Positions 1-64,000 are shown, counted from the first letter of the stretch. The stretch: 64,000 nt of DNA from Candidatus Bathyarchaeota archaeon (GCA_963726255.1 CAVSBL010000002.1:1248001-1312000); one strand, 5' to 3'. Program-made: numbers and translations. Notes: generated by a model not told the origin, from the sequence alone.

Positions 1-1
1 A

Positions 2-121
2 CTTGGACCGGTGCTTTTGCAGGAAATTGGGGCGGGTACCGCAAGCATACTTGTCGGTTACTTGCTCTTCAGAGGGTTTGAAATCCTCGCGATACGAAGA
101 GGAACGTTAGAAGAATACTAA
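2..121 (+). CDS. 3' end of a membrane protein, probably an ABC-2 type permease (partial)
   Basis: Frame 2 reads LGPVLLQEIGAGTASILVGYLLFRGFEILAIRRGTLEEY*, a TM helix plus an RRGTL tail typical of ABC-2 permeases. Confidence 0.55.
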   Translation, partial: LGPVLLQEIGAGTASILVGYLLFRGFEILAIRRGTLEEY

Positions 122-188
122 AAGAATCAATTCCGTTGCTTCCGACATGCTATTCTAGAAGTAGGCTACTGAGTCTAGCGGCCGGTTT

Positions 189-359
189 GCCGGGGTAGCC
201 AAGAGACCAGCTTCTGGTCGGGCAACCTGGTATGGCGTCGGCTTGCTAAACCCGCAAAACGAGTGCCGTAAGCCGATGACTCTCTGAGTCTCGTGGGTTC
301 AAATCCAGCTGTGGGGTGTTTCGGACACACCCCCGGTGGTGAAAATCCCACCCCCGGCG
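189..359 (+). tRNA. tRNA-Ser(GCT) with three introns (~204-225 D-loop, ~249-270 canonical 37/38, 304-345 T-loop 59/60)
   Basis: Acceptor GCCGGGG/CCCCGGC, anticodon arm TCGGC-TTGCTAA-GCCGA, long variable arm, GGTTCAAATCC. The T-loop intron forms a clean bulge-helix-bulge (TTCA/TGAA). Confidence 0.9.
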
Positions 360-397
360 CCTCACAAACCTAGTAGACTCTGTTCCACTGGAGAGAA

Positions 398-425
398 GTG
401 TGTGTGGATCTGTTTGCGCGCGCAC
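398..425 (+). repeat. Degenerate copy of tRNA-associated repeat X
   Basis: GTGTGTGTGGATCTGTTTGCGCG resembles the copies at 1179, 2219 and 50039(-). Confidence 0.4.
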
Positions 426-586
426 CCAGAAGCTGTCCCTCCTCCTAGTCATTTTCTTGGACATCAAAGGAACCGAAATTTGATTGATGAAGAGCGAATT
501 TGCGATAAGACATAAACTTAACTAGTATGCTGGAGATGGCGCGTCGCAACTCGCCTTGTCAGTACAGATCAGGAGGTGGAATAATT

Positions 587-892
587 ATGGCAAAATACAT
601 GATCGAGTTCAATCCCCCCGTAGATGCGAAGAATAGTTTCGAGAAAAGTCCGGATTTGCAGAAAAAGATGGGAGAGGCTATAGAGCGAATGAAGCCTCTC
701 GCTGCTTGGTTCACCTTGAGGTACGGTTTCTTCGTGGTGGAAGCAAACTCAAACGACGAACTCACCAGGAAAGTGGCGCCGTTCTTCTACCTGTTCAAGA
801 CAGACGTGAAAATATCACCGGCCTTAGGTCTAGATGAGTTCCCCAAGGTTGTGGCTGCCCTCGGTGAAGAAGCAAAGAAGTACGGATACTAG
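587..892 (+). CDS. Small hypothetical protein (GYD/DUF3303-like alpha/beta barrel)
   Basis: SD AGGAGGTG at 571-578 before ATG 587; pattern AAWFT..RYGFFVVEA...VKISPA. Confidence 0.7.
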   Translation: MAKYMIEFNPPVDAKNSFEKSPDLQKKMGEAIERMKPLAAWFTLRYGFFVVEANSNDELTRKVAPFFYLFKTDVKISPALGLDEFPKVVAALGEEAKKYGY

Positions 893-1056
893 AGAAGGTC
901 CGCCTACAATTTCCGTGCGAGGTTGGACTTGTCCCCTTTATTTTCATTAGACCGTTCTTCCGTGCTGTGACACACCTTGCATTCTTCGAAGTACGCGAGC
1001 GGAGCAAAATGAACTCGACCCGCCAACCCAAGAGTTTAGTAAGTCACGCATTATGC

Positions 1057-1168
1057 ATGAACGATAGCGGATTGTCCGACGCGAAAGACTTGAGCAATGA
1101 TAATCATCCGGTGTTCGCCGAGTCACGCACAAAAAGCACGGGGGGTTCAAATCCCACCCCCGGCGCCA
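1057..1168 (+). mobile_element. int(N)-like fragment plus att copy of the tRNA-Ser 3' end (relic 1)
   Basis: An ATG-initiated 28-codon frame runs into GGGTTCAAATCCCACCCCCGGCGCCA, the intron-less tRNA-Ser 3' end; homologous to 2311-2420. Confidence 0.7.
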
Positions 1169-1178
1169 TTTATTTTCG

Positions 1179-1216
1179 CGTGTGTATCTAGTGGTGCGAA
1201 CAAGCGAATTTGAACC
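1179..1216 (+). repeat. tRNA-associated repeat X (contains an inverted degenerate tRNA T-arm/acceptor/CCA)
   Basis: GTGTGTATCTAGTGGTGCGAACAAGCGAATTTGAACC; reverse complement is GGTTCAAAT-5nt-7nt-A-CCA. Confidence 0.65.
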
Positions 1217-1288
1217 GTCGCGGTTTGTCGTCAAGATTCTGCGTGGGTATAGCTGGTGCGCACACACAAAGGAAACGCGTTTAGTTCG

Positions 1289-2020
1289 TTATTCGAGCAA
1301 TCGGAGTGTAGCTTTCATTCTACTGTCGAAAAGAATGTGCCTCCATCTCGTGTCAGAGCTCTGCCCTTTCATTGACCTTGCCCTGATTGTGTTGATGACC
1401 TCCCCGTGGTGTTCCTTCAGCTTGAGCTCGAACACTCCATCTGACACCAGCTTCATTTCCTGATAGAATTGTGGCGTATGTATATCAACTGCCAGACCAA
1501 GGATCATGACAGCTCCCTGAGCCCTCCATACTCCCACGACCTTTCTAGAGAACTTCGCAAACACCTTATCCTGATCACCCCCCAAGCTCGAAAATGATTC
1601 TACAAAAACCAACGTTCCTGGCGGCCATTGGGGTGCCGACTGACCTATGGTAATGGACCGTTCGTTCAGGTTTGAGGCCGTGTATTGATATTTCTCAGAT
1701 GACTTCACACCCATTAGCCCGGAATAAACATCAAAGAGAACGGCATTATCTCTCGCCTCGTATTCCGCTATGTTCACTCCAAGATCGTTTAATTCCTTCC
1801 TGATTTCGACCGTGGGCCTAGATGAGTGCAAGTAGAGCAGATCCCCACCAGTCTTCAAATGTTCCGCTGCAATGTTGATCATCAATGAGCTATACTGGCT
1901 ATCAGGATCGTACAAAGCAAGTATCACTCTTCCGTAAGGAATGCTGCCAAAAATCTCGGAAAGAATAGGTAGATCGAGCTTTCTTACTTCAACAGACTCT
2001 GATCCCGAAAGCTGTGGCAA
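1289..2020 (-). CDS. KaiC/RAD55/GvpD-like RecA-superfamily protein with a degenerate Walker A
   Basis: GSIPYGRVIL, LVFVESFSSL, SDGVFELK, IRARSMKG; P-loop replaced by YDPDSQYSS; TTG start at 2020 inferred. Confidence 0.75.
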   Translation of the reverse strand: MPQLSGSESVEVRKLDLPILSEIFGSIPYGRVILALYDPDSQYSSLMINIAAEHLKTGGDLLYLHSSRPTVEIRKELNDLGVNIAEYEARDNAVLFDVYSGLMGVKSSEKYQYTASNLNERSITIGQSAPQWPPGTLVFVESFSSLGGDQDKVFAKFSRKVVGVWRAQGAVMILGLAVDIHTPQFYQEMKLVSDGVFELKLKEHHGEVINTIRARSMKGQSSDTRWRHILFDSRMKATLRLLE

Positions 2021-2025
2021 GCATA

Positions 2026-2175
2026 TCAGCGCGATCGCTTCGATCTTAGAATTCGGTAGGGCTGTTCGCGCTGGTCTGTAGCATGGTAATCGTCGGGGTA
2101 GTCCGTCCACCAAGCACGAACCGATTCGGGAGGTTTCTGAATCATCAATTCGAGGTTAGGAACTTCAGAATCCAT
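2026..2175 (-). pseudogene. Truncated gene fragment (SRPBCC-like N-terminus)
   Basis: MDSEVPNLELMIQKPPESVRAWWTDYPDDY... ends after 49 aa. Confidence 0.35.
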
Positions 2176-2212
2176 GCAGTCGCATTGGTTCGTATGGCTT
2201 TTGAGTCTTCCC

Positions 2213-2260
2213 TTTTTTGTGTGTGTGGGTCTAGTGGTGCGGGCAACGGAATTTGAACTC
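2213..2260 (+). repeat. tRNA-associated repeat X (best-preserved copy)
   Basis: TTTTTTGTGTGTGTGGGTCTAGTGGTGCGGGCAACGGAATTTGAACTC. Confidence 0.65.
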
Positions 2261-2310
2261 GCCGTAATTGGATGTCGACCTAAGAGTTCAGTGTAAGACA
2301 AGCATTATTC

Positions 2311-2420
2311 ATGAACGATAGTAGTTTGTCAGACTCCAAAGGCTCAGCGAACGACAAACTTCCGGTGTTCATCCAGCCAAGCACAGGAACTGCGGGGGGT
2401 TCAAATCCCACCCCCGGCGC
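2311..2420 (+). mobile_element. int(N)-like fragment plus att copy of the tRNA-Ser 3' end (relic 2)
   Basis: MNDSSLSDSKGSANDKLPVFIQPSTGTAGGSNPTPGA aligns without gaps to relic 1 and ends in GGGTTCAAATCCCACCCCCGGCGC. Confidence 0.7.
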
Positions 2421-2525
2421 TTTCAGCTACGCTCAGTCTATTGAAACACGCAGCTCATTTCTTGCGCAACGTGTTTTCTGGAACCAGCAACCTCGAATGA
2501 TAAGCTAAAGCGCCCGCGTGAGATC

Positions 2526-2921
2526 CTAGGGAGACCCTAGCTTATTGGCGCGCGCCAGCAGGTCCCTCAAGGCCTTTCGTCCGAACATTTGGGAGTGCAT
2601 GCATAGGATTCCAAGCAGTTTCTCCTCCATTTCCTTTTGGCACCCCTTCATCCCTTTCGACACCTTTTTCTCTGCTTCCATCCCACGACGTGTAAGCTCG
2701 TAGTATATCCTGCCAGTTTTCTCGTCTTTTTTCGAGCGTATGACCCCTCTGCGTTCCATTCTTCGCAGGAAAGGGTAGATTGTACCGTAGCTAACCTTGA
2801 TGTGGCCTCCGGTCATTTTCCGAAAACGTGCTGCGAGTTGATACCCATAGGCAGGCCCCTCTCTCATGGCCATGTAAAACATCACTTCGTATGGTCGAGG
2901 CTCTGCTTCTTTCGCCATCAA
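2526..2921 (-). CDS. PadR-family transcriptional regulator
   Basis: GPAYGYQL...SYGTIYPFLRRME..G.I...RIYYELT..G. Confidence 0.9.
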   Translation of the reverse strand: MMAKEAEPRPYEVMFYMAMREGPAYGYQLAARFRKMTGGHIKVSYGTIYPFLRRMERRGVIRSKKDEKTGRIYYELTRRGMEAEKKVSKGMKGCQKEMEEKLLGILCMHSQMFGRKALRDLLARANKLGSP

Positions 2922-2937
2922 TCATCCCCGCCCCATG

Positions 2938-2998
2938 TATCAGCTCGATATATTAAAATACTTGCGGTGCCTATCGGAGCGATATTATCTAATCGATA
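2938..2998. promoter_or_regulatory. Three TATC-N5-GATA palindromes (putative PadR operators) in a divergent promoter
   Basis: TATCagctcGATA 2938-2950, TATCggagcGATA 2972-2984, TATCtaatcGATA 2986-2998; AT-rich TATA-like tract 2951-2960. Confidence 0.6.
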
Positions 2999-3025
2999 TA
3001 TCGAAATGAGACTGGGCGCTGGAGT

Positions 3026-3823
3026 ATGCCGGAACCTTCATCTAGGTACGCGATTGAAACTCACGGTCTTACAAAGAACTTTAACAGCTTCACAGCAGTC
3101 GACCACATCGACCTCACTGTTCACAGGGGAGAAATCTACGGATTCCTCGGACCAAACGGCGCAGGGAAGAGCACAACAATACGAATGCTCTGTACTTTAC
3201 TTGCACCGACATCCGGAAGCGCAAGCGTTGACGGATACGACATTGGCAAGCAGGGGAATGAAGTTCGGAAGAGGATTGGGCTGGTTTCTGAGAAGATGAT
3301 CATGTATCCGCGACTGACGGCTTTTGAAAATTTGATGTTCTTTGGCAGACTATACGGAATTGACCGAGGAGCGTTGCGGAAGAAGTCAGAGGAACTGCTG
3401 GAAATGGTCAAGCTAACTCCATTCAAAGACAAGCTTGTGGGTGGTTTCTCAAGCGGGATGAGACAGCGTATAAACGTAATCCGTGCAGTCCTACACGACC
3501 CTGACATCCTTTTCCTCGACGAGCCAACAACTGGACTGGATCCGCAGAGCACACGCTTCGTGAGAGATTTGGTCAAGGAATTGAAACAGCGAGGTCACAC
3601 GATCGTCCTGACGACGCATATAATGGAAGAGGCTGACGAACTCTCCGACCGTGTCTGCATCATCGACAACGGCAAGATCATGGCTGTGGATCCTCCTCAA
3701 GCATTGAAGGAGAAATACAACACTAACAGCCTGCTCGACGTCTTCCTTGAACTCACCGGCCGCGAACTCCGTGACTCTGCAAACGGACGCATCTCAATGC
3801 GAGCACCAATGGGCCGAATGTAG
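3026..3823 (+). CDS. ABC transporter ATP-binding protein (DrrA-like)
   Basis: GPNGAGKS, FSSGMRQR, LFLDEPT, H-loop. Confidence 0.95.
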   Translation: MPEPSSRYAIETHGLTKNFNSFTAVDHIDLTVHRGEIYGFLGPNGAGKSTTIRMLCTLLAPTSGSASVDGYDIGKQGNEVRKRIGLVSEKMIMYPRLTAFENLMFFGRLYGIDRGALRKKSEELLEMVKLTPFKDKLVGGFSSGMRQRINVIRAVLHDPDILFLDEPTTGLDPQSTRFVRDLVKELKQRGHTIVLTTHIMEEADELSDRVCIIDNGKIMAVDPPQALKEKYNTNSLLDVFLELTGRELRDSANGRISMRAPMGRM

Positions 3824-3824
3824 A

Positions 3825-5032
3825 ATGGCTAAAACAGCGACGTGGGATTTGACGCTCGACATTGCACGCCGCGACCTCCTAGACCTCTGGCGGTCCAAAA
3901 TGCTGCTATTCTTCTTCCTCCTGTTCCCCATCCTGTTGATGAGCATGTTCGGCTACATCTATCCGCCAGTCCCGAAATCTAATGCGAACACAGGCATCAT
4001 CGGCACCGCATTCCCCAATCTCCCAGTCTCATTGGTGCAGATGGATGATGGTAAGACAGCGAACCTGATTGCTGCCCAATTCATCCAAATCTCCCAGCAG
4101 CAAGGACTCTTCACTGTCTCCCAGTCCGCCAGCTACCAATCCGCCCGAAGCCAGCTGGTAGAGGGAAAACTCAAGGGAATCATAATCATTCCACAAGGCT
4201 TCAGCGATGCTCTAACCGCTGAACAGCCCGCCACCGTCCAGGTTACTGTCGACGAAACGAACCCAACTACCGCCTCTGTCGTTCAATCCGAAATCTCAGC
4301 CGTCTTTAACATCATCGGTTCAAGCATGTCCGCGCAAAACATTAACAATATGGATGGTGGCAGAGTCAACCCTGCCTTCATCATGCAGCCCATCTCCGTC
4401 ACTAACATACCGCTAATCACCGGCGTCTCTTCCTCGTTCCAATTCTTGGCTCCAGGCTTCATGGCACTAACCGTAATCACTGGCTCCCTCCAAGGAGTCG
4501 CAACTGCAATATCACGCAAAAAGAACAAGGGACAATGGACGGCCTCCTCGTTGCACCCATCTCCCATCAATCAATAATACTCGGCAAGGTGGCAGCGCAA
4601 ACAGTACGGGGGTTGATCCAGGGACTTCTAATCCTCGGACTATCTATGGTACTCTTCGGCGTCCGGATATACGGCAGCCCATTTATCATGCTAATCGTCA
4701 TGGTGCTCGGCACAGCGAGTTTCGTTGGCGTAGGCATAATAATGACTGCAGTAGCTCCCGACCAAGAAACTGCCCAAATGATGACGATAATTCTCCAGTT
4801 CCCAATGATGTTCATCAGCGGTATCCTATTCCCTATCGACCAACTCCCGGGGTGGATGCAATACATTGGAAAAAGCATGCCACTTTACTACGCGGCAGAT
4901 GCTCTGCGCAAAGTGATTATTCTCAATGCAAGCCTAAGCGCCATCATGCCCGACGTACTGATACTCATCGCCTACACGTTCCTAACAATGACTCTGGCTG
5001 TCCCGTTATTTGAAAGAGCCATGAGGCGCTAG
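3825..5032 (+). CDS. ABC-2 type permease, frameshifted at ~4518 (possible sequencing error)
   Basis: ORFs 3825-4577 and 4535-5032 join into the canonical SREKEQGTMDGLLVAP if one base is restored at CGCAAAAAG. Confidence 0.8.
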
Positions 5033-5166
5033 CAATCTGCCACGCATTGCCTGAGAAAGGCTGTATCATTTGTGGTTACCGAGACCACCGGTTGATAGGC
5101 TGCGCAACTCATAGGGCGAAAGAATGCAGTTGCTTCAAGAAAGCCGAAAGTAATTGATTCGTTATT

Positions 5167-5847
5167 CTACGCTTTCTTCTTCGACAAGGTAACGGCCATT
5201 ACGCGAGCTTGGTCGCATGCATCTTCGCAGCGGTCCGCAGTATTCTCAATCGCCTCCACGAATTGGCTAAGCAGGATAATCGAACCCACATGCACCCGGT
5301 CTGTTTCTATATCATTGAGGATACCGCGCGCCTTTTGGTGTAGACCGTCCACTTTCTCCTCCAACCGTTCAACTTCGTCTGCTGCTTTCAAGGACGCGTC
5401 GAGACTACCGTCGATAAGTTTCTGCACGGTGTCTGCAACGTGTATTGTGGCTTGAGTCGTAGTTGAACACATTTCCACTAGAACATCTTGAATCTGTTTG
5501 GGCATTTTGGAGAGGTCGAACATGACGAGAATGCGGCTTGCTTCATGCGAACAGTCGGTTATCCAGTCAAGCTGCCTGCCAAGACGCATCAAGCCACTAC
5601 GATCATCGGAAGGCAATTCTCCACGGGCAAGTTCCTCTATGATCCGCCTTCTCATGATATCCGCCTCATGCTCCTTCTGCTCGAGCAACTCGAAGCTCTT
5701 CTGCAACTCTTCCTTCCTACCGCTGATAGCGTTCTGGATGCATTTTCCTAGTAGCTCAACAGTGAGGGTCGTCATCTTTGAGTGTTCAAGCACTAGGCCC
5801 ATTGCCTTCACAGTCCGACGCGCCACCAACCAACTTTCTATCGACAT
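5167..5847 (-). CDS. DUF47/PhoU-like phosphate transport regulator
   Basis: EHEADIMRRRI, LEEKVD, IENTADRCEDACD. Confidence 0.85.
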   Translation of the reverse strand: MSIESWLVARRTVKAMGLVLEHSKMTTLTVELLGKCIQNAISGRKEELQKSFELLEQKEHEADIMRRRIIEELARGELPSDDRSGLMRLGRQLDWITDCSHEASRILVMFDLSKMPKQIQDVLVEMCSTTTQATIHVADTVQKLIDGSLDASLKAADEVERLEEKVDGLHQKARGILNDIETDRVHVGSIILLSQFVEAIENTADRCEDACDQARVMAVTLSKKKA

Positions 5848-5877
5848 CTCATACCGCCTCAATCATGATACCGTTAA

Positions 5878-6975
5878 CTACTCCAGGCTGACCTCTTTCT
5901 CCAACCCCTCTTCGGGGTAGTCGAATAAGAGCATATGCGCATTATCTTCGAGAAGCAAGCTGACGCTCTCACCGACCCTGAAACCAGTACTGTATTCGGC
6001 AGTGGACTCCTCGGCAACAATTTCAATTCCCCCTTCAACCTCGACGACGTAACGGTTTAGGCTGCCCAAGAAAGTGACTTGCTTTACCCGCCCCTGCCAT
6101 TCCATCCTAGTAGGAGTTGTCAATGGTACAAATTCAGGGCGAATCGATACGACGACCTTCTGGTCAACTTTCTTCCCAAACCCGGCAACCTTGAGTTTGT
6201 GCCCCTTTACGTCAACCGTGCATTGCGAGCTATGATTTTCCAACACTTTTCCCTCTAGGAGGTTGGTTTCCCCAACGAAATTCTCTGTGAACAGGTTCTT
6301 CGGCGAAAGATAGATTTCAGATGGCTTTCCAACCTCGACAATTCGGCCGCTTTTCATTATAACTATACGATCTGCAATGGACAGTGCTTCCTCTTGATCG
6401 TGCGTCACGTGAATCACCGTCAAACCAAGGTCTGACGCTAGTTTCCTCAGCTCATATCGCAATTCCGTTCTCACTATCGCGTCCAAAGCTCCTAGCGGTT
6501 CGTCTAAGAGGAAAAGATGGGATCCGGTTGCAATGGCTCGACCCACTGCCACTTTCTGTTGTGCGCCGCCGCTTAGCTCCCTTGGATAGGATTTCGATCG
6601 GTCTCGCATGTTGATGAGGTCTAGCATTTCGTTTGTAACCGTCGTAATTTCGCTTGATTGTGCATGCCTAACAGCAAGGCCATAGGATAAGTTGTCCCGG
6701 ACTGACATGTGTGGGAAGAGAGCAATATCCTGGAACACATAGCCGATCCGTCTGTCTTCAATTGGGGTTTCTTCAATGGATTTGCCGTCGATGAGAATTT
6801 GGCCGCTGTCGGGTGTGTGGATGCCTGCAATGCACCGAATCAATGTACTCTTACCGCAACCGCTTGGGCCGAGTATGCACACATACTCCTTGTCTTCAAC
6901 GTGAAGTGAGATGTCGGATAGCGCTTGAATGTCCGCGTAGGTTTTTGATACGCCCATTAAATCCAGTTTTGGCAT
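5878..6975 (-). CDS. ABC transporter ATP-binding protein (PotA/FbpC/CysA type with TOBE domain)
   Basis: GPSGCGKS, LSGGAQQ, LLDEPL, HVTHDQEEA. Confidence 0.93.
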   Translation of the reverse strand: MPKLDLMGVSKTYADIQALSDISLHVEDKEYVCILGPSGCGKSTLIRCIAGIHTPDSGQILIDGKSIEETPIEDRRIGYVFQDIALFPHMSVRDNLSYGLAVRHAQSSEITTVTNEMLDLINMRDRSKSYPRELSGGAQQKVAVGRAIATGSHLFLLDEPLGALDAIVRTELRYELRKLASDLGLTVIHVTHDQEEALSIADRIVIMKSGRIVEVGKPSEIYLSPKNLFTENFVGETNLLEGKVLENHSSQCTVDVKGHKLKVAGFGKKVDQKVVVSIRPEFVPLTTPTRMEWQGRVKQVTFLGSLNRYVVEVEGGIEIVAEESTAEYSTGFRVGESVSLLLEDNAHMLLFDYPEEGLEKEVSLE

Positions 6976-6976
6976 C

Positions 6977-8083
6977 TTACGCTATCTCCAACTCCTTCGC
7001 CAAACCCTGCGGTGGGTATTCAAAGACCATAACATCCCCTTCGAGGAAACCCGCTAACACTTCGTCCCCTACCTTGAACGCCCCTCCCTCGCGTTCAGCA
7101 AACAGGCGCGAGGTGAGGATATCTCCGTTCGGAATGCGAATCAAGTACTCATTGGAATTTCCGAGGAATCTAACACCGCGTATCTCCCCTTTGAAGACGT
7201 TTTCCATTTCAAGACGATCGCGAGCGATTCGAACACGCTCTTTTCTCAAAGCCAGGATGACCGGTGCTGTCAGTGTGAGGTTTTTTGAAGGCGCTTGAAC
7301 TGTGAGGCCACCTCTTACACTGATTAACGCGGTCTCTCCAACGGTAGTGTCCACTATGCCTTCCAGGAGGCTTGCCCCTCCAATCATGTTTGCAACGAAG
7401 ACGCTGGCAGGCCTCCTGTAGACTCTGCGCGGTAGGCCGTAGTCTTGGATTCTTCCATTTCTCAAAACCAATATTTCGTCAGCGACGCTCATGGCCTCAT
7501 CTTGATCATGGGTCACGTGTATGGCTGTAGAACCTGACTGTTGCACGAGGTCCCGAATCTTGTGGCGAAGATCTAATCTCAGCCGCGCATCCAAAGCACC
7601 AAGCGGCTCGTCAAGAAGCAGTAAGCCCGCCCCTGACGCTAAACCTCTTGCCAATGCAACTCGTTGCTGCATCCCACCGCTGAGCTCGTTCGGCAAGGCT
7701 TGGGCTCGCGAGGACAGCCTCACCAGATCTAATACCTTGGAAGCAATATCTAGAGCAACGGAAGCAGGTTTGCCTCTTGCTAAGGGGCCGAAAGCCACGT
7801 TCTGCAGGACCGTAAGATGTGGGAAGAGTGCGTACTGTTGTGGAACATAGACTGCGTTTCGGTCTTGCGCGCCTACGTTGTTGACGAGTTTTCCATCAAA
7901 GTATATCGTGCCGGCGTCAGGCTTTAGAAGACCCGCCATGAGCTTGAGCAGTGTTGTTTTCCCGCTTCCCGTCGGCCCAAGGACGCACAAGTATTCCCCG
8001 TCCCTAACCTCAAAGGAAACCCGATCCAGAGCCTCAACTCTGCCGAACTTCTTCGTGACGTTAACAAAACTCACTTCGGGCAT
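6977..8083 (-). CDS. ABC transporter ATP-binding protein (second paralog)
   Basis: GPTGSGKT, LSGGMQQR, LLLDEPL. Confidence 0.93.
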   Translation of the reverse strand: MPEVSFVNVTKKFGRVEALDRVSFEVRDGEYLCVLGPTGSGKTTLLKLMAGLLKPDAGTIYFDGKLVNNVGAQDRNAVYVPQQYALFPHLTVLQNVAFGPLARGKPASVALDIASKVLDLVRLSSRAQALPNELSGGMQQRVALARGLASGAGLLLLDEPLGALDARLRLDLRHKIRDLVQQSGSTAIHVTHDQDEAMSVADEILVLRNGRIQDYGLPRRVYRRPASVFVANMIGGASLLEGIVDTTVGETALISVRGGLTVQAPSKNLTLTAPVILALRKERVRIARDRLEMENVFKGEIRGVRFLGNSNEYLIRIPNGDILTSRLFAEREGGAFKVGDEVLAGFLEGDVMVFEYPPQGLAKELEIA

Positions 8084-8086
8084 GCT

Positions 8087-9778
8087 CTAAGCGACCTTTC
8101 TCGTGGGGTGGCGGATGGAGACCAACCGGAGCATGACCAATGCGAGGAATGAGGTTGCCACGAGGAAACCGACTCCCAGAGCGCGTTCGGCCGGAGTCAC
8201 TGGAACCACTCCCCTAATCCAGCTCACGAGCAAGATGGGTGCGGTTTGTAGAGTGGTAGCAACCGCTGATGTGGCACCTGTTTCGTCAACACTCCTTGTG
8301 AAGACCAAGATAGCCCCAGAAAGTAAAGAGTACTTTGTGAGTGGCAGGGTTATTTTTCGAAAGACCCGAAGAGGCATGGCGCCCAATGTTTTTGCAGCGT
8401 CCTCAAGTTCGGGTGCTATTCCTTGAATCGAGGCCGCCATTGTACGAACAAAATAGCTGTAAGTTATTGTTGTGTGGGCGAGTACGATTACCCAGAATTC
8501 GGGTAAGGCACCCATGTTGCGCCAGAAGAAGTTCAACGAAACGCCAAGTGCCAGAGAAGGCACGATTATCGGGAGGTCGACGAGCGCATCGATAACCCTC
8601 CCCAACCTTGTTCCGAATCTGTTCCGCGCAATCAGGATAGCCACTGGCAATCCGGATACGATGTTCACGATTGTCGCTAGCACAGCAACCACGTAGGATA
8701 GGAGCATACTCGACCAGAAGGGCTTCCAAGGCCCTGCTCCGGCAAGGGCCTCTGTTGCCGTCCCGCCAGCAACTGCCTGTATTGCCGGCAGGGCGATGAA
8801 AAGGCATGGAAGAAGGACGAATACCAGAAAAACGACCAGGCTGATCGCGTTTCTCGCGGAAACAACTGGGGACTTGCTTAGTTTTCTTTCAAGGTTAGGC
8901 CAAACCCTGAGCGGTGCAATCCTAATTCTGGGTGTAATGATTTTGATTAGTGCGAAAACCACGAGCGACGAGACGATTAGAACCAAGCTCGCAATGACAA
9001 CAGCGGACGTTAAGTGTGATCCACGTGCATTGCTAATGAATACGGTTCCGTTCTCGAAAGCGCCGGCTACAACAATCGTTGCCCCTGTTTCCGAGAGTGA
9101 ACGCGCCAATGCCAACAGGAACGCAGCCAGTATACCGGGTCTGAGTATAGGCATGGTCACAGTTCGTACTGCAGTGAATGCTGAGGCCCCGAGGGTTCGC
9201 GCTGCGACTTCGTAAGTCTCGCGGTAGTTCAGAAACTCACCCACCATGACGCGTACAATCACTGGAAACGAGAATGCGAAGTGAAGCAACATAATCAGGA
9301 TGGCTCCTGAAGTCACAAGGCTAGTACCTCCGAAAAGTTGTGCGATACCCCCTGGGCTGCTCCAGAACTCCAATATTGAGAAACCCAAAGCGACAGTGGG
9401 GACTATGAATGGGATATCAGCGAGGCTGTCGAGAATTGTCGTCCAATGCCCTCGCCTTCTGACAATAAGCCAAGCCAACGGTATGCCGCATAAGACATCT
9501 AAACTTGATACGACTAGTCCGATCACGAACGACCATGTTATGGCGCCCCGCATTCTAATTGCAACATCAGCGTTCAAAGCCAAACTGGGAAGTGAAATCA
9601 GTTGAGCGACTATTCCTGCAATCGCGGGGGTTATCACGATCAGAATGAAGAAAATGACTGCAATAGAGTACACTCCCTTCGTCATGCCGGCCCTAGCAGA
9701 GAATCGTTCCAAGAATAAGAGAAAGCGACCAAGAACTGAGGTTGAGTTGGCAGCCCGGGGTCTTGTGTCCTGCACCAC
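8087..9778 (-). CDS. ABC transporter permease with duplicated TM domain (FbpB/ThiP/CysT-like)
   Basis: Two EAA loops (YEVAARTLGAS, LEDAAKTLGA) and about 12 TM segments. Confidence 0.9.
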   Translation of the reverse strand: MVQDTRPRAANSTSVLGRFLLFLERFSARAGMTKGVYSIAVIFFILIVITPAIAGIVAQLISLPSLALNADVAIRMRGAITWSFVIGLVVSSLDVLCGIPLAWLIVRRRGHWTTILDSLADIPFIVPTVALGFSILEFWSSPGGIAQLFGGTSLVTSGAILIMLLHFAFSFPVIVRVMVGEFLNYRETYEVAARTLGASAFTAVRTVTMPILRPGILAAFLLALARSLSETGATIVVAGAFENGTVFISNARGSHLTSAVVIASLVLIVSSLVVFALIKIITPRIRIAPLRVWPNLERKLSKSPVVSARNAISLVVFLVFVLLPCLFIALPAIQAVAGGTATEALAGAGPWKPFWSSMLLSYVVAVLATIVNIVSGLPVAILIARNRFGTRLGRVIDALVDLPIIVPSLALGVSLNFFWRNMGALPEFWVIVLAHTTITYSYFVRTMAASIQGIAPELEDAAKTLGAMPLRVFRKITLPLTKYSLLSGAILVFTRSVDETGATSAVATTLQTAPILLVSWIRGVVPVTPAERALGVGFLVATSFLALVMLRLVSIRHPTRKVA

Positions 9779-10026
9779 TCACTCAACCCATCAGAGTTAG
9801 ACTTCAGACCACTTAAGAATATGATGCGCTAGACTTTACATTTGTGGACCTTTTTTTGAAAACTACATACCAACCGGCTACTGCGGAATCCGGTCAAGGC
9901 GACTGGAGACCAAGTAGCAGTTGCTCAATCACCTCCTTTCGGTCTGCTGCTCAAATTTCCAAATTGTGAATTTGATAGCAAGATTCGGAGTCAAACTAGT
10001 TATTTTATCGTGAGTAACATCCGCGC

Positions 10027-11154
10027 ATGATAAGTATCCAAGAGAGAAATACCGACTTGCATGGAAAATCGGATGTTCAAGAGATTCTCCGCACAGAGGA
10101 TAAGAGATGGAGAGCAGTGCTCGCCAGAAATGGGAATTTCGATGGCACATTCGTGTTTGCCGTGCGGTCGACCGGGATTTATTGTAAACCATCATGCGCA
10201 GCTAGACGCCCGAACAGAGCACAAGTCGTGTTCTTTTCTGGGCCGGATGCGGCTGAGCTATCTGGTTTTCGACCATGTCGGCGTTGCCGTCCTCGGGATC
10301 TTGGATCTTCCCCTAGGGCAGTATTGATTGCGCGTGTATGCAAACACATAGAGGCCAACCTAGACACCAAGCTTAGTCTTTCAACACTCAGCGCTGAAGC
10401 GGGGATTAGTCCATACCATTTTCAACGAATCTTCAAACAAGTCGTCGGCATTTCACCGCGCCAGTATGTCGAAGCCCGTCGCTTGTCAAAGATGAAACGT
10501 TCGCTAAGGAATGGGCAAACCGTGGAGAAGGCACTCTACGGCGCTGGCTTCAGTTCAAGAAGTAGGCTCTACGAGAAAGTCCCGAATCAAATTGGCGTCA
10601 ATCCGGGGACGCTTCGCCGAGGCGGAGTTGGGTTAAGCATCGAGTACACAATCGTGGACTGCCCCCTAGGCCGTTTACTCGTGGGCGCCACGGCTCGTGG
10701 GATATGTGCTGTTTGCATGGGTGATTCAGATGCGGCAGTCGAGGCCGCGCTCACTGAAGACTACCCGTCGGCAGATATCCGCAGAAACGATAAGAGGATG
10801 CGCAGATGGGTCAACACGCTCACAAACTATCTTGGTGGCCAAGAATTCGACCTCAATTTACCAGTAGACGTTCGGGCCACCGCATTTCAATGGAGAGTCT
10901 GGAGCGAAATCAAATCTGTTCCGTACGGCAATACCACGACATACAGCAAAATCGCAAACGCCTTGGGAGAGCCCAATGCCGCCCGTGCTGTAGCTCGGGC
11001 TTGCGCGACTAATCCAGTTTCACTTGTGATCCCATGCCATCGAGTAGTTGGCGAAGATGGAGGACCGCATGGCTATCGTTGGGGGAAGAAGAGGAAGCAA
11101 GCCCTGCTGTTGCTTGAGCAGACGGCTCAACGCGAAGCTCCCAAAGCTGTCTAG
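10027..11154 (+). CDS. ada: Bifunctional Ada transcriptional activator / O6-methylguanine-DNA methyltransferase
   Basis: STGIYCKPSC..RPCRRC Zn site, AraC-type HTH, IPCHRV active site. Confidence 0.93.
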   Translation: MISIQERNTDLHGKSDVQEILRTEDKRWRAVLARNGNFDGTFVFAVRSTGIYCKPSCAARRPNRAQVVFFSGPDAAELSGFRPCRRCRPRDLGSSPRAVLIARVCKHIEANLDTKLSLSTLSAEAGISPYHFQRIFKQVVGISPRQYVEARRLSKMKRSLRNGQTVEKALYGAGFSSRSRLYEKVPNQIGVNPGTLRRGGVGLSIEYTIVDCPLGRLLVGATARGICAVCMGDSDAAVEAALTEDYPSADIRRNDKRMRRWVNTLTNYLGGQEFDLNLPVDVRATAFQWRVWSEIKSVPYGNTTTYSKIANALGEPNAARAVARACATNPVSLVIPCHRVVGEDGGPHGYRWGKKRKQALLLLEQTAQREAPKAV

Positions 11155-11187
11155 AACACAAATTGGAAAAGGAAACTCGACACGAAG

Positions 11188-12087
11188 ATGGTACCAAGGA
11201 AAACAATAACCCCTAGCTTTAGGGCCCAGATTTTCAATTACGGCCTTGTAATAACTCTCAGCGTAATCTGGGGGTTGGCCTTTGTCGCAATTAGGAGAGC
11301 CGAGTTCGAGCTAAGCCCAGTTAACCTGACCATTCTAAGATGGTTGATAGCGTCTGGAGGTTTCTTGGTCTTGGCTCCTGTCTTTGGGAGACCCAAGAAA
11401 CCTGTACAGAAACGACATATTCCCAGAATCCTTCTGGTTTCCTTCGCAAGTGTTGTTGGCTATCATCTATCGTTGAACTACGCTGAGACGATTGTGTCGT
11501 CTGGCCTTGCAGGACTTTTGATTTCGTTCGGGCCCATATTCATTGTATTGCTCTCGGCGTTATTCTTGAAAGAGAAAATCGGAAGGAGGTTGATGCTTGC
11601 TTTGGCGTTGGCGGTAGTTGGCGCCGTGGTCCTTTCAATCAATGCGGATCTAAGTTTTCTACAGGTTACAGGCCCGTTTGCAGTCATATTGGCGGCGTTT
11701 ATGTACGGAATATTCTCTGTGGCTTCTAAGCCGCTTGTGAAGGAGTACGGTGCTTTACCTACGGCGATATGGGTTGCAGCAATTGGTACGGTTTTCGCTC
11801 TGCCCATGATTTCATGGCAGTTCTTCGCTCAGGTTTTCACTCTCTCAGTTGTGGGATGGCTTTCTGTGCTCTATCTCGCAGTTTTGAGTACAGTGGTTGC
11901 TAACATGATACTCTACACGCTCATTAGCAACCGTGCTGTCTCCCGGCTTTCAGTGCAACTTTACTTGGTTCCTTTGGTGAGTTTGGTAGGCGGAATATTG
12001 CTGCTTGGTGAAAGCTTTTCAACGTTCACGGTCGTGGGTGCATGTTTCCTTTTCGCAGCGATAGCTCTCGCCACGCACAAGCACTGA
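11188..12087 (+). CDS. DMT/EamA family transporter
   Basis: IWGLAF; about 10 TM in two EamA repeats; LLLGE. Confidence 0.9.
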   Translation: MVPRKTITPSFRAQIFNYGLVITLSVIWGLAFVAIRRAEFELSPVNLTILRWLIASGGFLVLAPVFGRPKKPVQKRHIPRILLVSFASVVGYHLSLNYAETIVSSGLAGLLISFGPIFIVLLSALFLKEKIGRRLMLALALAVVGAVVLSINADLSFLQVTGPFAVILAAFMYGIFSVASKPLVKEYGALPTAIWVAAIGTVFALPMISWQFFAQVFTLSVVGWLSVLYLAVLSTVVANMILYTLISNRAVSRLSVQLYLVPLVSLVGGILLLGESFSTFTVVGACFLFAAIALATHKH

Positions 12088-12176
12088 ATATCGCTTCTAC
12101 TGCCCGCAGGCGAGTACCATTGCTGACGCTATCCGAAACTACGTAAAGAAAACGCCCAACACAAGCTGAGCATAGG

Positions 12177-12395
12177 CTAACCAAAGACCAGCAAGACAAT
12201 ACCCACTGCATAATAGAATATGAAAACTGCACTAAACCCCGTTCTCACGATCCAATGATTTGCTCGCAGCTGTCTGCCGAAGAAGTCGAAGGTCCCATCT
12301 CCCCTGGTCAACGCGTACCAGTAGACGTTAGTGTCGTAGACACCAAAGACAAGCAGGGAAGCGCCAACGAGCTTCAGGAAAATACTCGGCAGCAT
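12177..12395 (-). CDS. Small membrane protein (2 TM)
   Basis: ATG ORF with two hydrophobic helices, downstream of thrC on the same strand. Confidence 0.55.
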   Translation of the reverse strand: MLPSIFLKLVGASLLVFGVYDTNVYWYALTRGDGTFDFFGRQLRANHWIVRTGFSAVFIFYYAVGIVLLVFG

Positions 12396-12422
12396 AAGGC
12401 TTCATTCATCCAATGCGGTAAG

Positions 12423-13616
12423 TCACTTTAAGATGAGATCTGGGTAGAGAATGCCTGAACCCGTGTTGTATAGTAGAACTTCTTCGTCCGTGTCAATGTA
12501 ACCACTCTCTCTAAGTTGAGGCAGACAGGCGTAGGTTGCGGCTCCCTCCGGGCACACCCAGATACCTTCCCGTTTCGCAATATCCTTCATTGCGCGCACC
12601 ATATCCTCGTCCGACACGGCTACGGCCGTTCCATTGTTTTCGGTGATAGTTCTGATGATCAGGTAATCGCCAAAGGGTTTAGGAACACGCAATCCAGCTG
12701 CAATCGTCGCCGGATTAATCCAAAATTCGCAACTATCTTTGCCTTCCTTGAGTGCTTTCACTACCGGTGCGCAAGTTGTGGATTGCACGGATACCATACG
12801 CGGCCGTTTTATGGAGATCAAGCCTATTCTTTCAAGTTCATCGAACGCCTTCCACATCCCTACAATTCCTGTTCCACCTCCGGTGGGGTAAACTATCACA
12901 TCAGGAAGTGCCCAGTCGAATTGTTCAGCGATCTCGAAGCCCATCGTTTTCTTTCCCTCGACCCTGTAAGGTTCCTTCATCGTAGACAATATCATCCAAC
13001 CATTTTCCTTACCCGCCTTGTCGACCATTCTTCCTGCGTCCGAAATCGACCCGTCCACGAGAGTTACGTTGGCCCCGTAAATTTCACATTCAAGTTTGAT
13101 GGGGTTGGGAGTGTCTTTAGGCATGTAGACATAGGACTCGAGGCCGGCCCTTGAAGCGTAAGCGGACATTGCAGCGCCAGCGTTTCCCGCGGTGGAAACC
13201 GCAACCTTCCTGATGCCTAATTCTTTGCATTTCGAAATGGCCGAAGCCATCCCTCGCGCTTTGAAAGTTCCAGTCGGAATCAACCCGTCATCTTTCATGA
13301 ACAGGTTCTTCATATCGAACGATTTGCCAGCTTTTCTTAGCTGCATTATGGGTGTGAATCCTTCTCCGAGGGTAATCACGTTCAACTCGTCTTTGATGGG
13401 CAGTAACTCGCGGTAGCGCCACATGCTTTTGACACGTGACTGGAGGACTGGTTTGGAGAGGTGTTCCGCAACATTGTCGAGATCATATCGGGCGAACAGA
13501 ACGCCTGTACAATCATCGCACACTGTTTGCACTGAATCTGCGTTATGCTTCTTCCCGCACCTAGTGCACTCCAAGTGGGACAGGAACAGGCTAGAAGTAG
13601 TGGTTGAGGACTTCAT
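12423..13616 (-). CDS. thrC: Threonine synthase (PLP fold II)
   Basis: N-terminal Zn ribbon, TLGEGFTP, PTGTFKARG, STAGNAG, PTGGGTG. Confidence 0.88.
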   Translation of the reverse strand: MKSSTTTSSLFLSHLECTRCGKKHNADSVQTVCDDCTGVLFARYDLDNVAEHLSKPVLQSRVKSMWRYRELLPIKDELNVITLGEGFTPIMQLRKAGKSFDMKNLFMKDDGLIPTGTFKARGMASAISKCKELGIRKVAVSTAGNAGAAMSAYASRAGLESYVYMPKDTPNPIKLECEIYGANVTLVDGSISDAGRMVDKAGKENGWMILSTMKEPYRVEGKKTMGFEIAEQFDWALPDVIVYPTGGGTGIVGMWKAFDELERIGLISIKRPRMVSVQSTTCAPVVKALKEGKDSCEFWINPATIAAGLRVPKPFGDYLIIRTITENNGTAVAVSDEDMVRAMKDIAKREGIWVCPEGAATYACLPQLRESGYIDTDEEVLLYNTGSGILYPDLILK

Positions 13617-14565
13617 TTACGTTAGCTTCGTAGTCTCCGAAGGGTGACGGCGAGATGAAAAGGTCATCTACGCCATTCTCGTGATATTCCTTAACTCGCT
13701 CTCTTAGCCCGCGCACCGTCCCAAGAACCTCTAGCTTGTCGATCATCTGACGGCTCACGCTTCGTTTAACAGCGTCTCGGTCTTTCGCTTTCCAAGCATT
13801 CATCATTGCCTTTGCTTCTGATGCGAACCCTAAGTTTGTGAAGAGTGCTGAGTAGGCTGGTGCGCTGGCGTAGAAGCTGACTAGGTCCTTGGCAGCGTCC
13901 AAGCCTTTCTCATCATCGCCCAGAACGTAGGAGTAGAGCATAACCGACAATGTGGGACGGCCTTTTCCGCCGGCCTCTCGGCATCCTTCATCGATAAGTG
14001 AAATCGCGTGTTTGATTCGGTCGGTTGGATAGAGGTTCAAAATCACCCTGTCTCCGAGCTGGGCCGCCTTCTTAATCATCTGGTCGTTCAGGGCGGCTAG
14101 AGCAATCTTGGGTGGTGGTTTGGTCCTCAGCCTTGCATTCGTAGGTGAAGAATACGTGCCCTGGTGGCTGAATTTCTCTCCGGAAAAGTATTGGCGGAGA
14201 AGTTTGACGGTTTCCTCAAGCCTTTGCACCGGCCTTTCGAAGCGTTGGCCGTGCCAACTCTCAACGATTGCAGCTGTGCTAACACCTAACCCCAGTGTGA
14301 ATCTCCCTCCGCTGAACTCATTAAGAGTCGCTCCCAAGAGAGCCAATTGACTTGCAGACCTGGTGAAAACGTTTACAATGGACGTCCCTAGTGGGATCTT
14401 TCGCGTTGAACATGCGGCAATTGTAGCGAGCACCGACGCATCGCGCAATGTTGTCTCGCCAAACCAGACTCCACCGAAACCTTTCTGCTCCGCCGCGCGG
14501 CTTATCTCGGGTATCCGCAGAGACGAGATGTCTCCGTTTCCGCTCAACATAATGCTGGTAGACAT
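13591..14565 (-). CDS. LLM-class (luciferase-like, likely F420-dependent) oxidoreductase
   Basis: AEQKGFGGVWFGE, LGTSIVN, SGGRFTLGLG. Confidence 0.88.
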   Translation of the reverse strand: MSTSIMLSGNGDISSLRIPEISRAAEQKGFGGVWFGETTLRDASVLATIAACSTRKIPLGTSIVNVFTRSASQLALLGATLNEFSGGRFTLGLGVSTAAIVESWHGQRFERPVQRLEETVKLLRQYFSGEKFSHQGTYSSPTNARLRTKPPPKIALAALNDQMIKKAAQLGDRVILNLYPTDRIKHAISLIDEGCREAGGKGRPTLSVMLYSYVLGDDEKGLDAAKDLVSFYASAPAYSALFTNLGFASEAKAMMNAWKAKDRDAVKRSVSRQMIDKLEVLGTVRGLRERVKEYHENGVDDLFISPSPFGDYEANVNEVLNHYF

Positions 14566-14646
14566 TGTAGATTGCGTGGCTTGCCTGCTTTGGTTAAAAG
14601 GCTAACGAAATAGCTCTGTTAGTATAGCATCTGGGTCGGAAGATAC

Positions 14647-16260
14647 TTGCACGAGGTCGAGATCAGTAATCTGTCATTCACCTACGAGAACCGTACCAAG
14701 CCAGCCTTGGACGCAGTCAATCTCACAATAGATAATCGTGATTTCATTCTTCTTGCGGGTGCCAGCGGCTCGGGAAAGTCTACCTTGCTGAAGTGCATCA
14801 ATGGGTTGATTCCCCATCGCTACGTGGGCCAATACTCTGGCAATGTGAGCGTACGGGGCAAGCCGGTTCCGGAGTCCCCGTTCCTCAAACTCTCCCTGAC
14901 CGTTGGTACGGTGTTGCAAGAGGCGGACAAGCAACTCGTGTCATCGATTGTCGAAGACGACGTATCTTTCGGGCCAGGGAACTTAGCTCTACCGAGGCAC
15001 GAGGTCGAGCGCCGCGTTATGCACAGCCTCGAATCAATGGACATTCTCCAGTTGCAACGGCGGTCTATTTTTGAAATCTCGGGCGGGCAGAAGCAGAGAC
15101 TGGCCATTGCCGACGTCCTGGCAATGGAACCAGATATCTTGCTATTCGACGAACCGTTGGCCAACCTCGACTCTAATGGCGTTAAGCTCATGCAAGGCAT
15201 CTTCCGCGATTTTCACTCTTCGGGCAAAACCATAATCGTAGCTGAACATCGAACAGAGGAGGTCCTGCGAGCCAACCCAACGCGGATTGTAATAATCAAC
15301 GAAGGCCGCGTTGTAGCTGATAAGAAAGACCACGAGGTCTTAATCGAATTTGGGGACGTCATCAAGATTCCTGCTGAATACATGCTCCGCAGAAATCATT
15401 ATCTCGAAAGAGAATCCACAGTAGAGACTGTTAACACGAAGCGGCAGCAACTGGGCCAAGAGTTGATCCGAGTTGAGAACCTCAACTTCGAATATCCCGG
15501 AGGAATAAGAGCGCTTAGGAATCTAAACTTGGTCATACGCGAGGGCGAAAGGATAGCACTACTAGGTAACAATGGTGCGGGAAAGTCAACGCTTGCCCTA
15601 AGCCTCGTCGGGTTGCTGAAACCAACATCAGGCCGAGTCCTCGTGACCGGTGAAGACACACGCAATCTAACCACAGCCGAGATTGCTCGTTCAATATGCC
15701 TCGTTTTCCAAAGCCCCTTCTCAATGCTCTTCGCAAGAACGGTCCGGGATGAACTGAGCTTTGGCCCAAAGAACATCGGTGTCTCACCAGATACGATTTC
15801 GAAGATCGTCCCTGAAACCGCAAAACAATGCTCGATAAGCCATCTGCTTGATAACTCCCCTTTCGCCTCCAGTTTCGGCGAAAAGAAACGAATCTGCGTA
15901 GGTTCCGTGCTAACAATGGAACCGAAGTGCATAATATTAGACGAACCGACGGCGGGTCAAGATTTCAAGAGCTACTCCAATTTCATGAATTTCATCTGCT
16001 CGCTGAGTGAGCGAGTCAAGTCATTCGTCGTGATCACACACGACCCAGACTTAGCAATAGAGTATACGGACCGGTCCATTGTCCTGAATGATGGCGCGGT
16101 CGTGGCAGATGGCCCAACTCGCACTATGCTCGCCGACCCTTCAATTCTCACTGCGGGCGCTATACGCGAAACTTCGCTTATCGAAATCTCGCGGAAAATC
16201 ACGAGCGGTAAATCGGTGTTGACTCTCGCGGAACTCGCACGTGCCTCTGGAAAGAGCTAG
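14647..16260 (+). CDS. ECF transporter ATPase with two fused ABC domains
   Basis: GASGSGKS and GNNGAGKS; two DEP motifs. Confidence 0.92.
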   Translation: MHEVEISNLSFTYENRTKPALDAVNLTIDNRDFILLAGASGSGKSTLLKCINGLIPHRYVGQYSGNVSVRGKPVPESPFLKLSLTVGTVLQEADKQLVSSIVEDDVSFGPGNLALPRHEVERRVMHSLESMDILQLQRRSIFEISGGQKQRLAIADVLAMEPDILLFDEPLANLDSNGVKLMQGIFRDFHSSGKTIIVAEHRTEEVLRANPTRIVIINEGRVVADKKDHEVLIEFGDVIKIPAEYMLRRNHYLERESTVETVNTKRQQLGQELIRVENLNFEYPGGIRALRNLNLVIREGERIALLGNNGAGKSTLALSLVGLLKPTSGRVLVTGEDTRNLTTAEIARSICLVFQSPFSMLFARTVRDELSFGPKNIGVSPDTISKIVPETAKQCSISHLLDNSPFASSFGEKKRICVGSVLTMEPKCIILDEPTAGQDFKSYSNFMNFICSLSERVKSFVVITHDPDLAIEYTDRSIVLNDGAVVADGPTRTMLADPSILTAGAIRETSLIEISRKITSGKSVLTLAELARASGKS

Positions 16261-16303
16261 CTCTTAAATAGATAGAACGCTGCATCGCCGCGTGTGAAGA
16301 AAA

Positions 16304-16873
16304 TTGGGCATGAAGGAAATGAAAGAATCAATGTTCTCTGCTAAGCAGATCGTCGCTATGGCAGTTGGCACAGCCCTCTACGCTGCTCTAACCATACCAT
16401 TCAACACTCTACAAATCCCAGGCGTCGGTTTAGTGGCCGTAAGGCCTACGGTTGCAATTCCAATGCTCTTCGGTTTTGTCTTCGGGCCCTTTACAGGGTT
16501 CGTTTCAGGATTTCTCGGCAACATACTCTCCGACGCAGTTTCGTTCGGCGGATTCTTCTGGAACTGGGACATCGGCAACGGCTTACTCGGCGCCATTCCT
16601 GGGATCGGCTACTTCATAGTTAAACGCACAGACTGGACCAAGGCACGAGCCCTAATAGCAGCCGCAGTACTCGCAATCGTCGGATCACTAATCGGAATCG
16701 CATTTGCCGCAATGACAGATTTCGCATTCCAAATAGGCCTTAGCACAATGGACGCAGCACTCATCGAATTCTATTCTGCAGGGGCAACGGACGCAGTCAA
16801 CGGAGCAATTTTGACCCCCATTCTCCTGTACGCCTACGCAAAGGCTACAGCTGGACGGGCACGACGAGTCTAG
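16304..16873 (+). CDS. ECF transporter S component
   Basis: FGPFTGFVSGFLGNILSD; lies in the ECF operon. Confidence 0.88.
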   Translation: MGMKEMKESMFSAKQIVAMAVGTALYAALTIPFNTLQIPGVGLVAVRPTVAIPMLFGFVFGPFTGFVSGFLGNILSDAVSFGGFFWNWDIGNGLLGAIPGIGYFIVKRTDWTKARALIAAAVLAIVGSLIGIAFAAMTDFAFQIGLSTMDAALIEFYSAGATDAVNGAILTPILLYAYAKATAGRARRV

Positions 16874-16883
16874 CAGAAACTAA

Positions 16884-17693
16884 ATGATCCGGATCAAGTA
16901 CTTTCCCGGGACAACCTTCCTACACAGGTTGGACCCGAGAACAAAATTCCTATTGATTATTCTGTTCATCTTCACAGAGGTCGCGTTTCTCGACATCAGG
17001 CTCTTGCTGTTTCCCTTCGTTGCTTCTATCCTACTCTACCTCTCAGCGAGAATTCCTTTCAAAGAAGTGAAGGGAACTTGGAAATTCCTGCTGACCATCA
17101 TTGTCATCATTTCATCTATCAACGCGTTCTTCACTTTTCTTGGGTACTCTGTCCCGCACCCTCACATTATCGCGCATTTCTGGGTGTTCAAGTTCACAGT
17201 TGAAGGCATCTTCTTCGCGGTGGCCTCAATCATGCGATTTCTCTCTTTGGCCATCATTTCGCTTTGCGTGATCATGACGACAGATCCGGGCCTTTACGCT
17301 CCCGCTCTCGCAAAACTGAAACTCCCGTACAAAGGCGCCTTCGTTGTGGACCTGGCCTTACGATACTTGCCAGTCTACGTGGACGAATTGGAGACGACGA
17401 TGAATGCGCAGATGGCCCGAGGTTTCAAAGTGAAAGCCAAGGGTGGCCTATTCGCCCGCATCCTTAACACTGTTCCACTCCTAGTCCCGGTTGCAATCAA
17501 CGCAATGCTCTCCATTTACGATGTAGCAGACGCTATGGAACTGCGGGCATTCGGCGCCGAAAGGAGCCGTACATGGTACCGAACGGTCCAGTTCAAGAGA
17601 ACAGATTATGTTTCCACGGTCACCTTGTTCTCGCTGCTTCTTTTGACCATCTTCCTTCGGACCAGAATCACGACTTACTGGATTCCAGCCTGA
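16884..17693 (+). CDS. ECF transporter T component (EcfT/CbiQ)
   Basis: LHRLDPRTK, AQMARG, AMELRAF. Confidence 0.92.
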   Translation: MIRIKYFPGTTFLHRLDPRTKFLLIILFIFTEVAFLDIRLLLFPFVASILLYLSARIPFKEVKGTWKFLLTIIVIISSINAFFTFLGYSVPHPHIIAHFWVFKFTVEGIFFAVASIMRFLSLAIISLCVIMTTDPGLYAPALAKLKLPYKGAFVVDLALRYLPVYVDELETTMNAQMARGFKVKAKGGLFARILNTVPLLVPVAINAMLSIYDVADAMELRAFGAERSRTWYRTVQFKRTDYVSTVTLFSLLLLTIFLRTRITTYWIPA

Positions 17694-17795
17694 CCTATGT
17701 GCTGAACTGGCTGTTTGGTTGGAAGCAAAGCGTTATTATGAGCGCCCCTGCAGAGTCCCAGTAACTAAGCCATATGGCATAAACGGGTCGGAAAA

Positions 17796-18176
17796 ATGGC
17801 AACAGTAATGCAACCACAGCTTAACTTCACCGAGAAGGCATTGGAAAGAGCGAAAGCCATATTGCAAAAGCCCGAAAACGTTGGGAAAGCCCTGAGGGTT
17901 TTCGTTTTTGGGGGCGGTTGCGCCGGCCTGAATTATGGTATGGCTATGGGGTTCGTGAAACCGGACGATTACGTTCTTGAAAGTGATGGGTACAAGATCG
18001 TTGTTGACCCGAAGAGCATGGACCTGTTGAAGGGAATGCAGGTGGACTATTACGAGAGCATTCAATCATCCGGGTTCAAATTCAACAACCCTAACGCTAT
18101 AGCGAGTTGCGGTTGTGGATTATCATTCAAAACAGCGCAGAAGACCGAAATGGCGCAACCGAAACCGTGCCACTGA
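17796..18176 (+). CDS. HesB/IscA-family Fe-S cluster assembly protein
   Basis: GGGCAGLNY, FNNPNA..SCGCGLSF. Confidence 0.93.
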   Translation: MATVMQPQLNFTEKALERAKAILQKPENVGKALRVFVFGGGCAGLNYGMAMGFVKPDDYVLESDGYKIVVDPKSMDLLKGMQVDYYESIQSSGFKFNNPNAIASCGCGLSFKTAQKTEMAQPKPCH

Positions 18177-18245
18177 ATAGAGAAAAAAGTCCTAGTTAGC
18201 GTATAACATAGGCTAGACATCTTTTTGCGAGCCGCGTTCAGCCTT

Positions 18246-18476
18246 TCAGGGGCCTTGCGGCGGGGACACTCTCTTGACGGCCAGTTGAATGTCCTGAGAT
18301 TTCACAGTCTTTCTTCCCGCATGGCGAGCCAGACCCGTCGCCTCTGTCCCAACCTTGACAGCATACTCCTCCAGAATCTTACCTAGTTCTTCAACGGCAT
18401 CGTCTCCGACCCTGTCAGCTCCGGCCATTTCGATGAGGCGGCGCACCGCGGCCGTGGAAAGTTCCTCGGGAGGCAT
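18246..18476 (-). CDS. Archaeal histone (HMf family)
   Basis: ELSTAAVRRLI..AGADRVGDDA...HAGRKTVKSQDIQLA. Confidence 0.93.
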   Translation of the reverse strand: MPPEELSTAAVRRLIEMAGADRVGDDAVEELGKILEEYAVKVGTEATGLARHAGRKTVKSQDIQLAVKRVSPPQGP

Positions 18477-18665
18477 GGAAGAAGCACAATTCTACACGTT
18501 TGCGGTTGGGGGCTATTAAACTTCCCCGGTAGGCGTAAGACGGGTTGATAGGTTGACGTTTGGTATTCTTTTGGCTTACATTGGGCGAAGCTAACAATTT
18601 TATTGCAAAAAACGCCTCATTTGAAGATGGGAAATTCACATGACCCGTATGAATTCGGGGGATAG

Positions 18666-19472
18666 TTGGCAGCTGCCTTGAGCTACGTCGACGCCCACCT
18701 GCACCTAGCGGACACCGGCTACGCAGGCCGAACAGAACAAGCCATAGCTGATGCCGACAAGAACCACGTTGAATATCTTCTCTCAAACGCAGTCGATTAT
18801 GAGACGGCAATTAAAACGATAGCCTTGGCGAGGCAACATCCCTCGAAGGTTCTCGCGGCCGTAGGAGTTCATCCGTGGACAGTCACGAACACAACGAATT
18901 ATTATCTCGGAAAATTTGAACAACTCATAGACGAAAATGTTGGTTACGTGAGTGCAATTGGCGAGATAGGGCTCGACGGAAAGTACAGCAAAGATCAGAA
19001 GATCAAGGAACGCCAGTTAGAAGTTTTCAGGTTTTTCCTTAAGCTAGCAGAACGCAAACGGCTCCCAGCCGTAGTCCACTCAAGGCTGGCTGTAGATGAA
19101 GTATTGGGAACCCTTCCTGACTTTCACATCCCCAAAGTCTTGTTGCATTGGTACGATGGACCAGTGAACAAGTTTCGAGTGATCAAGGAAAGAGGTTACC
19201 TGGTATCTATTGGGCCAGCAGCACTCTACTCTCAAGCAATAAGTGAAATTGCGCGCAACGCAGACTTAGGCATGATTCTAAGCGAGACTGACGGCCCTGT
19301 AAAGTATCGCGGACCCTTCGAAGGCCGGCCTACCGAGCCTTCGTTTGTTGTAGACGTGATTCGAAAGGTAGCTGAAATCAAGAATCTTGATACCGAGGCG
19401 GTGCGAGAAGCAGTCTGGCGCAATTTTGAAACCCTCATACCGCACCTGAGCGGGCGTAGGCAGCTCCACTGA
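18666..19472 (+). CDS. tatD: TatD family nuclease
   Basis: DAHLH, GVHPW, AIGEIGLD, VHSR, ETDGP. Confidence 0.92.
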   Translation: MAAALSYVDAHLHLADTGYAGRTEQAIADADKNHVEYLLSNAVDYETAIKTIALARQHPSKVLAAVGVHPWTVTNTTNYYLGKFEQLIDENVGYVSAIGEIGLDGKYSKDQKIKERQLEVFRFFLKLAERKRLPAVVHSRLAVDEVLGTLPDFHIPKVLLHWYDGPVNKFRVIKERGYLVSIGPAALYSQAISEIARNADLGMILSETDGPVKYRGPFEGRPTEPSFVVDVIRKVAEIKNLDTEAVREAVWRNFETLIPHLSGRRQLH

Positions 19473-19599
19473 CCTTGTTCGGTCTCCAATTCTTCCTTAA
19501 CTACTCGCGGCTACAGGTAAGACCTGACGTAAACGAATTCACAGGCGTGCCGGAATCCATGTTTGGAGGAACGAGCGGCTAAGCATCGTACACTATGGT

Positions 19600-19770
19600 T
19601 CACTTAAGCGAAGCAATAATTGTAATTCGGTCATTTCCAATGTTGTGAATGCCGCAACATGTACATGGGTGATAGATGGTCCCCCAACATTTCTTATGCT
19701 CCTCACATAGGCATGCAGGACAATCACCACTCCACCCTGGGTCGAGTACCCTTGACTCCGTATCAGGCAA
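19600..19770 (-). CDS. 56-aa Cys/His-rich microprotein (absent from the ORF track)
   Basis: TTG start; MPDTESRVLDPGWSGDCPACLCEEHKKCWGTIYHPCTCCGIHNIGNDRITIIASLK; TATA box TTAAATA about 25-30 nt upstream. Confidence 0.55.
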   Translation of the reverse strand: MPDTESRVLDPGWSGDCPACLCEEHKKCWGTIYHPCTCCGIHNIGNDRITIIASLK

Positions 19771-19872
19771 GCCGGCATCACGCCCTATGGCTCTATTTAA
19801 GCACCCAAATATTGGCAGTGTAACCTAAGTTACAATAGAGAGAGGACACAACCCGTCAAGAACTCGCATTAA

Positions 19873-19915
19873 GGTTCTATCTAATTGACGGGGTCTAAAG
19901 AAGGCTGACAGAACC
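19873..19915. mobile_element. 43-bp internally deleted relic with IS6-like ends
   Basis: GGTTCTATC...TGACAGAACC flanked by CGCATTAA (19865-19872) and CGCATAAT (19916-19923). Confidence 0.55.
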
Positions 19916-19920
19916 CGCAT

Positions 19921-20980
19921 AATCAAATCAAATCGCAAGCGGGACACGGCCTCTACACGGTCGTTAATGATAATCATCTTCGTGCTTGGCGTTGCAGTTG
20001 CCCCGACCACATCTATCGTGAAGTTAAATGCAAGCATATTTGGGCTGTTGAGTTCAGCCTAAGACTGCGAGAAAAAGTCAAAGAAAATGTTTTGCTCGAA
20101 CCAGTCATAATCAACGCTTGCTTGTTCTGCAAATCAGATTTGATTTTCAAGGATGGCTTACGGCATAACAAGTTTGGTGATATTCAGAAGTGGAATTGCA
20201 GATCATGTGGAAGATACTTCACGGTCAATGTTGGCTTTGAACGAATGAAGCACAATCCACAGGGAATAACCGCCGCAATGCAACTGTACTTTTCGGGCGA
20301 GAGTCTACGGAATACGGCTCGCTCGCTTCGATTGATGGGTGTTGAAGTCAGTTATCAGACTGTCTGGAATTGGATCGCGAAGTACACAGCTTTGATGGAG
20401 AAATACCTAGCCCAAATTACACCAAAAGTTAGCGACACTTGGCGAGCCGATGAGCTATACATGAAGTTTCACGGCGACATGAAATATGTTTTCGCCATGA
20501 TGGACAATCAAACCCGATTCTGGATAGCCCAAGAAGTAGCCGACACCAAAGACACGCATGACGCACGGCACTTATTCCAAATGGCGAAAGAGAAAGCGGG
20601 AAAGAACCCGCAAATCCTCATAGCCGATGGGTTGCGCTCATACCATGATGCGTGGCTGAAAGAGTTTCGGACCAACAAGCTATCGGATAGCACCGTTCAC
20701 ATTCGCCAAATCACTTTGGCGGGTCAGCACAATAACAACAAGATGGAGCGACTTAACGGTGAGATTCGTGACCGTGAGAAGGTTACTCGTAACCTCAAGA
20801 AACCGGATAGCCCCCATCTTAACAGGTTATCAGATTTACCACAACTATGTTCGCCCACACATGGGCTTAGACGGCAAAACCCCAGCAGACGTGGCGGGAA
20901 TCAAGGTTCAGGGAGACAACAAGTGGAGAACACTCATAGAAAATGCAAGCACAAAGCGAATAATCCGCCAAATTCGATAA
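19921..20980 (+). pseudogene. IS6-like DDE transposase (SWIM + Zn ribbon), 5'-truncated and frameshifted at ~20815
   Basis: CSCPDH..CKHIWAVE, WRADE, LIADG, NNKMER. About 30 N-terminal aa missing relative to the 24035-25168 copy; extra C in a C5 run. Confidence 0.85.
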
Positions 20981-21058
20981 GAAGCCCTTCGAACTCAGAA
21001 GTCAAGAACATAGTGTGACTTGCATCGTGCATTGGCGAGAATCTTCTCGCTTAAGCTC

Positions 21059-21382
21059 TTATTGGGCGTCTGGAGCTGGGGTCAGCCCGAGCGCCTTTCT
21101 GACATCTTTCTCCGCGTCATCTGAACCTATTGTATGCGTACTCCAGGCCAAAAACAAACCAAGCGGTGTCCAGCAAAAGTCTAACTGTCTTTCAGGTTGC
21201 TGGTTTGTCTTTCTGATCCGATCAAGAATCGCATTGATTCTTCTAGTGGCCTCCTCAAGCTCAGAATCATGGAAGTCGGTAAGTCTTTCTGCGCTGGCAA
21301 GCACTGCATCATTACAGCCTGTTCCTGCTCCACAACAGTGCATCACACCCTTCTCGGTCCACCCATGTTTACTTTCTATCAT
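21059..21382 (-). CDS. Hypothetical protein (paralog of 21389-21706)
   Basis: Shares AE.LT..H..ELE.AT..INAILD..R..N..P.R.L.F..TP.G.F..W..H....DD.E..V.KALG with its neighbour. Confidence 0.75.
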   Translation of the reverse strand: MIESKHGWTEKGVMHCCGAGTGCNDAVLASAERLTDFHDSELEEATRRINAILDRIRKTNQQPERQLDFCWTPLGLFLAWSTHTIGSDDAEKDVRKALGLTPAPDAQ

Positions 21383-21388
21383 AGCGAT

Positions 21389-21706
21389 TCACTTTATCCC
21401 AAGCGCTTTATAGACCACATCCTCATCGTCATCAAAACTCACAACGTGCCGAGTCCAAACGATAAAGGGACCGTCAGGAGTTCTTATGAACGCAAGCTCG
21501 CGAGTGGGATCATGATTCTTCTGTCGCAACGTATCCAGAATTGCGTTTATCTCTTTGGTGGCTTGCTCAAGTTCAACAGGATGACACTCTGTTAAGTGCT
21601 CTGCGCCAACCAACTCGCAATAAACCTGACCGTTAACATGTGACGTAAAGCAAACTATGCCAGTCCCTTTCGGGTTGCAAGCCCAATCATAAACCGCTGT
21701 TCTCAT
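21389..21706 (-). CDS. Hypothetical protein (paralog of 21059-21382)
   Basis: Same shared motif; 6-nt gap to its partner. Confidence 0.75.
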   Translation of the reverse strand: MRTAVYDWACNPKGTGIVCFTSHVNGQVYCELVGAEHLTECHPVELEQATKEINAILDTLRQKNHDPTRELAFIRTPDGPFIVWTRHVVSFDDDEDVVYKALGIK

Positions 21707-21944
21707 GAGAACTCAGAATAAATATGACTCGACAGGATTTAACACTTTCCAGTGCATAGAGACTAAACACGATTGCCGAGATCAACCGACGAATCTTGAC
21801 AACGACAAAAACCAAACCAATCAGGCAGAACCGACGGCAACTTGACAGCACCCGCATTAGGGTTCTGTCAAACCCTAGGGAGATAATTGTCATTGTCAAA
21901 AGCGGGAGATGCCTAGGAGGCGAACGTTAACTTCAAAATCTTTC

Positions 21945-22418
21945 TCATGGGAGACTGAGTAGACCTTCGGACAACGCCCACACAATCAATGTTCCAATCC
22001 AGAGAATCGCCAAATAAGAGCAGAGCATGATTCCAAGGATAGTCTTTGACCTTATGCGAAACAAGTGAATCATGCGTTTTCCGATTATTACCGAACCTTT
22101 CTGCCTTAATGTCTGCAAATAATGTTGAGTCTTAAGTCCCATCTTGTTCTTCGTTTCGATCTCAAGCATCCGTTCTCGACAAACATCTCTTATTCCTATG
22201 CTTCTATTTACAAATAGACCCCAGCCGCCTAAGACAATACTCGATAATAGTGCTACCGCGCCCAATCGCGCAAAGCCAATGTGACTACTAAGAACGAAAC
22301 CTGTAGCCGCTAATGAGCCTCCAAACAAGAAGGACCCCCAGCTCCAGTTTTGTGTGTCTAAATGCTCGATTGTATGTTGGCACAGCTCGTATTCTTTAAG
22401 CAAGGGATTGTCTGTCAT
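21945..22418 (-). CDS. Hypothetical membrane protein (3 TM), transposon cargo
   Basis: LLKEYELC N-terminus, hydrophobic helices, ERMLEIE. Confidence 0.75.
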   Translation of the reverse strand: MTDNPLLKEYELCQHTIEHLDTQNWSWGSFLFGGSLAATGFVLSSHIGFARLGAVALLSSIVLGGWGLFVNRSIGIRDVCRERMLEIETKNKMGLKTQHYLQTLRQKGSVIIGKRMIHLFRIRSKTILGIMLCSYLAILWIGTLIVWALSEGLLSLP

Positions 22419-22424
22419 ACTGCG

Positions 22425-22589
22425 TTACCTTTCGTTTGGTGCTAGAAATCCATTTTTGTTATAGGTTGCCGTGAAGGCTTCTAGGTGGACCGTTGCAATC
22501 GGCCGACCTCCCCTGTTTCCTAAAGGATAAATCAGGATATTTTCGAGGTTCTGCAACGGGTCTTTAGCTCTGGTCACGGCAACCCGCAT
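22425..22589 (-). CDS. 54-aa hypothetical protein, transposon cargo
   Basis: ATG ORF MRVAVTRAKDPLQNLENILIYPLGNRGG... ending 6 nt before the next gene. Confidence 0.35.
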   Translation of the reverse strand: MRVAVTRAKDPLQNLENILIYPLGNRGGRPIATVHLEAFTATYNKNGFLAPNER

Positions 22590-22856
22590 TTATTCTTGAA
22601 ACTAGCTATTTTCGGCTTGCGTTCTGGGGATAACGCGTCGTTGTCGTTTGGTATGGGAAGGCGAGGCAAACCGTTTGGTATAGTGGATTTAGTCTAATTC
22701 GGATATGGGGTTTCGAAGTATGCTATGGCAAACTGGACAAGAATACGTGGGGTCATTACGCACAGCCGAACCTATGTGATATACACAACCACAGTCGCTA
22801 CATGCGACAATATTGGAACTCAATTTCCTGTGACCTTATTGCAAAAAATAGGGGGA

Positions 22857-23519
22857 TTAGTCCGTGTCCAATTCAGTGTATGTTTTCTTGTATTCTGGGT
22901 AATCTCTGTGGACGCGCTCACGGATTGTCTTCGGGTCAAGTGGGAAGATACGTTCCTTAATGCGTAAGATAGTTTCTTTGAATGGGTCAGCAACGGCAGA
23001 CAACAACGCAGTTGCGACTTGCATACCCGAAGGCGTTAGCTCAATCAGAACAGACTGATCCTTAGGATTTGACCCCCATGGCTGAAAGCTAGATGAAACC
23101 AAACCCTTAGAGCCCAGTCGGTCTTGGTCGGATTCCAAGTGTTCTGGGACTGGCCCCCGTGGGAATGCCACGAAATTGTCATGTGGAAATACTTCACCTA
23201 ATCCCTTTTTCCCAAGTTCCTTCCAGATATAGAACAATGTCTTGTTCACATGGTATCGTGTGGGTAACGAACCCTCTTTGAATACTCCTGGTTTTACGTA
23301 AAGTGTCAGTAGCGTCGCGATATCCCTCGGCTTAAGGTCGTATTTTTTCGCTAAAGCCTCATATTCCGCTAGAGATACTTGTGCGGGGTAGAGCCTTACT
23401 TTCCCAGTCTTCGCGTTCATGATGGCAGGCACATCCTTTAGATGTATAGGATTTCCTCGCCAATCCAGCGTATCCAGTTCGATTTTAGTGGGCAACCACT
23501 CATTTTCTATTGTATTCAT
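22857..23519 (-). CDS. Putative antitoxin: MqsA/YgiT-like ribbon plus Panacea (DUF4065/SocA-like) domain
   Basis: IHLKDVPAIMNAKTG (Cys-less ribbon); VNKTLFY, NFVAFPRGPVP, IELTPSG; ATGA overlap with the upstream gene. Confidence 0.6.
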   Translation of the reverse strand: MNTIENEWLPTKIELDTLDWRGNPIHLKDVPAIMNAKTGKVRLYPAQVSLAEYEALAKKYDLKPRDIATLLTLYVKPGVFKEGSLPTRYHVNKTLFYIWKELGKKGLGEVFPHDNFVAFPRGPVPEHLESDQDRLGSKGLVSSSFQPWGSNPKDQSVLIELTPSGMQVATALLSAVADPFKETILRIKERIFPLDPKTIRERVHRDYPEYKKTYTELDTD

Positions 23520-23773
23520 TTTCTCATTATCCTTTTTTGTTTCTGCGCTTCTCTCACGCCTATGATGGTAATCTTGCCTCCTTCTCGGTGGCAACTTACG
23601 CCATACCTGTTTCCATCAGGTAGCGTCACCATCTCTTGCCATTTTCCTTTAGCCTTAGGTCGTGACGCATAAGGGTTCTCTGCCATCTTATGCCGGATCT
23701 GCTCAAGTACGGCAGGAGGCAGTTTAGTAAAGACATCTTCGGCAACGATAATGTCTACATAGTTTTCTGTCAT
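23516..23773 (-). CDS. Putative RelE/MqsR-like toxin
   Basis: 85 aa, basic, RelE-like layout (FTKLPPAV...ENPY...RYGV...ITIIGV); translationally coupled to the putative antitoxin. Confidence 0.5.
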   Translation of the reverse strand: MTENYVDIIVAEDVFTKLPPAVLEQIRHKMAENPYASRPKAKGKWQEMVTLPDGNRYGVSCHREGGKITIIGVREAQKQKRIMRK

Positions 23774-24034
23774 GTGAGCCTACGCCTTGGTGTGGCGAGG
23801 CGAGGCATCCAATGTGTGTCCCTTTGCCACTGAGGAGGACTTGACTCGATTACATAGGCGTACTAATGGACATGGTTGTTCTAATTTAACTGTTACTCGT
23901 GATAATCGTGATTCGTATGTTCGAATCATAGATAGAGGCTCCGCTTCTTTCCATGAGAGAGCTGTGTGAATGAATATAAAGCACCTTTGATGGGATTTTT
24001 CGCTGGAATTTGACGGAAAGGTAGCCAAACTCGT

Positions 24035-25168
24035 CTATTTCTTGCTTCTACTAGCATTTTGGATTATCGTAAACCATTTGTCTTGTCCATTGATTTGGAT
24101 ACCTGCCTTCTCGGCTGGTGTTTTGCCATCTAACGCTTCGTGTGGGCGTATGTAGTTGTGGTAAATCTGATAGCCTCTTAGGATTGGTGTGTCCGATTTC
24201 TTTAGGCCGCGAAAGACCTTTTCTCTGTCCCTGATTTCTCCATTGAGTCGTTCCATCTTATTGTTGTGATGCGTTCCTGCGAGCGTGATATGTCGAATGT
24301 GCGTTGTGCTAGTCTCTAGCTTGTTCGTTCGGAATTCTTTGAGCCACGCATTATGATATGACCGCAAGCCATCAGTTATGAGAATCTTAGGCTTCTTCTC
24401 TGCGACTTCCTTAGCTATTTGGAATAGGTGTTGTGCATCGTGGCGTTCCTTTGAATCGGCTACTTCTTGAGCTATTAGGAATCGGGTTTGGTCGTCCATG
24501 ATTGCGAACAGATATTTCATGTCGCCCTTGATTTTCACGTATAATTCGTCTGCTCGCCATGTGCCTGAGACTTGGGGCGTGATGTTGTCTAGGTATTTCG
24601 CCATTAGAGCCGTGTATCGCTTAATCCAGTTGTAGATTGTTTGGTGCGATACTTCCACGCCTTGAAGTCGCAGAAACTTCTTGGTGTTCCGTAGGCTCTC
24701 ACCTGTGAAGTAGAGTTGAAGTGCACTCGTAACGATTTGCGGTGTGGCCTTCAATCGCTCGAAACCTAAGTTTCTCACGAAACGCTTTCTACAACCTTTG
24801 CATGTGAACCGTTGAATGTCCCCGTTCTTGTTGTGACGTAAGCCATCTCGCACTAGGGCTTGCGAACCGCAGTAGAGGCATGTGGTTAGGTCGAGTGGTT
24901 TGATTACTACTTGGTTGCTGACTTCGGCTCGTAATGCTTGCGAGAATTCGACAGCCCAAATATGCTTACACTTAACCTCACGATAGATATGGTCGGGGCA
25001 GGAACAACGCCAAACACGCCCACGTCTCACAACGGAATAGAGGCCGTTGCCTGATTGTGAGGATACTTGGTAGGTTCGGTCATCTAGGCGTTTCACTTGG
25101 TTGCCTAGTTTAACGATAGCTTGAGCTTTCATCACGCGACTTTCGCTCAACGGTTGTTCGGTTCGCAT
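24035..25168 (-). CDS. IS6/IS240-like DDE transposase with SWIM and Zn-ribbon N-terminus
   Basis: CSCPDH..CKH, CLYC..CKGC, HTH (GESLR..VSHQTIYNWI), DDE in WRADE / LITDG / NNKMER, YNYIRPHEAL. Confidence 0.92.
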   Translation of the reverse strand: MRTEQPLSESRVMKAQAIVKLGNQVKRLDDRTYQVSSQSGNGLYSVVRRGRVWRCSCPDHIYREVKCKHIWAVEFSQALRAEVSNQVVIKPLDLTTCLYCGSQALVRDGLRHNKNGDIQRFTCKGCRKRFVRNLGFERLKATPQIVTSALQLYFTGESLRNTKKFLRLQGVEVSHQTIYNWIKRYTALMAKYLDNITPQVSGTWRADELYVKIKGDMKYLFAIMDDQTRFLIAQEVADSKERHDAQHLFQIAKEVAEKKPKILITDGLRSYHNAWLKEFRTNKLETSTTHIRHITLAGTHHNNKMERLNGEIRDREKVFRGLKKSDTPILRGYQIYHNYIRPHEALDGKTPAEKAGIQINGQDKWFTIIQNASRSKK

Positions 25169-25203
25169 CTCAATCCCTACCGCAATATTGCAGCACTGTG
25201 AGG

Positions 25204-25401
25204 ATGATGGTGAGAAAGGAGATACTCGGAAGTTCGGAGCGGAAAATCATTGAGGCATACGTTAGTGGAGAACGATTGAAGGGCTATACCGCAGTTCTAT
25301 TTCGAATCCGGCACATCGGATTGAGGGAAATCATTCAGGGTTGCGAACACGACCTAGCACTGTTGAAAAGACTCGCTAAGTTGGAATCAGAACGTACGTG
25401 A
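25204..25401 (+). CDS. Small hypothetical protein divergent from the transposase
   Basis: About 65-aa helical basic ORF starting 35 bp from the transposase ATG. Confidence 0.55.
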   Translation: MMVRKEILGSSERKIIEAYVSGERLKGYTAVLFRIRHIGLREIIQGCEHDLALLKRLAKLESERT

Positions 25402-26478
25402 CCCTCGTTTTACCGCGACAAGAGGCAAAAACTCGAATAGCATTGCTATTCCAACAAAGATTAGCGCAGATTCAGTAACATCTGGACTAATCTTGCCGAA
25501 CCAACCGAGAATGCCAATAAGAACCAGAATAAACGCTGTACCAATGATTATTGCCTTATGACGCGTAGGTAGTTTTGCTATTGCTAGAATCTTCGATTCT
25601 GTACAGTCCAAAGCGTTCTCATATGCAACCGCCAAAGCTGGCATTAGTTGCGTTTTCCTTAGCTTTATCTCATCTACCTTGAAGCCCTGAAAACATTGTT
25701 TGATGTTCCGCGCATCAAGTTCATGTATAGCTCGTGCCCTTGTAGTGGGGGCAATTCCGTATTCGGCCAATTCGTAAGATACGATTACCACTTGGGTCAA
25801 TTCTCGTTTTTCTGAATCTGGGCAAACCACAACAAACAAGTGCTGTTCTCCTGCACCAGTACGAAATAGCCAAATGTTGTGGCGTACCTCCTCCTGCTCC
25901 TCGATGCCCAGTGTGTATTGAAAATCGGCATCAATGAACTTGCCAAGCACATTGGTGTACTTCGCATGCACGAGGAATTGTTTGACTAACAAATCATCTT
26001 TAGTACCAAGCAAACCCACTAGACTCCTAGCTATTGGGGAAAGTACGGAATAGGCAACGACAAGTAGCAAGAACATTGTTACAGCTAACAAAATTCCATA
26101 CAGTGAAACAAAAGAATCCCAATTTAGTACAACCAAGAATCCGCGCCTGTAAAGTAGGTCGAGAATTAGTACCGCTATGATTGGAGTTACTAGAACTTGA
26201 ATCTGCGTGGGAGATACGAATCTCTTCGGCTGAAAGGTTAGAGACGCACCTACGGAATATGCGACGACGAAGAGATTGTAGGCCAACAGTAGTATGAGCG
26301 TTGAGGTCAAATCGGCTCGGAATACTTCTGTTACGAACCAGAGTCCGATGGCGCTGCAAGCTGTGGCTCCAAGAATTACTGCTGTAAACTGAGGCAAGAT
26401 TCCCTGTTTCTGCAATCTTGACTGGTATGAAGCCAAGGATTTTCCCGACCTTAGTCCAGCAATTTGCAAACTTAACAT
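25387..26478 (-). CDS. Hypothetical multi-pass membrane protein, transposon cargo
   Basis: 363 aa; about 4 N-terminal and 2 C-terminal TM around a soluble domain. Confidence 0.75.
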   Translation of the reverse strand: MLSLQIAGLRSGKSLASYQSRLQKQGILPQFTAVILGATACSAIGLWFVTEVFRADLTSTLILLLAYNLFVVAYSVGASLTFQPKRFVSPTQIQVLVTPIIAVLILDLLYRRGFLVVLNWDSFVSLYGILLAVTMFLLLVVAYSVLSPIARSLVGLLGTKDDLLVKQFLVHAKYTNVLGKFIDADFQYTLGIEEQEEVRHNIWLFRTGAGEQHLFVVVCPDSEKRELTQVVIVSYELAEYGIAPTTRARAIHELDARNIKQCFQGFKVDEIKLRKTQLMPALAVAYENALDCTESKILAIAKLPTRHKAIIIGTAFILVLIGILGWFGKISPDVTESALIFVGIAMLFEFLPLVAVKRGSRTF

Positions 26479-26619
26479 TTGGCCTCAACCGAGAGTAAGC
26501 GCCATCTCCCGCATTTGACGGATGATTTTGTCTCCCGTCGATTTGACAGAACCCGCATTAGCAAAGTTTATGTTGAATGCGCCTCGCTGTGTGCTCAGTT
26601 TCAACTAAGGTGGCTACGT

Positions 26620-26871
26620 TTGGGGAAGGTACGCACCGACACTGTGAAGCGAGTTTCGAGAGAGGTACTTAGAAGGTTCCCTGAACGTTTCGCCGGCGAC
26701 TGGGAATCGGACAAGCAGGCCGTCAACGACCTAGTCTCGACACAGTCCAAAAGGTTGCGTAACAGAATAGCGGGCTACGTCACTAGGCTAAAGGTTGTGG
26801 AAGCGGAACGCGCAGCCGCTACTGAGGTTGCTGCTGAGGCTCCTGAAGCAGAGGAACCCAGCGAAGAGTGA
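26620..26871 (+). CDS. rps17e: 30S ribosomal protein S17e
   Basis: MGKVRTDTVKR...SKRLRNRIAGYVT; TTG start with AAGGTGG SD; TATA-like AAAGTTTATG at ~26563. Confidence 0.93.
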   Translation: MGKVRTDTVKRVSREVLRRFPERFAGDWESDKQAVNDLVSTQSKRLRNRIAGYVTRLKVVEAERAAATEVAAEAPEAEEPSEE

Positions 26872-26997
26872 AGCGTTCCTCTGTAGTCTAGTTCTTTGCG
26901 GGAAACACTAAAAGGGCAGTCCATGCTCTCCCGAACGAAAATTCGAACTGCGCCGTAATAGGCGTGGACAAAACTCGCTGGAAAGGGTTGAGACATA

Positions 26998-28905
26998 TTG
27001 CACATCGTAGTCTGTGTGAAGCATGTACCCGATGCTACGGACATTCGTTTTGACCCAATTACGCTTAACCTGATCCGTGAGGGTGTCCCTTCAATCGTTA
27101 ATCCCTTCTGCCTCAATGCCATCGAAGAAGCAATTCGGCTAAGGGAAAAGTTTGGGGGCAAAATCACCGCGGTATCCATGGGGCCGCTACAAGCGCAGGA
27201 AGGCTTACGCGAAGCCCTCGCCATGGGTGCTGATCGCGCAGTGATGGTTTCGGATAGGGAGATGGCGGGCGCAGACACCTTGGCGACCTCCTATACGCTC
27301 TGGAGAAGCATTGCAACGATAGCGGAAACTGAGCCCTTTGACCTAATCCTAAGTGGAAAGGTCGCCATCGATGGCGAAACAGGCCAAGTTCCACCAGGCC
27401 TTGCTGTAAGATTCAACATTCCCATCATTTCGAACGTCACGAAAATAGACCAAGTCGACATCAAATCCCGAACGATAGTTGCAAAGCATAGGTTCGACGA
27501 CGGTATTGAGACTGTTCAGGCAAGATTCCCGGCCGTTCTCACGATTACTGAAGAAGCAAACAAGCCAAGGAAATTCACGATTGAAGGCATGCTGAACGCG
27601 AAGAGAGCAAGAATCGAAATTTGGGATAAGCAGGCGATAAATGCTGATCCCAATCTTTTGGGCCTCAAGGGTTCTCCTACCATCGTGAAGAAAGTCTTCC
27701 CACCTCCCGGACGGAAACAGGGGGAGGTTTTCGATGGGACTAGGGACCCGCACGCCGCGGTGAAATGGTTAGTTCAGAACCTCTTCCAAGTTCATGCTTT
27801 CGGGCCAGCGCCTCCAAAGGCCGCCGAAGCGTTGCCGAAGTCCCCGAACGAGAAGGCGGCGATTGAAGACGCGGGAAAGTACGGGGAGGTTTGGGTTTTC
27901 GTTGAACATTTTCACGGAAAACCGGCAGCAGTCTCATGGGAACTCTTGGGGGAGGGAAGACGGCTCGCAGGGATCTACGGAACTAAGCTCGGGGCACTGA
28001 TAATTGGAAACCGCGTGGATCACCTAGCGAAGGAATCATTTGTTCACGGCGCCGACAGGGCCTATCTGGTTGAAGATGAACGGCTTGAGAATTATCGCAC
28101 GCAACCGTACGCTGTTGCCATGGAAGAAGCCGTGAGGAAATTCAAGCCCGAGGCCCTGCTAGTAGGCGGAACCATTAGGGGCCGAGACTTAGCGGGCTCG
28201 GCAGCGACCTTTCTGGAAACAGGCCTAATTGCGGATTGTACCGCTTTGGACGTTGATATGGAAACTGGCACGTTCATGGGCACGAGGCCTGACTACGGCG
28301 GCAACCTGATGTCCACCATAATCTGCCCCAAGAATAGGCCTACGATGGCCAGTGTCCGCCCACGTGTAATGAAGAGCGTACCACCAGAGCAGAATAGGGA
28401 CGGCGAGATAGCCCATGTTGACTTGAACCTCAAAGACACTGACGTAAACACGGACATCTTGGAGTTCGCCCCGATCGAGAAAGTAGACGTCCGCCTAGAA
28501 GATGCTCAGGTTATCGTCTCTGGGGGAAGAGGGCTGGGGGCAGGTAAGAACTTCCAATTAATCGAGGAACTCGCAAAGACTCTCCAAGCCCAAGTCGGAG
28601 CCTCAAGGGCAGCAGTACGGGCTGGTTGGATAAGCCCAGAGCACCAAGTTGGCCAAACAGGGTTCACGGTCAGACCACGGTTGTACATCGCAGTTGGCAT
28701 TTCAGGAGCCATCCAACACATTGTAGGCATAATGAACGCGGACTACATCGTCGCGATAAACCGAGACCCCGAAGCACCCATCTTCAAGATGGCGAATTTC
28801 GGCATCGTTGGCGACCTGTTCAAGGTAGTCCCAGCCTTGATTGAAGAGCTGAAGAATGTACACCTAGCTGAGTTAGCACCATGGCAGAGAAGTTCGACTC
28901 GGTAG
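26998..28905 (+). CDS. Fused electron transfer flavoprotein beta+alpha (FixA-FixB)
   Basis: IVVCVKHVPD, GADTLATS, DGETGQV, then SGGRGLG, QVGQTG, GISGAIQH. Confidence 0.92.
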   Translation: MHIVVCVKHVPDATDIRFDPITLNLIREGVPSIVNPFCLNAIEEAIRLREKFGGKITAVSMGPLQAQEGLREALAMGADRAVMVSDREMAGADTLATSYTLWRSIATIAETEPFDLILSGKVAIDGETGQVPPGLAVRFNIPIISNVTKIDQVDIKSRTIVAKHRFDDGIETVQARFPAVLTITEEANKPRKFTIEGMLNAKRARIEIWDKQAINADPNLLGLKGSPTIVKKVFPPPGRKQGEVFDGTRDPHAAVKWLVQNLFQVHAFGPAPPKAAEALPKSPNEKAAIEDAGKYGEVWVFVEHFHGKPAAVSWELLGEGRRLAGIYGTKLGALIIGNRVDHLAKESFVHGADRAYLVEDERLENYRTQPYAVAMEEAVRKFKPEALLVGGTIRGRDLAGSAATFLETGLIADCTALDVDMETGTFMGTRPDYGGNLMSTIICPKNRPTMASVRPRVMKSVPPEQNRDGEIAHVDLNLKDTDVNTDILEFAPIEKVDVRLEDAQVIVSGGRGLGAGKNFQLIEELAKTLQAQVGASRAAVRAGWISPEHQVGQTGFTVRPRLYIAVGISGAIQHIVGIMNADYIVAINRDPEAPIFKMANFGIVGDLFKVVPALIEELKNVHLAELAPWQRSSTR

Positions 28906-30161
28906 TCGTAGGCGCAGGCCCTGCTGGAATCGCGGCAGCATACACGATGGCCAAAGCCGGGTTGAACGTTCTCGTTCTCGAAAAGGGTGAGAAACCTGGC
29001 GCCAAAAACATGTTTGGCGGAATTATCTTCAGACATCACACTGAGAAGCTGGCCCCGGAATTCTGGAAGACAGCACCGGTCGAGCGGCACGTGGTCGAAT
29101 ACCAATACTGGTTTCTATCAAAGGATTCGCACCTACTTCTAAGCCACAGGAACCAAAAGTTCAACAGCCAATACAATGCCTTCACGGTCCACCGTGCAAA
29201 GTTTGACCCCTGGTTCGCGAAACTAGCAGAGGACGCGGGAGCAGTCATCATCAACAGGACCACTGTAGACGACGTTCTGAAGGAAAATGGAAAAATCATC
29301 GGCGTCAAGACCGAACGCGGAGACATTCTAGCGGACGTTGTAATTGCGGCCGACGGCGTCAATTCGATGCTTTCCAAACAGGCGGGCCTAAGGGAAGAAC
29401 TACCTCAGGATGCCGTGGTTTTGGCCCTGAAAGAGGTCATCGCTGTTCCGAAACAAAAGATCGAGGAACGCTTCAACCTCGGACCGGATGAGGGCATCGC
29501 AGCGTTACTTGTCGGCTGGGGGCCCGGAATGCATGCAGGGTTCATGTACACTAACCGAGACACAATCTCACTTGGCATAGCCATCAGCTTGCGTGACCTG
29601 GACAAGAGCAAGCAACGCCCGAACGTTTTGTTTGAACAATTCAAGAGTCACCCATCAATAGCCCCGCTAATCAAAGATGGGGAACTGAAAGAATACTCAG
29701 CCCACTTAATCCCCGAAGGCGGATACGATTACGTAGCCAACACCTACACGGACGGCATGCTCGTCGTGGGCGACGCTGCGATGTTAGTCAACGCCGTCAA
29801 CTGGGAAGGCACAAACCTAGCCATGACTTCTGGAATCATTGCAGGAGAAACCGTCATAGAAGCCAAGAAGAAAAACGACTTCTCATCGAGAACACTCGCC
29901 AAGTACAGGGAACGTTTGGAAGAAAGCTTCGTTCTGAGGGATTTGAAGAAATATCGGGGGATCCCGAAGTTCTTCTCGTCCAACCCCGAGTTCTTCACGT
30001 TATATCCGGATACGCTCAACGAACTGTTCTACATGTGGCACGTGGTCGACGACGAGTTTAAGGCGGATAGGATCAAACGGATGAAGGCTACGCTCTTCAA
30101 ACGGCGTTCAAGAGTCGCCCTCGTGAGAGATTTCTACCACCTGTGGAGGTTGTTCTCATGA
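28881..30161 (+). CDS. fixC: FixC-like FAD oxidoreductase
   Basis: VGAGPAG, GAKNMFGG, EYSAHLIPEGG, VGDAA. Confidence 0.88.
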   Translation: MAEKFDSVVVGAGPAGIAAAYTMAKAGLNVLVLEKGEKPGAKNMFGGIIFRHHTEKLAPEFWKTAPVERHVVEYQYWFLSKDSHLLLSHRNQKFNSQYNAFTVHRAKFDPWFAKLAEDAGAVIINRTTVDDVLKENGKIIGVKTERGDILADVVIAADGVNSMLSKQAGLREELPQDAVVLALKEVIAVPKQKIEERFNLGPDEGIAALLVGWGPGMHAGFMYTNRDTISLGIAISLRDLDKSKQRPNVLFEQFKSHPSIAPLIKDGELKEYSAHLIPEGGYDYVANTYTDGMLVVGDAAMLVNAVNWEGTNLAMTSGIIAGETVIEAKKKNDFSSRTLAKYRERLEESFVLRDLKKYRGIPKFFSSNPEFFTLYPDTLNELFYMWHVVDDEFKADRIKRMKATLFKRRSRVALVRDFYHLWRLFS

Positions 30162-30442
30162 CACAGCGTGTCTTGGCGATCGAGGACAAGCTGTACAGAA
30201 ACCGGTACAAGGTTGACGAGGAGTCGCACCTGTGGATCAAGGACGCTAAAATGTGCCTACGGTGCCCCTTCGACTTCGCATGCATCAGGGTCTGTCCCAC
30301 TGACGTCTACAAGTGGGAAGAAAGCAAGATCACAATCACCTACGACGCCTGCGTAGAATGCGGGGCATGTAGAATTGCATGCTACGACATCGGTTGGAAG
30401 AACCCCAAAGGCGGGTTTGGAATCTCCTACAAATACGGCTGA
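30158..30442 (+). CDS. fixX: FixX-like ferredoxin
   Basis: CIRVCP..VY, CVECGACRIAC, PKGGFGISYKYG. Confidence 0.88.
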   Translation: MTQRVLAIEDKLYRNRYKVDEESHLWIKDAKMCLRCPFDFACIRVCPTDVYKWEESKITITYDACVECGACRIACYDIGWKNPKGGFGISYKYG

Positions 30443-30454
30443 TATTCAGTCCCG

Positions 30455-31516
30455 CTACAGCTTGACCGATTCGTAAGTTACTTGCAGGATTCCGTTTTGG
30501 CCGCCCCAATGGAACCGGGGCACGTGCCTCCTGAACCTCTTGAAGCGTTGACTAAGCGCGTGGGTGACTATCGGAAGAGCTATGGTCGCATCGGTGAAGC
30601 ACTGAACCATCCGGGAATGCCGGTTGTACTTACCCCAGCTCTGCGCTTCCTCGAAGGTTGACCCACTCAGCCCGCCCCATTGCGGAATGTCGGTCGTGAA
30701 TTGAATTGCAAAATCGTGTGTTCGGTCGTGGCGTGTTTGGTAGCTGGCGATCACAGCAGTTTGTTGTATGAAGTTCTTCGGAACCCCACCGCCCACAATA
30801 ATTACAGCTGTGTGGCTTGACCTCTCCGTGATCTTAGAACTCTCATCAACATCACGCATGTGGTCCACTATGATGTGGCGTTTGCCCCTTCTGTTTGCGA
30901 ACATGAGCGAGAAGCCCAAGCCGCTGTCGCACATCGCCGGGACGAATATTGGAACACCCATTTCATATGCCGCCACGCAAATTCCATCCCTACCTTTTGC
31001 CCATTGGGAGACCCATTTCCCGAACTCATGCATAACCTCCCGGGAGGAATACGGCCTTCCAGATTGGAGGCGTGAAGAGAAGTCTTTCTCAATCATTACA
31101 TCCAGGTGGTAGAATTTTCGTTCATCAGCATACACGTCATACATCCTGTCGATTCTTTGACGCCTGAGCATCACGTTGTCTATCTGGTCCGTTCCCTGGA
31201 AGTGTTTGCCGCCGATGGTTTCGTATGCATCATGGTAGAGTGTCGCGCCTGTGGTTACGAGTACGTCAACCATCCTGCGCCGTATGAGGTAGGTGATTAG
31301 TTCACGCATTCCTGCGGGAACCATGGCGCCCGCAAGTCCCATCCATATTACTATTTCGCGTTTCTTGAGCATCCCCGTCCAGGCGTCCGCGGCTTCACCT
31401 AGTTTACGCCCCTGAAATCCTGTGAGCGCCATGTCTCCAAGTAATTCACTGATAGTCTTCTCTGCTTGTACTTCGACGGGACGCGTTGGATGCCGTAGAA
31501 TTTGATGTCGCTGCAA
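30455..31516 (-). CDS. dys: Deoxyhypusine synthase family protein
   Basis: GGGVPKNF, WGGLSGSTFEEAQSWGK, DATIALP. Confidence 0.85.
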   Translation of the reverse strand: MQRHQILRHPTRPVEVQAEKTISELLGDMALTGFQGRKLGEAADAWTGMLKKREIVIWMGLAGAMVPAGMRELITYLIRRRMVDVLVTTGATLYHDAYETIGGKHFQGTDQIDNVMLRRQRIDRMYDVYADERKFYHLDVMIEKDFSSRLQSGRPYSSREVMHEFGKWVSQWAKGRDGICVAAYEMGVPIFVPAMCDSGLGFSLMFANRRGKRHIIVDHMRDVDESSKITERSSHTAVIIVGGGVPKNFIQQTAVIASYQTRHDRTHDFAIQFTTDIPQWGGLSGSTFEEAQSWGKYNRHSRMVQCFTDATIALPIVTHALSQRFKRFRRHVPRFHWGGQNGILQVTYESVKL

Positions 31517-31585
31517 TCTTGTCGCCCCACTAATCCATTCTCATCTCAAATAAAACCTGCGAAATGAGAAAAATTAGAATTTGAA

Positions 31586-31810
31586 CTATGCTTCTCCGAG
31601 AATTTCGGCAATCAACTTAGCCTCGGCAGCACCTTTCTTGGTCTCTTTGTAATGCTTCCAATTTTTTTCGAACCTATTTATGATCGCAAGTACGTCGGGT
31701 AATGGCACCCAATCAGAGGTTATCGGGTACACTTTCTCAGCTACCGGAGATTTGCCTAATGCCTCGACTTCGTGCTTCATTTGCTGCAGATTCATGGCCT
31801 CGACATCCAA
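31586..31810 (-). CDS. Hypothetical protein
   Basis: 74-aa ATG ORF with GGAGG upstream, in a same-strand gene run. Confidence 0.6.
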   Translation of the reverse strand: MDVEAMNLQQMKHEVEALGKSPVAEKVYPITSDWVPLPDVLAIINRFEKNWKHYKETKKGAAEAKLIAEILGEA

Positions 31811-31865
31811 GCCTCCATATGCGTCCCGATTCGCAATTTATCTTATTCGAATCAAGAGAATCCCG

Positions 31866-33452
31866 TTACTTCAGCGCTTTCAGGGCCTTTGAAAACAGTT
31901 GATTGTCCTCGCCGTTTGCTTCAATGATTGTGACTTTCATCTTTCCTTTGAACTTGGCCTTTATCGCTCGCGCAATCTTGGCTTGCCATGCCTCCTCCAC
32001 GAAGATTAAACACCGTGCGTACGTTGAGGCTTTCAAGTAACCGATGATCCTTTTGAGTGCGGTATCTACACTTGCCTGGTTTGCTGTGAGGGCGGTTTCT
32101 GTTTGGGATAATGGATAAACGTCTAGCAGTTCTTGCGGAATTATGGCGAAGGTGAGACTGTAGGAGCAAATGTGCACGTCAGTTCGCCTCTCGAGTTTTC
32201 GAAGCGATTCTTGGAGTTTTGACGTTTCCCGGAATGGTTCCAGTTGGGATCCGGGTAGGAGAATTAGCTTCTTAACCTGGCCTGGTGGGCGATACCTCTC
32301 CAGCAACCGTTTCTGGTGGCGAAAAACTTCAGGCCGACGTAGTGAATCCTCAGTGAAGACGAATGGCCCTTTCTTCTTGCTTACAGGAGTACCTTCTTCC
32401 AGCTCCTCAGCATAAGTCAACATCTGTTTGAATGCGACTTGAAGTGCCGGGTGCGTTCGGGACCTCGTTTCAACAAGCTCCCAAAGCCTACCATCAACAA
32501 CAGCCTGCTTGACGGTTTGGAGTTCTCCCCTGCAGGTGTATAGGTTATGGGCGGCGAGGAAACGGTCACGGTACATAGGCAGGAGCTTCCTCACTTCGTC
32601 AGGGGTCTTCTTGTGACACGCTGGGCAGTTGCAGGGAAAGTACTCCAAATCCTCTATCTTCGCTGTACCTTGCGTCGTCATATAACGCCCATTTCTGGCG
32701 AAGAGCGCGTATGAGGCTGAATCGAAGATGTCGCAACCCAACGCCACCGCCAAAGCGAACATGATGGGATGGCCGGCCCCGAACAAGTGCAATGGCCTGT
32801 CTGGCGGCAGGTTGGCTTTCGCGGCCATGATCATGTCGACCATGATATCGTAGCGGTACTGTTGCATGACCGGGGTTGGGCTTCCAAGGGCGTAGATCGA
32901 AAAATCCCTCTTGGCCATTTCCCGCGCGGAGTAGGCTACGAGGTCAGGGTAGATGCCCCCTTGAACCGGGCCAACCCAGAGTATGTCACGTCGTTTGATT
33001 ACTTTTAACGCCTGGTCGGCCCTGCGCAGAGTCTCTTCAACGGTCCATTTGGCTCGGTCCTTCGAGGCCTCGGGCCCGGTTGGCACGTCGAGTATGACCG
33101 CCATATCGCTGTCCAAGCGTTCCTGAAAGCGAACTATCTCGTTAGGTTGAACTTCCACATCCCCATACTGAAGAATCTGGTAGGCGCCCGAATCTGTCTC
33201 AACCACACCATCGAAGTTCAGAAGCTGATGTATCTTCGGAACGTCCTGTTCTTTGCGATATTTGCGCCACACAAGGTAGGAGTTGGTAATCAGAGCGCCA
33301 AACCCAAAGGTTTCCCGCAGATCTTTTGCTGGAATTACCTGAGAATTCGGGTTTACAACAGGCAGTAGTAACGGGGTTTCAACCGTGCCGCTTTTCGTTC
33401 GGAGTAACCCGATTCGGCCTAGAAGGTCCTTGCTACGAATCTCGAAGGCCAT
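31866..33452 (-). CDS. tgtA: Archaeosine tRNA-guanine(15) transglycosylase
   Basis: ETP.LLPV, TDSGAYQ, HLFGAGHP, FDSASY, Zn motif CNCPAC. Confidence 0.93.
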   Translation of the reverse strand: MAFEIRSKDLLGRIGLLRTKSGTVETPLLLPVVNPNSQVIPAKDLRETFGFGALITNSYLVWRKYRKEQDVPKIHQLLNFDGVVETDSGAYQILQYGDVEVQPNEIVRFQERLDSDMAVILDVPTGPEASKDRAKWTVEETLRRADQALKVIKRRDILWVGPVQGGIYPDLVAYSAREMAKRDFSIYALGSPTPVMQQYRYDIMVDMIMAAKANLPPDRPLHLFGAGHPIMFALAVALGCDIFDSASYALFARNGRYMTTQGTAKIEDLEYFPCNCPACHKKTPDEVRKLLPMYRDRFLAAHNLYTCRGELQTVKQAVVDGRLWELVETRSRTHPALQVAFKQMLTYAEELEEGTPVSKKKGPFVFTEDSLRRPEVFRHQKRLLERYRPPGQVKKLILLPGSQLEPFRETSKLQESLRKLERRTDVHICSYSLTFAIIPQELLDVYPLSQTETALTANQASVDTALKRIIGYLKASTYARCLIFVEEAWQAKIARAIKAKFKGKMKVTIIEANGEDNQLFSKALKALK

Positions 33453-33507
33453 TCACAGTCGAGCTTCGCTCATCTAGTTCAACCGTATTTTCTCTGGGTT
33501 CAGGTGC

Positions 33508-33936
33508 CTAGGGTTGCGTTTGGGACCTGACAAATTCATCGTAGACCTTTTGAACCCTTTCGGCAGCGGGCCCGGTGCCCTCAAGCATCCCCTTTTCGGA
33601 AACTCGGATCCGGTCCATCACAACGATTATTCCGGCTCCTTCGTTGACCCTCACCATCCTAGGGAAAACCCGCTCTAACCTATCGGCTAGGGCTTGTAGG
33701 TTGAATGGCTTCTCGGTGCTGAAAATCTGCACAACACTGTTGCCGTTAAGGAAGAGTTTGTTAAGAAATCGGCCGGCGTCATCTTTCGCGCCAGTTAGGC
33801 AAATGTTGAGCGAGTGGGAATCAACGCCTGAAAGAATACCCGTGTAATTCTTTCCGTCCGAAGTTACGACGGTAATCACTTTTTGGAGTTGAGCATTGAT
33901 TTCCTCCATAAACCTTCGATCGGGTAATGAGGACAT
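33508..33936 (-). CDS. Lsm/Sm-like protein with C-terminal extension (SmAP3 type)
   Basis: GKNYTGILSGVD...NICL...LFLNG, plus DRIRVSEKG...GPAAERV tail. Confidence 0.85.
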   Translation of the reverse strand: MSSLPDRRFMEEINAQLQKVITVVTSDGKNYTGILSGVDSHSLNICLTGAKDDAGRFLNKLFLNGNSVVQIFSTEKPFNLQALADRLERVFPRMVRVNEGAGIIVVMDRIRVSEKGMLEGTGPAAERVQKVYDEFVRSQTQP

Positions 33937-33975
33937 GGAATTTCGCCCCACTCATGGTTGGTCAGGTTAGTAACG

Positions 33976-34212
33976 TTATCGGCGTTCGACGCTGCTATTC
34001 GCGTTCATGTGCTGTTCCTGAGTTTTCGCTTCCTGCAGTGCAAGTCTTGCTTTCTTGGGATTTTCCGAACGAGCAATGATTCTCGCATCTTCTACGTTGA
34101 CTCGTCTTCCACAGTAGGGACAGGAACGGGTTCTCTTATCTGATACGGCGAGGAGAAGACGGCTGCACCGTGTACAGGCGACCACGAGGTAATGCTTCTT
34201 CGGGGTTGGCAC
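33976..34212 (-). CDS. DUF1922-like Zn-ribbon protein
   Basis: CTRC...RSCPYCG. Confidence 0.75.
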   Translation of the reverse strand: MPTPKKHYLVVACTRCSRLLLAVSDKRTRSCPYCGRRVNVEDARIIARSENPKKARLALQEAKTQEQHMNANSSVERR

Positions 34213-34216
34213 AGGC

Positions 34217-34816
34217 TCACCACTTCAAGTATCTAGCCAATGAATTTTCCTTACCCAAAGTCGTAATCCAATCAATCTTTATCCTCCTTCGCACTCCGTG
34301 GCGAAGAATTCGCTTTGCAGTAGCCACACACTTACTTGCGCTTATGTGGGACGTATCCAACTGAACAAGCCGGCCCCATCCATACCACTTCACGGCATCA
34401 ATAAGACACACGTCGAGCATTTCTGCCAAAGCGTTCTCTCGCACTTTGCTCGTCTTCCACTTCTTCCTGCCCAGACGCTTTTCGAGAATTCTCGGGTTAC
34501 AGCGCAGTACGAAGACGAGTCTCACTGAGTCCTTCGTGATAATTCCATCAGGTATGTGTGTATCCACGATTATCAAACGCCTTGCCCGAGATAGTAGGAG
34601 ACGCAGACTCGCCTGTACACGAGCGAGGTTAACAACCCTAGACTTTCTTTCGCGATCAAAACTGGTGTACAGTTTGTGTTTGGAGACGAAATGTGTGAGT
34701 GGGATGTAGTCTGCACCAATTTCTTGTGCAAGCTTCTTCGAGAAGGTAGTTTTGCCCGTTCCTGGGGTTCCAGTGACGACGATTGCTCGGCGTGCAGGCC
34801 AACTAGGAGCTCTCAT
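34217..34816 (-). CDS. Adenylate kinase AK6/Fap7 family
   Basis: VTGTPGTGKTT, IVDTH, VFVLRCNP, KVREN..AE. Confidence 0.88.
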   Translation of the reverse strand: MRAPSWPARRAIVVTGTPGTGKTTFSKKLAQEIGADYIPLTHFVSKHKLYTSFDRERKSRVVNLARVQASLRLLLSRARRLIIVDTHIPDGIITKDSVRLVFVLRCNPRILEKRLGRKKWKTSKVRENALAEMLDVCLIDAVKWYGWGRLVQLDTSHISASKCVATAKRILRHGVRRRIKIDWITTLGKENSLARYLKW

Positions 34817-35142
34817 TTGTCATCCGTGGCCTCGGGTCGTTTGCGTAAATATTCGCGGATTCCTTCCTTGATGAATCTGTAAAGTTCGGAGTACGGAAGA
34901 GCCTGTATGTCTTTCACGCCTTTGTCTGCGATATGGTTTGAGATGAAGGTTTGGAACCGCTCCTCTTCCGGGTTGATGTTCTGGATGTACCTTTCAAACA
35001 TTCGCACTATTCGCGAGCTTACACGAGCAAGGTACTGGGAATCGGATTCGGGCAATCTGACGCACGTCTTGGGTTGTGCCGAACACTGGCTTATGTAAAG
35101 GCAGAGTTGAGCGCAGCTTCGTCTTCCCGGTTTAGTTTCCAC
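34813..35142 (-). CDS. Hypothetical protein (start uncertain)
   Basis: Fills the operon gap; ATGA overlap with the AK6 gene. Confidence 0.55.
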   Translation of the reverse strand: METKPGRRSCAQLCLYISQCSAQPKTCVRLPESDSQYLARVSSRIVRMFERYIQNINPEEERFQTFISNHIADKGVKDIQALPYSELYRFIKEGIREYLRKRPEATDDK

Positions 35143-35936
35143 CCCGCGGCCCCACCGTTCTCCTTAACGTGATCCAGGCTGACGGCCTTAGGGATGGCTA
35201 CGACAGGGTCTTTTACTATTAGCCAATTCAAGGCCACTTGCACCTTCGTCTTACCGTATTTTCTGGCAGTCTGCTCGAGCACTTCCCAGCGTCTACCGCG
35301 TCCGCCTTTTGCGACCTGCCCCCGTCCGACTGGGCTATAGGCGATTATGGTAATGTGCTCGTCCGCGGCGAACCGCAGCAAATCCTGCTCGATCGACCTA
35401 TCCAACAAACTGTATTCTACCTGGTTGGAAACTAAATTTGCTTTCGATAGTGCCGTTTGTGCCTCACGGGTTTGTCGTACTGAGAAATTGCTTACGCCTA
35501 TGTGGCGTATCTTTCCTTCCGCAAGAAGCCGCTCCATTGCCCTCATCGTTTCCGCTACCGGAATGCTAGGGTTGGGCCAGTGCACCTGGTACAGATCTAT
35601 GTAACCTGCTTGGAGACGCCTTAGGCTAGACTCGCACGAACGAAGGACGCGCTCGTACGATAGGTTCTCGCCCGAAACTTTACTCGCGATGAAAACGTTA
35701 GCGCGTTCGGCTGCTACGGCCCCAGCTACAACCTCCTCAGAATGCCCGTTCGCATACATTTCCGCAGTGTCGATGAACCGCATTTCCAGTTCCAAGCCTA
35801 GACGCAAAGCCCGCACCGCCTGGTCGTCTCCTCCGACATGCTTGCTGCTGAAACCGCCTATACCCCAAGTTCCTAAGCCTAGCACCGGGACCTTGACCCC
35901 GCTTTTCCCAAGTTCCTTGTAATCCATATCGATCAC
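35091..35936 (-). CDS. Aldo/keto reductase
   Basis: LGLGTWGIGG, IDTAEMY, IDLYQVHWP, IGVSNF, AIPK. Confidence 0.93.
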   Translation of the reverse strand: MIDMDYKELGKSGVKVPVLGLGTWGIGGFSSKHVGGDDQAVRALRLGLELEMRFIDTAEMYANGHSEEVVAGAVAAERANVFIASKVSGENLSYERVLRSCESSLRRLQAGYIDLYQVHWPNPSIPVAETMRAMERLLAEGKIRHIGVSNFSVRQTREAQTALSKANLVSNQVEYSLLDRSIEQDLLRFAADEHITIIAYSPVGRGQVAKGGRGRRWEVLEQTARKYGKTKVQVALNWLIVKDPVVAIPKAVSLDHVKENGGAAGWKLNREDEAALNSAFT

Positions 35937-36058
35937 TCTACCCGAAGGATACGATAACTTCTAATGAAGAGGGCACATTTGAGTGATAGAGACACCTATA
36001 AACTGGGCCGCGTATGCGTGGCTGTAAAATTGTAAAATTTCGGTGCAGCTGATTTAGA

Positions 36059-36328
36059 ATGCGAATTGGAACTGCAGATGACGCAAAGGGCGTTGTAAGA
36101 AAATACATAATTGGAACAAGGTCGCGGCATGGAAAAGTGGCCTCAATAATAATAGAAGAGGAACCTAAAGGCCCAGATGACAAGGGAGTATGGGTTGTGA
36201 AAGGGACCTTCGTTACAGAAGAAGGCAATAAGGAGGATTTTACTGCTTCAATTACATCTCGAGGCGAAGTAACGATGACGCCAATCGCTCCTACGAGCGG
36301 GGAAAACGCTTCAAAACTCCGTAGGTGA
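36059..36328 (+). CDS. Hypothetical protein
   Basis: 89-aa ATG ORF with an alpha/beta pattern (WVVKG.F). Confidence 0.6.
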   Translation: MRIGTADDAKGVVRKYIIGTRSRHGKVASIIIEEEPKGPDDKGVWVVKGTFVTEEGNKEDFTASITSRGEVTMTPIAPTSGENASKLRR

Positions 36329-36574
36329 ACGTGGACCCACTCCTTAAGAGAGACGACCGAGTTAACGACATTGGTGCGCAGTCAAACTAGACTTCAGAAT
36401 AATTGTTGAATGATGTGATGATAATGCCATTTATGCGATCGAAACCGAAACCTAAACCGCCTGCCTATTGGACGAAAGGCACAGTCAGTTGGTACAGCCG
36501 ATATGGTCGGGGCGGCAGTCAGGAAACCTAGCTGCCTCGTTCTCCCGTAAGCCTGTAACCCGCAGAAACTGACT

Positions 36575-37009
36575 TCACGCTTTGTGTTTCTTGTTTCTTC
36601 TATCATTCCTGTACATGATGATGAACAGCACGAAGAGGATAATCCCGAGAAGGTGCGCTATTTCACAGTCTGAACATATGGCATGTATTACGGCGAGTTG
36701 AATGTAGTCCAAGTAGATGATCGCAGGGACGCATAATGCGCCAACCACCAGGCCGATCGTTGAGGCTCTTCGAATGCCGTAAGCCCTGAGGCCCGCGAGC
36801 AGAGTCAGCAGGCTGAACCACCCAATTGCGAGCAAGTGAATTGGTACTCCGTACAGGTAGGAGAAGGACGCCTGAAAGACCAGTGGACATTGAGACCCGA
36901 GGACGCAGGCGGTAAGAGTAGTTGCGGATACGTACCATTGAAGTAGGTACCAACTCCAATATGCACCAATTATCCCAACAATGACAGCTGGGATTACAAC
37001 TCGTTTCAA
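36575..37009 (-). CDS. Vitamin K epoxide reductase (VKOR) family protein
   Basis: C-x5-C loop, SYLYGVP, ICSDC..AH. Confidence 0.85.
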   Translation of the reverse strand: MKRVVIPAVIVGIIGAYWSWYLLQWYVSATTLTACVLGSQCPLVFQASFSYLYGVPIHLLAIGWFSLLTLLAGLRAYGIRRASTIGLVVGALCVPAIIYLDYIQLAVIHAICSDCEIAHLLGIILFVLFIIMYRNDRRNKKHKA

Positions 37010-37065
37010 CGTGATCCTCCCAAGCGTTGCTCTATGATGTTACTAGCTCTGCTTTCGCGAAGAAC

Positions 37066-37731
37066 TCAGCTGACGCTGTTAAGATAGGCTGCTAGCGTAT
37101 CGTAGGATTGTTGGCCTTGATATGAAGTGAGGAGTGAGCCATCTTTGCCGATTATGAAGGTCGTCGGCGTGGCTGTGACTCCGAATTCATTGTTCATTAC
37201 GGTTCCAGAGGAATCATAGAGGTACGTCCATGTGGAGCCGTATTGGTTCATGAAATTGACGGCGTCAGCGGCTGACGCCGGCTTTCCGTCAGGCCCATTC
37301 CATGGGCCGGCGACGGAGATGAACACAACCTTGTCGCCGTACTGCTTGTAGAGGTTCTCCATGATGGGGGCCATCTCCTGGCAGTGTGGACACCAAGGTT
37401 CCATGAACTCGAGGACCACAACTTTCCCACGGAACGATGATAATGTGACAGCTTGGCCGGTCACCACGTTCGGCAGGGTGAAATCCAGTCCCCCAGAATG
37501 AGATGTGCCAGTCGAAGTCGTAGTCTGTGAGGGAATGCTGGGTTGAGTTGCTGAGTAAACTACCCAAATGGCGATTATGAGAATGATGGGTATGGCTATT
37601 TTCTCAGCCTTGCTTAGCCGTACGCGGTCACTTTTTCGTGTTTCCTTCTCTGGGCGATTCGCCAAACCTTCACTCGTTCTCCTATGTGTGAATGACGCTT
37701 TTCGTGGACCTTGAATAAGCTTTTCCTTCAT
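37066..37731 (-). CDS. Membrane-anchored TlpA/ResA thioredoxin
   Basis: TM anchor, GKVVVLEF, WCPHC, TPTTFII. Confidence 0.88.
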   Translation of the reverse strand: MKEKLIQGPRKASFTHRRTSEGLANRPEKETRKSDRVRLSKAEKIAIPIILIIAIWVVYSATQPSIPSQTTTSTGTSHSGGLDFTLPNVVTGQAVTLSSFRGKVVVLEFMEPWCPHCQEMAPIMENLYKQYGDKVVFISVAGPWNGPDGKPASAADAVNFMNQYGSTWTYLYDSSGTVMNNEFGVTATPTTFIIGKDGSLLTSYQGQQSYDTLAAYLNSVS

Positions 37732-37880
37732 TGCTGCTAGCTTGAAGCATATTTCGTGCGGATAGGGTTCTCGTAGTATGCAGGACTGTTACTGTGCTCT
37801 CTTTGGTTTTCTTACTCGAATCATCTGTTCTTGTTGAATATGCCGACATCAATAGAAGTTTTGAGGGGAGGATAGATTGG

Positions 37881-39539
37881 TTACATCATGCCTGGGGGCA
37901 TTCCGCCAGGCATTCCCCCTGGCATTCCGCCGGGACCACCTGGGGGACCGCCTTCCTTCCCCCCTTTTGAGGAGAGGATGTCATCTATTCTTAGGAGCAT
38001 GCATGCGGCTTCTGTGGCGGATTTGACAGCTTGCTGTTTTACCCTGAGCGGTTCGACTACGTTATCCGCGAGCATGTCAGCGATCTTGCCGGTCTTTACT
38101 TGGACGCCAAACCATTTGTTTTCTGGGTTTGCGTGTTCTGAACGAAGTTCGACCATAATGTCGATTGGGTCGAGTCCGCTGTTTTCAGCTATTGTGAGGG
38201 GGATGGCTTCCAGTGCTTCGGCGTAGGCTTCGATGGCGAGTTGTTCGCGGCCTCCCACTTTTAGAGCGTAGTCGCGAAGTTGCTTTGCTGTTTCAGCTTC
38301 TGGGGCTCCTCCGCCGGCGACGATCTTGCCATCCTCAACGGCGTTCCTGACTACGCAGAGGGCGTCGTGGAATGAGCGCTCAGCTTCGTCTACAACATGG
38401 TCGGAACCGCCTCTGATCATTACGGTGACCGCGTGTGGGTCTTTGCAGTCGCGTACGTAGACGAGTTTATCGTCTCCAATCTTCACTTCTTCAACGAGTT
38501 TTGCTTCACCGAGCCCTTCGGAGGGTATGTCTTTCGTGCTGGCTTGTATTGTTCCGCCGGTGGCTTTGGCAAGTTTCTCCATATCGCCGCTACTGACGTT
38601 CTTAACGGCCATTATGTTCTTCTTAGCGAGAAAGTGCAACGCCATATCGTCGATACCCTTCTCACAGAAGATTACGTTTGCCCCACTCTTTGCCACCTTC
38701 TCCGTCATTTCGCGAAGCATCGATTCTTCTTCGTCGAGGAAGCCTTTCATTTGGTCTGGGGAATTGATGTTAATCTTGGCGTCGAATTCGGTCTTCTCAA
38801 TTTCGAGTTTCGCGTTGACTAGGGCGATCTTTGCGTTTCGTACTTGTTTCGGCATTTGGGGGTGTGCGATTTCCTTGTCCACAACGATTCCTCTGACGAG
38901 TTCGCTTTGCTCCATGCTTTCGCCCTTTTTCTTCAAGACCTTGACTCGATCTATGTCGGCGGTAATTTTGCCGTTTCTTTCTTCCATGATTTGGTGGATG
39001 GCTTTCGTGGCTAGTGTTCCGAGGTGTTCGCTCGTTCCGACCGTTGCCTTTGTGCCCATCGAAGTCATTGCAATGAGTTTGAGCATCTTTTCGTCGTCAG
39101 GTTTTATGTCAATTGATAGGTTCTGTAGGATCTCCAAGGCTTTCTCGGAAGCCTTCTTGTAGCCTTCCACGATGACGGTCGGGTGAACTTCTTGGTCAAG
39201 AAGCTTCTCGGCTCGCGTCAAGAGTTCGCCTGCGAGAACAACGACGGTGGTCGTACCATCGCCCACTTCACTGTCTTGGCTCTTCGCTACCTCTACCAGC
39301 ATCTTGGCGGCGGGATGTTGAACATCCAGTTCCTTCATTATGGTGGCGCCGTCGTTTGTTATGACTACATCACCCATACCTGAGACCAACATCTTGTCCA
39401 TCCCTTGCGGGCCGAGCGTGGTCTTGATCGTTTCAGTGATGACTTTGGCGGCGAGTATGTTGTTTCGCTGCGCATCCTTCCCGGTAGTACGTTGAGAGCC
39501 TTCTCTCAGAATCATTACTTGCATTCCTTGTGAGGACAT
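37881..39539 (-). CDS. ths: Thermosome (group II chaperonin) subunit
   Basis: [19 protein letters not shown]-rich tail. Confidence 0.96.
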
Positions 39540-40080
39540 TCTAGATCACCAAATTGTAACTTGTGTGCGTGAGGTAACGACCTTAACCTATAATCAGAGA
39601 CCTCGTCTTAGAGAGCCTCAAGATTGTGCGGCCTCAAGCCACATGGTTGCCGGCTGTTACCTCTGGTAACCTGTATGTCATCCGTGCTATATTAACCACA
39701 TAGTATGTTCGTAGCAACTCTTGGCTCTACTTGTGAGCTCTTTTCGTCTTCCTTCTTTTTCTTGTTCTCGTCTTATTCTCTTGAGATTGAGGCAATCATA
39801 TCACGCAGCTAGGAATTTGCAATTCTTTTTCGCAATTCCTTTGGGTCATAGGATTCAGTAACCCTCTTTCTGTCTTTCTCTTGTTTCCTTCGCTTTCGCC
39901 TCTCTTCCTTTTTGCGACTAACCGCCCTCATTCTTCTGACTCTACTTCTCTCCTTTCCTTTCACAGATGATTCCACACTAGATGTTGCCAGAACCCCTTT
40001 CGGTCAAATCGAGGCCTCAAGGAATTGACAGGCACGCACGAATTGAACCTTTCCTGTTTTGCTCCAGAGAGCATACGTAC

Positions 40081-40203
40081 TCAGGAGCCCGAGAGTCGTC
40101 GGGGGTGTATGAAGGATTCAAGGCATTGCTTTGAGCAAAATACGTATCCCTCGTGTAGAACAGGTTTTTCGATTTTCTTCCCGCAATTTGAACAGTACTT
40201 CAT
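40081..40203 (-). CDS. Small TRASH/YHS-like metal-binding protein
   Basis: MKYCSNCGKKI...VFCSKQC. Confidence 0.55.
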   Translation of the reverse strand: MKYCSNCGKKIEKPVLHEGYVFCSKQCLESFIHPRRLSGS

Positions 40204-40810
40204 GTGAGTCTCATTCGATTTCTCAGCCAACCTTCTTTGCACCCTTTCGATTCCCGGTTCTGTTACATCTATCGTGGTCGTCTTATACAATTGTTTGGGG
40301 TTAGGGTGAACCATTGTTTTCGTCTTCGACCATGCACAATGCCTTGAGGCGACAATGGTGTCAATGGAATTATCCCGGTGGTGCAAGCCAAATCGTGTGC
40401 TCTTTAGTTCGAGGCAAGGCGTTACAGGAAAGGTTCTTCAATTTGCAGTGTGTTACTGAATCTCTTGTACGGGGTCTTGATTTGACGAGACCTGAATGGC
40501 AGAAGAAACGGAAGAGAATGGCGAGTAGAGCGGGTCAAGCGAGCGGCAGAGTGCGGTAGGCTTGAGAGAAATCGGTAAGGGACTTGAAAACCGATTATGC
40601 CCCACTTGCCATTAATCAACCTACTACCTCTGTGGAACATGCGGGAACTGCAACAAGTGCTGCAATTCTAGCTCCGCCACTAGACGTTCTGACACCGAGC
40701 CGGGTTGATCCGCAATCTGCTAGCGGGTTTCTCGAATGAACATTCAATGCACATAGAAGGACGCATGTTGGGCTGACTGTATTCTGGAACGCAAGTCCGA
40801 AATACCCGTT

Positions 40811-41038
40811 TTGTGCAAGGATGTTGACCTTACATTGGAAGTTCAGGATGGCATTGTAAGCAGGCTAATTGAGCAAAGAGAAAGATTGAAGGGCAACGAG
40901 AATTGCCCGAAATGCGGCCATTACAATCTGGAACTCAAAATTCTACTCGATGAGATTGACAAACTGGCCAGACTCCAAAACGATGACTCCAAAAAACGTG
41001 TACAGCGTATGAGAGAGTCCGACAAAGCACGCGCCTGA
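40811..41038 (+). CDS. Hypothetical protein with CxxC
   Basis: 75-aa ORF with CPKCG; start uncertain. Confidence 0.45.
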   Translation: MCKDVDLTLEVQDGIVSRLIEQRERLKGNENCPKCGHYNLELKILLDEIDKLARLQNDDSKKRVQRMRESDKARA

Positions 41039-41065
41039 AAAAGTCAAAACGAGACAGATGCTGTA

Positions 41066-41461
41066 TTGAGAGCCGAGCAGACCGGAAGCGATTTCTTGGA
41101 AGAGTTGTTGCCTCTTCTAAGGCGTTTTACAGCCACCTGGGAACAGAATGTTGTACTAGGAGATCATCGATGGCAATCGGAAAATATGAAAGTTATGCAA
41201 AGATTCGCGAAAGGGCTATCAACAGAACTCTTGGAACTCGACTCACAATACTCCGACCTTTGGGATGCTTATGTTAGAGGCCGAATGCACCAGCTATCCA
41301 CTGAACTACGCGAGTTTGTCACGCCAGACATGAGGAACCTGAGCGCTCAGGCCAATGAGGTTTTAATTGCGCACGGTAGAACGGCCTACGAACTTACAGC
41401 TGGATTGATGTCGTATCTCGAACCCGGGAAACCGATTAGAAAGCACTCCGATGAACAGTAG
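41066..41461 (+). CDS. Hypothetical helical protein
   Basis: 131-aa ORF with amphipathic helices. Confidence 0.55.
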   Translation: MRAEQTGSDFLEELLPLLRRFTATWEQNVVLGDHRWQSENMKVMQRFAKGLSTELLELDSQYSDLWDAYVRGRMHQLSTELREFVTPDMRNLSAQANEVLIAHGRTAYELTAGLMSYLEPGKPIRKHSDEQ

Positions 41462-41578
41462 ATTCAGGAAGCGCTCGGGGATTCTCTCTCCTACAGGCAA
41501 GTACGTTGCAAGCACATAACTGCAGTAGAAGTCACCCTGAAACTGAGAGAGCATGTCCTAGGATTGTGGCCGTGTGGG

Positions 41579-41775
<197 letters not shown>

Positions 41776-41857
41776 AATGCAACCACCAATGCTGAAGCAA
41801 ATAGATTAGACTATCTTCAGCCCGTTCACGAAGCATGCGCCAACATGTTTTGCGTAT

Positions 41858-42625
41858 CTAAATGATGATGAGGAAAAAGAACAGTACAACGATGAGGATT
41901 CTGTATATTCCGAATGGCATGAAGCTGTGTTTCCTCACGTAATTGAGGAGCAGCTTGATCGCAACTAGGGCAACAAGGAATGAAGTTACAAATCCTACGG
42001 CAAGTAGGTTGACTTCCCCCGACGAGAATGCTGTGTAAGAATTTAGGAGATCGAACCCGGAAGCCGCAATCATCGTCGGAACAGCAAGCAGGAAGGAAAA
42101 CAGAGCAATCGTCTGCCGTTTCATTCCCAAAACCAGGCCGCCTGTAATGGTCGCAGTAGACCTCGAAACGCCAGGAATTACTGAAATCGTCTGAAAGAGC
42201 CCGATCAGCAAACAGTGCTTGTATGGAATTTTCGCAATCACGTCAATTTGCGACCTCTCTTTGTAGCGCCATTCGAACAAGACGATGAATACCCCCCCAA
42301 CAAGTAACGCCCACAAGACAATTTGTTGATTCCCGAACAATACGTCCTTGAAGAACCTGTAGATGAGGAGGCCCACGATACCTGTTGGAATGAAAGCGAC
42401 TATCAGCCGTTTCAGGACCTCTACTTGCAGGAAGAGCCTCCAGTACAATGCAACTACCGCGAGAATTGAACCAAACTCCAGGATCAACTCGAAACTCTTT
42501 ACGAATGGCGTCTGTGCCACGTTCAGAATTGCCGCTGTAAGGATAGTGTGGCCCGTCGACGAGACTGGCAGGAACTCCGTAATCCCTTCAACGACTGCCA
42601 GTATGATAGCTGTTAGGTAATCCAT
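41858..42625 (-). CDS. uppP: Undecaprenyl-diphosphate phosphatase (BacA family)
   Basis: EGITEFLPVSSTGH, PGVSRS. Confidence 0.93.
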   Translation of the reverse strand: MDYLTAIILAVVEGITEFLPVSSTGHTILTAAILNVAQTPFVKSFELILEFGSILAVVALYWRLFLQVEVLKRLIVAFIPTGIVGLLIYRFFKDVLFGNQQIVLWALLVGGVFIVLFEWRYKERSQIDVIAKIPYKHCLLIGLFQTISVIPGVSRSTATITGGLVLGMKRQTIALFSFLLAVPTMIAASGFDLLNSYTAFSSGEVNLLAVGFVTSFLVALVAIKLLLNYVRKHSFMPFGIYRILIVVLFFFLIII

Positions 42626-42805
42626 TCTTCGTGCGCCTCTGTTAAGCGACCTTGTAGGCGAAGTTCTTCAGATTTCTCGGGTTTCTCACCTGAATATACA
42701 TTAGGGTTCCGGTAACAAAATCAACCCCGAAAACGAAACTTGACAAGAAACCTTCGAAGGAAGCCTTAATTTCAACTCTCATTCCCACAAACCACGAACG
42801 AAACA

Positions 42806-43384
42806 TTGGCAATAGAAATTAACAAGCAATCCGCGCTTGTCGTTGTCGACATTCAGAATGACTTCTGCCCGGGCGGAGCCCTGCCAGTGCAGAATGGAGA
42901 CAAAGTCGTTCCAGTCCTGAACAAGTACATCGAGAAGTTTAGGAAGGCTGGTGTGCGAATACTCTTCACGAGAGATTGGCACCCGCCCGACCATAGTTCC
43001 TTCAAAGCTCAGGGGGGGCCTTGGCCTCCGCACTGCGTTCAGAACAGCGAAGGCGCAAAGTTTCGCAACGACCTCCTAATCCCACCTGAGGGCGAAATTG
43101 TTTCGAAGGCGGACAAAAAGGATGAGGCTTACTCATTCTTTCAAGGAACAGACTTAGCGGAGAAGCTCAAGGAACGAGGAATTAAGCGGTTACTTGTTGG
43201 TGGCCTAGCGACTGACTATTGCGTGAAGGAAACCGTGCTTGATGGGCTGAAGTATGGATTCGAGGTCTTCGTTTTGGATGACGCTTCAAAGGGCGTGAAT
43301 GTCAACCCTGGTGACTCTGACAACGCATTGCATCTAATGGTTGCGAAGGGAGCCAAACGAATTAGAGTTCAGGACATCGCCTAA
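42806..43384 (+). CDS. pncA: Nicotinamidase/pyrazinamidase
   Basis: VDIQNDFCPGG, DWH, WPPHC, GLATDYCV. Confidence 0.92.
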   Translation: MAIEINKQSALVVVDIQNDFCPGGALPVQNGDKVVPVLNKYIEKFRKAGVRILFTRDWHPPDHSSFKAQGGPWPPHCVQNSEGAKFRNDLLIPPEGEIVSKADKKDEAYSFFQGTDLAEKLKERGIKRLLVGGLATDYCVKETVLDGLKYGFEVFVLDDASKGVNVNPGDSDNALHLMVAKGAKRIRVQDIA

Positions 43385-43444
43385 CAGAAGAAAGTCACCG
43401 TTGCACGCACGCCAAGATAGCTACTGGTCGGACTCTGACTCAAT

Positions 43445-43771
43445 CTAGCCGGGGAAGAAGTAGGGCATGGTTTGCGAGGGGGGCGCTGCCGTCCCTTCTC
43501 TTTCCGCATGCTTGGGCTTCTCTTCCACCCTAACGATTCTGATCTTCTGATGTTCCGCTAGGACCCTGTAGTCATCTGAAAAGTGCAGGTGATGGAGTAC
43601 ATGTTTGACATGCAGCTTGAGATCTTTGACTCCTAGCCGTTTTCCATTAGCCGTATCTGGGACGAGGAGTGTCTTGCCTTTCAAAGTAACCTCGGCTTTC
43701 AACCTCTGGCCCAGCAAATTGGCTATGTCGTTGCCGACCTTCTTGAGGTCACCTAACTCGACCTCTATCAT
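43445..43771 (-). CDS. Ribosomal protein eL22-like protein
   Basis: VKDLKLHVKHVLHHLHFSDDYRVLA resembles the eL22 core KRYLKYLTKKYLKK..L.D..RV.A. Confidence 0.55.
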   Translation of the reverse strand: MIEVELGDLKKVGNDIANLLGQRLKAEVTLKGKTLLVPDTANGKRLGVKDLKLHVKHVLHHLHFSDDYRVLAEHQKIRIVRVEEKPKHAEREGTAAPPSQTMPYFFPG

Positions 43772-43840
43772 ATCAGGCAGCCCGAAGAAAGGCAGGTGGG
43801 ATTAGCTAATACATGTTGCCCTGATGGGCGTAGATGTCGG

Positions 43841-43966
43841 TTAGAGGGGTAGGCGGACAATTTGTCCGCAGCCCTCGCACCTGAGGAATTCGAATTGGTC
43901 ATCCCTGAAAAGAAAACGACTTTTCCTCAAGTGATTACAGACCTTAACGACATGGAATTCCTTCAA
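43841..43966 (-). CDS. 41-aa Zn-ribbon microprotein (absent from the ORF track)
   Basis: GGTGA SD plus TTG; MKEFHVVKVCNHLRKSRFLFRDDQFEFLRCEGCGQIVRLPL. Confidence 0.45.
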   Translation of the reverse strand: MKEFHVVKVCNHLRKSRFLFRDDQFEFLRCEGCGQIVRLPL

Positions 43967-44245
43967 TCAGTTCACCAAGCCCACCTATGGGGTTCATTTG
44001 GCATATTCAGGAGACACGCGTGAAAGTGCTAAACGGCTGAGTGGAAGCAACAGGTTTCGTTCCGCCGCCACTGAAATCTGCCTCAACCGTACTACTGCCT
44101 ACCGGCACAGTTGCAATTCGGCGTCATTCTGAACTGCCGTGGCCTTGTCAATGAAGAAGCGTGGCCTTGTAGGGGGTAATTCCTAATCTGAAGGGTAATT
44201 GTCACGGTGAAAGTACTGGTGAAGTACTCTTAGGAAATAGCGGTT

Positions 44246-45157
44246 TCAGTCAGATTCTGCATTGACGGGGTTCCGAAGGGTTCCAATTCGGTCAATGGTA
44301 CCTTCAACAATGTCGCCGTTCTTCAGGAAAGGTTCACCAGTGAAGGCTGCGACTCCCTCCGGCGTGCCTGTTGATATTATGTCCCCTGGCTTCAGGGTAA
44401 TCCCGGCGGAAATATACTCAATCAGGGAATCGATTTTGAAAATCATATTCCCCGTGTTGGATCGCTGTTTCGTCTTGCCATTCACTGAAAGTGAAATGTC
44501 TAGTTTGTGAGGGTCAGGGATTTCGTCCTTTGTCACTAGCCAGGGGCCTACGGGAAAGGCTGAGTCGAGCCCCTTTCCTTTTACCCAGTTTAGTCCCAAC
44601 GTGGTCTTGCCGTCAGGTAACCTTGTCGAGAACTGAAAGTCTCTGAAGCTGACATCATTTGATATGGCGTAACCCGCGACATAGTTCATAGCGTCCTCCT
44701 TTGCGATGTACTTTCCTTTTTTTCCTATGATTACTACCAGTTCTACCTCCCAGTCTACTTTCTTGGATACTTTGGGGATTAGAATTGGGTCGCCTGGGCC
44801 GATGAGGGCGTTTCTGAACTTCGTGAAAACATAGGGCTCAGTTGGAGGTTTCACGTTCTGCTCTTGGCTGTGGGATAGATAGTTGACGGCTAGGAGGAAT
44901 ATCTTCTCTGGAGTTTGAATTGGGCTAAGGAGTTTCACGTGTTCAAGCGAAACGCCATGCGAGGCCTTCGTTATTTTCTCTTCGGCCTGTTGAAGCGACT
45001 TAACAGCCCCAACCGAAAGAAGTTGGTCTATCGTAATCGATCCGCCTCGTATTGGTAACGGCAGCGTTTCGCCCGCGTCTTGAATGTCGAAGAGCAGGCC
45101 GCCCTTGACCATCCCGACCCTCGTTTCCCCGTTCTTGACGTAGTGTGCAAGCTTCAA
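44246..45157 (-). CDS. Fumarylacetoacetate hydrolase family protein
   Basis: VNY..H, DWEVEL, NDVSFRD, STGTPEGV. Confidence 0.92.
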   Translation of the reverse strand: MKLAHYVKNGETRVGMVKGGLLFDIQDAGETLPLPIRGGSITIDQLLSVGAVKSLQQAEEKITKASHGVSLEHVKLLSPIQTPEKIFLLAVNYLSHSQEQNVKPPTEPYVFTKFRNALIGPGDPILIPKVSKKVDWEVELVVIIGKKGKYIAKEDAMNYVAGYAISNDVSFRDFQFSTRLPDGKTTLGLNWVKGKGLDSAFPVGPWLVTKDEIPDPHKLDISLSVNGKTKQRSNTGNMIFKIDSLIEYISAGITLKPGDIISTGTPEGVAAFTGEPFLKNGDIVEGTIDRIGTLRNPVNAESD

Positions 45158-45200
45158 CGTGCACAGCCATGTCTCTTATGCGGAACATATCGTGCCTATT

Positions 45201-46586
45201 CTAGGCCACTTTCTCTGCGCGTCGCGCGTACAGTCTAACCGTCTTGACGTTTGTGAATTCCAGAAGGCCATACCGCCCTAGTTCTCTTCCAATCCCGCTC
45301 TTCTTGATTCCACCGAACGGAACGCGTGGGTCTGATGCTACAACATTGTTCACGGTGACCACGCCGCTTTGGATTTCTCCGCAGAGCTTCTCAGCCTTCG
45401 ATAGGTCTTGCGTCCAGAGTGATGCCCCCAGGCCGAATTCCGTGGAATTCGCCACTTCAACTGCTTCTTCAGCACTCCCAACGACTATAACAGGAGCTAC
45501 AGGGCCGAAAACTTCTTCGCGCATCACGGGCATGTCCCGGGTAATGTTGGTCAAGACCGTTGGGGCGTAGAAGAAGCCTTTACGGTCTAGGCGGCGTCCG
45601 CCCACCATGATCTTTGCACCCATTTTCACAGAATCCTTTACCTGCCTCTCTATCTCTTCGAGCCCGCTCTCGTTAACCATCGGCCCAATGTCTGTTTCAG
45701 GGTTTAACGGGTCACCGACCTTGAGCTTTCCGACTTTCGACACGAATTGATCGGTAAATTTCTCGGCAATGGGTTTTTCAACGATAAAGCGCTTCGCAGC
45801 GATGCAGCTTTGGCCGCAGTTAACGAAACGCCCTGTGACGGCGCCGCTGGAAGTCAGCTCCACATCTGCGTCTTGAAGCACGATGAAGGGGTCGCTTCCG
45901 CCAAGTTCCAGTACGAATTTCTTCAGGTTCCTTCCAGCTCGTTCCCCCACTTTGCTTCCTACGCTCACGCTTCCAGTGAAAGTCACGGCGTTGGTATCTC
46001 CATCAATAATCTGGTCTGCGATTCGAGAATCACCTAAAACCGTCTTGAAACATCCTGACGGCAACCCAGCGTCGGTTAAAGCGGTTTCCAGGTTCACTCC
46101 GCTCTGAGGCGTTGCGCTCGCGGGTTTGAAGATCGTAGTGTTTCCGGCCGCAAGCGCAGGCGCAGTAAACCTTGCCAGCTGCCACATGGGAAAGTTCCAT
46201 GGCATGATGGCTGCTACAACCCCCAGTGGCTCGAATGCCACAAAACTCTTCGCCGCGTCAGTCTGCGCAAGTTCAGGTGTGAGAAAGCGCTCAGCATTTT
46301 CAGCGTAGTAGTCGAAGCCTAAGGCGCACTTTGCAACCTCAGCTGCGGACTCGCGGATAATCTTGCCCATCTCATTCGTCATGACGCGAGCGAGTTCATC
46401 CTTTCGTTCCCTCAGAATGCCAGCGGCTTTGGCTAGATACTTGCTACGTTCGGAGGGCCTAAGCTTCCGCCAATCATGGAAAGCTTTTCTGGCCCGTTCG
46501 ATAGCACTCCTCACTTGGTCTGGCGTAGCCATCTCATGTTCGGCTAGTTTTTCCCCGGTCGCGGGATTGACTGTGGCAAATTTCAT
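45201..46586 (-). CDS. NAD(P)-dependent succinate-semialdehyde dehydrogenase-like aldehyde dehydrogenase
   Basis: PWNFP, FTGS, LELGGSDP, GQSC, EEVFGP. Confidence 0.92.
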   Translation of the reverse strand: MKFATVNPATGEKLAEHEMATPDQVRSAIERARKAFHDWRKLRPSERSKYLAKAAGILRERKDELARVMTNEMGKIIRESAAEVAKCALGFDYYAENAERFLTPELAQTDAAKSFVAFEPLGVVAAIMPWNFPMWQLARFTAPALAAGNTTIFKPASATPQSGVNLETALTDAGLPSGCFKTVLGDSRIADQIIDGDTNAVTFTGSVSVGSKVGERAGRNLKKFVLELGGSDPFIVLQDADVELTSSGAVTGRFVNCGQSCIAAKRFIVEKPIAEKFTDQFVSKVGKLKVGDPLNPETDIGPMVNESGLEEIERQVKDSVKMGAKIMVGGRRLDRKGFFYAPTVLTNITRDMPVMREEVFGPVAPVIVVGSAEEAVEVANSTEFGLGASLWTQDLSKAEKLCGEIQSGVVTVNNVVASDPRVPFGGIKKSGIGRELGRYGLLEFTNVKTVRLYARRAEKVA

Positions 46587-46689
46587 TTCAGAATCGACTC
46601 TAGAATCTCGGTACTTGGAGCCTAGCGATTTGTGTTGAGATTCGGTTGATATAATCCTTCATTCTTGCGAGCATAGTTCTCGTACTCGG

Positions 46690-46896
46690 CTACTTCATGG
46701 CCCACTTTACCCAAAGGGCGGAGATTAGAGCGGTGGCTATCGCTCCTGACGCTAAGAATATGGCGGCTTTCTGCCATAGGTTGAAGCCGTCGGCATAGAA
46801 CGCCAAGTAAATCACAATAAATGCGAACCAGCACGCGCTGACGAGAATCGTCCCTACAATTCTATTTCCCATCGAACTCATTGCCGCAGGCCTCAA
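46690..46896 (-). CDS. Small 2-TM membrane protein
   Basis: Two hydrophobic helices, FNLWQK. Confidence 0.6.
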   Translation of the reverse strand: MRPAAMSSMGNRIVGTILVSACWFAFIVIYLAFYADGFNLWQKAAIFLASGAIATALISALWVKWAMK

Positions 46897-46976
46897 CCTT
46901 CTTTGAAGGCTAGTTTTGACACCGCACTATAGTATTGCTGGTGATTGCCAGAACTGAAACAGATGAATCGTTCCAA

Positions 46977-47942
46977 TCATCGTGCTTTGACAAGGCTGGG
47001 TAAACGTACAGGCGGCAGAGTTTGCTCGATCTCTGGCCTCCGGGGTTCAAGCCATGTTGGTAGGGTGAGGCGTGTTCCTAGTTGGTCGGTCGGTTCATCG
47101 ACCGTGAAGCCAGGCGGGTCAGTTGCAATTTCGAATAGGATGCCCCCCGGCTCTCGGTAGTAGATTGAATGGAAGTATTTGCGATCAATCACGGGCGTCA
47201 CATTCAGGCCAACTCCTAGTAGCTGTTCCCGCCAGGCTTTTTGCTGCACGTCGTCTGGTGTGCGCCAGGCGACGTGGTGAACGCTTCCCACACTAACAAT
47301 TCCTCGGGGAGCGTCGAGTTCAGTGAGGACGTCAACGATCGCTCCTGGTCCTCTTGGCCCAACTTCGTACCGAACGCGGTTCCCGTTCTGCGCTGTTCGG
47401 CGAAAACCCATCGTTTCAGTTAGGAGCGATGACGTTCGTTCAGGGCTGGCCTCTGACAGTGCAACACTGTGAAAACCACTCAGGCCATACTCAGATGGAA
47501 CTGGCCCCCCATTCCACACTCTGTCCTGGTGGATGTTGTCAGTGGCCACTAGTCCCAGTTGCAAGCCATCTGGGTCTGAGAAGGATAATACCTGCTCATT
47601 GAAGCGCGCCTTGGGGGCCTGGAATTGGACACCATGACTCTTGAGCCGGTCCATCCAGAAGTTAATCGCCGTCTCCGGGATTGAGAAGGAGGTGGTCGTT
47701 AGCTGGCCAGTTCCTATACGGCCGCTCGGGCCTCCTGGCCACGCAAAGAACGTGAGGATGGTGCCCGGGTGGCCTAGCTCGTCCCCATAGTAGAGGTGGT
47801 AGGTCGTAGGCTCATCAAAGTTCACTGTCAGCTTCACTAGTCGCAGTCCTAGGAGTCCAACGTAGAAGTCTATGTTCCTTTGCGGGTCGCTAGCAATGGC
47901 GGTAACATGGTGAACTCCAGGGATTTCTTTGTCCATATGCAA
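46977..47942 (-). CDS. Ring-cleaving dioxygenase (VOC, MhqO-like)
   Basis: GVHHVTAI, LTVNFD..TYHLYYGD, HHVAW, SIYYREPGG.LFEIATD. Confidence 0.92.
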   Translation of the reverse strand: MHMDKEIPGVHHVTAIASDPQRNIDFYVGLLGLRLVKLTVNFDEPTTYHLYYGDELGHPGTILTFFAWPGGPSGRIGTGQLTTTSFSIPETAINFWMDRLKSHGVQFQAPKARFNEQVLSFSDPDGLQLGLVATDNIHQDRVWNGGPVPSEYGLSGFHSVALSEASPERTSSLLTETMGFRRTAQNGNRVRYEVGPRGPGAIVDVLTELDAPRGIVSVGSVHHVAWRTPDDVQQKAWREQLLGVGLNVTPVIDRKYFHSIYYREPGGILFEIATDPPGFTVDEPTDQLGTRLTLPTWLEPRRPEIEQTLPPVRLPSLVKAR

Positions 47943-48264
47943 CAGGTCTCTTGCAGTTGCTCCTTTGTTGGGAGGGCAATAAGCAATGCCCTTTCCAACC
48001 AGTGGAAATTGGTCTAGGAATCTTCCCGCTACCTTTTCTCCACGCAGAGTTAAGTAGCTGCCAGTGGCAAGATTTCACTCGCAGACAGGAAGCGATTCAG
48101 TTGACGAAAAAGCGCAGGGCGAAGCTACGAGCCAGAGAAAGTACTCCCCCAGTCGTGCCGATGACAGAACAGGTAGCGTAAGCGCAAATCTTCACCGTAC
48201 TGGTACAGCTGTGCACTAACCAGTATACGTCATAAAATCACGGAGCAAGTTTGTCGAATCGGTG

Positions 48265-48408
48265 CTATTCAGGTGGAATCCTTGAGAAGATCGCTGAGTA
48301 GTCGACTCTTTTCCCCGTCGGGCCAAACCTATAGTACGCGTAAATCAACGCCCCGATTATACCTAGAACGGCTGCCCATTCCAGCGCGTAAGAATTAGCA
48401 AGTCGAGA
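48265..48408 (-). pseudogene. Remnant of the C-terminus of an APC-type permease
   Basis: TM helix followed by VDYSAIFSRIPPE*; upstream in-frame stop and no start codon. Confidence 0.35.
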
Positions 48409-48570
48409 TCTTTATTGCGTCTCTTCTCCATTTCAAAGCAGTTACGACGAATGGTACCGAAGCTAAGGCCGACCTAAGTCAAATTTAGGGCGGTCGGAGA
48501 AATACAAGTCTATTAACGTAAACCGCCCCGTCGTAACGAGGCTGGGGTAGGGCATCTGTCGGAACAGACA

Positions 48571-49122
48571 TTGATACTTGTCGATAACAATGACAAGATC
48601 CTAGGTTATGCGCCGAGAAGCGTATGCCACACTGGGATGGGAAAACGTCATAGGGCCTTCGTAATCGCACTCTACAACAGTAAGGGAGAGATTCTGCTCC
48701 AACGAAGGAAGCACGCGCTCTTCAGCAACCTGTGGGACCTTGCCGGAGCAAGCCACCCGCTCCGACTACGTGGCCGAAATGAGTCATACGGGGAAGCGGC
48801 AGCCCGTTGCGTGAGGGACGAGTTGGGCGTCAAAGGGATCGCGTTTCGAAAGATAGGTGCCTTCAACTATTTCGCTCCACATGGGAAGAAGTGCGAGAAT
48901 GAACACTGCGCCCTCATAGTCGGAAAATATGATGGAAAGGTGAAGGCGAACCCTAAGGTCGCCTACGGCTTCAGGTGGACTTCGCTTCAAGAGACGCTCG
49001 CAGAGATACGAAGAAAACCAGAATCCTATGTGATGTGGGCGAAGCTTGGGGCAAAGCTGCTCCGAAGGCACTCACTTGGAAAAAAGTTATTGAAGGCAGA
49101 ACCTGAGCGGCAGAGAACCTAG
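48571..49122 (+). CDS. NUDIX protein, type 1 isopentenyl-diphosphate isomerase-like
   Basis: ILVD, H...RHRAF, LLQRR, SHP, ELG, ENEHC. Confidence 0.75.
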   Translation: MILVDNNDKILGYAPRSVCHTGMGKRHRAFVIALYNSKGEILLQRRKHALFSNLWDLAGASHPLRLRGRNESYGEAAARCVRDELGVKGIAFRKIGAFNYFAPHGKKCENEHCALIVGKYDGKVKANPKVAYGFRWTSLQETLAEIRRKPESYVMWAKLGAKLLRRHSLGKKLLKAEPERQRT

Positions 49123-49176
49123 ACGACGCGCAGGGCTTCGGCCGTATCTTGTTCACGTTCGCCGCGTCATATCACA

Positions 49177-49215
49177 TTCAAATCTGGTTGCTCGTACCAC
49201 CAGACCCACCACCAC
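49177..49215 (-). repeat. tRNA-associated repeat X
   Basis: Minus strand GTGGTGGGTCTGGTGGTACGAGCAACCAGATTTGAA matches the 2213-2260 copy. Confidence 0.6.
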
Positions 49216-49323
49216 GTTCACGCAGTGCGCGGTGAGGTCTGCCAGCACCCTTGGAATACGCCTTCGGTTCTAGGCGCTAGGTCTTTTATCGCAGCTGGAT
49301 GGGAGTCTGCCAGAGAGTTAGCA

Positions 49324-49956
49324 TTGGACAGGGCAGTTGTTTTCCGTACAAGAACCGTTGATCTCGCGCTTGGAGGCGTAATGGCAGCTTTGGCGCTCGT
49401 GATCCCGCTCGCGTTTCGTGGAACACCTCTTCAACTGAACTTACCCTTCTTAGGTTTCTCGGCGACGTTGGCTTCGCATGTTCCTGAGATGATCTCAGTA
49501 CTTGTTGGACCGTCGATGGCTTTCGCCGTAGGTGTAGCCTCCGCGTTGGGTTTCTTCGTTACGTTGAGTCCCGTGGTTGGTTTGAGAGCATTCACTCACG
49601 CTCTCTGGGGATCTTTAGCTGCAATCGCGTATTGATCGGGATGGAGTTACCTGAAAGTTATGATCATTATCGCGTTGCCCATCCACGCATTCGGAGAGGG
49701 GTTAGCGGTCATGGCTTTCGGGTTCCCCGTGCAAGCCGTACTCGTCACCATCGTGGGCACCGCTATCCACCACGTTATCGACTTGGTCATCTCGATGGGG
49801 GTCATTCGTGCTGCACGACCCATTCTGGCTCCGATAATATTGACCGGCGTCCGCTTGACTCAATCCTCTCAACAGAAGACCAAGCAGCAATGTTATACGA
49901 AGGGGGTTCAGGTGAGCGCTTGTTCAGGATTTTTTGATGAATCAAAATACTCGTGA
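49324..49956 (+). pseudogene. ECF S-component-like (NiaX-like) membrane protein with in-frame TGA at 49633-49635
   Basis: FSATLASHVP, LRAFTH, PIHAFGE; the two ORFs share one frame separated by a single TGA. Confidence 0.7.
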
Positions 49957-50007
49957 CTTCAACAGCACCCTATCTTTGGGCTATCGATGAAACAATAGTT
50001 GGTGGTA

Positions 50008-50039
50008 GTGCGCACCACCAGATCCATGCACATCAAAAA
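50008..50039 (-). repeat. tRNA-associated repeat X (partial)
   Basis: Minus strand TTTTTGATGTGCATGGATCTGGTGGTGCGCAC, about 52 bp past the tRNA-Glu 3' end. Confidence 0.5.
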
Positions 50040-50091
50040 CGACGTTACGGTCGCAGTACAGCTTGTGCACTCATTAGAATTCAAGTAGGGT

Positions 50092-50224
50092 TGGTGCTCC
50101 GGGCGGGATTCGAACCCGCAATCAGTGACTAAGGGGAACCTTTTCCCCGGCACCGAGCCTCGAAAGGCCACTATGCTCTCGGTCCAGCTTCATTCACTGG
50201 TTAACCGGGCTACACCACCGGAGC
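50092..50224 (-). tRNA. tRNA-Glu(TTC) with two introns (D-loop and anticodon-arm 3' side), CCA encoded
   Basis: GCTCCGG/CCGGAGC acceptor, GTGGC-CTTTCGA-GTCAC after removing a ~30-nt intron, GGTTCGAATCC. Confidence 0.88.
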
Positions 50225-50266
50225 TCCACTTCAAACGAAGCGCACGAGTCTTTAAGTTCTTTCGCG

Positions 50267-50542
50267 TCAGTAGGTTACTCGGAAATCTCGGAACTCTCCT
50301 CTCCACTCCTCCCAATTTACATCGAAATCTTGGACGTGGGCGCCAGGCGGTCCGCGTTGGCAAAAGGCTACGGCTTCCTCGACCTTTTCTTTTTCTCCTT
50401 CAAAGAGTGCTTCGACGTGTCCATCTGGTAAGTTGCGGACCCATCCCGTAAGGCCGAGCCGGTGAGCTAGATTGGCGGTCTCGGCTCGAAAGAACACACC
50501 TTGAACCCTCCCGCCCGCATAGACATGTGCTCTCGCCTTCAC
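50267..50542 (-). CDS. acyP: Acylphosphatase
   Basis: GRVQGVFFR, GWVRN, GPPGA. Confidence 0.92.
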   Translation of the reverse strand: MKARAHVYAGGRVQGVFFRAETANLAHRLGLTGWVRNLPDGHVEALFEGEKEKVEEAVAFCQRGPPGAHVQDFDVNWEEWRGEFRDFRVTY

Positions 50543-50606
50543 CGTCCCACACACCCATGCATGCATCTCTAAATAATCGCGGAATGAAAGTATCTCGTAG
50601 AATAGT

Positions 50607-51745
50607 TTGCGAGCAGTAATCGTTGAGCTGAAACTCCCAGCCCTTCCGCCGTTGGCTGATGAAACGAAGACTATGGCTGAGAACATCGGCTACGAGGTGG
50701 GTGGGACATTAATTCAGAAGAGGAAGAGCGTTCACCACTCCTACACCATCGGGCCCGGAAGATTGAAGGACCTGAAGCGATTGGTTGAGGAGACTGACGC
50801 GGACACGGTTATCTTCGCTAACGCGCTCACGAGCAGCCACGTCTTCAAGCTAACCCAGTACCTTGGCGGAGAGGTGCGTGTGATAGATCGTAACCTACTG
50901 ATACTCGAGGTATTCGATAAGCGAGCGTTCACGAACGAGGCGAAGCTCCAGATTCGCCTGGCCAAGCTCAAGTACACTCTATCGTGGGGTAGGGAGTTCA
51001 TCAAGCTGCGCGGTATAATGGGTGAACAGCTTGGTTGGATGGGACCAGGTGATTACCCATACCAAGAATACTACCGCGCGGCCAGGAACCGAATCAGCAG
51101 AATTGAAGATGAGCTTGACGACATCTACAAGAAGAAGATGCTCAAGCGGGACCGAAGGCGGGAACTTGGGTTTCCAATTGTTGCGTTGGCCGGTTACACT
51201 CAAGCTGGCAAGACAAGTTACTTCAACTTGGTAACTCATGAAGAAAAAGCCGTGGGCCTGGGACCGTTCACAACCCTCGGCACGTTCGCCGCAGAGCCAA
51301 TACGAGTTCCAACCCTGCCCATGACTCGCCGGAGTTCATTCTTATCGATTCAATTGGTTTCATAGAAGATATGCATCCCATAATCTTGAAGGCGTTTCAT
51401 GCGACACTGGGGGAACTGGCGACCGCCGACCTGGTTCTGTTGTTCGTTGATGCGAGCGATGCGGAATTCCCCTTGGAGAGAAAGGTTCGGTCATGCAGCC
51501 AAATCCTTCGTGAGATCGATATTACGTCACCAACAGTAGTGTGTGCGAACAAGATAGATCTAGTTTCGTCCGAGGAACTAGAGCAATCTATTTCCACGAT
51601 TAGGAAGTATTTTGTGAACGAAGATATCGTCTCGGTTAGCATCAAGACTGGGCAGAACTTGGACAAAGTTCTAGGCTTGGTTCGGTCGAAGCTGCAAGCA
51701 CAGAAACTCATAGTGAGGCCAGGAACGCCTCGACCGCAGCATTGA
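50607..51745 (+). CDS. hflX: GTPase HflX, frameshifted at ~51290 (possible sequencing error)
   Basis: IDR.LLILEVF, EAKLQ, GYTQAGKT, FTTL; after the shift D.IGF, AFHATL, NKID. Confidence 0.85.
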
Positions 51746-52388
51746 ACGAGCGATGCTTCTCCAGCATGACGCTGTGTCCCGCACCGGGTATCACGACAAG
51801 CTTTGAGCCACTTATTTTCTGATGAAGGTACTGCGAATATTTGACTGGGGTCATGCGGTCATCCTCGCCTACGACGATTAGAGTCTTGCATGTTATTTTC
51901 TGCACGTCATTCATTCGGTCGAATTTATCGCATGCCATGAAATCGCCGTAGGTGACCTGAGGATTCATTCGTAGCAACTCTTGAGCAATCCTTTCGGCTA
52001 TTACAGGATCCGAGCTGGGAGATACGGACCAGGTGGCGATTAGTTTGCTGGCCTCCTCGTAGTTCTCGTTGACTTTGGATAGAAGGGCTGGGTGAACTCT
52101 AAGGCGCGCGCCAGTTCCGACTAGAACTAGCCCTGCTAGTTTGAAGTTGGCTAAGGCGAGTGTGATTGCGATTCCCCCACCCATCGAATGGCCTATAAGA
52201 ACCGGTTCCTTAACGGCCTCTTTCCTGATATGCTCCTCAACTGATGACGCATAATCCTCGATTGTGCTATACCCTGTGCCGGTTGGATGGCCGGGCAGTT
52301 CCACAGCCAAGGACCCTTTGAAATGTAGGAGCTGAAGCCGCCAAAGCATAGGGCTTGCTCCGGCGCCGTGAATGAATATGGGCGTCAA
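51708..52388 (-). CDS. Alpha/beta hydrolase
   Basis: FIHGAG, GHSMGG, D, GAGH. Confidence 0.9.
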   Translation of the reverse strand: MTPIFIHGAGASPMLWRLQLLHFKGSLAVELPGHPTGTGYSTIEDYASSVEEHIRKEAVKEPVLIGHSMGGGIAITLALANFKLAGLVLVGTGARLRVHPALLSKVNENYEEASKLIATWSVSPSSDPVIAERIAQELLRMNPQVTYGDFMACDKFDRMNDVQKITCKTLIVVGEDDRMTPVKYSQYLHQKISGSKLVVIPGAGHSVMLEKHRSFNAAVEAFLASL

Positions 52389-52477
52389 ATCTACCCGCTC
52401 TCGTATGCACAGTTGGGGCTAGAGACAATATAGAATAAGCGCAGATAGTTCGAATACAAACCGGAGGCGATGGGGCA

Positions 52478-53437
52478 TTGCGCACCCTATTTCTTTGTTT
52501 AGCAGTCGTTGCGCTGCTGACCATTGGCGTATCCTCTCCAGCCCCAGTTTTCGCTGCGAAAAAGATGCTCATGCAAGCGGCCTTGAACCCCACCGAAACC
52601 GATCAAGGCGTCACCGTGGCAATTACTGGGCGTGTTTTCGACCCGGCTAATACATCAATTCCAAACGCCGTCGTTTCGATTCAAGTTAATAACCCTCAAG
52701 GAACGAGCGTCCACCTCGCCGTCGCCTACACCGACCCCAACGGCTTCTTTCAGGATGCGTTCTTCATCGCATCGAACTCGCCCGGAGGCAATTACACTGC
52801 TTTCCTTGTCGCCGACAAGCCCGGTTATGACACCGACCGCGTAACGCTACCCTTCACCTACGCTTCGCCAGACTTTTCGATGCAAACCTCCACATCAACA
52901 CTATCACTACGCCAGGGAGAAACGAGTGCGGTTAGCGTGACCGTCCTCTCCATTCGGGGCTTTCGTGCGTTAGTGAACTTGACTGCACTAGAGCTTCCGG
53001 CCGGTGTCACTCTTCAATTCAACCCTGCCTCTGTCGTGCCGGGCGGGACAGCTACCGTGACCGTGGCAATATCCAGTTTCGCCGCGGTTCGTAACTATAC
53101 GATAACACTCCTCGGAGTCTCAGGGTCGGTGACACACAAAGTTTCGCTACAAGTCGAGGTGGCGCCTGGCCCCGTCCAAGGGATTTACTTGCCCATCACA
53201 ATCACAGCGATTGTTCTCGCTGCTTTCTTCCTGTTGCTCAGGTACCGTGGCAGGCATAAGCGGAGGGAAGTTGCACTGGAAGAATTGATCAAACAAGCAT
53301 CGGCCGATAAGGGCTATGTGGCAACCGCACGCGCCATCGCCCGCCTGGAAGAACTGAGGGCTATGAACACAGTGGACGAGGCAACATATCTACGCCTGAG
53401 GAAGGAATATGAAAAGCGTCTGGAGAAATCGAAATGA
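52478..53437 (+). CDS. Secreted, membrane-anchored Ig-like (MG2/carboxypeptidase-regulatory-like) protein with a SHOCT-like cytoplasmic tail
   Basis: Signal peptide, beta-rich domains, TM helix, LEELRAMNTVDEATYLRLRKEY. Confidence 0.75.
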   Translation: MRTLFLCLAVVALLTIGVSSPAPVFAAKKMLMQAALNPTETDQGVTVAITGRVFDPANTSIPNAVVSIQVNNPQGTSVHLAVAYTDPNGFFQDAFFIASNSPGGNYTAFLVADKPGYDTDRVTLPFTYASPDFSMQTSTSTLSLRQGETSAVSVTVLSIRGFRALVNLTALELPAGVTLQFNPASVVPGGTATVTVAISSFAAVRNYTITLLGVSGSVTHKVSLQVEVAPGPVQGIYLPITITAIVLAAFFLLLRYRGRHKRREVALEELIKQASADKGYVATARAIARLEELRAMNTVDEATYLRLRKEYEKRLEKSK

Positions 53438-53438
53438 C

Positions 53439-54212
53439 TCACATTTTCTTGAGGGTCTCAGCAATCTCGCTTACGGACTTCGAGAAAGTGTGGTCGGGCT
53501 TCTCTAATGAGTAGATGATTTTTCCTCCGTACGCCATTAATTCGCACATGCAAGGTATCATCCCTACTAGCGGCAGATCCATGTCTGATTCAATCTGTCT
53601 TTCGAACTTCTCCCGGCCACCCGCCGCAGCTACTTGTTCCACCGGGATCTTGTTCAGGATAATCCCCGATTTTCTACCAAGCGCCTGGTAGACACCTTTC
53701 GAAAGTTCCTTCGTTCCTTCCAAGTCGAATTCGTCCGCTTTCATCACTAAGGAAACGAGGTCGGCTCCAGCCAGCGCGTTTATCGACGAGTATTGTGCGC
53801 CCGGGCTTGTGTCGTATATCAGGTAGTCGACTTTTTTCTGTTCGAAGATTTCTTTCTTTCCAGCGAGCGTTTTGCTTAGCGCTCTTACTTCCCATTTTCT
53901 ATCCTTGCTCATTATGTCCGTCAGAGCTTCGAGCGAAGGGTTAGCGTAACCCACCCACAATTTGCCTCGCAAGTTGAGCCGGCTCGACTCGTCAACGAGT
54001 GTATCGACAATCCCGCACTTCTCCTCAAGATAATCATTCAACCAGAATTCTGGCTTAGCCTTGAATAGAACATTCAGGCTGGGCGCGCGAAAATCGTAAT
54101 CGAGGAGGCAGACATTGGCACCTTGCTTGGCGTACAACGCCCCTAAATTAACGACGAGGGACGTTTTTCCCGTTCCACCTTTGTATGAGTGAAAGGCTAA
54201 ACTCTTACCCAT
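53439..54212 (-). CDS. MinD/ParA-family ATPase
   Basis: Deviant Walker A HSYKGGTGKT, LLDYD...P, YDTSPG, ILNK. Confidence 0.9.
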   Translation of the reverse strand: MGKSLAFHSYKGGTGKTSLVVNLGALYAKQGANVCLLDYDFRAPSLNVLFKAKPEFWLNDYLEEKCGIVDTLVDESSRLNLRGKLWVGYANPSLEALTDIMSKDRKWEVRALSKTLAGKKEIFEQKKVDYLIYDTSPGAQYSSINALAGADLVSLVMKADEFDLEGTKELSKGVYQALGRKSGIILNKIPVEQVAAAGGREKFERQIESDMDLPLVGMIPCMCELMAYGGKIIYSLEKPDHTFSKSVSEIAETLKKM

Positions 54213-54224
54213 TCTTGGTTTCCC

Positions 54225-54626
54225 TCAAGTCTCCACGTAGAAGTACACGTCGCGGCCTTTGCGTTTCTTCTTGACTAGTCCCATGGATACGAGTTGATTT
54301 AGGTAATCGCTTTCAACTGCCCGAACCCTTCCGGTCTCTTTGGAAAGGTCTGTTGCTGTGGCCTCTCCAAGTGTCGCCAAGCCCAACGCAGACTTCCGCA
54401 GGTGATCGGGTAGGGAGAGAAGGGTGGTTACATCAAGCGGCAGGTTTTCGGGGAGAGACATCGTTGAGCGCATAATCTGGCCACCTGAAGAACGCTGAAC
54501 TTCGATGAGTTTGTCAAGCTTCTTAGAAATGGCTTCCATGTTTCTGTTCATCCTCTTTAGTAGGTCAACTAGGACAGGATCAGTGCTCTTTGAGCTCACC
54601 GGAACCCACATGAAGACCTGCGTCAC
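54225..54626 (-). CDS. Coiled-coil plus winged-HTH protein
   Basis: LLSLPDHLRK...ATATDLSKETGR.RAVESDYLNQLV.MG..K.RKGR.VYF. Confidence 0.8.
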   Translation of the reverse strand: MTQVFMWVPVSSKSTDPVLVDLLKRMNRNMEAISKKLDKLIEVQRSSGGQIMRSTMSLPENLPLDVTTLLSLPDHLRKSALGLATLGEATATDLSKETGRVRAVESDYLNQLVSMGLVKKKRKGRDVYFYVET

Positions 54627-54737
54627 CAGACTATATGAAGTATGTTAGCGCTACACATAGACAGGAAAGGTAAGTGTAGTTGTGTGGCACGAAAAAACAC
54701 TTAAATACCTAACCGTCCCGTACAGGTTCGAACCAAG

Positions 54738-56297
54738 ATGTCTCCGCTGGTTCGCACTAGAAGTGCGATTGTAATTTTGCTTTGCGCCATAGCGGCGTCC
54801 TCACTGATCCAAATTGGCGCAATGTTGCCCGCCGCTGTGTCTGCCGAGAACACGATTTCAATACAGCTGCCGCGGGCGCCCGGGAGTACTGAGCAACTCT
54901 CGGCGAATGGGGCGGTGCAAGTTGACCTTGATAGTGGTAAGGTGACGGTTGAGCTTCATCAGGCTATGCCCGAATCGGTCTACACAGTGCTCTTCGTTTC
55001 CGCTCCTACTTCAGCCAATGTCCAAGTCGCAAACATCACAACCGATCAAGGAGGCGAAGGTAATGCTCATGTGGTAATGAGTTCCGGGACATATTTGGGC
55101 GTCTTCGAAGTACTACGGATCGGCCTCGTGCAATTTACATCAATGAATGCTTCTTTCACTATCGGGGCAACCGCGTCCACCTCTGTGACTCTTTCGACGT
55201 CTACAAACGAAGCCACATCAACCACAAACCAGACGACCGAGTCCCAAAGCACGGTGTCGGTTAACAACTCCGCAGCGTTCGTCTTTCAGGTGGAGCCCGC
55301 ATCTAGGTCGATCACTGCCGGAGATTTTGCGAAATTTGATGTGATGCTCGTACCAGGCGGTACAGTTGGAGCCTCAGCGAGCATTCTCCTAGTGGCAAGG
55401 GACGTGCCTCCCGGCAGCGTGGCAATCTTCTCTCCCAACGCAGGCGTCGCCGACCCTGAATTTCACTCCAAATTGACCATTGTAACTTCCGCTAACACGC
55501 CCGCAGACACTTACGTGGTCACGGCCGTAGCTCTCATCAATGGGCATGAATTCACGAATCAGATTACCCTAGAAATATCAGCAACCACAAACCCGATCTC
55601 CACGTCCACTGTTTCAGCGGCCGCAAACCTACTCCTAACGCTAACCACAGACCAGTCTCAGTACCAACCAAATGCAACTGTAACCGTCCACGGCCAAGTT
55701 ACTGATTCCATGGGAAGCGCAATCCCTGATGCTACCGTGTCAATTCAAGCTGATTCACCAACCGGGGCGGAGGTATTCTTTGGGGGCAGCATCCAAACTG
55801 ACGCTGCAGGAACATTCCACGCACAATTCACCATTGCGCCAAGCGCCACGCTAGGAACGTACACGGTCTTCGCAGCTGCAACCAAACCGGCTTATTCAAG
55901 CATAGCCGCGCGTTCAACATTCGTCGTCGGTTCCTCAACTACGCCAAGCGTCATCATTTCCACCGTCTACGCCGGTGACATAGCCGGCAACGCGATATCC
56001 ACCTTCTCAGTTGGACAAACGATAACGATCTGGGTCGTTGTACAGAACGTGGGGACAACATTCCAAGGCCTCATTTGGGTCCAAGTTCGCGATCCGAACG
56101 GCGTACCGGTTCAAATTGGAATTCACATTGCAAACCTCCCCACCGGTGAAACCATCAAGGATGGGATAGGGTTCACCCTTTTGAGTAACGCAACCCCCGG
56201 CGTTTACCGCGTCGACGCCCTGGTTTCTGACAAACTGATCTCCCAAGGCGGGTCTTTCCTAGCAGACGCCCAGACTCAATTTGCCTTAACGGGATGA
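54738..56297 (+). CDS. Secreted multi-Ig-domain surface protein
   Basis: Signal peptide, S/T linkers, MG2-like domain (TDQSQYQP..VTVHGQV...LGTYTV). Confidence 0.75.
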   Translation: MSPLVRTRSAIVILLCAIAASSLIQIGAMLPAAVSAENTISIQLPRAPGSTEQLSANGAVQVDLDSGKVTVELHQAMPESVYTVLFVSAPTSANVQVANITTDQGGEGNAHVVMSSGTYLGVFEVLRIGLVQFTSMNASFTIGATASTSVTLSTSTNEATSTTNQTTESQSTVSVNNSAAFVFQVEPASRSITAGDFAKFDVMLVPGGTVGASASILLVARDVPPGSVAIFSPNAGVADPEFHSKLTIVTSANTPADTYVVTAVALINGHEFTNQITLEISATTNPISTSTVSAAANLLLTLTTDQSQYQPNATVTVHGQVTDSMGSAIPDATVSIQADSPTGAEVFFGGSIQTDAAGTFHAQFTIAPSATLGTYTVFAAATKPAYSSIAARSTFVVGSSTTPSVIISTVYAGDIAGNAISTFSVGQTITIWVVVQNVGTTFQGLIWVQVRDPNGVPVQIGIHIANLPTGETIKDGIGFTLLSNATPGVYRVDALVSDKLISQGGSFLADAQTQFALTG

Positions 56298-57340
56298 GGA
56301 CAATGTCGGATCCAAGAAATCACGATTTAGAGGACATCATATCAAACCTTAACAACATCCGTGAGGAGCTGGCCGAAAGCGTAGCGGCAGCTGATTCAAA
56401 AGGGTTGGACCACATCGACGAGAAAACGAATCACGAGGAAGATCCGTCCTCGCTTGCCCTTGAAGAGTACTTAGCCGGCAGGCTGCAGCAGATAGGTGAA
56501 GTTTCAACAGAGAAGAAAGGAATCAAGGGCTTACGGACTGGGAATGGCTGGGACCCCGGCCAAGTGATAGAGCACGTCTTCAAGATCGACCCGATATCAA
56601 TCAAGCGAGCAGTGGAGATTGCCGTCTCATCAGACCGAAACGCGAAGGAACGTCTTTCAAACTTCTTCAAGCGTTCCGAGGCGGAAGTGAGGATGGTTGG
56701 GACGCCGACGGTTGAATATATTCCAATATGGAAAGTGAAAGGCTTCCACGAATGCTACTACGTCCGGACCAATTCCTACAAGGTGAACGTCAAAGATGAT
56801 GTCGTAGCCGTTGAGGTCGAAAGCAAAAGCAGGGACTTAATCCTTGAACGCAAACACAGCCGACTAATCCCCGCAGCCATCCTAGAACGCCTCCAGAAAT
56901 TAGGCCCATTCCTCACAAACGAGTCAAAATACTTCATTGTGGGCGAAGCCCTTGAACTAGCAACTAAGAGAACAGAGTCCGAACTCGTTGTAACGGGAAC
57001 TGGGCGGCCTCTAACGCGAGACGAAGAAACCGACCTAACCTCTTGGAGGACCAAACGCATCTTCGACATGGAAGGCTTGAAAGTTCGAGGGGTGAACGTG
57101 AACGTTCGTGAAGGCATCTCAAAAGAAGCGCTCCTGAACAAGTTCCAAGAAAGCGTCGTCCGCATGCCGGAACGATTCAAACAAATCCTCAGTAACAAGC
57201 TGCAAATAACAGAACTGAAGCGAATTTATGTTCCCATAATCAAGGTCCCAATGCAGAAGGGCCTCGTCCCACGAGAAGTGATCGTGAACGGAACGAGAGG
57301 AGAAATCGCCGACACACGACTGCTCACCATATTAGAGTAA
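56294..57340 (+). CDS. Hypothetical cytoplasmic protein
   Basis: 348-aa ORF overlapping the previous stop; YIPIWKV and IYVP..VNG motifs. Confidence 0.75.
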   Translation: MRTMSDPRNHDLEDIISNLNNIREELAESVAAADSKGLDHIDEKTNHEEDPSSLALEEYLAGRLQQIGEVSTEKKGIKGLRTGNGWDPGQVIEHVFKIDPISIKRAVEIAVSSDRNAKERLSNFFKRSEAEVRMVGTPTVEYIPIWKVKGFHECYYVRTNSYKVNVKDDVVAVEVESKSRDLILERKHSRLIPAAILERLQKLGPFLTNESKYFIVGEALELATKRTESELVVTGTGRPLTRDEETDLTSWRTKRIFDMEGLKVRGVNVNVREGISKEALLNKFQESVVRMPERFKQILSNKLQITELKRIYVPIIKVPMQKGLVPREVIVNGTRGEIADTRLLTILE

Positions 57341-57445
57341 CCCTTAACGAATGGCGGAAGACGGTAAGCTAAATTTGTAGTTCCTCCCCTCAGGCACCCC
57401 ATAGCGGAGGCGAGTCCACTGAGATTCTCACTGAAAGTACTCCCA

Positions 57446-58450
57446 TTGCTCTTCGTCATCTACGTTCTGTTGCTGGCCCCGCTGGGATTTTCGCAAAGCG
57501 CCCTAACAGTGACTGTTTCAACAAACAAGCCCCAGTACGCTCCAGGAGAGACAGTCATGGTTTCAGGAAGAGTCTTGGATTCCCAGAATAACGCGGTTGG
57601 AGGTGCAACTGTGTCGATACAAATCGGAGACCCTCCTCAATCTTACGATTTGGTCTACAGTGACAATTCTGGGGCCTACCAAGATGCATTCATCATACCC
57701 GCCAACTTTCGGCCCGGCCAATACACCATCTATGTGACGGCGAGTAAAGCCGGATTTACTATTTCCCCTCCGCAACAGACCCAATTCACGCTTGTACAAC
57801 AGAATACTTCTACGACTTCCTCGTCGTCTTCTTCTGCTTCGTCTCAATCCAACGGTCTGCCCAGCCCATGTTTCATTGCCACCGCAACCTACGGCTCGGA
57901 GATCGCGCCAGAAGTCGCTTTACTCCGTCACTTCAGAGACGCCCAAGTACTCCAAACCTCTGCGGGTCGAAGCTTCATGCAGGCCTTCAACGCCTTCTAC
58001 TACAGCTTCAGCCCTCAAGTTGCTGCTTTCATATCCTCCCATGGAGCGCTAAGGTCGGCGATGAAGATCGTTCTCTATCCGTTGATTGGAATCCTTTACC
58101 TTTCAAGCAGAATGTTTCAGGCATCGTCCTTCAACGAGGAACTGGCAGTCGTAATTTCCGGGACATTCGCGGCACTTGGAATTGGGGTTGTCTATTTTGG
58201 TCCGATTGCGATTCTTTGCAGCAGAATGGCGAAGCGTAACGTACGGTCGAGATGGCCGAATGCGAGATGGATGATATTGGGGAGCTGTTTGATCTCAACC
58301 TTTGGGATTGGCGTTGGGGAAGCAAGACAATCACCGGTATTTCTCACGGCAGCTACTGTGGCTGCAGTACTGAGTTTCGTTCTGCTCGGCGCTTTGTCGG
58401 TTCGGACTTTTGCTTCGCTGCTGAACGCGAGCGATAAGAAAACTCGGTAG
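57446..58450 (+). CDS. MG2-like domain plus CFI-box-CTERM surface protein
   Basis: TNKPQYAPGETV; CFIATATYGSE.A.EV..LR.FRD...YYSFSP; C-terminal TMs. Confidence 0.85.
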   Translation: MLFVIYVLLLAPLGFSQSALTVTVSTNKPQYAPGETVMVSGRVLDSQNNAVGGATVSIQIGDPPQSYDLVYSDNSGAYQDAFIIPANFRPGQYTIYVTASKAGFTISPPQQTQFTLVQQNTSTTSSSSSSASSQSNGLPSPCFIATATYGSEIAPEVALLRHFRDAQVLQTSAGRSFMQAFNAFYYSFSPQVAAFISSHGALRSAMKIVLYPLIGILYLSSRMFQASSFNEELAVVISGTFAALGIGVVYFGPIAILCSRMAKRNVRSRWPNARWMILGSCLISTFGIGVGEARQSPVFLTAATVAAVLSFVLLGALSVRTFASLLNASDKKTR

Positions 58451-58479
58451 AGCCGCTTCCGACTACGAGCGGAAGGTCT

Positions 58480-58917
58480 CTAGCGCCTAGGTTTCTCTTT
58501 CTTACCCTTCATCAGGGCATCCAGAGAAACTGAGTTAATTGCATAAACCTTGTACCGTATGCCAGGAATGTCTCCCATCGCCTTGCCTTCGGCGCCGCCA
58601 ATACCCTCAATCAGAACTTCATCATGCTCGTCAATGAAGTTGAGGGCACCATCACCTGGGACGAAGGCGGTGATGACCTTACCATTCTTGATTAGCTGAA
58701 CGCGGACAGCTTTGCGGACTGCGCTGTTTGGTTGGCGGGACTCTACACCCACCTTCTCAAGCACAATGGCACGGCCTTGGGGTGCACCTTGAAGCGGATC
58801 TGCTTTGTAGTCGAGGCCCAACATCCGGCGCTTGTACGGTCGATAGTGCCACCTGAAACGACCTCTGTCCCTACTTGTTTTTCTTGCAGCAAACAGGCCG
58901 CTGGCGCCATTAGTCAA
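58480..58917 (-). CDS. rps12: 30S ribosomal protein S12 (uS12)
   Basis: [30 protein letters not shown]...GDIPGIRY. Confidence 0.95.
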
Positions 58918-59078
58918 GACATTTCACTTCTCATGCAATCAGATTAGAGGCAGTCAACCTTCGGTTTGCTCTATATGTGCTTATCGTCCCAGACAAAATA
59001 AGCTACCCGGGCAGATCAACTTGTCAGAAGCCAGTCTAATCTATTATCCACAGCAAACTACAACATCCGGACCAAGAC

Positions 59079-60032
59079 ATGCCCTCAGTTGAATTCGGAG
59101 TGAAGACGGGCCAAGGCGGATACTCATTCGAGGATCTAAGAAAGGTGTGGTCCGCGTCTGAAGAACTTGGTTACGATTCCGCTTGGTTGTACGACCATTT
59201 TCACGCGCTCGGCAACAGAACAGACCCATGCCTTGAAGCGTGGACAACGCTCTCGGCGCTTGCGGCGATGACGAAAAGAATCAAGATTGGCACAATGACA
59301 ACTTGTACCTCGTATAGGCAGCCTTCACTCCTAGCCAAAATGGGGGCAACAGTTGACATAATCAGCCATGGCCGGCTGATCTTAGGAATCGGGGCCGGAT
59401 GGTATGAGGACGAGTATAACGCCTACGGTTACGAATTCCCGGACCCAAGAACCAGAGTTAGACAATTGAAGGAAGCATTGATCGTTATCGAAAAACTGTG
59501 GATTGAGGACCGCTCCACCTTCGAAGGAGATTTCTACTCTCTCCGGGATGCCGTATGCTTGCCTAAACCTGTGCAAAAACCTCGCCCAAGAATCCTGGTA
59601 GGGATATCGAAAGGCACGAGGACGATTCCCTACCTGGCTTCGCGTTACGCGGACGGTTTCAATACGCCCAACAGTTCACTCCAAGAATGCGGAAAAATTC
59701 TCGAGGCTGCGGAAAAATACCGGAAGGATTATGGGAAGACCCCGGATGCTCAGACTAGGTCTTTGCAGGCTTTCGTTCTGGTTGGAGAAAACCAATCAGA
59801 ACTCGATGAAACCGTTGAAAAAGCGGCGAAGAAGCGCGGGCAGTCGGCCGCTGAGTACCGGAAGCATGCCACTGAACGCGGTTTCATCTTGGGACAGCCC
59901 GATGAGATCGTCGGGGTATTACGAAAGTTCAAAGAGGCCGGGTTCAACAGTTTCCTCTTGGTGTTCATTAACGATACAGAAATACGTCCGCTCGAAACAT
60001 TTAGAGACAAGGTGGCCCCGCAGCTCAGGTGA
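59079..60032 (+). CDS. LLM-class F420-dependent oxidoreductase
   Basis: GYDSAWLYDHF, LEAWT, GRLILGIGAGW..E. Confidence 0.9.
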   Translation: MPSVEFGVKTGQGGYSFEDLRKVWSASEELGYDSAWLYDHFHALGNRTDPCLEAWTTLSALAAMTKRIKIGTMTTCTSYRQPSLLAKMGATVDIISHGRLILGIGAGWYEDEYNAYGYEFPDPRTRVRQLKEALIVIEKLWIEDRSTFEGDFYSLRDAVCLPKPVQKPRPRILVGISKGTRTIPYLASRYADGFNTPNSSLQECGKILEAAEKYRKDYGKTPDAQTRSLQAFVLVGENQSELDETVEKAAKKRGQSAAEYRKHATERGFILGQPDEIVGVLRKFKEAGFNSFLLVFINDTEIRPLETFRDKVAPQLR

Positions 60033-60129
60033 AGACATTGAGTGATGAAGTCGTAATTCCAATCTATCCCCCACCCAGGAAACCTAAGCGTGCGAAGCGA
60101 ACTCGAACTAAGAGGCGAATGCCAGCCTC

Positions 60130-60873
60130 TTGAAAGTTACATTCCTGGGTTCTGGCGGTTCCTCAGTCAGCGCAAAACGTGCGTGTCCGTCGATTGTCGT
60201 GGACGAAGAAATAGTGTTCGACCTGGGGCCCGGGTCGCTGAAAAATCTAAGAAACTCTGGACTTAATCCGGATAACTTGTCGACCGTCTTCATCTCCCAC
60301 TGTCACACTGACCACATCTCGGACCTAGTCCCATTCCTTTGGGCAATTCAGATAGATGGGCGGAAGAATCCGTTACGGGTCCTTGGGCCGCCAGGATTCA
60401 AGCTGACAGTTCAGAAGTTACTGGAATGTACCTGCACGCCTAGTGATTCCTTCAAGTTCCCACTAACCATATCCGAACTAGGTTTCGGCCAAAGGATGGA
60501 GAACTTGCAGACGTGTGGTACGGTTCATTCGGTCCCCACTATGGCTTTCAGGGTCGAGGCACATGGGAAGTCCTTCTGTTACAGTGCCGACACAACCTAC
60601 TCCCCATCGGTCGTTGAGCTCGCCAGAAATGCAGACCTGCTTGTACATGAAGCAACATTCCTCGAAGACCAGTTAAACATCGCACAGTTGACGAAGCATT
60701 CCACAGCCCGTATGGCTGGTCAAGTGGGAAAGCAAGCCCACGCGAAACGGTTGACCCTATTCCATATACCCCCTCCAAACGAGAACAGGGAAAGTGATTT
60801 CCACGACGAAGCCATAAGCGAGTACGGAAGCGAAGTTCAACTCGGAACAGACCTAGCCACCATCGAATTTTGA
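60130..60873 (+). CDS. MBL-fold hydrolase, RNase Z-like
   Basis: FLGSGG, SHCHTDH, YSADT, HEATF, HST, H. Confidence 0.85.
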   Translation: MKVTFLGSGGSSVSAKRACPSIVVDEEIVFDLGPGSLKNLRNSGLNPDNLSTVFISHCHTDHISDLVPFLWAIQIDGRKNPLRVLGPPGFKLTVQKLLECTCTPSDSFKFPLTISELGFGQRMENLQTCGTVHSVPTMAFRVEAHGKSFCYSADTTYSPSVVELARNADLLVHEATFLEDQLNIAQLTKHSTARMAGQVGKQAHAKRLTLFHIPPPNENRESDFHDEAISEYGSEVQLGTDLATIEF

Positions 60874-60937
60874 TTCCCCACTCCCAAACTAGAGCTTAAA
60901 TTCTGAACACTGCAATCTCCTTCAATCGCAGGTTTAG

Positions 60938-62416
60938 TTGTTGAAAGCTGAAGAGGCCCCGAGGCAATCATTCCGAGAGAAAATCAAAGGCATACAGATC
61001 GCCCTCACCTTCCGGGACGTGATGATTCTTCCAGGGCGCACAGAAGTTGAACCGAGCGAAGTTGACTTACGGACTCACGTAACGAAAACTCATCGCTTGA
61101 ATATTCCATTCGTTTCATCACCGATGGACACGGTGACGGAGAGTGACATGGCAATCGCTGTGGCGAGGCAGGGTGGTTTGGGTGTCATTCACCGGAACTG
61201 CGCGGCGGAGGAACAGGTTGAGATGGTTAAACGTGTCAAGAGGGCTGAAGCACTCATCATACGAGATGTCATAACCGTGGCGCCGGAAGACACCGTTGCC
61301 CAAGCCCTAGCCTTAATGGAGAAAAACAGCATTTCAGGGCTTCCGGTAGTTGACCGAACCCGCCTCGTTGGTATCGTGACCGGCCGAGACGTAAGATTCC
61401 CCCAACCGAGCCTCCTAGTTAAGCAGGTAATGACGAAGAATGTTGTGAAGGCTGAAGAAGGAATCAGCATCGACGAAGCTCAAAGGTTACTTCGAGACCA
61501 CAAGATCGAGAAGCTCCCGATCGTGAACAATGCCGGAGAACTATCAGGGCTCATAACATTCAAGGACATACTACTTCGAGGTAAATACCCCGACGCCGCC
61601 CGTGACGAAAATGGGCAACTACTTTGCGCCGCAGCGGTATCCCCCTTCGACCTAGATAGAGCGAAGAAACTCGACGAATACGCCGACATCCTCGTAACCG
61701 ACGTTTCACACTTTCACAACGCAAACGTCTTCACAGCCACAAAGAAACTAATGTCCGAGGTGTCCGCCGTTGTGGTTGTGGGCAACATCGGAACCTACGA
61801 GGCAGCCGAAGACGCGATTACTGAACTGGAAGAAGTTGGCGGTTTCAGAGTAGGAATTGGTTCAGGCTCAATCTGCACCACGACCGAAGTAACCAAGGCA
61901 GGATCCCCAACTCTATTCGCAACCGCACAAGTTTCAGACGCAGTCATGAAGCATGGCGCAAACATCCCGATTATCGCCGACGGAGGAATTCGTTCACCTG
62001 GGGACGTTGCAATCGCGCTGACCGCAGGAGCGTCAGCGGTTATGGTGGGGAACCTATTCGCGCGCTGCCAGGAGTCTCCTGGGACATTAATTACAATTGG
62101 CGGGCGATACTACAAGCAGTACAGGGGAATGGGAAGCCCAACTGCCCGAGCGAAACGCTACTCACTCGACCGATACAGCACCCCGGCCAAAGGTGTTCCC
62201 GAAGGCGTTGAAGGGTGGGTTCCGTACAAAGGTGAAGTGAGCGTAGTTCTAGATGAACTCGCATCAGGGCTTAAGGCATCGATGGGCTACGCCGGCGCAC
62301 GAAACATACAGGAACTGTGGTCGAAAGCAAGACTCGCGGCACTAAGCCCTTCGGGTGCCGAAGAGGCACGGCCTCACGACATACTTCTACCGAGCGAGAC
62401 ACAAGAAAGAGTCTGA
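60938..62416 (+). CDS. guaB: IMP dehydrogenase
   Basis: SSPMDTVTE, CBS pair, GIGSGSICTT, IADGG, YRGMGS, EGVEG. Confidence 0.95.
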   Translation: MLKAEEAPRQSFREKIKGIQIALTFRDVMILPGRTEVEPSEVDLRTHVTKTHRLNIPFVSSPMDTVTESDMAIAVARQGGLGVIHRNCAAEEQVEMVKRVKRAEALIIRDVITVAPEDTVAQALALMEKNSISGLPVVDRTRLVGIVTGRDVRFPQPSLLVKQVMTKNVVKAEEGISIDEAQRLLRDHKIEKLPIVNNAGELSGLITFKDILLRGKYPDAARDENGQLLCAAAVSPFDLDRAKKLDEYADILVTDVSHFHNANVFTATKKLMSEVSAVVVVGNIGTYEAAEDAITELEEVGGFRVGIGSGSICTTTEVTKAGSPTLFATAQVSDAVMKHGANIPIIADGGIRSPGDVAIALTAGASAVMVGNLFARCQESPGTLITIGGRYYKQYRGMGSPTARAKRYSLDRYSTPAKGVPEGVEGWVPYKGEVSVVLDELASGLKASMGYAGARNIQELWSKARLAALSPSGAEEARPHDILLPSETQERV

Positions 62417-62480
62417 GGCAGAGAACGGGCGTAGTACGTTTATATGACGTTCGTCATACTCGGAGTAGTGAAATCTCAAA

Positions 62481-62864
62481 ATGCCAATGATACTCCCCGA
62501 GGAGCTAGCTTCGAAATCCGTAATCCCAGCCATTAGGGCGCTTATCGTCAAGAGGCTGGTTGAAGAACACGGGATGACACAGCAAGAAGCCGCCAAACTT
62601 CTGGGAGTGACGCAACCAGCAGTAAGCAAATACCTCCATGAAAAACGCGGGGCCGCGATAAGGCTCACCGGCATAAGGAAAATCGACCAAGCCACAGCCG
62701 AAATTGCCGACATGGTAACCTCCCACAAAGCTGAGCCAATCGAAGTCATGAGCAAGATCGAAGCGGCGTGCGATTACGTTCGAAAAAACCGGTACATGTG
62801 TAACCTTCACAAGAAATTAGAGCCGAGCATGGACGTAGATTCCTGTCACGTATGCGAGCAATAG
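62481..62864 (+). CDS. HTH transcriptional regulator
   Basis: PAIRA...MTQQEAAKLLGVTQPAVSKYL; C-terminal C..H/C..C. Confidence 0.85.
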   Translation: MPMILPEELASKSVIPAIRALIVKRLVEEHGMTQQEAAKLLGVTQPAVSKYLHEKRGAAIRLTGIRKIDQATAEIADMVTSHKAEPIEVMSKIEAACDYVRKNRYMCNLHKKLEPSMDVDSCHVCEQ

Positions 62865-62906
62865 TTCTTAACCACATAAACGCATGATTCAGGGGTTTCT
62901 TGAATA

Positions 62907-63365
62907 ATGGAAATCAAAGTAAAAGCAGGAGACCAAGCTCCCGACTTCGAAGGGCCAACATCGGACGGTAGCCGACTTGGACTCAAGGATTTTGCGGGAA
63001 AGAAGAATGTCGTCTTGTACTTTTACCCCAAAGATGATACCCCAGGCTGCACGAGGGAAGCTTGCAGCTTCAGAGACAACTTACAATCGATAAGGGGCAT
63101 GGGTGCGGAAATCGTAGGCGTTAGCCTTGATAGCATTCAGTCCCACGACAGATTCGCAAAGAAATACACACTACCGTTCCCATTGATTAGCGATAAAGAC
63201 AAACGAATCGCCACGGCCTACGGTGTCCTCAAAGATCTCGGGTTGTCCACAAACCGGGTAACCTTCATCATCGACAAGGATGGAAAGGTGGCGAAGATCT
63301 TCCCCAAGGTCGACGTTTCCAAACACACCGAGGAAGTCGCCGCAGCCCTAAAGGAACTGGCCTAA
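62907..63365 (+). CDS. bcp: Peroxiredoxin Bcp
   Basis: LYFYPKDDTPGCTREAC. Confidence 0.93.
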   Translation: MEIKVKAGDQAPDFEGPTSDGSRLGLKDFAGKKNVVLYFYPKDDTPGCTREACSFRDNLQSIRGMGAEIVGVSLDSIQSHDRFAKKYTLPFPLISDKDKRIATAYGVLKDLGLSTNRVTFIIDKDGKVAKIFPKVDVSKHTEEVAAALKELA

Positions 63366-63482
63366 CAACCAAATCGTGTCTGTCGTTGAAGCGACATGCC
63401 CCGCAATAAGCTGACAAACCTTTTCAATGCTTAGACACTCCCGACTGCACAATTATCGATTGACAGGAGCAGTGGGTAACAG

Positions 63483-64000
63483 GTGAGCCAAGAGACACTG
63501 CAAGACTTCGCTGGGGTCTGGATTGGAAAAATCAGTGAACTCGTCAAAACCATAACTGGCTCAGGCCCAATCAAGTACCTGATCAATTGGAGCCGCATGT
63601 ATGCGCTCTGGCCAGTGCACATAACCACCGCCTGTTGCAGCGCAGAGTTCGGCGCTATGATGGGGCCACGGCTCGACCCCGAAAGGTTTGGCCTACAGGC
63701 AGTTGCAGGTGGCCTTCGCCAATGCGACCTAATTATAGTGGAAGGCACAGTTACGAAGAAGATGGCCAAGCGCCTCAAGATCGTTTATGAGCAGATGGCC
63801 AAACCCCGGTATGTAATAGCAATGGGGGATTGCGCTTGCTCCGGCGGCCTCTTCCATGATTCATACAGCATCGTAAATGATGTACACCAACTATTCCCAG
63901 TAGACGTGTATGTCCCGGGATGCCCCCCGAGGCCTGAAGCGCTCCTGAGCGCGATCGTGAAGCTCCGTGAGAAAATTCGTAGGGAAGAGGTATTCGCTTA
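63483..64000 (+). CDS. nuoB: NADH-quinone oxidoreductase subunit B-like (stop codon at the window edge)
   Basis: SRMYALWPVHITTACCSAE, D.ERFG, YEQMA.P.YVIAMG.C, VDVYVPGCPPRPE. Confidence 0.9.
   Translation, partial: MSQETLQDFAGVWIGKISELVKTITGSGPIKYLINWSRMYALWPVHITTACCSAEFGAMMGPRLDPERFGLQAVAGGLRQCDLIIVEGTVTKKMAKRLKIVYEQMAKPRYVIAMGDCACSGGLFHDSYSIVNDVHQLFPVDVYVPGCPPRPEALLSAIVKLREKIRREEVFA

Follow-up and report, generated by a model that had tools for sequence, protein, structure and literature searches.

Tn7, which enters attTn7 by way of TnsD, and the CRISPR-associated transposons place their insertions a set distance away from the feature they recognise, which is left intact, and their harmless, reusable sites can hold tandem arrays of different elements. 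In eukaryotes, TFIIIB, whose subunits include TBP and the TFIIB-like Brf1, tethers Ty3, and Drosophila P elements have hot spots at heat-shock promoters. IS30, IS911 and IS26 insert next to their own ends. The IS6 review (PMC7986276) describes members of 700-890 bp with one gene, a passenger gene being named there only for ISDsp3, with TIRs that start with GG and carry cTGTt and caaa motifs, and with 8-bp target-site duplications (TSDs); for Clostridial clade h it reports an N-terminus with a zinc finger. The same review (PMC7986276) describes targeted integration beside a resident IS26, and IS26 arrays in which IS6-type elements and cargo accumulate in one place beside a resident copy. Harmer and Hall argue for placing archaeal 'IS6' elements outside the family (PMC6807381). 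No earlier report of promoter TATA-box targeting by such transposons was found in the literature searched.

The locus described here lies in a 64,000-nucleotide stretch of DNA (the window) from Candidatus Bathyarchaeota archaeon, between a tatD-like gene (18666-19472, plus strand; Pfam TatD_DNase, 6.4e-56), which forms the left border of a variable interval, and rps17e (26620-26871, plus strand, TTG start; Pfam Ribosomal_S17e, 3e-16 over 26620-26868). The gene order tatD, gap, rps17e, etf is kept in 18 relatives' loci. Direct reading and pattern search resolved positions 19865-26561 into a 43-bp relic, a left-truncated 1.9-kb element (B) and an intact 4,693-bp element (A), with IS6-type ends (GGTTCTGTCAA...) and copies of CGCATTAG between them, the last of which adjoins the rps17e promoter. 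These three units, the octamer CGCATTA(G/A) next to IS6-type ends and a junction of facing ends had all been picked out in an earlier sequence-only reading, and all were present as claimed. GGTTCTGTCAAA occurs exactly at 21861-21872 (plus) and 26542-26553 (minus), and with two mismatches at 19873-19884 (plus), 19904-19915 (minus) and 21841-21852 (minus). The octamer is found on the plus strand as CGCATTAA at 19865-19872 (one change, the oldest TSD copy), as CGCATAAT at 19916-19923 (two changes), and as exact CGCATTAG at 21853-21860 and 26554-26561, the left and right TSDs of element A, the right one being the copy that stays with the promoter. The relic (19873-19915) consists of two ends (GGTTCTATCTAA ... 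GCTGACAGAACC), each with two mismatches and nothing between; relics of 38 and 71 bp lie at the promoter-distal end of other stacks, in the related genomes G015 and G021 respectively. The facing-ends junction between B and A reads TTGACAGCACC, CGCATTAG, GGTTCTGTCAAA in direct succession, and this junction and that between A and the promoter are both spanned by error-free contigs from public runs. The degenerate end also proposed earlier, at 19851-19864, which might be the right end of an even older element, is weak: by eye, about half of its positions fit the end consensus. A clearer ACAGTTCC end occupies the corresponding place in G015 and G008.

Element A (21861-26553; TIRs at 21861-21872 and 26542-26553) has a perfect 12-bp TIR and a TSD matching at 8/8 positions. 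It is not present in the sister genome G021, and its empty-site allele was not found in four public runs, so that no sign of mobility was seen. The 377-aa transposase, TnpA (24035-25168, minus strand), scored 61.7 bits against Pfam DDE_Tnp_IS240 (cut-off 27), barely passed NCBIfam transpos_IS6 (125.2 bits over residues 136-339, cut-off 125), and fell just below the 19.6 cut-off of Pfam SWIM at 19.5 bits. The SWIM motif CxCx9CxH is formed by C54, C56, C66 and H68, and a zinc ribbon CxxC...CxxC by C96, C99, C122 and C125; residues of TnpA were checked across 53 relatives, and invariant ones were found. Helices predicted between residues 142 and 192, where no tool named a domain, are read as a putative DNA-binding HTH. 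The core is an IS6-type DDE domain whose AF2 model (pLDDT 80) matches the cores of integrase, IstA, ISCth4 and TnsB, the likeness to TnsB being limited to the general DDE fold. Five ORFs accompany the transposase. A 67-aa gene (25198-25401, plus strand), a conserved accessory gene of the family, lies divergently, 30 bp upstream of tnpA, and has homologues in equal position in 12 of 76 clustered elements. The passengers are three minus-strand ORFs in the left arm (21945-23773: 21945-22418, 157 aa; 22857-23594, 245 aa; 23516-23773, 85 aa) and, from the ORF list, a minus-strand ORF of 363 aa in the right arm (25387-26478), which by eye looks like a membrane protein. Searches of Pfam, NCBIfam and PADLOC gave no family match for the 67-aa gene or the 363-aa ORF, and no significant one for the left-arm ORFs.

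Element B (19924-21852, plus strand) has lost its left end and retains the right end at 21841-21852. Its transposase is a pseudogene at about 19924-20980 that starts at TnpA residue ~32-34 and is frameshifted near 20800; in tblastn it is 63% identical to TnpA over residues 34-362, with residues 328-373 matched in another frame, in agreement with the earlier view that the two transposases are homologous but diverged. Two paralogous small ORFs (21059-21382 and 21389-21706, minus strand) had no match in Pfam, NCBIfam or PADLOC.

A search by TIR and TSD defined 76 elements of this family in the pooled genome set, and metagenome contigs yielded 37 more (38 found, one false nested pair dropped). Elements of both sets are flanked by exact or 7/8 8-bp repeats, a flanking 8-bp repeat having been required by the element finders. 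The 76 elements measure 1,419-7,161 bp (median ~3.3 kb). Relatives carry the TIRs GGTTCTGTTAAG, GGCTCTGTCAAG and similar, and one sub-lineage GGTAACGTTACC. Labels of the hosts include Bathyarchaeia, Nitrososphaeria, Asgard, Methanoregula and Thermoplasmata. The family transposase, of ~370 aa, has an N-terminal SWIM finger and zinc ribbon. The only conserved extra genes found in the 76 elements are of ~65 aa, fall into two kinds and adjoin the transposase; a conserved large accessory gene was not found. Each cargo set lies within its own TIR pair, in either orientation. At G018:C4 (L079), two identical copies stand in inverted orientation within a long perfect inverted duplication, an arrangement that would be the expected product of intramolecular replicative transposition and is a single hint of it. 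Like IS6 and IS26, the family has a DDE transposase, which in element A passes DDE_Tnp_IS240 and just passes transpos_IS6, TIRs starting with GG with the cTGTt/caaa motifs (GGTTCTGTCAAA at both ends of A), and an 8-bp TSD of which the empty site holds a single copy. Unlike them, its elements are 1.4-7.2 kb long with passenger genes, outside the small one-gene definition, and it has a SWIM finger and zinc-ribbon N-terminus and a precise, promoter-linked target.

Neither motif of the stack is enriched alone in the window: the TIR with up to two mismatches gave 13 matches against 6.7 expected, 13 being reached in 2 of 100 shuffles, and the octamer with up to one mismatch gave 46 against 42.6. The signal of the stack is its arrangement. 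The sequence-only reading had proposed a target-selective DDE family with the octamer as its target; the selectivity, the passenger genes, the reuse of an exact position and the stack were supported, and the octamer as target was not. Recognition of CGCATTA(G/A) by the transposase, with the rps17e site as a dedicated attachment site, would suit the four copies in the window and the presence at rps17e of copies at least 75% identical to TnpA in G015, G021, G008, G019 and eight metagenome loci. However, at the rps17e promoter itself the octamer changes with the surrounding sequence: the two flanks are both CGCATCAG in G015 and both CTGATTAG in G017, and metagenome copies have nearly identical pairs of flanks, GGAATTAG/CGAATTAG and CTAATTAG/CGAATTAG. 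Dozens of unrelated octamers flank the 76 genome and 37 metagenome elements (TTTCTTGA, TGAGTTCC, CATCGGCC, GTGAAGGA, AACTTAAC and others), relatives at 60-72% identity among them, and CGCATTAG itself stands at window position 3979 with no element there. Differing TSDs at other copies are part of what the sequence-only reading had named as refuting its proposal. Targeting of a fixed word is therefore extremely improbable, and the octamer at the stack is an ordinary 8-bp target-site duplication. Almost all copies at least 75% identical to TnpA are at rps17e; instead of a general targeting of promoters, this could reflect vertical descent or homing specific to the lineage. A copy of 81% identity (L124) lies in a stack with the octamer AGAAATAG; the 13 kb of sequence covered there gave no tatD or etf match, and the rps17e query used was out of frame.

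What the targets have in common is a promoter element resembling BRE/TATA at a distance of 5 bp. When 110 unique non-element flanks were scored at offsets 0-29 for the TATA-like box YTTAWAW (at least 6 of 7 positions), the box started exactly 5 bp beyond the TSD, on one side only, in 47, against a locus-matched expectation of 1.39; offset 3 had 13, and any other offset at most 7. A few of the counted cases are weak or wrong: the L012 flank is an unflagged element end, and poor boxes were counted at L143, L183 and L090. When the genome set is taken by site, 53 of 67 entries have a box at offsets 2-6, exactly 5 in 42 of them, and 14 have none in that range; offsets 2, 3, 4 and 6 also occur, and on our reading some of these could be placed in a shifted TATATA register. 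The motif and the offsets were picked after the first cases, and the metagenome set was scored later by the same rule. There, offset 5 was found in 16 of 45 non-redundant flanks and any other offset from 0 to 24 in at most 3; the box lay on exactly one side in 30 of 36 elements, on both sides in none, and six elements had no box at offset 5. A logo built from 39 non-redundant targets shows no information in the TSD (IC at most 0.38 bit at any position), which is followed by a spacer, c-A-A-n-n (A 67% at +2 and +3), and TTTATAT, which we take to fit the archaeal BRE/TATA consensus.

In the window, as had been noticed, the last octamer precedes a TATA-like box: it is followed by the 5-bp spacer CAAAG (BRE-like, A-rich) and TTTATGT, and the rps17e start lies 54 nt downstream. 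This core promoter (26562-26573, plus strand) is proposed to be the real target determinant. CAAAGTTTATGTTG is conserved at rps17e among relatives, including G010, which has the promoter and no element end. Genes behind the boxes encode Ribosomal_S17e, S8e, L38e, thermosome, HSP20, Peptidase_M48 and Aminotran_5, and the recurrent targets are the promoters of rps17e, rps8e, rpl38e, thermosome, hsp20 and htpX. An ORF of at least 50 aa begins 21-64 nt past the box in 22 of 34 flanks, and the comparison of ORFs behind the box barely parts the two sides (24/34 against 26/48); 'promoter' is here a label taken from sequence and from the gene behind the box. An alternative without targeting is that insertion is near-random or AT-preferring, that selection keeps the copies upstream of promoters, and that stacks arise by descent and recombination. 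The organism's own genome is ~88% long open frames and so offers few neutral places, and insertions upstream of the hot-spot genes, which encode ribosomal proteins and chaperones, might be tolerated. Survivors alone are visible, and because only insertions permitted by selection are seen, tolerance may account for the hot spots as much as preference does. Yet selection would permit any position upstream of the BRE, and one offset dominates, with 47 flanks against at most 7 at most others in genomes and 16 against at most 3 in metagenomes. Moreover, the sister genomes G000 and G021, whose sequences flanking the stack are 94-95% identical on either side, have different elements inserted at precisely the same 8 bp. 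An origin by selection alone is accordingly very unlikely.

Comparison of tatD-rps17e intervals, a check suggested with the sequence-only reading, covered 18 loci of relatives and revealed, in at least 8 of them, an element end and 8 bp directly before CAAAGTTTATG; the rps17e site is in use across the genus. The proximal element in G015 is flanked on both sides by CGCATCAG, and older junctions there retain CGCATTAG. Stacks with octamers of their own stand at many other promoters (GTGAAGGA five times, AACTTAAC three times, CGGGCGCG twice, and further TTACGTAA, TGCCGCGA, TGATAAAG, ATATTCAA and AGAAATAG). End-N8-end junctions numbered 14 against 1 in a backwards control in 23 genomes of the genus, and with the spacer left free at 0-20, spacer 8 took 14 of 44 junction matches. 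This sharp peak, and the commonness of stacks, would also be produced by self-targeting, in which an element inserts into the 8 bp beside a resident end and the promoter link is secondary. However, most of the 30 of 36 metagenome elements with a box on one side are solitary, with host DNA on both sides, and already lie 5 bp from the box. Many elements have non-element DNA on both sides, and a resident end is therefore not needed for the first insertion. At G000 C2:896495-897017, a family MITE of 523 bp entered an element-free site; it is absent from G021, where the empty site holds one TGGAGGCA and the flanks are 94-95% identical. In 7 of 9 stacks, transposases are less intact the farther they lie from the promoter, the other two stacks being ambiguous; the seven informative stacks decay away from the promoter and never toward it, which self-targeting at either end would not predict. 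Self-targeting as the primary cause is improbable, and it may still add to reuse of the site.

The stack resembles IS26 translocatable-unit arrays in that cargo elements gather at one place with a resident copy adjacent. In those arrays IS copies are shared, no new TSD arises and the ISs must be identical, whereas here two ends and a newly made copy of the local 8 bp belong to every element, protein identity between neighbours is only ~60%, and no resident copy is required for the first insertion. The fixed-distance, reusable target recalls Tn7 and the CRISPR-associated transposons. Tn7, however, has dedicated target selectors (TnsC/D/E or Cas), and no such conserved gene is present in the 76 elements, nor was a gene for TnsB, a TnsC ATPase or a target selector detected in A or B with Pfam and NCBIfam; moreover, this family targets promoters as a class and not one gene end. 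As with Ty3, Ty1 and TRE5-A at Pol III genes and Tf1 at Pol II promoters, integration is positioned by the transcription initiation region, and as with these and the heat-shock promoter hot spots, a few heavily used genes collect many insertions on their upstream side. One mark of the Ty3-like mode, insertion in a fixed position with respect to an initiation-factor binding site, was found in 47/110 and 16/45 flanks. Unlike these eukaryotic retrotransposons and the P elements, the family consists of archaeal DDE DNA transposons, for which TBP/TFB tethering is a candidate. An integron-like array had also been suggested, and is not supported. Integrons share the ordered cargo array at one site with the newest unit beside the entry point; here the units are whole transposons, in either orientation, bordered by TIRs with TSDs, Pfam searches of the transposase and the seven other ORFs of A and B gave no further family and no tyrosine recombinase (integrase), no attI or attC-like site was seen, and the cargo has no common promoter.

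The geometry, its statistics and replication, the reuse of the site and an empty site were observed directly. Archaeal IS6-like cargo DDE transposons very probably insert ~5 bp upstream of a TATA box and have built the stack in this way. The promoter-side edge of an 8-bp staggered cut would fall 5 bp upstream of the archaeal TATA box, just where the BRE begins on its upstream side. Whether the transposase reads BRE/TATA DNA, for example via its zinc-binding N-terminus, or docks on promoter-bound TBP/TFB is about evenly balanced. Each later insertion, of the same or a different family member, would fall between the promoter and the previous element and duplicate the identical local octamer; new copies would land nearest the promoter, and stacks would therefore tend to lose intactness with distance. 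The stack is probably chronological, and the order of events that we infer would make A, intact and promoter-adjacent, the youngest unit in the window, B, truncated and frameshifted, an older one, and the 43-bp relic with its mutated octamers the oldest. Duplication would leave octamer, BRE, TATA box and gene untouched on the promoter side, so that the gene keeps its promoter and the site remains a valid target. For this family of elements of 1.4-7.2 kb with 8-bp TSDs, the target would thus be a position and not a word, and the rps17e promoter is one among many promoters used.

Four copies of an octamer, with mobile-element ends between them, were found by sequence reading and pattern search in the interval of the window between tatD (18666-19472; Pfam TatD_DNase) and rps17e (26620-26871; Pfam Ribosomal_S17e). 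From the tatD side, the order is CGCATTAA at 19865, a 43-bp relic consisting of two ends (19873-19915), CGCATAAT at 19916, an element whose left end is absent (element B, 19924-21852), CGCATTAG at 21853, an intact element (element A, 21861-26553), a second CGCATTAG at 26554, and then CAAAG, TTTATGT and rps17e. Element A has perfect 12-bp terminal inverted repeats (TIRs; GGTTCTGTCAAA), and a target-site duplication (TSD) matching at 8/8 positions, and its minus strand encodes a transposase of 377 aa (TnpA). The transposase of element B, the frame of which opens at residue ~32-34, is frameshifted and shares 63% identity with that of A. The relic, B, A, the octamers and the rps17e promoter therefore occur in the order that a sequence-only reading had described; the one part of that description that proved weak is a 'degenerate end' at 19851-19864. 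The junctions between B and A and between A and the promoter are each spanned by error-free contigs of public runs. Neither the end motif alone nor the octamer alone is enriched in the window, and the significance of the stack lies in the arrangement of ends and octamers, not in motif counts.

The possibility that the stack is a tRNA-linked island was ruled out by tRNA and Rfam scans of 17-29 kb, which returned no tRNA, one sub-threshold viral pseudoknot match and nothing relevant. The contigs of four DNA runs yielded no empty-site allele of element A, and they contained a co-occurring strain resembling the sister genome (G021), with a joint 19883>21845. This second strain (~94% identical at 19400-19900 and 26540-27000 of the window) is present in the same freshwater-sediment runs, X1 and X2, at higher depth in X2, and by that joint its stack content differs from that of the window. 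Downstream of rps17e lie a 635-aa ORF (26998-28905, plus strand) resembling, on inspection by eye, the two electron-transfer-flavoprotein subunits fused together and, next to it, an ORF that by eye is FAD-dependent oxidoreductase-like (28881-30161).

The octamer CGCATTA(G/A) had itself been proposed as a fixed target. Members of the family are common in the host genus (20 of the 22 other genomes searched have matches), and copies are often clustered. Elements were found as TIR pairs with 8-bp direct repeats, which gave 50 additional elements in named MAGs and 38 on metagenome contigs. The octamers of the elements found in this way are unrelated, as in TTTCTTGA, TGTAACAT, CAACGGGT, AACTTAAC, GTGAAGGA, TGAGTTCC, TTACTTTG, TGGAGGCA, ATCGTGGT and CATCGGCC. 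The octamer also varies at rps17e: the proximal element of one relative (G015) is flanked on both sides by CGCATCAG while the older junctions of that stack retain CGCATTAG, a second relative (G017) has CTGATTAG on both sides, and metagenome copies have GGAATTAG/CGAATTAG. The TSD is thus not conserved across the family, and the octamer at the rps17e site tracks the local sequence; it is not a target word.

What the sites share was found by aligning the host-side flanks. At nearly every site, one side consists of the octamer, 5 bp and a TTTATAT-like sequence: CGCATTAG-caaag-TTTATG at rps17e, TTTCTTGA-caagc-TTTATG in G026, CAACGGGT-gaggt-TTTATATG in G002, GGAACTCA-catag-TTTATATG in G036, TTTCAATG-gtgcc-TTTATATG in G006 and CGCGCCCG-aaatt-TTTATATA in G017. 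A box was defined as a match to YTTAWAW at six or more of seven positions, and its offset was measured from the TSD edge. Among the 110 unique non-element flanks pooled from the genome set, the offset was 5 in 47, 3 in 13 and each other value from 0 to 29 in at most seven, and 1.39 boxes were expected at offset 5 from random positions in the same loci. In the background of the window's own genome, a TTTAW at an offset of 2-5 from a random 8-mer, to one side or the other, is found at 0.47% of positions (1.0% outside long open frames). Counted by site entry, 53 of 67 have a box at offsets 2-6 and 42 of 67 at exactly 5; these include a few weak cases and one element end that had not been flagged (L012). 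The 14 entries without a box by this rule include several with a poorer box at the same offset (for example gaaca-GATATAT and taaag-TATAATA).

The same rule was applied unchanged to metagenome contigs, with one false nested pair dropped. The box lies at offset 5 in 16 of 45 non-redundant flanks, and no other offset between 0 and 24 accounts for more than three; 30 of 36 elements have it on exactly one side, none on both. A logo of 39 non-redundant targets shows a TSD without information, an A-rich spacer (c-A-A-n-n) and then TTTATAT, which we take to be the archaeal arrangement of BRE, the promoter element beside the TATA box, and TATA box (AAAnnTTTATATA). By record names, the hosts are Bathyarchaeia (the clade of the window), Nitrosopumilus, Nitrosocosmicus, Nitrososphaeraceae, Atabeyarchaeia, Methanoregula and Thermoplasmata; three loci bear bacterial labels, which may result from mis-binning. 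The best explanation for these observations is that the elements insert 5 bp upstream of a TATA box.

The genes behind the boxes are rps17e, rps8e, rpl38e and those for the thermosome, hsp20, an M48 (HtpX-like) protease and a class-V aminotransferase. A control for an ORF behind the box was non-discriminating (24/34 vs 26/48). Several promoters are hot spots. At least 8 of 18 relatives' rps17e loci have an end and 8 bp before CAAAG, and the thermosome, hsp20 and htpX promoters have been hit repeatedly within the genus, the thermosome site with octamers that are unrelated between species (TTTCGAAT, CGGGCGCG, GTGAAGGA, GCTGGGCC, TGCCTGAA). On metagenome contigs, rps8e-type promoters (caattCTTATATG) carry nine elements of nine different sizes. 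The window's own genome has one intact transposase and fragments in five other places, with ends mostly too decayed for a TSD comparison; its three larger transposase fragments all lie at the thermosome, hsp20 and htpX promoters. Nearly all copies that share at least 75% identity with TnpA sit at rps17e, the one exception being a stack at L124 with octamer AGAAATAG, a bias that may reflect local re-insertion beside the parent copy, vertical descent or a lineage-specific preference.

The thermosome, hsp20 and htpX promoters have in common an operator-like palindrome, T(G/T)TTAC-N4-6-GTAACA, ~5 nt past the TATA box. It occurs in four places in the window's own genome, all outside the window (C2:327925, 1057082, 1167944 and 2158473), and in loci L079, L080, L083, L086, L088, L091, L092 and L097, with a count of 21 in all sequence examined. 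It looks like an operator of a heat-shock regulon of Bathyarchaeia, and it presumably resembles the Phr site of Pyrococcus. The idea that this operator (TGTTAC-N5-GTAACA) or the TATA region serves as a TIR-like pseudo-end is speculation at most: the distances are wrong, with the pseudo-end starting 3-4 bp or ~17 bp away from the cut, and operator-less promoters are used.

An empty site had been predicted to hold a single octamer, and this was borne out, albeit at a MITE locus and not at rps17e. A 523-bp family MITE (G000, the window's own genome, C2:896495-897017) is missing from G021, where the flanks, 94-95% identical, join at a single TGGAGGCA beside the same TATAAAAAA. An orthologous empty site for a 614-bp MITE (C2:1995203-1995816) was not found in four relatives. 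At rps17e, one relative (G010) has the promoter without an element end. Identity between the window's own genome and G021 is 94-95% as far as 19883 and again from 26540 on, with only transposase-level similarity (72-83%) in between; therefore, different elements entered the same 8 bp in the two lineages after their divergence. In seven of nine stacks the most intact transposase is next to the promoter and decay rises with distance, the other two being ambiguous (G021, and L079 with its inverted duplication), and the window's octamers carry 0, 0, 2 and 1 changes in order of distance from the promoter. This gradient fits insertion always at a fixed distance from the TATA box, with older copies pushed outward. 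Many elements have host DNA on both sides, so a resident end is not required for the first insertion.

Ends facing each other over exactly 8 bp are a habit of the family. The arrangement ACAGNNCC-N8-GGNNCTGT occurs in 14 places in 8 of 23 genus genomes, compared with one for a backwards control. With the spacer free from 0 to 20 there are 44 places in these 23 genomes against a control total of 37, with 14 at spacer 8, and seven at spacer 3 and four at spacer 12 as the runners-up. The seven places with ACAGNNCC-N3-GGNNCTGT exceed every spacer but 8 and may be due to chance or small palindromes. Other stacks have octamers of their own: GTGAAGGA five times in G018:C5, AACTTAAC three times in G011:C4, CGGGCGCG twice in G017:C2, and TTACGTAA, TGCCGCGA, TGATAAAG, ATATTCAA and AGAAATAG elsewhere. 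An orthologous end-N8-end junction with octamer TTCTATAG, outside the window at G000 C2:1334621-1334644 and at G021:C109:16400-16423, is probably another old stack. The hsp20 stack at L079 (G018:C4:826000-845999) contains a long perfect inverted duplication (~8041-10446 and 15458-17854) with two identical transposase copies in opposite orientation, the outcome that replicative transposition of an IS6-type element within one molecule would be expected to leave.

TnpA barely passes the NCBIfam IS6 model (125.2 bits, cut-off 125; residues 136-339) and also matches Pfam DDE_Tnp_IS240. Two metal-binding signatures are invariant among 53 aligned relatives: a SWIM motif (C54, C56, C66, H68) and a CxxC...CxxC ribbon (C96, C99, C122, C125). 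The AF2 model of TnpA (pLDDT 80.4) resembles the cores of retroviral integrase, IstA, ISCth4 and TnsB, its Foldseek matches being generic DDE cores only, and no solved structure was matched by sequence in a profile search. The elements are 1.4-7.2 kb long (median ~3.3 kb, n=76). Besides the transposase, only two kinds of gene recur among the 76, both short (~60-70 aa), divergent and 20-140 bp upstream of the transposase, and unrelated to each other. The first (~65 aa) is at 25198-25401 (plus strand) in element A and in 12/76 elements; the second (also ~65 aa; L080:10938-11150, minus strand), with an AbrB-like SLRxTVP...GDKLxW motif by eye, is in 7/76. Both may be regulators or cofactors. The cargo ORFs of A and B match no Pfam, NCBIfam or PADLOC family. 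That of B includes tandem paralogous ORFs of ~105 aa (21059-21382 and 21389-21706, both minus strand) that by eye have a common C..HxxELEEAT..INAILD motif and are without a family match. The earlier description of the array as 'integron-like' is not supported: no integrase, attC or common promoter was seen, and Pfam named no recombinase in the transposase and seven other ORFs of A and B; the cargo array arises as a side effect of a target that can be used again.

What the sequences show is the geometry, repeated use of the sites and an intact promoter. In target capture by the transposase, the 8-bp stagger would end at the upstream edge of the BRE. The zinc-binding N-terminus might read the BRE/TATA DNA directly; alternatively, the transposase might dock on TBP/TFB. 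The latter reading, in which no DNA word is read and the transposase docks on the archaeal pre-initiation complex (TBP/TFB on TATA/BRE) and cuts at its upstream edge, is put forward as a tentative possibility, somewhat less likely than not. Targeting of transcription-initiation regions is known from yeast and Dictyostelium retrotransposons, and docking would be an archaeal DNA-transposon counterpart of the tethering of Ty3 to TFIIIB (TBP and TFIIB-like Brf1). The recurrence of ribosomal-protein and heat-shock promoters among the targets hints at factor occupancy, which the preference would reflect if docking is true; boxes closest to the consensus, or tolerance of insertions upstream, could account for it equally well. 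The window's own genome encodes four TBP paralogues by Pfam (C2:121123-121635, 438939-439454, 997432-997944 and 1773719-1774228) and two TFB paralogues (Pfam TFIIB; C2:522845-523396 and 734526-735077), which would matter if each class of promoter were marked by its own pair of factors.

The IS6 review (PMC7986276), in the sections available, describes members of 0.7-0.9 kb with 8-bp repeats and GG...cTGTt...caaa ends, only one of them carrying a passenger gene, as well as targeted integration beside a resident IS26; in those sections promoters as targets are absent, apart from hybrid promoter formation. Harmer and Hall (PMC6807381, in excerpt) hold that archaeal members should be separated off. 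Promoter targeting is unmentioned in the available main text, supplements aside, of the mobilome papers on Thaumarchaeota (PMC6563490) and Atabeyarchaeia (PMC11529989) and of the aloposon paper (PMC8813620). A full-text literature search found no report of this targeting; supplementary tables, outside its scope, might list elements.

If the explanation is correct, these elements are a prokaryotic DNA transposon family in which a core promoter element fixes, to the base pair, where insertion occurs, and suggest an archaeal counterpart to the initiation-region targeting of the yeast and Dictyostelium retrotransposons. It would explain how transposons live in ~90% coding genomes without breaking genes, and why diverse elements pile up in ordered stacks. 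The stacks preserve one invasion after another in a form that can be dated. In practice, the elements would serve as promoter markers in uncultured archaea (ammonia oxidisers, Bathyarchaeia and Asgard among them) and are a candidate tool for harmless, position-defined insertion. Were docking true, the family would report naturally on which promoters are in use, and archaea of several phyla would have in it a ready-made tool for safe-harbour insertion.
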